This document shows, piece after piece, positions 1 through 32,563 of a stretch of 32,563 nt of DNA. The stretch's first letter is position 1. Each line of letters begins with the position of its first letter. Source of the stretch: Stramenopiles sp. TOSAG23-3 (Eukaryota); assembly GCA_900128585.1 (NCBI GenBank), contig LT642215.1:1-32563 (forward strand), written 5' to 3'. The notes under the pieces were generated by a model, which was given only the letters and a program-made list of their open reading frames with translations, ran no database searches and was not told the origin of the DNA. The position numbers were made by a program, and so were the translations under genes.

Positions 1-74
1 TTTGTTTCATTGTTGGTTGTCAATCACCGAGGGGATGATATATTTTCCAATGTTTTATATTTATAAAGAATTTT

Positions 75-1208
75 TTAGCGTCTTAAATTACTCATACTCT
101 GAACAATAAACTGGTTTGAAGCATTCATGGAAGCCTTCGAAGCCTCTAACTCTGCACGTAGCTGCTGCAGAGCAAGTCCCTGTTCAAAATTTTTTACCAG
201 GTCTTGCACGTTACTTAATTTTGCATTTTTCTTCTGCCTAGAAGCGCTACATGTAGCGCTTTGAAAGTTATGCTTTTGCCCGCCTTTCTTCTTAGCCCCA
301 TTTTTCCCTCTTTTGCCTTTCCCTGGCTTTCCCCGAGCCCCTCTGTACACGCTCAGCTTCCCCGCTTGCCCGGAGTTCCTCCGCTTGCCTGATCCTTGCC
401 GTCGAGGATCGCGCTTCGAACTGCCACTTGCACCTTCTGTTGCCATTAAACTTTTGGTGTTTATTTGGCATTCAAACTGTGCTGCATATGCCATTGCCTC
501 TTTTAATTTGTTGTAGTCAAACGGTTTGTTGTTTCCACTTTGGTTGCCGTTATTTTGATGAAGAGACGATGCGCTCGAACGCCTTGGAAGCTTAGCTGCT
601 TCGCCCATCCCAGATGATTTTTTTCGTAAAGTGGATAAATCTTGACGAAGTTTTGGAAGGCTGACAGCTTTTTGAAGCGAACTGCTCTCAAACGAGGGTC
701 CTTTACTATGCAACATGCTCTCTACTCCTCTGTACAAGTCTGCGGTACTGTCTACAAAACTTGGTGCAGGTGCTGCAGACGCAGTCTTCGACTTCGACGG
801 CCTTGGGACGTGACCGGGAGAAACTGTTTCACGCTTGAAGGCAGCAATTTTGTTTGGTTTTCCGAACACTAAGTGCTTTTCGCTGTCTTCTATATTGCCG
901 CTAGTGTAAGAACCTCGTTCTTCTTTCGTTCTTGTTCGTTGTATATCTATTGAGGGGGGTACAAGAATGGGCCTTGTCATTCTAGTGTTTGCCTCCGGTC
1001 GAAAGGTTGGGGCGAAGACCCCGTTGGACTCGGTGGCATCAACGCCCCGCTTCCCATACGTTTGCCCGGGCGTGTCACTTTGGCAATTTTCGTTACAATA
1101 TTTTGCATACAAATTATCGTACCCTTCTGGCTGCTGAGGATGTAAGGAGAGCTTCATAGCAGCCTGCTGCATGACGAACGGCGCTCCATTATACAAAAAC
1201 GTAGACAT
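75..1208 (-). CDS. Hypothetical protein: low-complexity basic middle, C-terminal coiled coil
   Basis: Long GC-rich ORF bounded by AT-rich DNA. First in-frame ATG at 1208 (the ORF track begins at a non-ATG codon at 1283). C-terminal helix VQDLVKNFEQGLALQQLRAELEASKASM. No family recognised. Confidence 0.75.
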   Translation of the reverse strand: MSTFLYNGAPFVMQQAAMKLSLHPQQPEGYDNLYAKYCNENCQSDTPGQTYGKRGVDATESNGVFAPTFRPEANTRMTRPILVPPSIDIQRTRTKEERGSYTSGNIEDSEKHLVFGKPNKIAAFKRETVSPGHVPRPSKSKTASAAPAPSFVDSTADLYRGVESMLHSKGPSFESSSLQKAVSLPKLRQDLSTLRKKSSGMGEAAKLPRRSSASSLHQNNGNQSGNNKPFDYNKLKEAMAYAAQFECQINTKSLMATEGASGSSKRDPRRQGSGKRRNSGQAGKLSVYRGARGKPGKGKRGKNGAKKKGGQKHNFQSATCSASRQKKNAKLSNVQDLVKNFEQGLALQQLRAELEASKASMNASNQFIVQSMSNLRR

Positions 1209-1763
1209 TAGAACAGCGCTCCTACCCCGCCCACTGTGTTCAAACAAGAAACAAATCAAACGTCGTTTGAACTTCTCGTTCACAAAACAATAAATATTAA
1301 TTTAACGCGTTAAATCCTTCTTGAAAAGAATGAAATTACTTTCAAACCAATATAATTTATAAAACGGGTAGGAAAGAAGAAAACAGCGAACCCAACGGAA
1401 ACGAGAAGGAGCAGACACCAGAACAAAAGGACAGCATAGGAGCATCTAAAAATTTCCTCAATCCAACTCTCGCTTCTCGCTCAGTCGCTCAGCAGCAGTT
1501 CTCCGTTCTCCCTCAATCATCCAACGACGAGCTTCTTCTTCCTTCTCCTCTATTTTTTATTATGATACAATTATTACATGTATTACAATTTGCTTTTTCT
1601 TTTTTTTTACTCCTCCTCTGCTGAATTCCTGTATTGTATCAAAATATTATCTTTCGCTTATTATAAGAAGAAAACCATTATAAAAATATTTCAATCCGGC
1701 AAACAACTAACGGTAATGTAATGTTCTGATTAGGGTTTTATTGCTATTATTATCTCTTTTTTT

Positions 1764-1908
1764 NNNNNNNNNNNNNNNNNNNNNNNNNNNNNNNNNNNNN
1801 NNNNNNNNNNNNNNNNNNNNNNNNNNNNNNNNNNNNNNNNNNNNNNNNNNNNNNNNNNNNNNNNNNNNNNNNNNNNNNNNNNNNNNNNNNNNNNNNNNNN
1901 NNNNNNNN
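1764..1908. other. Assembly gap (N run)
   Basis: Run of N seen directly. Confidence 0.99.
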
Positions 1909-2196
1909 AAAAGTACAGCAGGTGTCGTCGTGCGTTGATGAAAAAATTGATGATGAATATATATAATATAAATAATATGTGAATATAATAATGGAAGAAT
2001 GTTTGAAATTTTCGTTACCCTCATACGTTTTCTATTCCGAAAGATATTTGTTTCTATATAGATAGATACTTATAAAAATACTTATAAAAATCAATTTCTG
2101 GAAATGGTTGAAGGAAGGCCTCTTTTGAATGTGCACATCTTCAAAACATTGCACAGGGAGGTGATTAGACCAACGTTTTCTTGATTTTTTTTAACC

Positions 2197-3042
2197 ATGG
2201 ACGAGAGAGGTCGTCGGGCGCCGAATAAGCAGCCATTTCTTTTCCCAATCCCGGGCGTTCGATCGGGTGGTATCAGGTATGACAAAATTGTAGAAATAGG
2301 AAAAGGCATCCCGGAAAAAACGAACGATGGGCGATATAGATTGCCGAAAGGGTGGATTGCGATCAAAAGTTTGTTCAAACAAGGGCGGGTCTTTTACTAC
2401 AATGTAGAGACCCACAGAAGCTCATGGGTGCGGCCCTTGCAAGCGGACTTCGTAGAGGAAGAAGAGTATGAGTTGGCGTCGGTAGACAGTAGGGCCCTGG
2501 TCACATGGACGTCGCACGTGGACGAAGATGCAAAGTATGTACCAGGGACGTCTTCAATAAGAGAGATCCGGCACAGATCTGTCGAGCACGAAGAAAAAGC
2601 GATCGACTTTCAAGAAGCAATGATGAAGGTAGGGCCAGGAATTTTGCTGGCCAAAATAATGCTAGTAAACACCGAATATTATTTTGAAAGATGGGAAGAG
2701 TACACTAAGAATGAAAGAAAACGAAAAGCGCTGTTAATGCTGTGGATGGCGACTAAACTGCAAGCTTATTATCGTGGGTGGAAATTGCGGAAGGAATTGG
2801 AGGCAATTAAAATAGCACGAATCAAAGCAATTAAGGCCAAAGATTTTCCTGACATTAGAGACGAAATTCAGGGAATGTATGATGATTTCAACGACGATGA
2901 GAAGGCATGGTTTGATAACCTAAAGAAAACGTTGCCCTTCAAAGGAATGAAGAAAAAAGAAAAATCCCCGGAAAAAGCTGAGAAGAAACTAAACTATTTG
3001 CAAATGGCCAGACAGCAGAGAAAAAAGAAACGTTACGAATAA
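2197..3042 (+). CDS. WW domain and IQ (calmodulin-binding) motif protein
   Basis: WW signature LPKGW...GRVFYYNVETHRSSWVRP. IQ-like motif ATKLQAYYRGWKLRK. ATG in accATGg context. Confidence 0.85.
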   Translation: MDERGRRAPNKQPFLFPIPGVRSGGIRYDKIVEIGKGIPEKTNDGRYRLPKGWIAIKSLFKQGRVFYYNVETHRSSWVRPLQADFVEEEEYELASVDSRALVTWTSHVDEDAKYVPGTSSIREIRHRSVEHEEKAIDFQEAMMKVGPGILLAKIMLVNTEYYFERWEEYTKNERKRKALLMLWMATKLQAYYRGWKLRKELEAIKIARIKAIKAKDFPDIRDEIQGMYDDFNDDEKAWFDNLKKTLPFKGMKKKEKSPEKAEKKLNYLQMARQQRKKKRYE

Positions 3043-3124
3043 AAAAATAGAGTGCGCGCGTATTTTTGAGTGATTTTTGTTTTTTTAGAAGGGATAACTG
3101 AATTAGGTTTTTTTTCTTTTGTTT

Positions 3125-3266
3125 AAAACAAGAAAATTGGCTGTTATTTAGGTAATATTATGTTTTTCTTCATTTTTAAAAAGAACTCTCTTTTTAAAAA
3201 CCAAAATATATAGTATGTTTTAAGACTCTCATTTTAAATCAAATACTACTTCAAATCCAACCCTAA
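3125..3266 (+). repeat. Dispersed intergenic repeat, copy 1 (modules A, B, C)
   Basis: A = AAAACAAGAAAATTGGCTGTTAT (3125); B = TATGTTTTAAGACTCTCATTTTAAA (3214); C = TTCAAATCCAACCCTAA (3250). Matching modules occur at 13.66, 18.56, 22.43 and 28.69 kb. Confidence 0.85.
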
Positions 3267-3319
3267 TTTTACTTTTTACTTTTTAAAGTTTGTTTTTTTA
3301 TAAAATGTGCCGTACAATT

Positions 3320-4396
3320 TCAATAGTCATCGTCGATATAATCTGAATTATACTCTACTCGCTGAGGTGCTTTTTTGCTACCTTTGATAACGCCATTGTT
3401 GGCACTACCGGACGCTTTTTCTATTTCGCTTGATATCGTTTCCATGATGCCATTCTTTCCATTCCACACACTGCCCCACTTGTGGTGCACTTCATTCACA
3501 CCGTGAGATTCGCTGGTTCTCGGACCCAACTCGGATCCAGGTGGGTGTTCCACGGCTTTTCTGTCGACTTTTTCTGAAAAATTCGTGTGGTCCACGTCCT
3601 CGAGAATCAAGTCAACATCGTGCACTTCGTAAACTTTCTCTTCTTCAACATTGCCCACGCTGTCTTCGTCGTTTGTGTTCATCTCTAATTTCTTGCGGTT
3701 GTCTCCGATAAGATGCACACTGCTTTCTTCTACCGTTTCCGCATCATCGTCGTCTGTCTTCATCTCCAATTTCTTGCGGTTGTCTCCGATAAGATGCACA
3801 CTGCTTTCTTCTACCGTTTCCACATTATCGTCGTCTGTCTTCATCTCCAATTTCTTGCGGTTGTCTCCGAGATGATGCACACTGCTTTCTTCTACCGTTT
3901 CCGCATCAACGTCGTCTGTTTTCATCTCCAATTTCTTGCGGTTGTCTCCGAGAAGATGCACACTACTTTCTTCTATCGTTTCCACATTATCGTCGTCGAA
4001 AGTTACTTCATACGTAGGAACGGCACGATTTTCAACCAGCTTGGTGATGAATCCTATTTGTCTAGTTTCAAAGGAAGGGGTGGTCGCACTAACACGGTCG
4101 CCGACTTTGTACTGGAAGCCAGTCCTTTCGGTTAACTCTATTCCATCGCCCGTGTCATCTTCGGGAGCGTCGTTCTTTCTTCCTAAATGATAATCCAAAA
4201 ATTCCATCTCGTGGGTCAGTTCCCAATGCAAATCCGCTGCTTTTTTCCGGTCTCTGCGCCAATCCCTTGCTGCTTTGTGATAGTATTTATCATCAACATA
4301 ACGCCATAATCGCCCAAAGTTCGTCAGCAGAGCCCAAAAGATAGGGGCAAACAGAATTAGGAACAGCTCTTTTGCAACCCAGGAGTATTTTCCCAT
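3320..4396 (-). CDS. Membrane-anchored protein with a Tudor/SH3-like barrel followed by 27-aa tandem repeats
   Basis: N-terminal hydrophobic helix ELFLILFAPIFWALL. Tudor/Agenet-like pattern YKVGDRVSA...GFITKL...YEVTFDDDNVETIEESSVHLL. Acidic tail. Confidence 0.8.
   Translation of the reverse strand: MGKYSWVAKELFLILFAPIFWALLTNFGRLWRYVDDKYYHKAARDWRRDRKKAADLHWELTHEMEFLDYHLGRKNDAPEDDTGDGIELTERTGFQYKVGDRVSATTPSFETRQIGFITKLVENRAVPTYEVTFDDDNVETIEESSVHLLGDNRKKLEMKTDDVDAETVEESSVHHLGDNRKKLEMKTDDDNVETVEESSVHLIGDNRKKLEMKTDDDDAETVEESSVHLIGDNRKKLEMNTNDEDSVGNVEEEKVYEVHDVDLILEDVDHTNFSEKVDRKAVEHPPGSELGPRTSESHGVNEVHHKWGSVWNGKNGIMETISSEIEKASGSANNGVIKGSKKAPQRVEYNSDYIDDDY
3674..3997 (-). repeat. Coding tandem repeat, 4 x 81 nt (DDDNVETVEESSVHLIGDNRKKLEMKT)
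   Basis: TTTCTTGCGGTTGTCTCCGA recurs at exact 81-nt spacing, four times. Confidence 0.95.
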
Positions 4397-5139
4397 CCTT
4401 TCAAAGTCTAAGCCCCCCCCCCCAAGTCTACTTTAAAATCAAGCGAACCGTTTCGTCGGCGTTTCTTTTTCCGCGCCTGCTTCAAACTTTCTTTCATTTC
4501 GACGGAGAAACTATCACACAAGTGATCCATCGCGTGAACTAAATCGAATAGAATGTACGAAGTACAAGAAAAGAAAGTGTTTTCGTTCTTTTTTTATTGA
4601 TTCTTGTTGTTTTTTTTTGCTGCTGTTGTTGGTGTCCTTATTATGTTATCATTCTTGCCTATAATTATATAGACTAATTAATAAGTAGTTACTAATTCGA
4701 CCAGTACCGTACAGGAACCCTGTGTTCTTGTTGATCAGAAGGGTTTCTTTTCTTTTTATTATTAATAATTATATTATTTTCATCGTCGAGCCTTCCTTGA
4801 CGACGACGGTATTCCTATATAGTCTATATAATAGTAGGTTGCTCAGGTTTTTGCATACTCCCCCGTAACTCTACTTGATTCTGACGAAGAGGTACGGTAT
4901 TAAACGATTTAAAAATTCTTCCATCCAATTCAATAAATTGATTGATGAAGATAGTCCGTTCTATAAGAATATGTTTGATGATGACGACGGTAAAGAACAA
5001 AATATTATTATATCAAATCATCAAAAGAGATGGATTAATCTTATTGATTTAAAGAAAGAAAATTGAATGAGTCACCGTTAGGTAGATTTAAATACGTATA
5101 TGTTAGAACAGGCAGTCTTTATTGTATACCGAATAAAAA

Positions 5140-6045
5140 ATGTCGGGGCTTGTTCTACAGCAGTACTTAGAGCCACTGCTGCGGCTAGTTAGAGATGCGC
5201 CCGGTTCGCAGAGGAACAGGTACCGTGTGAAACTCGCAGAGGTTGTATCCGTACTCGCTGGAACAGCCGTGCTGTTTTGTGCACTTGAAGAAGACATGAA
5301 AACGTTTGGATATTTTGTGTACGTTGGACTTTTGTATATGATTTGGTCTTGCGAAGATATGGCATTGTCTCTTTTGGCGGGTTTTATCACCGGCAGCGTC
5401 GGTGCCTTCACGGAGTGGTGGGGTTGTAGCAACAAGTTGTGGAACTGGGTCAGTGCCAATGCTGTGTATCCTGGCGATAGACAAACGGCGTCCTTGTTTA
5501 TGATAGGGGGCGATCGCTATGGCTTTCCTATAGAAGTAGTCATTGCATATGCTGGTGCTGGCTTTTGGATGGCCAGTATATCTCGGGTCATCTTGGAGAA
5601 AGAACACGCGGAACTGGCCCACGGCAAAGGGAACGTTTCAAGCAATGCCCTGCCCTACCGTGTGGTCTCTGGAATCCTGCTTTTGGTGGCCTATTTTGAA
5701 CCGGTGTGCTTGCAATCTTGTGTGCTGCTGTGGGCCGGTATAAATATGACGCTTGGTCTGACTGACCAAGCAAAAATTGCATCGATTTCGTGGGGATGCC
5801 TGGTTGGAGTGAGTGGATTCTTCTTTGAAATTTTTGCGACGGGGGGCATTGCCGACGACTTTGCCGTGTGGCGCTATGATAAACAACGACATCATGAAAT
5901 GGTCCAAAGTAGCGGCACGTTCCACCTCCCTGTGTATTTTGTTAGTACGGCGCCTCACACAGCTATACTCGCGTACGTCGGGACCGGGCTGATAATCTTT
6001 TCAGGCACCTTTCAAATTACCCGTTCGACTGCAAAGACAGCTTAA
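5140..6045 (+). CDS. Polytopic membrane protein with two internal repeats (weak DUF2878/CruF/CrtYcd-like pattern)
   Basis: About 8 hydrophobic segments. Duplicated motif G..G...E........W.[WY]...P....AY.G.G (GAFTEWWGCSNKLWNW/FPIEVVIAYAGAG and GFFFEIFATGG...VWRY/APHTAILAYVGTG). The CDS is secure; the family is tentative. Confidence 0.75.
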   Translation: MSGLVLQQYLEPLLRLVRDAPGSQRNRYRVKLAEVVSVLAGTAVLFCALEEDMKTFGYFVYVGLLYMIWSCEDMALSLLAGFITGSVGAFTEWWGCSNKLWNWVSANAVYPGDRQTASLFMIGGDRYGFPIEVVIAYAGAGFWMASISRVILEKEHAELAHGKGNVSSNALPYRVVSGILLLVAYFEPVCLQSCVLLWAGINMTLGLTDQAKIASISWGCLVGVSGFFFEIFATGGIADDFAVWRYDKQRHHEMVQSSGTFHLPVYFVSTAPHTAILAYVGTGLIIFSGTFQITRSTAKTA

Positions 6046-6405
6046 GTTGAAATAGTGTGTGTTGGCACTTTGCTCAGACGAAGGCCAAACCTCTCAGTGC
6101 AGGGCCTGCGGAGAGAAAAAAATAAGTGTGTGCGAGTGAGAAAAGGTGAGTCTTTCGGCACCGTAAATAGTTTTTTTGAAAATCGGACGCCCTGGCAGGG
6201 GAAGTACGATCGTATGATAGCTGTGATATTTTAATACGATCTCATTAATATTTAAAACTAAGAATTTGTGGTAAAAAATTAATTTAAAAGGCGGTAAGTT
6301 GTAACAAACACAGTGCTCTCGAACAGAAGAATGTTTCCAAATTTACAGTAATTTCAAAGGGTGGTAACGCCACCATCCAAGTATTCAACAACACGGCGCA
6401 ATGAT

Positions 6406-8619
6406 TTAACTCATTTGCATACCCATGGCTTTCAATTGGTCGATTTCTCTCTTCCTTTGGGCTTCTTGTTGCCTTTCCTGTTCGTTTTGGCGCTCGATTT
6501 GCCTTACGCGTTCGGCATCTTGTTCTTGGAACTTCTCTGCTTCTTCAACCATAGAATCAATTTCCTCTTGGGTCAAACGCCCACGGTCGTTGGTGATAGT
6601 TACGTCAGCGGTAGCACCGGTCACTTGATCCTTGGCCGTAACGTGTAGCAGACCATTGGCATCGATATCGAAGGTAACGTCGACTTGGGGAACGTTCCTC
6701 TTGGCGCGTTCGATACCAGAGATGGTAAACTTTCCGAGCATGTTGTTACCATCGGTGCATTGACGTTCACCTTCATATACACATACGTCAACTTCGGTTT
6801 GGTAGTCTTCCTCGGTGGTGTAGGTCTTCGTCTTGCGGACTGGGATAGGGGTGTTCCTCTTGATCAAGGTCGACATAACCCGGCCGGTGGTCTCGATACC
6901 CAAGGACAACGGGGTAACGTCTACCAGCAAGAGGGAAGAAGTCGCAGCGTGGCGCTCGCCACTGAGGATGGCACCTTGAATGGCGGCACCATAGGCAACG
7001 GCCTCGTCCGGGTTGATGGTCTTGCACAAATCTTTGCCCTTGAAGAATTCTTGCAAAAGGGCTTGGATCTTCGGGATACGGGTGGACCCACCGACAAGAA
7101 CAATATCATCAATGTTTTCTTGCTTCATTTTGGCGTCCTTCAAAACGTGCTTGACGGTCTCCAAGCAGCGTTGGAAAAGTTCGTCGTTCAAACTGTCGAA
7201 CTTGGCGCGGGTAACCGTCGTGGAAAAGTCGATGCCGTCGATAAGAGAATCTATTTCTATTGTCGCGGTGGTACTTGCGGACAATTGACGCTTCGCTTTC
7301 TCGCACGCCTGTCTCAAACGCTTCATGGCGCGGGCGTTCTCGGAGATTGGGGACGCCTTTCTGTTCTTGCGGGTGAAGTCGGACTGAACGTGGTTTTGCA
7401 ATACGTTGTCGAAATCTTCCCCTCCCAAGTGGGTGTCACCGGCGGTGGCTTTGACCTCGAAGATACCTTTCTCGATGGCCAAGATGGAGACATCGAACGT
7501 ACCTCCTCCAAGGTCGAAGACGAGGATGTTGCGGACCCCTTCATCGGCCTTCTTGTCGTTCAAGCCGTAGGCAAGGGCGGCGGCAGTGGGCTCGTTAATG
7601 ATGCGCATGACTTCAAGCCCGGCGATGGCACCGGCGTCCTTGGTGGCGGCGCGCTGGGAGTCGCTGAAGTAGGCGGGTACGGTAATTACAGCCTTCTTCA
7701 CCTCGTGGCCCAAGAAGGTCTCGGCGATGCTCTTCATCTTGGTCAAGACCATGGCACTGACCTGCTCCGGGGCGTACAATTTCTGCTCGCCGTCGTGCTG
7801 AACGCTTACCATTGGTTTTCCTTCCTTGGATCGCTCTACGGCGTACTGGAACATCTTGATGTCCTTGGCAACTTTCTCGTCGTCGAAACCGGACCCGATC
7901 AAACGCTTGACGTCGTAGACGGTGTTCTTTGGGTTCATGGACGCGTTGCGCTGGGCAGCGGCACCAACGAATCGCTCTCCATCGTCTGGGCTGAAGCCGA
8001 TTACGGAGGCAGTGGTTCGGGAACCTTCCTCGTTGGCGATGATCTTAACGCCACCGTCTTTCCACACACCGACGCAGGAGTAGGTGGTACCCAAATCGAT
8101 ACCGATGACCGTGCGGTCCTCCGGTGGGATCTCTTTGTTGGCCTCGGCGATTACCTGAAGCTCGTTCTTGGCTTTGGCAAGACCGTCGACAAGGGCTTGG
8201 TTGTCTGCCTCTACCTTCAAGCCGGCCTCGTAGGCGGAGACGGACTCTTCGAACAGTCGGCCTGCGAACTTGGCAGCGCCAAGGCGCAAGAAGCCTTTGG
8301 CCCATTCTGGCTTCATGGCGATGCACTTTTCGGCATCGAGGGCGGCCTTCTTGTGTTCCTTCAACTTCAGGTACGCGGCGGATCGGTTGGAGTAGTACAC
8401 TTCGTTGGTGGGGTCCAGATCGATGGCGTCGGTGAAGCACGATACAGCTTCGCGGGTTTTGCCGGAGGCGAAGGCGGTGTTACCCATGTTCTTTGCTTCC
8501 ACTGCCATCTTCTTGCGTTCGTTCAAAGACATGTTTGCAAACTCTCCCGCCAAGGCGGGGTCGGAGGCAACTTTTTTCTTTCCTCCCTTCTTCTTTCTCT
8601 TGGTGCGTTTAGGCGGCAT
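6406..8619 (-). CDS. HSP70: Hsp70-family chaperone with an N-terminal Hop/STI1-type TPR domain; lid truncated, no EEVD
   Basis: Hsp70 signatures [56 protein letters not shown] and linker [12 protein letters not shown]. Three TPRs at about aa 40-148 ([22 protein letters not shown]). Confidence 0.95.
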
Positions 8620-9322
8620 GGTTGATATATATATCTGTGTGTTCTTCGGTATATAGGGTAAGTGTTGAAATGTAACTAACTTGTTTAATTACTAACTGAA
8701 TTGTTTCTTCCTCTCCGTTATTCTGCAAAGGACTTCCTCTCCGTTTGTAACTGTTAACTACTCCACTCGCTCCAAACCAACTACTCTAACTTCCTTGGTA
8801 TTCACATTCTACATATTTTATTTTTTTAATTTTAAATTCAACAACTATAATACTTGGCTTGAAAAATTATTTATATTATTCATAAATTAATTAATATAGA
8901 AATACCATCTAAATTAATACTTTATTTTAACCAAATTCACTTCTTTCTTCTTCTTTCCTTCTTCTTTTTCCGCCTCGTTGGTTCTCCACCACAAAATATT
9001 AATAAATATTTATTAATATAGACATAGCATAGAGTTCCAAAAAAAACGAAAAGTAAAAGGTAAGTCTATAATAGCATAGCATAGCATTGCAAGCAATCGC
9101 AAAATAATAAACAATAAAAATCACACAAAAAATCTTTCATTAATTAATATCGAAATAGCACAGTAGAATTCATTGATGAAGTCATAAAAGGAATTGAAAA
9201 AAGGAATGGTCCTTAGGCCTGGTCCATCGTATTCTACTGTTCTTTAGAGTAAGAGAAGGTAGAGCTAGAAAGAAAGAGCTATACTAGTAGCGCTACGAGG
9301 ATATATAAAGAAAGAAAGAGTC

Positions 9323-9324
9323 GA

Positions 9325-9354
<30 letters not shown>
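9323..9354 (+). repeat. (GAAA)8 microsatellite
   Basis: Seen directly. Confidence 0.9.
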
Positions 9355-9356
<2 letters not shown>

Positions 9357-9837
9357 GCTTTGTAGAAAAGAGAAGCCAAAATTAAAAAAAGTGAAGCATT
9401 ACGTTGTGACATTGTGACATTGTGACGTACTTAAATTATAATTGATCTTTTCTTTTGACCTCTGCTCTCTCTGCTCTCACTCCTCTTTTGTTCTTTTGTT
9501 CTTGTTCTTCCTGTATTTATTTATTAGTCGTTTATGTATTCTAACGAGTATTCTATTCTATTCTATACCTTCTGTAAATTAATCTAAAATAGAAGTGACT
9601 GTGATACCTTAACCTTAAGCTTCAGCTTTCTCTTCTTGTTGAAACTGAAAAATTATGGCTATGGAAGAAGAAGACTATAAGTATGTATTTGTTGTATTGG
9701 TTTATTATTTACCTATTTGATTATACTTTTGTTTATTTAATAATATTTTGTAACATTATTTAGATGATAATTGTTGCAGTGTATATATTTTTTTAAAATA
9801 CTATTAATTCCTATACAAAAAATCATTTGCCCTATCT

Positions 9838-11568
9838 CTAACAAGATCGGAAGAGCTGACCCGGCTCCCCTTCTTCGGTGGCTCCAGGGTTTGGTAATCC
9901 CAGCGCCTCTAGGCGCGAGAATATTCTGACACCGTCGTACTCCGATGATCGATCCCCGGCCAACGTGTCCTGGTCACTCGTGAACAATCCTGGAGCGAAC
10001 TGCTCCTTTCCTGGGTCGTAATGCGACCAATTTTCGTTGGACACGTACGGCATATAAGTGTCCCAGTGGAGAATTCCGGACCCCTCCTCCTCCGGCGACA
10101 GAGCTTCCACTACCTCCAGGCCTCCGCACTTCATCAGGATGGCGTGGCCGTTGGCGATGGGGTAACACGGCAGTGACGCAGCGTTCGTCTCCTCCCTCAA
10201 CTTTGTCACCTCCACCGGCTCGGTTCTCTCTCCCTCGCGCGTCCCGACGAGCAGTGACGCTTTGTTCTGGGCGAATTGCCCTCTTTCATTCGTGGCGCGG
10301 AGGTACGTCTCGGCGCTCTGCGGGAACGACGCGCGGCGGGGGCGGGCGTCGTAATGAGGGAACGCCATAGCTTCCACGGCACGGTAACCATTCCACGCGC
10401 CGTGACGCGACATGTTCTCGAGCATTTTCGTCCGAGCGGATAAGAGGTCGTTCTTCTCCTTGGCGAAGAAGGTCTCGGGGGTCTCGAGAGGAGGCAGTCG
10501 CATGAATGGAGCGTTGTACGGTTGCGTTACAACGGAAAACGCATCGATCCCCTTGAAGGTGGCAGGGAGGATGTTTCGACAACACATTATAAGGCCGGCC
10601 GAGTGTCCCATGTAGAAAAGCGTGCCCTCCTTCAACTGGTCTCGCAAAAGCTGCATGTGGCCAACCTCTGAACCGTTCTCCAATCCCTGGCGATCCCACA
10701 TGTTGTGGAACAGCGACATGGTGTATGTGTTCCCTCCCACGAGGTAATACCCCGAGACGCCCTCCAACGTCTCCGCAAGGTTGGCGGGACTCACTGGCCG
10801 GCTGCAGCCGTAGATCGCCTCCCTGAACTCCTCCGCCTCTACGGAGGAAGGGAATTGCATGTCGTCGTCCTCCTTCCCGTCTGGGTTCACGAACTTCATC
10901 GCCGGGAAGCCGTCGTTGCCTTTCTCCCCTCCCTGGTCGCGAACTGCTTCCCATATTCCCCAGCTTAAGTCCCAGCATACGATTCTATCCAGGTTGTAGA
11001 ACCGCATCATACTCCGCATGCTATTCCATACCAGCTTCGCCCGCCACTCCTGAAGGTGCAATTTCCCCACAACCTCCTGCTCCCAGTGCTCGAGCCTATC
11101 GTCATTGGGATCAACGGGGGCCTCGAAGACGAACTCTGTCTTGCCGTTTTCTTGTTCGTTGGCCTCCCTCAGCACGGCGCCCTTGGGCATCCACACCTTT
11201 TCTCCAGACGGCTGTGGCAGCAATAACCCCTCTCCGGCGGTCTTGCCGTCCGCTTTCAGCGGAAGGTGCTTCCTCAGCTCGTCCTCATCCGAGAAAGTGA
11301 CGGCCACGGGCGACGGCTTCCCTCCGACGATAGCATACGTGTCCCAGTTCCAAGTCGTGGCCGACACGTCCACGATCATGGAGCGCTCACCATCTCCCCG
11401 CCTGGCGCGGGTTTCCTCGAGCAGGCTGAGGACCCTGGCCCTTGTGGAGTGAGCGGTGATCGCCTTTCCTCGCACTGGCATCAGGTAAGCCGCCGAGAGG
11501 AGGACGTTGGCGCGTCGCGTTTCCGCGGCAGAGGAGGAGGGGGAGGTTTCCGCCGAAGGAGACGCCAT
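9838..11568 (-). CDS. Peptidase S51 (peptidase E/cyanophycinase, class I GATase-like fold) family protein with large insertions
   Basis: YYLVGGNTY, nucleophile elbow FYMGHSAG and AFPHYD match the S51 motifs GGNT, GxSAG and PHY. Start placed at gccATGg 11568, where GC content rises; an upstream in-frame ATG exists at 11700. Confidence 0.8.
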   Translation of the reverse strand: MASPSAETSPSSSAAETRRANVLLSAAYLMPVRGKAITAHSTRARVLSLLEETRARRGDGERSMIVDVSATTWNWDTYAIVGGKPSPVAVTFSDEDELRKHLPLKADGKTAGEGLLLPQPSGEKVWMPKGAVLREANEQENGKTEFVFEAPVDPNDDRLEHWEQEVVGKLHLQEWRAKLVWNSMRSMMRFYNLDRIVCWDLSWGIWEAVRDQGGEKGNDGFPAMKFVNPDGKEDDDMQFPSSVEAEEFREAIYGCSRPVSPANLAETLEGVSGYYLVGGNTYTMSLFHNMWDRQGLENGSEVGHMQLLRDQLKEGTLFYMGHSAGLIMCCRNILPATFKGIDAFSVVTQPYNAPFMRLPPLETPETFFAKEKNDLLSARTKMLENMSRHGAWNGYRAVEAMAFPHYDARPRRASFPQSAETYLRATNERGQFAQNKASLLVGTREGERTEPVEVTKLREETNAASLPCYPIANGHAILMKCGGLEVVEALSPEEEGSGILHWDTYMPYVSNENWSHYDPGKEQFAPGLFTSDQDTLAGDRSSEYDGVRIFSRLEALGLPNPGATEEGEPGQLFRSC

Positions 11569-12151
11569 GGCAAAATAATTTTTTAAACGTTTGAAACGCT
11601 CAGCAGTTTGATCGAACACACTGGCTTGATTTGTGGGTATGCGTAAAGAATTGAATATGCAGCGCCGACGCAGGCCTCCTTTCCACCAAATTATTTGCAT
11701 TCGATGGATTTTTTGTTCCTATTATTACCGATAATATAATAATAATACGGTATCTTTACCGTACTCCCCTGCTACGTACGGACATGTTCTTTTTTTCGGT
11801 TTCTTCTTCTTCTTCTTCTTCGTGTTGTTGTTGTTGTTAGTCCTATTATATTAGACTATTATTAATATTTTAATCTTCTTAGTCTCTATTATTTCCATGT
11901 TACACGAAGTAAGTGTCTAAATATTTTTTTTTTATTATTATTATTATTTTTTTGAATTTGGATTCTTGATTTTTTGTTGTTTGTTTCTTTGCTTTCTTTA
12001 AAAATTGTGTATCGTCTTTACCTTTTTTTTTTTGTCATTGGATTTAGTAAATTTTGCAAATAAATAAAACATTTGTACTATTGACATTTTTTGTTTACGA
12101 AACAACATAAGAAGGTTTCATTGGCCGACCCACAAAGTCGGTGAATTTTCA

Positions 12152-13516
12152 ATGAACCAAGTTGAAATGCCCGACGAAAACCGACGTCGAAGTTTTTTCC
12201 TTTTCTGCGGCTTATGGGGTGCATTTATCGTGTACAGCGTGGCCTCTAGCCCGGGGGGTGGCATCAAAGCGAATTACCGCACCGACACACTTCCCGTTAT
12301 TTGGTACGCGCCTTTTTTTTCCGGTGGCGGGTACTGCTCAGAAGCTATTTCGTTCGCGTTGGCCCTGCGGAAGGCCGGGGTCAGGGTCCAGATTGTCCAG
12401 CACGGGGACGGTGTGAACCGGGATTTTGTCCACGGGCTCCCTCGGGGCGAAAGGGAATTGCTGGTTGATATGTCTCAAGAGCACATTGATCCGAGGCATG
12501 CTGTCGTGGTGTGCCACAGCGAACCAGGGGCGTGGCACCCGTCAAGGTGGCCGACGGCCATGTGCCCTCCTCCAAGGTCAAAGTACACGGTCGGCAGGAC
12601 CATGTTCGAAACGGACCGGTTGCCCGACGGCTGGGACGAACGTTTGAACAAAATGGACGAACTCTGGGTTCCGGCAGACTTTCACGTGAAAACCTTTCGC
12701 GAAGGTGGGGCAAAGGCAAGCAAGTTGGTGGTGTTGGGAGAACCCGTCGACATAGATTTTTTCAACCCAGACGACGCAAGGGAGCTCACCGTTCCCCGTG
12801 GCGACGAACGGGAGACCCGTTTTCTGAGTATTTTCAAATGGGAAACCAGGAAGGGCTGGGACGTCTTGCTGAAGGCGTACTTCCACGAGTTCAAGGAGGC
12901 CGACAACGTCTGCCTTTACCTGCTGACCAACCCGTTCCACAGCACGTCCGATTTCGACGCGGAGATCCGAAAGTACACCGTCGAAACCCTGAAAATGTCG
13001 CCGGACGCTTTGCCCAAGGTGGTGGTGCTGCGGCCGGGGCTTCCACAGAGCAAAATGCCCGGGCTGTTCCAAAGCGTGGACGCGCTCGTGCAACCGTCCC
13101 GGGGAGAAGGCTGGGGCAGACCGCACGTGGAGGCAATGTCCATGGGGATCCCAGTGGTAGCGACGAACTGGAGCGGGACGACTGAGTTTTTGACGGAGGA
13201 AAACTCGTATCCGTTAAGGTACGACGGGATGTCAGAAATACAAGACGGGGCATTCAAAGGCCACCATTGGGCAGAGCCGTCCTCGACTCACCTTCAAGAG
13301 ATACTAAGGGATATCCATGAGCACAAGGATCGTGCTCAGTCGAAAGGCAAGCAGGGGAGGAAAGATATGATGAAATTCTATTCCCCCTCCGTCATGGCAG
13401 AGCAAGTCATCTCTCGACTCCAGGAAATAGAGAAAAAAATCAAAAAACAACGACCGCCACCAATTGGAATAGAACAGGAAGGTTTACAAAAACAAGACTC
13501 GTCACTTGAATTATAA
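12152..13516 (+). CDS. Glycosyltransferase family 4 (GT-B, Glycos_transf_1), type II membrane protein
   Basis: N-terminal TM (FFLFCGLWGAFIVYSVA), GGYCSEA, GRTMFETDRLP, FKWETRKGWDVLL, and the GT4 E-x7-E motif SRGEGWGRPHVEAMSMGIPVVATNWSG. Confidence 0.92.
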   Translation: MNQVEMPDENRRRSFFLFCGLWGAFIVYSVASSPGGGIKANYRTDTLPVIWYAPFFSGGGYCSEAISFALALRKAGVRVQIVQHGDGVNRDFVHGLPRGERELLVDMSQEHIDPRHAVVVCHSEPGAWHPSRWPTAMCPPPRSKYTVGRTMFETDRLPDGWDERLNKMDELWVPADFHVKTFREGGAKASKLVVLGEPVDIDFFNPDDARELTVPRGDERETRFLSIFKWETRKGWDVLLKAYFHEFKEADNVCLYLLTNPFHSTSDFDAEIRKYTVETLKMSPDALPKVVVLRPGLPQSKMPGLFQSVDALVQPSRGEGWGRPHVEAMSMGIPVVATNWSGTTEFLTEENSYPLRYDGMSEIQDGAFKGHHWAEPSSTHLQEILRDIHEHKDRAQSKGKQGRKDMMKFYSPSVMAEQVISRLQEIEKKIKKQRPPPIGIEQEGLQKQDSSLEL

Positions 13517-13644
13517 TTTTTTAACTTTTAAAAAAACAGTAAGAACAGCCATTATTTTGTTTCTTTAAAAAACATCTATACTAGACGATTATCTTAGTAA
13601 AATAATACTGAGGTCAAAAATGGAAAAACACACAGCATAAAAGA

Positions 13645-13691
13645 TAAATACTCGTAATAACAGCCAATTTTCTTGTTTTTAAATACTCGTA
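13645..13691 (-). repeat. Dispersed repeat module A (23 nt) between 12-nt direct repeats
   Basis: TAAATACTCGTA (13645-13656) + ATAACAGCCAATTTTCTTGTTTT (13657-13679) + TAAATACTCGTA (13680-13691). Confidence 0.9.
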
Positions 13692-14047
13692 TCATATGAT
13701 ATGATAAATATATCTCCATATCTATCTCGAGTCTATGATAGTCTATCATTTTTTTAATAATTTCATTGTGATAAAATATGTAGTTAATATATTAATACAC
13801 TACAGGTACCGAACTATCTATACTAGCTATTAATGTTTTTTTTTATTATTTTTCAACTGTGGTACAGTAATACAAGTATAAATTAATGTAATAATTCTCT
13901 CAACTTCATTGTGTTTGCTTCCGATACCTCCTGGTACCGTACCTTTACCGTATCTATACTACTGAAAATTTTTAATTTAAAACTCTTATTATTATTTTAG
14001 AGAGCTGACAACGAACGTTTGCCGAAAACAGCATTTTTGTACATACA

Positions 14048-14082
14048 CTTATTGGCACTTATTGGACTTATTCCACTTATTG
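14048..14082 (+). repeat. Short degenerate tandem repeat (ACTTATTGG-like x4)
   Basis: cttattggcacttattggacttattccacttattg. Confidence 0.7.
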
Positions 14083-15019
14083 CGTGTCTTTCATCATTCA
14101 TTTTATTTTGACATTTGTTGATTACGTATTATTCCAATAACCATTATATAGACTATTTAATTAGTTATAAAAGTAGTCGTCGATCGATCAACATATTTTA
14201 AATACGAGGAGTCGTCATCTAAATAAATAAAGAGAGCATTGCTTTTTAAATCCAGTAGAGTGTCCCCATCCTCATCCTCGTATTCTCGTATATATTATAT
14301 GCCCTTCCTTCCCTTCCTCTCTCTCTCCCTTTCCCTCTTCTCCCTTCCCCTCTTCTCTCTTCTCCCTTCCCAGCCTTTGTTTGTTTAACTTATTTTTTTT
14401 ATTTTATGAGGTTGAACCTAATCCAAAACGAATGTTTTTTATTTATTACATACTTTGTAGAAAAAGCTTTTAATACTTTTATTTCAATATTATGTCCATT
14501 TTAAATAAGAGTGGTTGGTTTTAACTTGCTATATTATCTTTGAAGATTTATTGTAACAATATATTATTTTAAACTCAAATTTGATTAAAATAACGAATAA
14601 TTTCGTTTCGAGGATAATTAGAATATATATCACTTATATTTTTATAAATTATTCTACATAATTACCCTAACGTTTAGGTATATATGGACTATTCGTATTA
14701 ATAATATAAATTATGTATTTAACTGTTCTTATAAAAATTACTCTTTGTACAAAATAGCTATGATAAAGTGGTGTGAGATATTTTAAATATTGAACAAAAA
14801 AGAAGAAATCAATCACCAGAAGAATTACAAATGAAACAAAGGGGTTTTATTCAAAGAATGATTATTTGCATGGGGTTGATCGATTGAAGTTGTTTGTTTG
14901 TTTGTTGTTTTCGGTGTCTGAAAAGTACGCCGTTGTTTTTATTGTGTTGTCAGGGATTGGTTGATATTACGAACATATTTACACGCACGCACAGAAAGAG
15001 AGGTCAACCGGTTGTAAGC

Positions 15020-17263
15020 ATGTCGTCCAAACTGGTCGCCCAGAGCGAGGATAACTCTGCAAAGGAGAAGAAACCAGATGTGGACGTTAGAATATCTCGC
15101 ACCGGAACGATTAGTATCAAGGGAATAACGGGGTCGCTGGAGGGGGCAAAGCCGAACGCCAAAAAGAAACATTCCATCCGGTCTGCCGTCGCATCCCTTC
15201 GGGGACAAGCCTTGCGACAGTTACGGCAACAGCAAGGCATAGAGGAGAAGGCGCAAGGCAGCAAAAAGAAGGAGCTGCCTAACTTCAGCTTTGCTTCCCC
15301 AAATCGGCTCTCGCAGTACAGCGTGGGCCAGCCTGAGCCAAGCGATATGGAACGAATCGCAAGGCTGACCGCAAAAGCAACTCTGTCGACCCCACCCTCT
15401 CCTGCGCGAAAAGTGAGGTCTCCCATGTCTCCTTCCCGAACGGAGGGAGGGCAAAAGCTGCGGCACGCCGTCGACGTGCTACATGAAACTGTCCTGGACC
15501 AGCGCGCGAGGGCCGAATCTCGAGGCATTACTTTGTCGATGGCCCTGTATCGATTAGAACACAGGGTGCGTGGGGATGGGGTCGGTGCCCACGCCCTGAC
15601 GAGGGTTCGTGAGGCACTACGAGAGATGGATCAACAGCGAGAAACGCTTTTGCAGCAGCTCGCCGATGAACGGCTGGCAGGTAAGAGCTACCGCACGAAA
15701 ACGAGTGTGAAGAAGCTGATGGTTTCCTGGAGAAACACGCGCACACGAGACGCGTTCAACTTGTGGGAGAACCTAGTCGTTGTGCACAAAGCAAACCAAA
15801 TGCAAAGTATACTGAGCAAGAGCAGGGAATCGCTGATCACGAGGCTCAGGGACCAGTTGCAGGCACACACGTCGCACAGGGTCTTGGTCGCATGGAAATC
15901 CTACGTAAAAACCTCAATAAAAGAGCATGCGTGGGAAGAGAAAATAAGGGAGGACCATCAAAATCACACCGAAATGATAACGCGAAGGGCTATTTTGAGA
16001 TTCAGGCACGGCCAAATATCCCGATGCTTCAATTCATTTGCGACTAACGCCAAAAATGAGAAGGAACGCAGGGTCCGCGTCAAACGAACCCTGGCAAAAT
16101 GGACCAAGCGCACCCTGTACAGGTGCTTTTCGGCTATGTCCGGTTATGCGGCTTCGAGAAAACGGAAACGGAATATCTGCCATAGAGTCATCGCAAAGGT
16201 TGAAAACCAAGCGGCGGCTGCTGCAATGGGAAAATGGCGCAGCTTCATCATGGAGGACGCAAAGATGCGAATGAGCAAAGAAAGGTTGATAATCAAACTC
16301 TTCAATGGTCTAACAAACAAGCATGAAATCCAACAAATATTCACGCTCGTGGTCGCGCAGGTAAAACAGCTGATGGAAGCGGAAAATGCCCTCCTCTTTT
16401 TGCACAATCCCCGCAAAGAAAAGCTCTACACAAAGTTAATGTCCCTTGGCAGTGACGGTGAGGAAATGTTCGAAGAGTTTTTTATCCCGGACGACCTGGG
16501 GCTGACTGGGGAGTGCTTCCAAGAAGGGCAAAATTTCTGTGTCGCCGATGCTTACGAGGATTTGCGGTTTGACAGAAGCATAGACGATCGGTTGAATTCT
16601 CGCACAAAGCAATTGATGGTGCTTCCAGTTCGTACGAAAGCGGGACAGACTCTAGGGGTGCTACGGATTATCAATAAGAAGAATGGCATGGTGTTTAAAA
16701 CGACCGACGCAAACTTGTTGGGCCAATACTGTGACCAGCTAGCAGTTGCAATCCAAAAGGTAGAAAACATCGAGCGCGAAGAAAGGTGGAAAATTGAAAA
16801 GGTCCTGGGGTGGATTCGCAACGGCCTGTTGTCACGATCTTGGACGGCCTGGCGTAATGTATGGGAAGCCGCACGCCTTCGAAAGAAGCAATCAAAGAAA
16901 TGCCTGCTCATATGGACCCGAAAATCAATATCAAAATCGTTCCGATCTTGGTCCAGTTTCGTGGAAAGAAGAAAGAAACAAAGAGATACGGTTTGGAGAT
17001 CACTTCATAGAATGGGGAAAACCCTGCTCAGCAGTGGGTTTAAAACGTGGCACTACAACGCAATGCGAATTAAAGCGTTGGCGGAGACAAACCTGCTGTA
17101 CGACGAACTGAAGCAACAGAAAGAGGCGTACACGGAACAGATCATACACCGTGCCTTGATGCGAATGCAACATGCAACGATCGCAAACTGCTTCTTCACT
17201 ATGGCTGAGCACGCTCGAGAGGCAAAAGAACAAAAGGTTCGGGTTACGCGCACGTTGGCCCGA
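15020..17263 (+). CDS. Large Sfi1-like (W-motif) repeat and GAF domain protein, 5' part; interrupted by an inverted fragment
   Basis: First ATG at 15020. Repeated [AS]F..W...V helices (AFNLWENLV, AMGKWRSFI, SFRSWSSFV, GFKTWHYNA). PDE-type GAF: GLTGECFQEG..VADAYEDLRFDRSID...TKQLMVLPV...LGVLRIINKK..F...D. The TAG at 17264 coincides with the inversion junction. Confidence 0.85.
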
Positions 17264-17427
17264 TAGGATTTGTTGAATATCTTTCTTACCCGCAAGCCCA
17301 TTCGACAGTTTTAAAATAAGTTTTTCTTTCTCGACTCTCATTTTGGATTCTTCCATCATAAAGGAGCGCCATTTCCCCAATGCTGCCGCCACGGCTTGGT
17401 GCTCAACTTTAGCGCATACCCTAACGC
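17261..17427 (-). other. Inverted fragment of the same gene (probable assembly or amplification chimera)
   Basis: The minus strand reads VRVCAKVEHQAVAAALGKWRSFMMEESKMRVEKEKLILKLSNGLAGKKDIQQILS. This is a paralogue of the plus-strand HRVIAKVENQAAAAAMGKWRSFIMEDAKMRMSKERLIIKLFNGLTNKHEIQQIFT (~16180-16345). It abuts the N gap. Confidence 0.85.
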
Positions 17428-17486
17428 NNNNNNNNNNNNNNNNNNNNNNNNNNNNNNNNNNNNNNNNNNNNNNNNNNNNNNNNNNN
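17428..17486. other. Assembly gap (N run)
   Basis: Run of N seen directly. Confidence 0.99.
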
Positions 17487-18482
17487 TGTGGTCGAATATC
17501 TAGGTCACAGTTGAGTGCCGGATTCCACACATGGGAGCGCTTCGCTCTGCATGCACAGCTTGAGCAAGCTAATCATAAAGATAAAATTACCCGAGCCGTA
17601 GGCGTCTGTGGGGGCCTTGCAAAAGTTCAAACGCTAACGGATGTCTTTGCGCTTGTAAATGAAAAAATTCCCTTGTTGCTGGAGACTGAACGGTGCACTT
17701 TATACGTGGCAGATCACGGACGTGAGTTGCTGTGGTCGGCAAACCTGCAGTCTGGAGAGGAAGGTGAAACGACCGTCCAAATACCATTCGCTCGGGGCCA
17801 AATGGGTCTGGTGGCCCAAACAGGCCAAAGCACGTATGGCCCAGGGAGGGATGGTGACAACCACCATTACGTGCCCATCAGAAATGTAAGGGATGATGTT
17901 CTGGGGGTCTTGGACGTGGCATGCGGTTCTTCCCAGAGCGCCGAGGCGAACGAAGAGATGCTGGAATTGGCATCGGCCGTTGCAGCTATGGTTGGCGCGG
18001 CAATTAACCACCAGGGTCTCCTCGACGACATCACGATGATGAACGAGCAAATGCACAGTGCCACATTGACTGAACAGAAAATGGCGTCAATTATTACTTG
18101 GCTTTTTGAAGTTATTGGTAGCGGGGATGGGCAAGAGCACAAAGCAGAGATTCAAGAAATGCGGGATACGTTTATTAGGGCTCATTACGGAATAAACATG
18201 AGCAATTCGCCCCAAGGGGCTGGCAGTCTAAGGGTCGCGAAAGATAGTGGTGTTGCTGCTGAGTTCCGACTGGCTGATATGGACGAGCAATCCATTGAAG
18301 GCTCAGGATACGCCCAAGGACAATCGTCTGAAAGGGCAGAAGATTCTGGCGCGCCAACGTGGACTGAAGCGTTTGCATCCATCGATACAAATAAAGATGG
18401 CAACATATCACCAAGTGAGTTTGCAAGGTGGTACAATGATCGACAGGCAAACCGAAGAAGCGATGGCCCTGCGTATGTGTGA
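17487..18482 (+). CDS. 3' part of the Sfi1-like/GAF protein: divergent GAF and a C-terminal EF-hand
   Basis: AGFHTWERFA W-motif. GAF-like LLETERCTLYVAD..RELLWS...IPFARGQMGLVAQTG...VPIRNVRDDVLGVLDV. Canonical EF loop DTNKDGNISPSE. Joining it to the upstream part is inferred. Confidence 0.8.
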   Translation, partial: CGRISRSQLSAGFHTWERFALHAQLEQANHKDKITRAVGVCGGLAKVQTLTDVFALVNEKIPLLLETERCTLYVADHGRELLWSANLQSGEEGETTVQIPFARGQMGLVAQTGQSTYGPGRDGDNHHYVPIRNVRDDVLGVLDVACGSSQSAEANEEMLELASAVAAMVGAAINHQGLLDDITMMNEQMHSATLTEQKMASIITWLFEVIGSGDGQEHKAEIQEMRDTFIRAHYGINMSNSPQGAGSLRVAKDSGVAAEFRLADMDEQSIEGSGYAQGQSSERAEDSGAPTWTEAFASIDTNKDGNISPSEFARWYNDRQANRRSDGPAYV

Positions 18483-18554
18483 TAACATGATAACATATCC
18501 TATGATATTCACAATGTTAAAACACAAATTATATAAATATGTTTTAAAATCAAG

Positions 18555-18625
18555 TTAGGATTAGGGTTGGAACTGAAATTGTATTTGTGATATAAAATGA
18601 GAGTCTTAAATAATAAAGCATACTA
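18555..18625 (-). repeat. Dispersed intergenic repeat (modules B and C, reverse orientation)
   Basis: TTAGGGTTGGAACTGAAAT (18561) and TAAAATGAGAGTCTTAAA (18593) are reverse complements of modules C and B. Confidence 0.85.
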
Positions 18626-18835
18626 CAAGCTCTACTATATTTTGTTTTTTATATGTGCATATTTTTACGACGAAGATTTTAATTTTATTACACTACCTAT
18701 AATATTTCTGTCTCACTCTTGCTGATTTTAAATCTGTTTACAGTGAAAATGTTTCTTGCATTTTTAAATTCGTGCGTTTGTTTTCTTCTTTCAGATTATC
18801 AAATTAATTCTTAATACCAATACCACACGGCGGTT

Positions 18836-19987
18836 TCAAAGCCCAAGCCTCTTTTCACACCGAGCCCGAACAAGGCGAGATCCTTCCAGGTCCATAAGTA
18901 TTCTCCTGCTTGACTGTAAACGATCACTGTATCCACAAAGAGCCAAGGTCTCTCGCTTGTCCCAATCGATTTGAACAGGCTTGCCTTTAAGCGGTACAAG
19001 TAATGGAAACCCAACGTTTGTTTTTGCGCCGCTGCCCATGTTATAGTCCATGCGCTGCCAAAATTTGTCGCATTCACTTTGGTTGACAACATACGTTTCC
19101 GCAGCGACCCCTATCCTATTGAATTTCCCGGTCGCTCCGCTAGTAAAGAGCAAAATGTCGCCAGGGTTGATGTGGGCAAAAATGCGAGAATACAGGCCTT
19201 TTGCAAAGCCCCAAAGATATGTGCCCAGTGACGGGACTTCTTCCTCAAGGGTATGGTCGTTGTAACCCAATACTCCGGTCGGAACCATGAACAGTTGCCG
19301 GTCCCCACCCGTAGCCTTCAGTTTTTTATCGTTTTTCCACCTTGCGACTAATTCCTTGTACGTTTCTTCCTCCCGCTTCTTTGCTTGCGCTTCAAAATTA
19401 ACTTGCAGCTTTCGTCTTGGAGCAGCTTTACCCGATGGGTCTTTTCCTTTCAAACGGCGAGACTGGCGGTACCCAACCCTAGCAGTTCTTGAAACCAATT
19501 GCCTTCGGGGCCGAGAAGAGCCAGACAGCTTCCTCGCTTTGCTCCGCGGGGTGTTGACCATCGTACTCCTCATCGCACCTATGCCCAGACGCTCCAGCTC
19601 TGCTTTGTTTTCTTCGATATTTTTCAGGCGCTCAAGTTCGTACTGCGACAACGTGCTTTCCCCCCCTTCCTTTGTCGTTTTTGTTGCCGGGGCCCTCTGC
19701 TCCTTCTTCCTTACAACTCGCTTCTTTGGGCGTCCTTTGGTCAACAGTGCCCAGTTCCCTTTTTGCCACGAGGCAGGGTTCAAGTTTACTCGAGACTGCG
19801 AGCCATCGTCATCCCAGACAACTGTCCACCAGTACTTCCCTGATGATTTTGAGTCCCTATTAATCAATCTCCCTGTGTACCACTCTTTTTTGTTCCACTT
19901 GTAGGAGAATTTGGAGTCTTGCCTTAACGATGAAATGACAGAGTGAGCCGCATCAACGACCGTCTGTTTGGGGGCTGTTTTCGGCAT
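18836..19987 (-). CDS. Putative chromatin protein: Tudor-like domain, LSxYE..R..NI..N helix, C-terminal EVE/PUA-like domain
   Basis: WYTGRLIN...WWTVVWDDDGS (Tudor-like), LSQYELERLKNIEENKAELERLGI, RQSRRLKG, and YLWGF...INPGDILLF...FNRIGV (EVE/PUA-like). The CDS is secure; domain calls are by eye. Confidence 0.8.
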   Translation of the reverse strand: MPKTAPKQTVVDAAHSVISSLRQDSKFSYKWNKKEWYTGRLINRDSKSSGKYWWTVVWDDDGSQSRVNLNPASWQKGNWALLTKGRPKKRVVRKKEQRAPATKTTKEGGESTLSQYELERLKNIEENKAELERLGIGAMRSTMVNTPRSKARKLSGSSRPRRQLVSRTARVGYRQSRRLKGKDPSGKAAPRRKLQVNFEAQAKKREEETYKELVARWKNDKKLKATGGDRQLFMVPTGVLGYNDHTLEEEVPSLGTYLWGFAKGLYSRIFAHINPGDILLFTSGATGKFNRIGVAAETYVVNQSECDKFWQRMDYNMGSGAKTNVGFPLLVPLKGKPVQIDWDKRETLALCGYSDRLQSSRRILMDLEGSRLVRARCEKRLGL

Positions 19988-20801
19988 GGTGGTGTGCGTT
20001 TTGTTTGTATTTTCGTCTTCCCTTCCGTTCTTTCTTGTTTTTGATGATATGTCTTTTGCTTAATTTCTGTTGAATTTCATGCAAAGATAAAACACTGTCC
20101 GTTTTCTTAATGCATAATTTAATAGAGATAGATTGTTTTATTTTAAATAATAATAGTAAATGAATCCAATTAATCATCTTCACGAAGAAGAAGAACTTGG
20201 TATTCTCTATAATAGTACTACTACTCTAACTAATAATACCTTGGTAATTAAAAAATAATTATAAAAAAAAAAAAATGGAAGAAGAAAAAGAAAAGAAGAA
20301 TTTCTAATAATAATTATTATTAAAAAAAGATAGAAGATTATTTTTTTTATTGTCTTGGTATTTACCTGTTGTAGTATAATAATAATATAAAAAGGACATT
20401 TTTATTTTTTTCTTCTTCATCATCATTTTCTTTTTTTTTGGATTCTTCCGTTGTTCTAGTTGAGTATGTTCGTGGTCCTCCTCCTCCTTATTGAGGAATC
20501 GTATTCAACCTCTTCTCAACCAACGAAAACAAAAGGATACAAACAAAAACTAATAAATATAATAAAAAATATGGTCAATACTCAATACCACCGACCGAAT
20601 GATCGATCGCATTTTTAATGTTCATTAAAAATAATACCTACCTCGTACGGCCTGGTAGATCGTATACGAGTCCTCGTAGATAATAATAATATATTTTAGA
20701 ATAACTTCTGCCTAATTATGCCGTCGAGGAGTCCTCCTCGTAGATGATGGAGTTATTTAGATTGTAATAAGTTAGTGATAAGATTAGGGTTATATATCTC
20801 T

Positions 20802-20866
20802 CCGCCGCGTCTCCCCGTCCCCCGTCCCCGCCCCGCCGCCCGATCGATCTCTCCCCTGCCCCGCCG
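20802..20866. promoter_or_regulatory. GC-rich island (GC boxes, G-quadruplex-capable) in the bidirectional intergenic region
   Basis: CCCCGTCCCCCGTCCCCGCCCC (20813-20834) in otherwise AT-rich DNA, ~250 nt upstream of the 21085 ATG. Function is inferred. Confidence 0.4.
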
Positions 20867-21084
20867 AGAAGAAGAAGAAGGGGAGGAAGAAGAAGATATT
20901 TTAGATAATAGAAGAAGAAAGAAGGATAAGTTGAATTGACTATGCAGTGAGAAGAAGAGGAAGGAATTGTTATGTTCTTACGTTTTAGAACTTCAAGAAA
21001 CGGGAGGTTACCTTAGTACTTTACACTTTACCCGAGTTTTAAAGAAATACAACGTTGTGGTTTTCTTTGTCTCTCACTGAGAAA

Positions 21085-22296
21085 ATGCCTATCGTCTCGT
21101 CGCCCTCTTGCCCAACCCACTACTTGCGGAACGCGGTCATAACGTTCAAATGGAACGACCCTGATGAGTTTTATACTGGAAAGGTCCTGAACCGGTACCA
21201 TAGATCCGGTGCCGATTGGTGGAATATTGTATGGGATGATAAGACGAGCTCTGCCATCTACCTGTCGCTGAAAGGCTACGAAAGGGGCGACTGGAAGTTT
21301 AAGAAGAAAGGAGTTTTGTCCTCCCCCGGCAGCAGCGCAAAGAAATCGTCTGGAAAGCGGAAAGCCGAAAGGGAAAGATCGCCTGGAAAGAAGAAAACGT
21401 CGAAGATCTCGCCTCGTCGCCTTATCGTTTCAGAGAAGGTCCCCGAAGAGGACAACAAACTGAGTGACTATGAAGTGCAGCGCTTGAAGCGCATTGCCGA
21501 GAACAAGGCGAAGATCGAAGAGCTAGGTTTGGGCCAAGCTATGCACTCCATTCATAACGAGGTGGTGAACGAACGAACGAGGGCTTTGAAGGCTCAGAAT
21601 GCGCGTCGGAAGAGAAATCGAGACGCAAATCGGCAAAGGAGTAGAAGTAATCAAATAGAACGTGGTCCAAAGCGAAGGAGTTCAAGGCTGAGTGGCGTTG
21701 CTCCGGTGAAGTACACCGAAGATACCTCCAGAATATCTTACGTGGGCGAAGAGGAAATCTCGGTAATGGAAGCGGGAGAATACCTGAAGCTGATTAATGT
21801 TGTGCCCAAGGTAAAGACTGACGGCCATTACAGTGGCTGGTTAAACCCCGAACTTATCAAGAGTCACGGTTTTGCGCAGACGGCAGAAGAGGCATGGGTA
21901 AGGGGCGGCGGAGGAAAATTTAGCTTTAAATCGCCGGGTGGAAAAAACAAGAAAGGCGGGTTAAATTGCAAAGACTTCGCCTACAAGATGAAGTTCAAAA
22001 ACCCAAACGCGTACTTCTATCGGCACACAGCGCCGGGCGTGCCCCACCGGTTCGATGCTGACTTCCCGTGGACGCAGGAGGAAGAAGAAAAATTTTTGGA
22101 CGTTGCAAAGAAGTACGGCTGCGGGGACAAGTGGGGGCTCTTTTCTTCCTGGCTTCCTGGGCGAGTGGGGTACCAATGCAGTCAGTACTACCGGAAGCAC
22201 ATGATCAAAGAAGGTCTGGTTCAAGACCCGAATTTTGCCTTTTCTACAAGCGGGGACCCGGTCTATGTGGGCAGAAAGGGCTCAAAGCGGGGGTAG
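21085..22296 (+). CDS. Myb/SANT-like domain protein with the same Tudor-like domain and LSxYE helix as its divergent neighbour
   Basis: First ATG at 21085. FYTGKVLN...WWNIVWDDKTS, LSDYEVQRLKRIAENKAKIEELGL, RRSSRLSG, and Myb-like WTQEEEEKFLDVAKKYG...WGLFSSWLPGRVGYQCSQYYR preceded by NPNAYFYR. Confidence 0.88.
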   Translation: MPIVSSPSCPTHYLRNAVITFKWNDPDEFYTGKVLNRYHRSGADWWNIVWDDKTSSAIYLSLKGYERGDWKFKKKGVLSSPGSSAKKSSGKRKAERERSPGKKKTSKISPRRLIVSEKVPEEDNKLSDYEVQRLKRIAENKAKIEELGLGQAMHSIHNEVVNERTRALKAQNARRKRNRDANRQRSRSNQIERGPKRRSSRLSGVAPVKYTEDTSRISYVGEEEISVMEAGEYLKLINVVPKVKTDGHYSGWLNPELIKSHGFAQTAEEAWVRGGGGKFSFKSPGGKNKKGGLNCKDFAYKMKFKNPNAYFYRHTAPGVPHRFDADFPWTQEEEEKFLDVAKKYGCGDKWGLFSSWLPGRVGYQCSQYYRKHMIKEGLVQDPNFAFSTSGDPVYVGRKGSKRG

Positions 22297-22424
22297 GTCA
22301 AATTCCCGTGAAGAAAATCGAAGGAGAGAGTACACACCAGCGATTAAAGTCAAAAATAAATGCATCCTTCTTACTAGGACGAAAGATTTTATTTTTAAAA
22401 AAACAAATTATATAAGTAGTAACA

Positions 22425-22514
22425 TATGCTTTAAGACTCTCATTTTAAAAACAAGAAAATTGGCTGTTATTTATTTTAAATCAATTACTATTTCAGTTCC
22501 AACCCTAAACCTAG
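22425..22514 (+). repeat. Dispersed intergenic repeat (B, inserted A, C)
   Basis: TATGCTTTAAGACTCTC-ATTTTAAA-AACAAGAAAATTGGCTGTTATTT-ATTTTAAA-TCAATTACTATTTCAGTTCCAACCCTAAACCTAG. Confidence 0.9.
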
Positions 22515-22620
22515 ATTTTATTTATATTTACACAATTTGTACAACACAAAAAAACAATTCACCGTGCGGAGTGTGGTTATTATGAAGTTTCTTTTTGAAA
22601 GCCCCACGCCTCTTTGCCGT

Positions 22621-24039
22621 TCATTGGAATTGACTCATTTCCGTCTGTGGTCCATCGGGTGGGCGGCCCCTTGGGGACGCAAACTGGTTCCTCTTTCCGA
22701 CGAAATCCACCGCCCCGCCTCCGCCCCCGTCTGCTTCGTACTGGTTGCTGGCCCTTGCCGACTGCGCTCGGGGTGGCCTGGTGTTGTTGTGGTTGAATTT
22801 GGAAGAAAATGGAGGGACAGGGGGCTTTTTCCAAGGTCGAGCCGTTTGGGGTGCTTGAGGATGCTGGCGACTAACGAATTGATTCTTGCTCGTTGATGGT
22901 AATCGAGCGGACCGACTACCACTGCGGTTGCTCCTGGCTGACCGTGGCGGCTTTCGCTTTGCCAACTCTAACAGCCTTCCTAATTCTTCCTTTCTACCTT
23001 GATCAGAAAGCATCGACCCAAAACCTTTCTCGTCGCCGTCGCTTTCATCGTTTTCGTCTTTGAACTGCACCGTCTTTTTCCCACTTTTCTTCTTCTTTCC
23101 TTGGGCCCTCCTCGTCTTCTTCCGCTTGTCCTTGCCAACCAAGGCGTTTTCCGCGTCGTCGTCGTCGCTATTGTTCTCTGAACCGCTTTCGTCGTCATCG
23201 GAGTAGTAATCGTCTTCGCTGCTGGATTCTACCCGCCTGCTCTCCCTGATGCGCTCTTGGGAACGCGCAAGCCATACTTTTTCGGAGCGCCAGTGCCACT
23301 GCGATGTCACCAGCGCTGCCGACGAAACCACCATGAGGGCCACACCACTCCAAAACATGCCAATGGAGTACGATTGCTTCGCGCATTCAGCCGCATTGGA
23401 CTGGTGGTCTACGTATTTGCAAATAGTCGCGTTGCCAGCCCTTTCATGCTCTGGTAAATCTATGTGCATCTTTGCGCTAATGCTACCCTGGTCGCCGTGG
23501 CACTTGTCCGGGAAGCAACAGCAGAAGGACATGACAGCCGGGACAGCAATAAGACTCAGCTGCACGACAGCAGCTGGGACCGCCACAAAAGAGGCCAGGG
23601 ACGCCAGGGCCATGCAACACCTGCTGGAGCAGCAAACGCTCAGAACTGTGCACACAATTGATACTCCCAATAGACCCTGGGGCGCCCAGGACATGTATTG
23701 GTTTATCCACACTCGCCCATGCAAACCAAGTGCTACACTAAGCTCAGGAATACACAGGCAAATCGAAATTACCCCGAGCAGCGACGAACAATATACATGC
23801 TGTGGGGATGGAGCTCCAAGGACAGGATCAGCGGTTCTCCACACTTCTAAAGCGCCTTCTGGCAACGGCTTGCGTGCACGGCTAGCTTTTCGCTGTCCAT
23901 CGGATTTGTTTCTACTCTTCCCCAAAGTTCTGTACTCTACCCTCTGTTGAAATTGTCTGTTTCGAGTGGCCGCTTCTTTTTTACTCCGACCCTTCCACGA
24001 GTATGCGCGTCTCATGACGCTTGGCAAATTTGTGTCCAT
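22621..24039 (-). CDS. Four-TM, Cys-rich membrane protein with a long acidic then basic disordered tail (tetraspan-like topology)
   Basis: First ATG at 24039. Three closely spaced TMs, a Cys-rich loop (FCCCFPDKC...C...C), a fourth TM, then SSSEDDYYSDDDES and a Lys/Arg-rich tail. Confidence 0.75.
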   Translation of the reverse strand: MDTNLPSVMRRAYSWKGRSKKEAATRNRQFQQRVEYRTLGKSRNKSDGQRKASRARKPLPEGALEVWRTADPVLGAPSPQHVYCSSLLGVISICLCIPELSVALGLHGRVWINQYMSWAPQGLLGVSIVCTVLSVCCSSRCCMALASLASFVAVPAAVVQLSLIAVPAVMSFCCCFPDKCHGDQGSISAKMHIDLPEHERAGNATICKYVDHQSNAAECAKQSYSIGMFWSGVALMVVSSAALVTSQWHWRSEKVWLARSQERIRESRRVESSSEDDYYSDDDESGSENNSDDDDAENALVGKDKRKKTRRAQGKKKKSGKKTVQFKDENDESDGDEKGFGSMLSDQGRKEELGRLLELAKRKPPRSARSNRSGSRSARLPSTSKNQFVSRQHPQAPQTARPWKKPPVPPFSSKFNHNNTRPPRAQSARASNQYEADGGGGGAVDFVGKRNQFASPRGRPPDGPQTEMSQFQ

Positions 24040-24374
24040 CTTAGAACACCCCGACCAATCGGTCCCTGTCGTCACTTTTTACGTGCAAAACCTTTGGATT
24101 TGGCTGACTTTTGTTCTCTTTTTATACGTCTGAATGAACAGCAAACATTTGGTATCCTAGTCGGTGTAAAACTTGTAACGATGGTTCCAATTATTAATTT
24201 CAAACAAGTGATTGAAGGAAATTCTTCTTCTGTTGTTGGTTGTTGTTGTTACGAGGTTCCTTCGTACTTCTTCGTATTTCGTTGTTGTTGTTGTTTGTTG
24301 TTGGTGGTGATTCAATTTTATGTTTTGATTTTATATGAATTCGTATTTTTTATTAGTCCTACTCGTACTTCGTA

Positions 24375-24437
24375 GTATCAGGTACCTGGTACCCAGGTAA
24401 TACCTGGTACGGGAGGTAATTGGTATCAGGTACCAGG
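24375..24437. repeat. Cluster of palindromic CAGGTA/TACCTG micro-repeats
   Basis: GTATCAGGTACC twice (24375, 24423), palindrome CAGGTACCTG, and inverted repeat CCAGGTA-A-TACCTGG. Confidence 0.7.
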
Positions 24438-24686
24438 TGTTAAAAAATAGTACTTGGTTATCCCAAAAATCTGAAAAAATCTTACCGAGTCATAAAAAAA
24501 AATGCGCATCATCATAATTTTGTTGTGAAAATGAAAAAAAAAATTATATAGTATGTGTTGTGAAAATGATACGTTCGACTGATAAAAAAAGGTATGATGA
24601 TGATGAGAATTAAATAATAGTTTGATTTACGGTGTGTTTACTACTTGAACAGAAATTCAACACGTGGTGCGATCTGGTGGCCCACT

Positions 24687-27458
24687 TTATCTTCTGACTA
24701 CGAACCAGCCAAAACTACGGAGCATCATTTTGGAAAACGAATCTGGAACGATCGGGTCCAAGGCAGCCCAAGCGTCCTCGACAAGCTTGTTCGCTTGCAC
24801 TACGCACTCTTGTACGGCTCCGACATCTTCCAATTCCTTGATGACTTGGTTGACGGTGGCTTGGTCCTGTGGCTTGCTTTCGATGGTTTTCCAAAGCTTT
24901 TGGCGCTGTTGCAAGCCCATGAGGCCCATTGCTTTCGCAACCGGCATAGTGACCTTTCCGCACATGATGTCTTCTCCTAACACTTTCATCGCCTTCTTCT
25001 TTTTCCCTTTTTGTTGCTCCTTAAGCTTCGCTTTTTGATCATCCCGGCCAAAAATTTCGGTAACAACGTTTGCGGTGGCATCCTCCTCGGCGGACTGGTC
25101 GATCTTTGCGTTGAAAAACAACCCACGCAAATTCAACACATCGTCCATGATTTGGAATGCAAGCCCGACGCCTTCAAAGTATTTTCCGACGGCCTCGACC
25201 TGCTCTGGCGTTCCGCCGCCAACTAATGCGCCCATACGGGCGAGGGTTCCCGCTGGAACGGCGGTCTTCAACATGTGGATGGCCAAGGAGCGTTCTTCGA
25301 GGACTGCACTTTCTCCTTTCTCTATCGCTTCCGGCATCAAATAATCGAGGCCGTAAATGTCGAGCGCTTGGCCGGCGTGACCACCTCGCAAGCAAGAGAA
25401 GTAGAGCTGATAAACTTTATTTAAGGTGTCTGCGCTCAATCCTGGCGCTTTAATTAAGTGCTCGCACATGAAGTATGCGGCGGTACCGGCGTTGATGGAA
25501 AGTGGTTCCCCGTAAATGAGGTGGGCACATTTGCCGCCACGGCGTTCTTCGGACTTGTCTTGGATATCATCTACGATCAAAGACCCAACGTGCATGAACT
25601 CAGGCATCGCAAGCCATTTCACGAACTGGCGCGAATCCCCGCCGACGACGTCGCAGCAGGCAAGAGCACCGTAACTGCGCCAGGACTTTCCGCCCCTATC
25701 GGCAATTTCGCGTACTGGGGCGATCAACGTCTTTTGCAGAACGTCCATCGGGACGCCTTTCAGGTAGTAGTCGGTGTCTTTCGTCGCAATCAAATCACGG
25801 GCTTGCTCGCGGGTGGGCATGTCTGGGTACATGTCTTGTACGCTTTGTCGTACTTGCTTTCCAACGTTCTTGAAAAATGCGCCTAAGTCTGGCATCTTGT
25901 CGAAACCGTTGCGCTCCACGTACGCAATCCCAGTGACCTTTTCGCCACGAAAAGTTCCTGTCACAGTGCACCGTCCCTCCCAGTACGATGGCTTTGCGAT
26001 CAGAGTAACAAACTCTTGGTCTGGAAAATCCGCGACGAGCATCAAGTCGGTCTTGTCGCTGGGGATCTTCAAGTTCCACGCAGTCGGGAACGAGCGGAAG
26101 GTTTTTACGGACGTCCAAACGTCGGAGCCTAGCAGCTGCATGTCGGTGCTCTTGTAGCGTCGCCCTTTCGGGTCGATGGTCACCGTTCGCGTTTCCATCA
26201 ACTCGCCGTTCTCTGGGTTGACAAGGATGGCAGCAGTGATCTCGTACTTGTTGTCCAGCTGAACGGCCGCCCAGTTCCAGGCGTAGTTCATTCGGTCCGC
26301 CCCTTCCTCTGGCATCTTTCCGCCAAACTCGTGGTCGTACCAGCCCTGGCCTTTCGTGATGGTTTGCGTTTCCCCGTTCAATTTTACGGTCCCAGTAACT
26401 TCGCACCGTGGGATAAAGTAGTAGAACATATCGTCGCCGTCGTGGCCGGCAACAACACCATCTTTCCCGTGGCGAACCGCTGGTTTCTGGGGAAGGAACG
26501 CCAGAGAGAACCCACTCTCTTCGCCATCGCTGTGAAGGGCGTTGACAATGTACGCGCCGTCGCTGCGCTTGGTGACGGTGGCATTCTCGTAGTCTAGGTT
26601 CAGCTTGCCGAAGGGGACGTTGGCGTCTTTCTTGAACATGCGGTCTGGGAGGGGCACGTTGCCCTTCTCCAAAACTTCGCGCATCGCTGCGCGTAGTTTC
26701 TTGTCCCCGACTTGCTTCTTGCCTTCCTTGATCTGTTTCAAAACCATTTGTGGGGAGTCCCGGTCAAGAAGAATGTCCGAGGTGTATGTCTTGTTCTTGG
26801 TGTCGGAGATGGCCCAGTTCAGGGCGTGCGCGTACGACTTCTTGCCAGTCTTCGGGTCGACATGCTTGCAGATTCGGAAAAATGCGGCAAAAATACTCAA
26901 ATCAACGCCCGTGTCGGTCGTCACGTGACTGTTGTAGTACCACCACTCGGTCACACTGCTCTTGTGAGGGCCGTCGTGTTCGCCCAGGTTGATCGGACCA
27001 ATGGAGCTTGGCCAGTCCGCACGGAGCGCCGGCGTAAGCAGGTTGCGAAGGGGGAACAGCCGTTGGCCATTGGGGCTTCGCAAAACGTCGCACAGGTACG
27101 TCTCCAAATCTTTGGTTCGCTTTTCGATGAACTTGGCGTCCAAGTTTCCGATCCATTTCTTCTGTGGCAAAGACGGGCGGCTGGCGATAAGGTTATCGCG
27201 CTTGATCTCGGCGTGGAGGGCCTCGAACTCCTTGTAACGCCTCCAGACGTTCCAGGTGTTGCCGTCACTCAGTTCGGTAACAACGTTGTACGTCGTGTAC
27301 GAACCGCCTTCGTCGTTGGTGATTTTGCTGCCCAAAACTTTAATCGTGTTGATTTGAACTGCAAGTTCATCGTCGTAGATCGACGGCGAACGAGAGGAAC
27401 GAACAGACTCTTCGTCAGAAGACTCTTGGTTGTTCGAGCGACTTGGTACGGCTTGCAT
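24687..27458 (-). CDS. PX domain, CrtC/AttH-like double lipocalin domain and trans-isoprenyl diphosphate synthase (GGPPS-like) fusion
   Basis: PX: VWRRYKEFEALH, PSLPQKK, FIEKRTKDLETYL. AttH/CrtC: HDGPH...TEWWYY, GWYDHEFG, WNWAAVQLDN, YWEG...G.AYVE. Prenyltransferase: RGGKSWR, FARM IVDDIQDKSEERRG, GQALDI, KT, SARM FQIMDDVLN, GEDIMCGKVT. Confidence 0.93.
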   Translation of the reverse strand: MQAVPSRSNNQESSDEESVRSSRSPSIYDDELAVQINTIKVLGSKITNDEGGSYTTYNVVTELSDGNTWNVWRRYKEFEALHAEIKRDNLIASRPSLPQKKWIGNLDAKFIEKRTKDLETYLCDVLRSPNGQRLFPLRNLLTPALRADWPSSIGPINLGEHDGPHKSSVTEWWYYNSHVTTDTGVDLSIFAAFFRICKHVDPKTGKKSYAHALNWAISDTKNKTYTSDILLDRDSPQMVLKQIKEGKKQVGDKKLRAAMREVLEKGNVPLPDRMFKKDANVPFGKLNLDYENATVTKRSDGAYIVNALHSDGEESGFSLAFLPQKPAVRHGKDGVVAGHDGDDMFYYFIPRCEVTGTVKLNGETQTITKGQGWYDHEFGGKMPEEGADRMNYAWNWAAVQLDNKYEITAAILVNPENGELMETRTVTIDPKGRRYKSTDMQLLGSDVWTSVKTFRSFPTAWNLKIPSDKTDLMLVADFPDQEFVTLIAKPSYWEGRCTVTGTFRGEKVTGIAYVERNGFDKMPDLGAFFKNVGKQVRQSVQDMYPDMPTREQARDLIATKDTDYYLKGVPMDVLQKTLIAPVREIADRGGKSWRSYGALACCDVVGGDSRQFVKWLAMPEFMHVGSLIVDDIQDKSEERRGGKCAHLIYGEPLSINAGTAAYFMCEHLIKAPGLSADTLNKVYQLYFSCLRGGHAGQALDIYGLDYLMPEAIEKGESAVLEERSLAIHMLKTAVPAGTLARMGALVGGGTPEQVEAVGKYFEGVGLAFQIMDDVLNLRGLFFNAKIDQSAEEDATANVVTEIFGRDDQKAKLKEQQKGKKKKAMKVLGEDIMCGKVTMPVAKAMGLMGLQQRQKLWKTIESKPQDQATVNQVIKELEDVGAVQECVVQANKLVEDAWAALDPIVPDSFSKMMLRSFGWFVVRR

Positions 27459-28691
27459 TTTCTCTCTTTGGTGTTGAAGTAAATATAAGGTTTAAAACGT
27501 GGTAGAAAATTAAGTTCAGAAGTCGTATCGATTTTGAATTTCTTGTTCTACTGTAACGACAATGTAACTGCTGAAATTGGATTCAACCGAAGGTTTGTAC
27601 ACGTACGTTTCTCTCTCTCTCTCTTGCCCGCACTCCCCCTCCCTTCGCCCTCGCACCACCGCCCGCCCCGTGATGACCCTCATGCGTACAATGCCATGCC
27701 ATGCCCGCCGCCTCCTCTTTTTATTTTTTTCGCATTATTATTTTTTATTTCCTCTACTATTTACCTGTTATAAAAATTATGGCCACAACCTCAAATGTCA
27801 TTTCATGTTTCAGCATTTTTTTAATTAATATAGACATACCATTAACATAAAAAATTCTCCACTTAGCGTTTAAAGAAATAACCTGAAGCAGTATGGCATA
27901 CACAGAGGAGAACCTCAACTTTTTTCACGTGAGCTTCTTCCTTCGTACTGTATACTCTCTATACTTTTCGGTATGATTCACAATATTAGTCGTCTATGTA
28001 AATACCATTGGTACCAACCTCCTCAGCGTTTCCTTGAATATTTATTATTTCGTTCTTTTTTTAAAACTATAGTATTCCCCTGTTAAATAATTTATGAACC
28101 TTGAAGTAGGAACCTTGAAAAATGTGGTTCTCCTGAGAGCTACTCTAGAGCCCCTCTAAAAAATGTTCGAATAGCTGCTGCTGACGGATCCGCCGTACGG
28201 AAGTGTAATAATGGTATTTAGACGACTAGTCTAATAAATAGGACTATATAATACGTAGGTTGAGGAGAAGAGAGAGTTCTATCTATTATGGTTTTTATAT
28301 TTTATTTATAATACATTTTAATAATTAAAAAATGACGCTGAACGACTGAACGATGACGAACAAAAAGAAGAAAAGAAAGATGATGCTATCTCTCTGTACA
28401 CTCTCTTAGCCTTTTACCTTGGTAGGAGCTGTAGGAGTAATTGCGCTCTGGTGGGGGGGATGGATGGTTTGGTTTTGAAGCAAAAAAAACGTTTTACTAT
28501 GAACATATTGTATAGTTGAAGAAAATAATTACCTATAATATAATTTATCAGTCTTGAATGCTATTCCCTTTTACTTCGCGGCCATCAAATAAATTAGAAG
28601 GTGAAGGAGCATTGACTTCCTTTTTTTTTAATGTTTGGTAATTGTTTATTAGGGATAATTCATATTTAAGGAAATAGTAGGATATAATGTG

Positions 28692-28717
28692 AGAAAATTG
28701 GCTGTTATTTAAGTAAT
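28692..28717 (+). repeat. Dispersed repeat module A
   Basis: AGAAAATTGGCTGTTATTTAAGTAAT matches 3131-3156 (AGAAAATTGGCTGTTATTTAGGTAAT) with one mismatch. Confidence 0.85.
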
Positions 28718-28875
28718 TAAAATTTATGTACTGCGAACAGAACTCTACTGGAGTGATTTTGGTAATCAATATATCCTTGTTACTTAGTCTTGACTATATC
28801 ATTTCCATATGTACTCAAGTAACATATACTTTGTTGAATTGTACCTTTATTTCTTTCCTTCCTTTTCAGAGGACA

Positions 28876-29622
28876 TTAGAGTTCAGACCGACCCCGTGTT
28901 GCTCTAGCTTGGTCTGCGGTATGCGAATTCGGGTTGCCTCCCTCGAAGTCGTTCTTGCTCCTGCCTTCCATGGCCTCGATCCAAATGTAGCCTCCGTTGC
29001 CCCCAATGCTCACGTTGTCCTTGTTGTCTTTGACCAGAGTCACTTTGTGCCCTTGCTTGCGATTCAAAAATTCGGCCGCCTCCTGGGAACCAGCACGTCG
29101 CTCCGACCGTCCTGTAATGAATATAACATCCCCGACGGCGTAACCGCATGGGTTTTCAAACCCAACCTGGATCATAGCTTTCCCAGAATCTGGATCAGTC
29201 GTAACGAATGTGTACTGTATCTTGTTCGGGCGTTCTGGGTTCTTTGCAACCTTGACCTTCTGGGGAGCTTTGCGCTTCGCCTCCTCTTCGGCCTTCTTTT
29301 TCCGCTGAATTTCATTTTCGTCGAGTACCACCTCTCTGGCAATCTCGGATTCGGGCGCGGCAGGGTCTGGTACAGCTGCGACGGGCTCTGGTACGGCTGC
29401 GACGGGCTCTGGCACGGCTGCGACGGGCTCTGGCACGGCTGCGACGGGCTCGGGTTCGGCTGCGACGGGCTCGGGTACGGCTGCGACGGGCTCGGGTTCG
29501 GCTGGAGCAAAGTCGCCCCCAAGGTCCAAGAATTCGTCCTCTTCAAATTGCATACCATCTTGAGCGACGCAGTGGTGCGACGCTACCAGGACCAAAAGGC
29601 ATACCCAGGTCTTTCGAAACAT
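28876..29622 (-). CDS. Secretory-pathway protein with signal peptide, PEPVAAV repeats and a small C-terminal beta domain
   Basis: MFRKTWVCLLVLVASHHCVA-Q signal peptide. Most differences between repeat units are synonymous on this strand (GTA/GTG, CCA/CCC). The protein ends RSEL. Confidence 0.82.
   Translation of the reverse strand: MFRKTWVCLLVLVASHHCVAQDGMQFEEDEFLDLGGDFAPAEPEPVAAVPEPVAAEPEPVAAVPEPVAAVPEPVAAVPEPVAAVPDPAAPESEIAREVVLDENEIQRKKKAEEEAKRKAPQKVKVAKNPERPNKIQYTFVTTDPDSGKAMIQVGFENPCGYAVGDVIFITGRSERRAGSQEAAEFLNRKQGHKVTLVKDNKDNVSIGGNGGYIWIEAMEGRSKNDFEGGNPNSHTADQARATRGRSEL
29363..29503 (-). repeat. Coding tandem repeat, ~6.5 x 21 nt (PEPVAA[VE])
   Basis: GCTGCGACGGGCTC recurs every 21 nt from 29375 to 29480. 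Confidence 0.95.
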
Positions 29623-30692
29623 CCTTACAATAGCTGAATAAAATTTTGTTTACGTTTAGGGTTTATCGTTTTTGTTGAGAACACAATTTTTTCAATGTTC
29701 ATGCGTACTGCCATGAAATACTTTGTTCGTTAACTTTATAATGTAATTCAGTTCAAAGTTTGTCTGTTTTACTCTTTGTTCTTCTAATTTAAATAAGAAG
29801 TGGAATAGCTCTATGAGAGAAGTCATCTGTTGATGTTGTGTACCTGTTTACGTAGTTATATAATATTTGATAAAATCGTTATACATTTTTTAAAAAAGAA
29901 AAAAGAAAGATATTTTAAGAAAAGTTGAGATGCTATTACTATGTACAGTAATAATAATCTACCTCGTAATGTCCAGTAGTAGAGATATTCGAATACGTGT
30001 CCACCTCTATAACCCTAACTATAACCCCATTATTACATATATTACATAAGCCTACAGAACAGAGAAAGACGACTAATCGTCTTTCTATTTCTTCTCCCTT
30101 CTTGTGGATTCTCCCTTCTTCTTTTCTTCTTCTTCATTTGCTAGACTAGACGACTAATTGCTTCATTTTTATTTGTGACAGGCACTCCTCTTGCTATTTC
30201 ATCATTGTTAGTCTGTTTATATACCATTACAACGTATAATAAAGTGATGAGAGACGACGACAACAAACAGGCGACACCGTTCGAAAGAAAAAGACCGATT
30301 GCCAAATCACACCAGGAGGTAAAAGAAAGCAATAGCTTCAGTAAGAGCAAAGAAGTATACGATTTCTTCTAGTACTACTACGAGGACTAAACTAGTCTAT
30401 AAAATATATAAACAATAAATTATTTTATTTTTTTTTTTTTATTAATAATAATTTTTTTTTTCAATCAACAAAACAATGAATAAAAAATCATCGAATGAAA
30501 CAACAATAAAAAATAAAAGATCAAAATAAAAAGACACAAATGAAAATAAAAGGAGAAGTTACATAAATCAATCGATTAATCTTCATAATTTGTAACCATA
30601 TATTTATTCTTTCTCAAGTGCCAAACGAATCGGCTGAATACCATCGATTGAAATAGTTTTTGTTGGATCAAGTAGACGACCCAAACTCGCTG

Positions 30693-32255
30693 ATGCCAGA
30701 GTTCGAGGGTGTATATATTGAGGGCGACTGCGGCCACGGGCGGTTGCCGCCGCGTGGGAACGTTTTTATCGAAACTTCACTTCACCGAGACTTTTCAGAC
30801 CAAAAATTTTTGCCCAGGTGTAAATGTAGTGATAGAGTAGAACAGGACAACAACGAACAGAAAGGAAAGTCTCCGTCTCTCACCACGGCCCGCGAAGTCG
30901 CAAGTGTGGGACAGAAGCGAAAATCTCCGTCTCTCGCCACAGCCAGCACCATTGCTGAAAGGCCCAGCGCGGTCGCCGGAACATGGGGGGGGTCAGGCAC
31001 ACGGATGCATTGGACCGACGTGGAACTGGACAAGTTGCTAGGAGATGTGAAAAGACACGGGGAAAATTGGGAAGTCATTAGTGAATCTCTTCCTGGTCGA
31101 ACCCCCGAATCTTGCAGGAAGAAGTATATTCGTACCGCGCCAGGGCTTCGAGTGTTTTACGATCAAAGGGTAGCAAGTTCCGATAAGCCTGTTGAAAAGG
31201 TTAAACGGGCCAAAACTACCAAGGTGAAAGACAAAAGAAATGGAAACATGGTGGCCGCCATTTATGTTAGTGATAGTGACGATTTGATGTCCGATATAGA
31301 AGAAATTGATGACCCAGATAGGAAAACACCAGAGCCGAAAATGGAAGAGGATTTCAACGAGGATGAGTGCGCAATTTGTGGTTTGCCCGGGGAGCTTGTG
31401 TGCTGCGAGGGCTGTCCGCGTGCCTTTCACGTGGACTGCCTCGCCGGGGACGACCAGAAGATGAGACAGGATATTGTTGCCGAAGAAGAGTTCTTTTGCG
31501 ACCAGTGCGATATTGTAGACGACTCAAATGAAGATGTCGTCGTCGATCAGTACAAACGTTTGTGGGAGGAAGAGGGGGGGGTCATGCGCCATATCGGCAG
31601 AGCTAGAAAGAGTGAAAATTATTTTCACCCCGATGCGATGGAAGCCATGCAAAATTCGCAAGTAATCACTCGTGAGCATGATACCGACACGGTGAAACCC
31701 TGTGCTTCTGCATGGCGAAAGGTAATCGCAAGCGATGCTGAGTATGAAAAAGCAACGAAGGAAATTGAGGAAGACTTGAAGAGTGGCAGGGGAGCGTATA
31801 CTCTTTGCCAATCATTAGAAGAATGGAAGAACAACACGCTCAGCAAAAAAGAGGCGAGATTTACGAACGACATGGCTGAACGAGAAAAGGCGAAAAAAGA
31901 AGAAAAGAAGAAGAAAATGAGGATCGAACCCCAGCAATTGCCGGGCAGTACAGGAGAGGGGTCGGGTAATATTCCGTCTTCTAATTCTGAGGTACAGACT
32001 GCAACCAACACCAGCAGTGTTTGTCCCGAAACCGTAGCAACGCAGGCAAAGGAGTCTTCCAGAGTTCAAACGCGCTGCTTCGTATGCGGGAAAGGATGTG
32101 CCAATCCCGAGCTCATACCATGGTACGATCACCAGGCGATTTCCCGCTCTATATGTTCAGGCTGCTACGAAATTCTTCGCGGGCTTGAAAGCATTCCTCG
32201 GGTCCCCGTTGAGCGAGGCGGCTGGAAGAGGTCGTCAACGATAAGTCATCTGTGA
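30693..32255 (+). CDS. SANT/Myb and PHD finger chromatin protein with a C-terminal CxxC...CxxC motif
   Basis: First ATG at 30693. [10 protein letters not shown]...[27 protein letters not shown] (C4HC3) [29 protein letters not shown]...FFCDQC. CFVC...CSGC near the C-terminus. Confidence 0.9.
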
Positions 32256-32563
32256 TTAGCGGGAGTGGAGAATGTTGGAAGCATTGACAGTTTTAAGCAT
32301 TTTTTTTTGTGACATCAATACCGCGCACAGTCATCCGCGTTATAGTTAAAACCCCTGGAGGGGTAAAAATGTGAGAGAAGAAGAATTTTAAAATTCTTGG
32401 AAAATGAGTTTTATCTCGAGTGCTACTCTTTAACATTCAAAATATATGGTGTTAAATTTTTAGATATATTTTAAACATACTATAGAGGATCTGCAATAGG
32501 AGGAGATATTGTTCTTGAACTGACACCTTCTTTTTTCTTTAATTTTAATTACTATAAAATAAA

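Follow-up and report, generated by a model that had tools for sequence, protein, structure and literature searches.

Hsp70 networks are normally wired by separate adaptors, such as Hop and CHIP, which grip the EEVD tail of the chaperone. The carboxylate clamp of TPR domains is given, in the available excerpt of PMC2939883, as K5 and N9 of motif 1, N6 of motif 2, and K2 and R6 of motif 3. Truncated cytosolic Hsp70s of plants and green algae (Hsp70T) are devoid of the EEVD, and the excerpt available on them mentions no TPR fusion (PMC10687569). A combination of an Hsp70-type nucleotide-binding domain (NBD) with a TPR thought to contact Hsp70 and Hsp90 is described for Leishmania HRP4 (LmjF.29.1240); according to the excerpted account, its NBD is N-terminal and divergent, its TPR is C-terminal, it has no substrate-binding domain and it is judged non-canonical (PMC4943205). 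A literature search returned no paper characterizing the architecture of an N-terminal TPR followed by an Hsp70, and the main text of a paper on oomycete domain fusions (PMC2705460) contains neither Hsp70 nor TPR. Kinetoplastid HSP70.a, considered as a candidate for this architecture, proved wrong; a Leishmania review groups it with Grp170.

Here we analyze a protein of this architecture, TPR-Hsp70, encoded in a window of 32,563 nucleotides (the whole stretch of DNA under study), which is contig LT642215.1 of Stramenopiles sp. TOSAG23-3 (assembly GCA_900128585.1).

An expressed, intron-less gene

The protein is encoded by a single open reading frame (ORF) of 737 aa on the minus strand, closed by a TAA at 6406-6408, and an in-frame stop lies 72 nt 5' of its ATG. 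The features of the locus, all on the minus strand, are given below.

6265..8670, minus: mRNA, minimum extent, unspliced, with the poly(A) site at about 6265 (metatranscriptome contigs)
6406..8619, minus: coding sequence, 737 aa plus TAA stop
6265..6405, minus: 3' untranslated region, 141 nt
8530..8619, minus: polybasic N-terminal leader, aa 1-30, predicted to be disordered
8134..8526, minus: TPR domain of three motifs with capping helix, aa 32-162, Hop-TPR1-like (Pfam, AlphaFold2, homology)
8491-8493, 8479-8481, 8386-8388, 8296-8298 and 8284-8286, minus: codons of the clamp residues K43, N47, N78, K108 and R112, respectively (codons verified)
8110..8133, minus: TPR-ATPase linker EIPPEDRT, aa 163-170, 8 residues (AlphaFold2 boundaries)
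6955..8109, minus: Hsp70 nucleotide-binding (ATPase) domain, aa 171-555 (Pfam, Hsc70 alignment, AlphaFold2)
6916..6933, minus: hydrophobic interdomain linker LLLVDV, aa 563-568 (Hsc70 alignment)
6571..6915, minus: beta substrate-binding domain, aa 569-683, with family-specific R580, E603, Y606 and D611 (alignment, AlphaFold2)
6409..6570, minus: single long C-terminal helix, aa 684-737, corresponding to lid helices A and B and ending in MGMQMS

A 2427-nt contig from a poly(A)-selected metatranscriptome run (X10) spans 6265..8670 unbroken, and the loose end of 21 T that it carries before 6265 on the plus strand is a poly(A) tail, 141 nt past the stop. Contigs from the other RNA runs start at 6268 (X17), 6271 (X1) and 6268 (X18), so that all four begin within 6265-6271, and that of X1 extends to 8736 on the 5' side of the gene. 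The RNA matches the DNA collinearly up to its poly(A) tail, which excludes an intron as well as a hidden 3' exon that might restore a lid or an EEVD, the latter a possibility that the sequence-only reading had raised against itself. The junction between the TPR and ATPase domains is bridged in 4/4 RNA runs examined; the ORF is therefore not a chance frame, and the unbroken ORF and single-polypeptide fusion first read from the DNA are confirmed at the level of RNA. In total, the gene is present in 20 sequencing runs of 12 studies, 14 of the runs being on record as RNA. TPR-Hsp70 is thus encoded in the nucleus of a marine protist by a gene that lacks introns and is expressed.

That the fusion is an artefact of mis-assembly, of mis-joined neighbouring genes or of a decaying pseudogene is scarcely credible. 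No support for it was found, the odd joints being confined to run X18, where three have sides of 20-21 letters and ends that are not splice-like; joints of this kind often derive from the sequence of other organisms and, given these short sides and ends, they were treated as foreign Hsp70 reads. Against an artefact, the ORF is covered from end to end by individual contigs in independent RNA studies, and more than 100 proteins of many lineages have the identical architecture. An orthologue, L002, lies on an unrelated contig in a different genomic context, likewise as a single ORF, of 733 aa. Between the two orthologues, pN (0.07-0.28) is well below a saturated pS (0.77-0.93) in every region, indicating that all parts are under purifying selection. 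Identity to L002 is lowest in the TPR, the fastest-evolving part (61%), and reaches 70% in the leader and 85-93% in the Hsp70 domains.

Domain architecture and the carboxylate clamp

Pfam places HSP70 (PF00012) at aa 171-724 with E 1.3e-221, covering profile positions 1-544 of 599, and both TPR_1 and TPR_2, each above its cut-off score, at aa 43-72. A single TPR domain is present; Pfam detected no STI1/DP domain, TPR2A or TPR2B in the 737-aa protein, which excludes its identity as Hop. In the AlphaFold2 model of the whole chain (pLDDT 87, pTM 0.76), seven helices at aa 32-162 make up three TPR motifs (six helices) and a capping helix. The ATPase domain and the beta domain come next and, towards the C-terminus, a single helix of 53 residues (aa 684-736). 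Superposition of the model on Hsp70 structures in the ATP-docked state gives 1.8-2.2 A, and aa 1-20 are predicted to be disordered (pLDDT 43-44). Together with the Hsc70 alignment, these data bear out the domain order deduced from the translation, namely a polybasic N-terminus, three TPRs, a complete ATPase domain, a linker and a beta substrate-binding domain.

The closest solved relative of the TPR is human Hop TPR1 (1elw), with E 2.4e-24 and an ungapped alignment across 109 residues. When compared with the domains of full-length Hop, the TPR scores 85 bits with TPR1, 60 with TPR2B and 31 with TPR2A; Tom70, Toc64, SGT, RPAP3 and PP5 are further clamp TPRs matched by sequence. K43, N47, N78, K108 and R112 fall in ungapped register with the clamp of Hop TPR1. 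Among 107 relatives these residues are kept in 103, 101, 105, 106 and 106 proteins, respectively, and all five are invariant in a 60-row family alignment, so the K-N-N-K-R clamp first spotted as short motifs stands at each position. The clamp alone fixes neither the partner nor a preference for Hsp70 over Hsp90, since clamp TPRs occur where partners and roles differ.

The TPR of protein phosphatase 5 packs on its own catalytic domain. It is conceivable, but in our estimate unlikely, that the TPR studied here likewise works chiefly on its own Hsp70, regulating or autoinhibiting it in cis, with the binding of an EEVD tail switching the ATPase or substrate cycle on. The short, 8-residue linker between TPR and ATPase would suit such an arrangement, as would a whole-chain pTM that suggests a fairly defined placement of domains and the occurrence of the PP5 TPR among the matches. 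The C-terminus of the protein is not acidic, however, and so offers nothing to fill the clamp in cis. As EEVD binding would still be needed, cis regulation would modify docking onto the EEVD tails of other chaperones rather than replace it.

Substrate cleft, lid and the TPR-Hsp70 family

The Hsp70 part matches Hsc70 best (698 bits), ahead of BiP (616), Ssb1 (612) and mitochondrial Hsp70 (527). In the Hsc70 alignment, the residues that we take to be catalytic or phosphate-binding in Hsc70 (D10, K71, E175, D199, T204 and D206, in its numbering) fall on D175, K238, E343, D369, T374 and D376, which are invariant in 60/60 rows of the family alignment, and the beta domain pairs with Hsc70 394-509. 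Since neither the catalytic residues nor the hydrophobic linker nor the substrate pocket is missing, this part of the protein appears to be a functional chaperone driven by ATP. The proposal of a co-chaperone-type TPR domain fused to an Hsp70 in one polypeptide is accordingly upheld by junction-spanning transcripts, a clamp-type TPR and intact catalytic residues.

Around the substrate cleft, the family differs from other Hsp70s. Position 580 is R or K in 121/125 members and mostly G elsewhere, position 606 is aromatic in 117/125 and mostly N elsewhere, and position 611 is D or E in 119/125 and mostly L, T or S elsewhere. In a strict scan for positions separating the family from other Hsp70s, against a very mixed comparison set, just 3 positions passed, and the targeted comparison of the cleft told more. 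The family-specific charged residues around the cleft hint at a specialized client set, which docking onto EEVD tails leaves unaccounted for.

The cleft residues at 580, 606 and 611 bear on a further reading, which we likewise consider unlikely: the clamp could be a targeting or adaptor module that recognizes acidic C-termini on non-chaperone proteins or in some cellular structure, placing this Hsp70 at a particular site or on a particular class of clients and aided by a basic leader with affinity for nucleic acid, ribosomes, the nucleus or acidic membranes. A specialized client spectrum would fit such a role, TPRs of the clamp type that mainly serve other roles also turn up among the sequence matches, and the polybasic leader is conserved between the orthologues and recurs (at least five K/R in the first 20 aa) in 41/107 relatives. 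The remaining 66 lack a strongly basic leader, which therefore is not central to the family; moreover, the nearest solved domain is, by a clear margin, Hop TPR1, a known binder of the Hsp70 tail, and no non-chaperone ligand candidate is known.

The protein terminates in ...KAMGMQMS, without the GGMP/EEVD tail, as the sequence-only reading had reported, and the same MGMQMS ending is found in relatives P0002 and P0003 and in the L002 ORF. Homology with Hsc70 reaches Hsc70 residue 543, after which 22 more residues remain, and the Pfam match, stopping at profile position 544 of 599, does not extend to a complete helix A-E lid. That reading had also held the lid to be missing, with only helix A and part of B left. 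The lid is indeed shortened, although not wholly gone, since the 53-residue helix is long enough for both A and B. In the model, helices A and B are retained; the missing parts are the bundle of helices C-E, the disordered tail and the EEVD. The absence of an EEVD is a family rule (0/107 members have an EEVD-like C-terminus), which fits the idea that self-binding is avoided. Lid length follows a different pattern. The window protein (P0001), P0002 and P0003 end 37 residues past the beta-domain core, whereas in 91/125 of the members used for the trees the lid is still long, with a tail of at least 50 residues, and the oomycete and most other members, at 750-790 aa, have a full lid. Loss of the lid is thus a side feature of the window's clade and not part of the family design.

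In three free trees, this short-lid clade is placed beside P0045 and P0022, both with a full lid (support 96, 97 and 94), and stands apart from a green-algal short-lid clade. In an AU test, a tree holding all 11 short-lid rows together lay 11.2 log-likelihood units above the quick tree (p-AU 0.715). The short-lid form may therefore go back to one lid loss or to two: the free trees split the short-lid clades, and the AU test accepts a joint tree.

Although the protein had at first been taken as unusual, it belongs to a large conserved family with automatic database names. The fusions form one clade within the cytosolic-type Hsp70s, with FastTree support of 100 (137 rows) and an IQ-TREE SH-aLRT of 100 (46 rows), relative to outgroup sequences from a representative-sequence search whose matches were mostly tandem or fused Hsp70s; the window protein lies inside the clade in both trees. 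Oomycetes and green algae have the architecture, as do many marine protists, and none of the named matches with full architecture is from animals, fungi or land plants. Named members include Albugo laibachii F0WHV3 (which carries the database name 'Hsp70-Hsp90 organising protein'), the SDRG/SPRG entries of Saprolegnia, and proteins of Pythium and Aphanomyces, as well as Mesostigma viride Mv12302 and a Pyramimonas MMETSP transcript; oomycete pathogens of plants and fish are thus also represented. In the ESM Atlas, one TPR+HSP70 cluster scored 0.95, with Chlorophyta commonest, and a Bacillariophyta-rich cluster scoring 0.81 is a lead only. As judged from these sequences, the family is already in the databases under automatic names, and the truncation of the lid is clade-specific.

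Proposed docking and comparison with known systems

Taken together, we favour, with a probability of roughly 0.6, the interpretation that TPR-Hsp70 is a cytosolic-type Hsp70 paralogue whose Hop-TPR1-like clamp docks on the EEVD tails of canonical Hsp70 or Hsp90. By gripping the EEVD at the C-terminus of its partner, either a canonical cytosolic Hsp70 or Hsp90, the clamp would tether a second Hsp70 motor straight to the main chaperones without Hop. Having no EEVD of its own, the protein would dock on others and would not be gripped, via an EEVD, by itself, by Hop or by CHIP. In the window's clade, where the lid is cut to helices A and B, the holding of substrate would probably be looser. We infer the docking, the partner and the effect on substrate kinetics from the features described above.

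A chaperone with its own gripping domain and its own tail lost would amount to a one-way plug-in, able to join others but not joinable via an EEVD. If docking is true, the family offers a natural system in which Hsp70-Hsp70 or Hsp70-Hsp90 pairs cooperate on one client without Hop. As full-lid and short-lid versions coexist, the family could also show how lid length tunes the machine, and its occurrence in marine RNA-labelled runs from many studies places the gene among those that common marine protists actively use for proteostasis. On a broader scale, the family might be an old, Hop-independent form of chaperone coupling, building two-motor Hsp70-Hsp70 or Hsp70-Hsp90 assemblies with a charged cleft for special clients, which arose near the eukaryote root and was repeatedly lost. 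This wider picture is tentative and somewhat doubtful; an origin near the root could be read from the distribution of the architecture, which is present in stramenopiles, green algae and further protists but absent among the named full-architecture matches from animals, fungi and land plants.

Several known systems resemble the TPR-Hsp70s in part. Leishmania HRP4 shares the combination of NBD and TPR, but the excerpted description sets it apart, with the domain order reversed. Hsp70T is, like TPR-Hsp70, a cytosolic-type Hsp70 without EEVD. The fungal ribosome-bound Ssb is likewise without EEVD, but it has no TPR, and Ssb1 scores below Hsc70 (612 versus 698 bits). Oomycete and green-algal TPR-Hsp70s share the architecture, the invariant clamp and the absence of EEVD and belong to the same clade, differing in sequence (43-46% identity over aa 1-330). 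Canonical Hsc70/Hsp70 (HSPA8, HSPA1A; 3c7n_B, 1yuw, 7kw7_C) has in common with the window protein the ATPase domain with its catalytic residues, the linker, the beta domain and the start of the lid. By comparison, the window protein has an added N-terminal TPR and basic leader, family-specific cleft residues and a lid that ends after helices A and B, with neither the Gly/Met-rich tail nor the EEVD; the EEVD-bearing Hsc70 anchor falls outside the TPR-Hsp70 clade. Finally, TPR1 of Hop/STI1 (1elw, 7kw7 chain E) is the best sequence match of the TPR and has the same three motifs and capping helix. Hop, however, is built of three TPR and two DP domains (TPR1-DP1-TPR2A-TPR2B-DP2) and has no ATPase, whereas here one TPR1-like domain is mounted on a full Hsp70.

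Transcription and conservation of the gene

P0001, the TPR-Hsp70 protein of the window, starts at an ATG with an in-frame stop 72 nt upstream and no intervening ATG.

6406..8619, minus strand: TPR-Hsp70 ORF, a single unbroken frame of 737 residues

This stretch was found in 20 listed runs (14 recorded as RNA) from 12 studies. Contigs from four RNA runs (X1, X10, X17 and X18) were aligned to the window and are read as evidence of presence and continuity, not of expression level. In X10, a poly(A)-selected run, a single 2427-nt contig is collinear with 6265..8670 and carries 21 T's on the plus strand before 6265, which represent a poly(A) tail 141 nt past the stop; contigs in the other runs start at 6268 (X17), 6271 (X1) and 6268 (X18). 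The fusion proposed in the sequence-only reading is borne out by contigs that bridge the TPR-ATPase junction (8110-8170) in all four runs, and the 3' end has no further exon whose splicing would supply a lid or EEVD. No insertions or deletions relative to the DNA are listed in these contigs; three joints, confined to X18, have a short side of 20-21 letters and non-splice ends, and joints of this kind usually derive from other organisms. The gene is expressed. An artefactual fusion is effectively excluded.

A related metagenome contig with a wholly different gene neighbourhood (L002) encodes a 733-aa single ORF with the same MGMQMS end. Synonymous sites have reached saturation between the L002 gene and that of P0001 (pS 0.77-0.93). 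Non-synonymous divergence is low throughout: pN comes to 0.07 for the beta domain, 0.11 for the ATPase domain, 0.18 for the C-terminal helix, 0.21 for the leader and 0.28 for the TPR. Each region of P0001, its leader and short tail among them, is therefore under purifying selection.

Other ORFs of the window were also compared with Pfam. One frame of 923 aa (24687-27458, minus strand) combines PX, CrtC N-terminal lipocalin, Lipocalin_9 and polyprenyl synthetase domains, by its domain matches an unusual fusion of lipid binding and isoprenoid synthesis. Two adjoining plus-strand ORFs, 14894-17266 (790 aa) and 17343-18482 (379 aa), each contain a GAF domain; they may represent a tandem pair or one gene interrupted by an intron. 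No Pfam match at E 1e-5 was obtained for seven further long ORFs (301-620 aa):

75-1283, minus strand: unmatched ORF
3320-4396, minus strand: unmatched ORF
5140-6045, plus strand: unmatched ORF, hydrophobic and membrane-like by eye
9838-11700, minus strand: unmatched ORF
18836-19987, minus strand: unmatched ORF
22621-24075, minus strand: unmatched ORF
28726-29637, plus strand: unmatched ORF

Domain layout and the Hsp70 core

An AlphaFold2 model of P0001, built with 60 family sequences as input, is confident (mean pLDDT 87, pTM 0.76) and, together with Pfam, gives the following layout.

First 20 residues: disordered start (AlphaFold2)
aa 32-162: seven helices, comprising three TPR motifs and a capping helix (AlphaFold2)
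aa 43-72: TPR_1 and TPR_2, above Pfam cut-offs
Next: linker of 8 residues from TPR to ATPase domain (AlphaFold2)
Next: ATPase domain, then beta substrate-binding domain (AlphaFold2)
aa 171-724: HSP70 (PF00012), profile 1-544 of 599, E 1.3e-221 (Pfam)
aa 684-736: one continuous helix (AlphaFold2)
Window 6787-6882: family-specific cleft residues aa 580, 603, 606 and 611 (comparison with other Hsp70s)

The modelled Hsp70 part superposes on ATP-bound, domain-docked structures (BiP-ATP 5e84, 2.1 A; Ssb 5tky, 1.8 A; DnaK 4b9q, 2.0-2.2 A) and poorly on undocked states (13-27 A). Its scores, 698 bits to bovine Hsc70, 677 to Chlamydomonas HSP70A, 616 to BiP, 612 to Ssb1 and 527 to mitochondrial Hsp70, assign it by sequence to the cytosolic type. 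The catalytic and phosphate-binding residues of Hsc70 (D10, K71, E175, D199, T204 and D206) align with D175, K238, E343, D369, T374 and D376, invariant in 60 of 60 rows; the hydrophobic interdomain linker is LLLVDV and the central substrate-pocket residue V610 is retained, so that ATPase, linker and cleft look intact. All tested core features of an Hsp70 are present, yet the protein is not a canonical cytosolic one, as EEVD is absent and the lid incomplete.

The sequence-only reading had described it as having no lid or EEVD. The absence of EEVD and of the Gly/Met-rich tail stands; the lid was understated. Homology to Hsc70 stops at Hsc70 residue 543, and because 22 further helical residues follow, helices A and B are both present in length, only the C-E bundle missing.

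Several cleft positions distinguish the family. Position 580 is R/K in 121 of 125 TPR-Hsp70 members and G in 68 of 102 other Hsp70s; position 606 is aromatic in 117 of 125 and N in 65 of 102 others; position 611 is D/E in 119 of 125 members, and arch position 603 is E in 85 of 125. Such charged and aromatic residues, lacking in other Hsp70s, hint at a distinct client preference.

A family of TPR-Hsp70 fusions

Among the best 120 matches to residues 1-330 of P0001, most have the same TPR and Hsp70 make-up. They include oomycete proteins (Aphanomyces, Saprolegnia, Pythium, Globisporangium and Albugo, one Albugo member being auto-named 'Hsp70-Hsp90 organising protein'), others from Mesostigma, a streptophyte alga, and Pyramimonas, a prasinophyte, and many from marine metatranscriptomes. 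In ESM Atlas clusters with TPR and HSP70, Chlorophyta are commonest in one case (score 0.95) and Bacillariophyta in another (0.81, a lead only). P0001 belongs to a large, conserved family whose members are found in databases under automatically assigned names and which appears to be unstudied.

FastTree, run on 239 Hsp70 cores, places every one of the 125 TPR-labelled rows in a single 137-row clade (support 100), whose 12 other rows lack the simple TPR pattern used for labelling; the clade lies among cytosolic-type Hsp70s and is separate from both the BiP clade and the Hsc70 anchor with its EEVD. An IQ-TREE mixture model on 67 rows recovers the same clade (46 rows, SH-aLRT 100).

Of the L003-L080 metagenome loci, most align over the Hsp70 part alone (aa ~170-715, 51-59% identity), in some cases on long contigs; these are ordinary Hsp70 genes from other organisms or from viruses. 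High-scoring plant entries (Papaver, Mikania and Juncus; P0004, P0009, P0011, P0013, P0017, P0079 and P0117) of 900-1200 aa contain Hsp70 units that are extended or repeated in tandem, and seem to be products of tandem-gene fusion or of merged gene models.

Lid length varies: beyond the beta-domain core, 91 of 125 labelled members carry at least 50 residues, a full lid, and the remaining 34 carry fewer. P0001 and its relatives P0002 (76% identity) and P0003 (74%) all end 37 residues past the core, in ...QLK(A/S)MGMQMS, and green-algal sequences belong to a second short-lid group. Free trees split the two groups, placing the P0001 clade with full-lid P0045 and P0022 (support 96, 97 and 94); in the AU test, a tree uniting all short-lid rows scores 11.2 log-likelihood units better than the quick tree (p-AU 0.715), and the lid may have been lost either once or twice. 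Several green-algal short-lid members (P0018, P0033, P0036, P0052, P0057, P0061, P0068 and P0086) have acidic or aromatic ends such as ...GDDY, ...DEDDM, ...EGTD and ...GYMD, which might act as weak pseudo-EEVD ligands of a TPR clamp. Among 107 members, 41 start strongly basic, with at least 5 K/R within their first 20 residues, and 26 open with an M-[APG]-[PR]-type motif; the leader is recurrent without being universal.

The clamp, putative docking and known systems

A search of all solved structures with residues 1-169 put human Hop first (full-length chain, E 7.5e-49), followed by RPAP3, SGT, Tom70/71, PP5 and CHIP; among Hop domains, TPR1 scored 85 bits, TPR2B 60 and TPR2A 31. Isolated Hop TPR1 (1elw) aligns over 109 residues ungapped (E 2.4e-24). 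Its clamp (K8, N12, N43, K73 and R77, the numbering reportedly given in the 2000 crystal-structure paper) lands in this register on K43, N47, N78, K108 and R112, the five positions that the sequence-only reading had picked out. They agree with the carboxylate-clamp rule K5N9-N6-K2R6 as given in PMC2939883. Among 107 full-length relatives they are kept in 103, 101, 105, 106 and 106, respectively, and all five are invariant in the 60-row alignment; this fixity stands out because the surrounding TPR is the fastest-evolving region of P0001 (61% identity to L002). By sequence, it qualifies as a co-chaperone domain of the carboxylate-clamp kind. None of the 107 members has an EEVD-like C-terminus.

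The clamp would most likely grip the EEVD C-terminus of a canonical Hsp70. TPR1 and TPR2B of Hop bind Hsp70 tails, and canonical Hsp70 is favoured as partner because the P0001 TPR resembles these two; Hsp90 would be the alternative. A rival reading is that the clamp targets acidic C-termini other than EEVD and another, by analogy with PP5, that the TPR acts in cis to regulate the ATPase of its own chain. Under the docking reading, whose core we consider reasonable, P0001 would be tethered to the main chaperones without Hop and, having no EEVD, would neither bind itself nor be open to capture by Hop or CHIP via this motif. Substrate exchange is probably faster with the shortened lid of its clade, by analogy with work on lid-truncated DnaK; the effect may be modest because helix B, covering the cleft, remains.

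In full-text literature covering few subscription journals, no description of an N-terminal-TPR Hsp70 was found, nor does the main text of an oomycete domain-fusion paper (PMC2705460) contain one. A survey of 'truncated Hsp70' in plants and green algae names TPR, in its accessible text, only for Hop and CHIP, and its supplementary tables may list green-algal members (PMC10687569). A Leishmania review groups HSP70.a with Grp170 (PMC4488524). Leishmania HRP4 has an Hsp70-like NBD followed by a TPR at the C-terminus and lacks a substrate-binding domain (PMC4943205). P0001 is not a Hop, having a single TPR domain and no DP domains.

Follow-up and report, generated by a model that had tools for sequence, protein, structure and literature searches.

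Does the protein encoded at 18836..19987 of the window (the whole stretch of 32,563 nucleotides that was analysed) place a base-sensing domain of the kind known from prokaryotic restriction systems in eukaryotic chromatin, and what would such a domain read? Animals and plants have well-studied DNA methylation readers, among them MBD, SRA and the CDCA7 zinc finger; to our knowledge, such readers are hardly known in marine protists with unusual methylation systems. A sequence-only reading of this locus had proposed a modified-base reader with an EVE/PUA-like fold, derived from a restriction system, lacking its nuclease and recruited to chromatin as a substitute for the zinc finger of CDCA7. The analysis reported here leads us to favour, with slightly better than even confidence, a nuclear chromatin-associated protein of four parts whose C-terminal EVE/YTH-like domain reads a modified base, likely in DNA.

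The gene and its protein

The gene, which belongs to a marine microbial eukaryote, has its stop codon at 18836-18838, and its GC content of 0.50 exceeds the 0.33 of the adjoining spacer. The exact protein of 383 residues was found in public protein sets, so that the gene model is no artefact of ORF calling. The protein is very basic, with a net charge of +36, and its features are the following:

18836..19987, minus strand: whole gene, one intron-less open frame encoding 383 aa
19748..19930, minus strand: N-terminal beta module, residues ~20-80, four strands and a helix in the AF2 model
19577..19654, minus strand: helix motif and candidate adaptor, residues 112-137, L-S-x-Y-E-x-x-R-L-x-x-I-x-E-N-x-x-x-L-x-x-L-G
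19418..19576, minus strand: basic disordered linker, residues 138-190, with 16 K+R, 1 D+E and pLDDT<50
19445..19468, minus strand: motif R174-x-S176-x-R178-L-x-G181 in the basic linker, with R174, S176 and R178 invariant
19334..19417, minus strand: long helix before the domain, residues 191-218, rich in K, R and E, predicted in the AF2 model
18839..19303, minus strand: EVE/YTH-like PUA-fold domain, residues 229-383, placed by AF2, Foldseek, hhalign and conservation

The proposed sensor is indeed without a nuclease in this protein: Pfam and NCBIfam detected no nuclease domain in it, and neither a nuclease nor an ATPase domain was found in it or in the neighbouring genes. The zinc finger zf-4CXXC_R1 is also absent from the 383-residue protein according to Pfam and NCBIfam, and a weak, sub-threshold match to DUF5759 falls on residues 199-242.

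Sequence and conservation of the C-terminal domain

Residues 229-383 read LFMVPTGVLGYNDHTLEEEVPSLGTYLWGFAKGLYSRIFAHINPGDILLF...KFNRIGV...CDKFW...GFPLLVPL...CGYSDRLQSSRR, and the motifs on which the sequence-only reading was built are present in this part of the minus-strand translation of 18836..19987. Among them is the core described as W-G followed by G-D-hydrophobic-F, which corresponds to W259-G260-F261 and G276-D277-I-L-L-F281.

The conserved set of the domain consists of N243, D244, L247, W259, G260, F261, G276, D277, F289, W310, F327, P328, K344, G352, Y353, D355 and R361. Conservation was counted over 29 unique domain sequences, each denominator being the number of rows with a residue at that column: N243 (27/27), L247, W259, F261 and W310 (28/28 each) and D277 (29/29) never vary; G276, F289 and F327 are kept in 28/29, K344 and G352 in 27/29, and Y353 in 25/29. 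Two Trp, three Phe, one Tyr and the N, D and K positions are near-invariant, and many of them are located in predicted loops. The conservation of these motifs is far above chance, in a family whose sequences are 25-55% identical overall.

As for known families, none of 22 members matched any Pfam entry over the domain at E<=10, PF01878 included, and the domain alone returned 0 families from Pfam and NCBIfam. Searches of PDB sequences with the family profiles gave nothing over the domain; the only matches were AlgK (E 0.81) and, in the tails of other members, coiled-coil and chromodomain entries (E>=0.58). Within the PUA-like fold, the domain probably belongs to the EVE/YTH branch as a divergent and uncatalogued member.

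Fold of the C-terminal domain

The AlphaFold2 model of residues 224-383 has a pLDDT of 93.5 and a pTM of 0.88. Searched with Foldseek against the PDB, it produced 31 matches at E<=1e-3, and all among the matches listed are EVE, YTH or McrB-N domains. The best is the N-domain of McrB from T. gammatolerans (6p0f/6p0g, E 1.2e-6, TM 0.60/0.55); the EVE protein MJECL36 (2p5d) has E 4.1e-5, TM 0.60/0.65 and rmsd 3.8, 1wmm/2hd9 have E 3-5e-4, and the EVE-HNH enzyme VcaM4I (6yex) has E 1.1e-3. Many YTH domains are matched as well, with E from 2e-4 to 1.6e-3 and TM of about 0.46-0.55. The poorer model of the whole protein gave a Foldseek list headed by the same families (EVE, YTH and McrB-N).

An independent model from the Atlas reaches TM 0.71-0.74 to clusters annotated as EVE, HNH endonuclease, Mrr_cat, SRA_ScoMcrA and McrB-type AAA_5, where SRA_ScoMcrA is the annotation of one cluster and the aligned part may be another of its domains. 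In a library of viral structures, four matches have E<=1e-3 (three unnamed and one uncharacterised), and EVE- and ASCH-annotated proteins come next at E 0.009-0.014.

The models support a fold of the PUA superfamily and its EVE/YTH branch. The sequence-only reading had noted a resemblance in spacing to the N-terminal domain of some HNH nucleases; in the structural comparison, sensor domains of HNH, Mrr and McrB-type restriction proteins of prokaryotes are among the closest neighbours. The comparison with EVE, SRA and YTH folds was borne out for EVE and YTH and not for SRA, since no SRA chain is among the PDB matches listed; PF02182 of Pfam has no match either.

Comparison with canonical EVE domains

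The sequence relationship with EVE was evaluated by profile comparison, using a set of 108 EVE-type ORFs; the 42 bacterial and archaeal ones submitted to Pfam as a positive control all belong to PF01878 (42/42, E 1e-40 to 1e-62). Aligned with hhalign to this set, the 29 domain sequences gave a probability of 71.2% and an E of 3.6e-5, with colinear matches of 72 columns (local mode) and 126 columns (relaxed mode), against 0.1% and 0.2% for the reversed controls; a smaller run gave 52.9% and global mode 30.6%. The signal in these profiles is real, yet moderate, under the level usually accepted as proof. Together with Foldseek and the Atlas neighbours, it upholds the assignment of the domain as EVE/PUA-like.

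The profiles pair WGF with WdGV, PGD-ILLFTS with GD-xxFFYHS, and FNRIGV with IVGIaEV. In the alignment of 42 EVE sequences, W-D-G-V-R-N and G-D-x3-F-Y-H-S are invariant; W259-G260-F261 and G276-D277-x3-F281-T282-S283 align to this core, with W, G, G-D and F kept and R-N and Y-H not, the Tyr of canonical FYHS being aligned to Thr282. In alignment numbering, the W of the EVE motif WDGV is W26 of 2eve, named as a pocket residue in PMC7897488, and no more than one column separates it from the invariant W259. To regard W310 as the counterpart of another pocket residue, Y82 of 2eve or W82 of VcaM4I, is only a guess, because the loop with these residues does not align.

The EVE domains of PSPTO5229 (2eve), THYN1 and VcaM4I have the same PUA-like barrel as the window domain, which shares with them the hh-G-h-x-x-V strand, the W in the next loop and a C-terminal strand containing R. 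There are also differences: YHS of EVE becomes TS(G), the N-terminal strand YWLxKSEP becomes LFLVPTG..G.NDHTL, and the window domain, unlike EVE, has an additional invariant F327-P328 and a G352-Y353-x-D355 loop. The EVE domain of VcaM4I, for which 5mC and 5hmC are described in PMC7897488 as flipped into a hydrophobic pocket, is fused to HNH, whereas the window domain is fused to eukaryotic chromatin modules.

The best fold matches, McrB-N of Thermococcus gammatolerans and the UPF0310 proteins MJECL36 and PH1033, have an identity of only 16-19% with the window domain, and PDB sequence searches gave no link to them. McrB-N is attached to the AAA+ GTPase motor of a restriction complex, whereas the window protein has no ATPase domain. 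In PMC7897488, McrB-N is termed at one point a 6mA-sensing YTH domain, whereas the PDB title of 6p0g refers to a complex with m5C DNA, so that its specificity is not simply transferable. The UPF0310 proteins are matched weakly by the canonical EVE profile (E 4.7e-5 and 0.0027) and are therefore comparably divergent EVE-like domains.

YTH domains (YTHDF1-3, YTHDC1, Mmi1 and Pho92/MRB1) have the same fold class, with TM and identity (8-15%) below those of McrB-N and UPF0310. They differ from the window protein, which has no Pfam YTH match (22 members scanned) and has an architecture of chromatin type, not of RNA processing. YTHDC1 and YTHDC2 bind N6mA DNA too, according to PMC7544203 and the PDB title of 9szp.

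The other modules and the divergent paralogue

The N-terminal beta module is tentatively regarded as Tudor/SH3-like on the basis of its predicted model. Foldseek relates it to Spindlin, SAWADEE and the TDRD3 Tudor domain with probabilities of 0.9-0.99 but E of 0.1-0.2, and pLDDT over this module is only 66-79 in the AF2 model of the whole protein. The N-terminal 140 residues have TM below 0.5 to Atlas entries. The module of the 383-residue protein has no Pfam match, and weak Tudor_3 and chromo-like Pfam matches occur in one relative each.

In the helix motif, E117, R120, L121, I124, N127 and L134 are invariant, and the AF2 model places a helix at 115-133. Visual inspection also showed the R-x-S-x-R-L-x-G motif in relatives whose C-terminal modules are different.

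One such protein is encoded next to the gene, on the opposite strand:

19988..21084, no strand: AT-rich spacer of 1097 bp, GC 0.33, between the divergent paralogues
21085..22296, plus strand: paralogue of 403 aa, transcribed divergently, with its ATG at 21085

The paralogue has in common the N-terminal beta module, the helix motif and the R-x-S-x-R-L-x-G motif (BLASTP of residues 7-184 against 10-217 of the paralogue: 33% identity, E 8e-19), and its C-terminus is a Myb domain (PF00249, E 1.3e-9) where the 383-residue protein has the EVE-like domain.

Relatives and their partner modules

An exhaustive profile search was run with the alignment of the whole protein, so that matches to the central motif make up much of the best 150 of the 466 matches; most of these 150 cover the helix motif only, and weak prokaryotic matches to the domain may rank below them. 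Among the motif-only relatives (n=96), the modules present are WD40 (14), HRDC (7), Myb (4), zf-4CXXC_R1 (2) and SAD/SRA (1), and the helix motif together with R-x-S-x-R-L-x-G also occurs near H1 and PHD modules. In all, the modules that follow this N-terminal half are of the EVE-like, Myb, SRA, CDCA7-type, WD40, HRDC or PHD kind.

The EVE-like domain itself is joined to a PHD finger in relative P0071 (E 3.5e-7) and is present in two copies in P0126; a SET-like C-terminus noticed by eye in the latter was discarded, as no Pfam family matched it at E<=1. A chromo-like tail in P0090 and P0091 is unproven: its one match came from the PDB profile search, at E 0.58, and Pfam lends it no support. In relative P0102, a Tudor domain is followed by the helix motif (BLASTP E 1e-6) and by SAD/SRA (E 4.7e-29), so that a known base-flipping 5mC reader, as in UHRF1-type proteins, takes the position of the EVE-like domain. 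The three-part layout of P0102 is that of the window protein, and the C-terminal domains of the two are not detectably alike in sequence; SRA and EVE are both placed in the PUA-like superfamily in PMC4738411. With chromatin-type modules in the other parts of the protein and in its relatives, the proposal of a chromatin protein agrees with the data.

Function of the C-terminal domain

By analogy with EVE, YTH and McrB-N, the C-terminal domain would flip a modified base out of the nucleic acid and hold it in a pocket, putatively lined by the invariant W259, F261, W310, F327, Y353, N243 and D277. The remaining three parts, namely the N-terminal beta module, the adaptor formed by the helix and the R-x-S-x-R-L-x-G motif, and the basic linkers, would serve as the setting of this reader, in such a way that the other modules and the partners of the adaptor helix may become tethered to modified chromatin. 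The analysis demonstrates the fold, the conservation, the architecture and the paralogy; beyond these, we infer that DNA, not RNA, is the most likely target; as for the modification, 5mC or 5hmC would be our guess, with 6mA second.

The fold alone does not favour DNA, because most of the PDB matches are RNA m6A readers of the YTH type. Accordingly, a domain that reads modified RNA (m6A or m5C) in the manner of YTH or DCD, and acts on nascent or chromatin-associated transcripts, is the first alternative to weigh. YTH domains in complex with m6A RNA make up most of the fold matches listed at E<=1e-3, and eukaryotic EVE-like domains are described in PMC7641849 chiefly for proteins that process RNA in algae and other protists. 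However, YTH is heavily over-represented in the PDB, and the two best fold matches are the DNA-binding N-domain of McrB and an archaeal EVE protein. Moreover, no RNA-binding module (KH, RRM or CCCH) was found in the family members scanned, and the partners are a PHD finger, the Myb domain of the paralogue and the SRA domain of the analogue, with the motif also in CDCA7-type, HRDC, H1 and WD40 proteins; an RNA target is therefore considered unlikely.

An equally improbable alternative treats the PUA-like fold as a general scaffold that binds nucleic acids or proteins with no specificity for a modified base. The near-invariant aromatics and N243, D277 and K344, many of them in loops, follow the pattern of a site for a specific ligand, and the close structural neighbours that have a name are all sensors of modified bases. 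In favour of this alternative are the loss of the FYHS tyrosine of EVE, the lack of sequence-level membership of EVE, YTH or SRA, and the basic character of the rest of the protein, to which the charge of +36 could allow DNA binding without the domain.

Some ASCH proteins are enzymes, and the invariant N243, D277 and K344, with the highly conserved D244, D355 and R361, could be catalytic; an ASCH-type enzyme with modified bases or nucleosides as substrates is nevertheless very improbable, since ASCH clusters and viral ASCH-annotated proteins are weaker structural neighbours (TM 0.63 by query; E 0.014) than EVE, McrB-N and YTH, and no ASCH protein is among the PDB matches listed.

If the domain binds a modified base, it would represent a new reader family with a small and tractable domain of about 155 aa, and, if the preferred reading of a chromatin-bound DNA reader is true, a restriction-type sensor fold would operate in eukaryotic chromatin without a nuclease. 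No description of this EVE-like family was found in the literature searched, and it has no Pfam or NCBIfam entry.

Ancestry and the relation to CDCA7

The claim that the domain derives from a restriction system has two sides. Its structural neighbours include the sensors of restriction proteins, and this part stands; the ancestry itself does not follow, as no prokaryotic sequence relative emerged from the searches. All the sequence relatives inspected look eukaryotic by composition. A pattern search for prokaryotic relatives with the family profile produced 28 pattern matches, of which 0 were confirmed, and a word-indexed search with the domain-only profile found three proteins, all family members and none prokaryotic. 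Matches obtained by tblastn in plasmids (one, to an AMP-binding protein, E 1) and in phages (two, E 2-6) were rejected as chance. A type IV restriction enzyme has a nuclease or a McrBC-type motor, and the window protein and its neighbours have neither.

It is hardly credible that the gene is what decay has left of a mobile element or a modification-dependent restriction enzyme, with no role in chromatin. The HNH, Mrr and McrB restriction sensors among its structural neighbours speak for it, as does the one link to a nuclease, an HNH motif in relative P0099 (E 0.0043) that at 17.6 bits stays below the threshold of 21.4; but the domain is strongly conserved in many divergent relatives and fused to conserved eukaryotic modules, a conserved paralogue adjoins the gene, and the protein combines the absence of a nuclease domain with that of a prokaryotic sequence relative in the searches.

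The idea that the domain took the place of the CDCA7 zinc finger fares similarly. The helix motif does precede zf-4CXXC_R1 in two of the 96 motif-only relatives (P0155 and P0192), being N-terminal to it in both; however, it is commoner with WD40, HRDC and Myb, and it is a general adaptor module and not specifically the backbone of CDCA7. Given the lack of a prokaryotic relative and of a nuclease, both the restriction origin and the replacement of the CDCA7 finger are only partly supported.

In CDCA7, a conserved N-terminal helix binds HELLS and the zinc finger senses hemimethylated CpG, as described in PMC11343034. The window protein has no such finger, and its logic, an adaptor helix plus a sensor of methylated DNA, would be the same; judged by its position, the helix motif may correspond to the HELLS-binding helix. 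In a bolder extension, which we consider doubtful, the helix and the R-x-S-x-R-L-x-G motif would be a portable dock to which microbial eukaryotes attach interchangeable sensors (zf-4CXXC_R1, SAD/SRA, Myb or EVE-like), and the protein would be a third and independent kind of methyl-DNA sensor that recruits a remodeller of the HELLS/DDM1 type or a methyltransferase of the DNMT5 type. It would then act as a functional analogue of CDCA7 built on a reader fold of restriction type, and its Myb-bearing paralogue would bring this partner to sites defined by sequence.

The modular backbone may serve recruitment in general, and its EVE-like and Myb forms adjoin in the window. The spacer between them presumably holds the promoters of both paralogues, and the Myb form is identical to protein P0109 in 402 of its 403 residues.

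The gene and its product

The frame at 18836..19987 on the minus strand runs uninterrupted for 383 codons, and its translation confirms the C-terminal sequence quoted in the sequence-only reading, with both core motifs: the last 155 residues (229–383; window 18839..19303) include W259-G260-F261 and G276-D277-I-L-L-F281. Public protein sets hold an identical 383-aa protein, and its relatives originate from marine survey sources. Regarding its setting, the gene has a GC content of 0.50 with AT-rich spacers on either side (0.33), and the window, which is eukaryotic nuclear DNA, is compact and essentially devoid of introns; its other ORF products are WW/IQ, TPR-Hsp70, GT4 glycosyltransferase, GAF/EF-hand, Myb, PX-lipocalin-polyprenyl synthetase, and Myb-PHD proteins.

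Fold of the C-terminal domain

Pfam and NCBIfam had no match to the C-terminal domain, Pfam covered it in none of 22 family members at E ≤ 10, and two profiles of the family, searched against PDB sequences, returned nothing matching it. Its predicted structure (residues 224–383, 22-sequence alignment) reached a pLDDT of 93.5 and a pTM of 0.88; Foldseek matched this model to 31 PDB chains (E ≤ 1e-3), and all those among the matches listed were EVE, YTH, or McrB-N (the DNA-binding N-terminal domain of McrB), so that the model bears out the EVE/PUA-like fold proposed from the sequence. The leading match was the T. gammatolerans McrB N-domain (6p0f; E 1.2e-6, TM 0.60/0.55), whose m5C-DNA complex is 6p0g; MJECL36 also matched (E 4.1e-5, TM 0.60/0.65, rmsd 3.8), and further leading matches were many YTH domains, PH1033, and the EVE-HNH enzyme VcaM4I. 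The same families were already on top with a lower-quality model of the whole protein. The ESM Atlas's own model had TM 0.71–0.74 to clusters, for the most part bacterial or archaeal, annotated EVE, HNH endonuclease, Mrr_cat, SRA_ScoMcrA, and McrB-type AAA_5. In a viral structure library, the four matches at E ≤ 1e-3 were all unnamed or uncharacterised, including the top one (unnamed; E 5.9e-7, TM 0.62/0.70), and EVE- and ASCH-annotated proteins came next (E 0.009–0.014).

Relationship to EVE domains

A short EVE motif (MK-x-GD-x3-FYHS) searched in prokaryotic genomes returned 120 loci, with ORFs of 120–200 aa at 108 of them; all 42 ORFs tested belonged to PF01878 (E 1e-40 to 1e-62). With hhalign, the domain-only alignment scored 52.9% against these 42 ORFs (E 1.4e-4), and 29 domain sequences scored 71.2% against the 108 EVE-type ORFs (E 3.6e-5, 72 columns; 126 columns in relaxed mode); global mode gave 30.6%, and reversed-profile controls 0.1% and 0.2%. 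The pairs were colinear (window family/EVE): LFLVPTG/YWLxKSEP, WGF/WdGV, PGD-ILLFTS/GD-xxFFYHS, FNRIGV/IVGIaEV, and FW/RW, followed by a C-terminal R-containing strand. The match, the colinear motifs, and the low control values suggest, at the level of sequence, that the domain is EVE-like but divergent. It stands about as far from canonical EVE as the archaeal UPF0310 proteins do, for which the EVE profile itself yields no better than E 4.7e-5 and 0.0027.

As for base recognition, passages of PMC7897488 describe a hydrophobic pocket of P24, W82, and Y130 into which 5mC/5hmC is flipped by VcaM4I, and name as emphasised residues W26 and Y82 in the Pseudomonas EVE structure 2eve. When 2eve is aligned residue by residue to the EVE profile, counting puts W26 at the Trp of WDGV, and hhalign places the invariant W259 at most one column from it. 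By the same count, Y82 falls in a loop insertion outside the aligned columns; the invariant W310 occupies the equivalent loop and might, at a guess, be its counterpart. The Tyr of the EVE FYHS motif is Thr282 in the window's domain. We infer a base pocket in this domain.

Relatives and conservation

A word-indexed search gave five relatives (37–59% identity), and an exhaustive profile search 466 proteins at E ≤ 1e-3, of which 46 reached E ≤ 1e-10 and 25 reached E ≤ 1e-30; those listed form two classes, sharers of the C-terminal domain and the far more numerous proteins with the central motif only. Across 229 fetched proteins, a domain-only profile had 95 matches, 65 of them spanning at least 110 positions and yielding the 29 unique sequences. 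Conservation extends to at least 25 of these 29 rows at twelve positions (N243, L247, W259, F261, G276, D277, F289, W310, F327, K344, G352, and Y353), many of them in predicted loops. Among the domain carriers, P0126 (1200 aa) has the domain twice (residues 4–146 and 297–443), P0071 combines it with a PHD finger (E 3.5e-7), and P0099 (488 aa) has it C-terminal to a sub-threshold HNH motif (E 0.0043) at the extreme N-terminus, a possible remnant and the sole hint of a nuclease link. All carriers inspected have low-complexity linkers of eukaryote style.

The N-terminal backbone

The central motif of the protein is bipartite:

19445..19654, minus strand: helix L-S-x-Y-E-x-x-R-L-x-x-I-x-E-N...L-G, then R-x-S-x-R-L-x-G about 40 residues on

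The conserved helix spans residues 112–137, with E117, R120, L121, I124, N127, and L134 invariant, and the second element residues 174–181; the linker at residues 81–111 carries a charge of +8 and that at residues 138–190 one of +15. Residues ~20–80 are predicted to form a small beta module, perhaps Tudor/SH3-like. The motif recurs in hundreds of proteins, in company with WD40, HRDC, Myb, CDCA7-type, SRA, PHD, Agenet, or H1 modules. In the 96 motif-only proteins scanned, its region matched no Pfam family; elsewhere, 35 had Pfam domains at E ≤ 1e-4 (WD40-type 14, HRDC 7, Myb 4, zf-4CXXC_R1 2, HA 2, and one each with PHD, Agenet/Tudor, linker histone, FYRC, AMOP, and Tudor with SAD/SRA), and 61 had none. 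P0102, the SRA protein, shares the three-part layout of the window's protein.

CDCA7 is described in parts of PMC11343034 as a hemimethylated-CpG sensor whose conserved N-terminal helix binds HELLS; since the shared motif also lies N-terminal to the finger in both zf-4CXXC_R1 proteins, the helix/basic module is, by analogy, a plausible candidate adaptor. Mamiellophyceae, according to portions of PMC10538959, keep DNMT5, CDCA7, and HELLS and lack DNMT1; the window is not assigned to this group.

A paralogue adjoins the gene:

21085..22296, plus strand: neighbour gene, head-to-head across a 1097-bp AT-rich spacer (19988..21084)

Its ORF is listed from TTG 21055, and translation from ATG 21085 yields the recorded 403-aa form, identical at 402 of 403 residues to P0109, a motif-only match. 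The paralogy covers the entire N-terminal half (33% identity, E 8e-19; residues 7–184 versus 10–217), and a Myb domain (E 1.3e-9) ends the neighbour protein in place of the EVE-like domain. Given these paralogous halves with different C-terminal modules, the N-terminal backbone is a module carrier and the DNA-directed C-terminal module is its variable part. A 531-aa ORF at 30660..32255 (plus strand) encodes a Myb domain and then a PHD finger; with the two paralogues, it makes three chromatin-type genes in 14 kb.

Proposed function

The net charge of the protein (+36), the PHD-, Myb-, and SRA-type partners among its relatives, and the Myb paralogue support the chromatin setting that the sequence-only reading had proposed for it. 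The best-supported reading is that of a chromatin protein in which the EVE-like domain at the C-terminus would recognise a modified base in flipped-out form, with DNA as the likeliest target, and whose helix/basic and N-terminal beta modules would link it to other chromatin factors. The eukaryotic acquisition of PUA-like modified-base readers from prokaryotic restriction systems is already published, as sections of PMC4738411 and PMC7641849 set out; no description of this domain family or architecture was found in the open-access papers searched.

Other features of the window

On the minus strand, 17270–17425 encodes a 52-aa stretch with 69% identity (E 2e-22) to residues 431–481 of the plus-strand GAF protein; it adjoins a run of N (17428–17486) and is the piece expected, in opposite orientation, before the second GAF domain. 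A single gene probably underlies ORFs 14894..17266 and 17343..18482, interrupted at a scaffold gap where a small piece is inverted; the other reading is a genuine local inversion. A second run of N (1764..1908, 145 bases) marks another assembly gap. The 737-aa ORF at 6406..8619 (minus strand) has an unusual arrangement, N-terminal TPR repeats (~26–110) with a complete Hsp70 (E 1.3e-221), and the 923-aa ORF at 24687..27458 (minus strand) encodes a single protein with a PX, two CrtC/lipocalin-like, and a polyprenyl synthetase domain.
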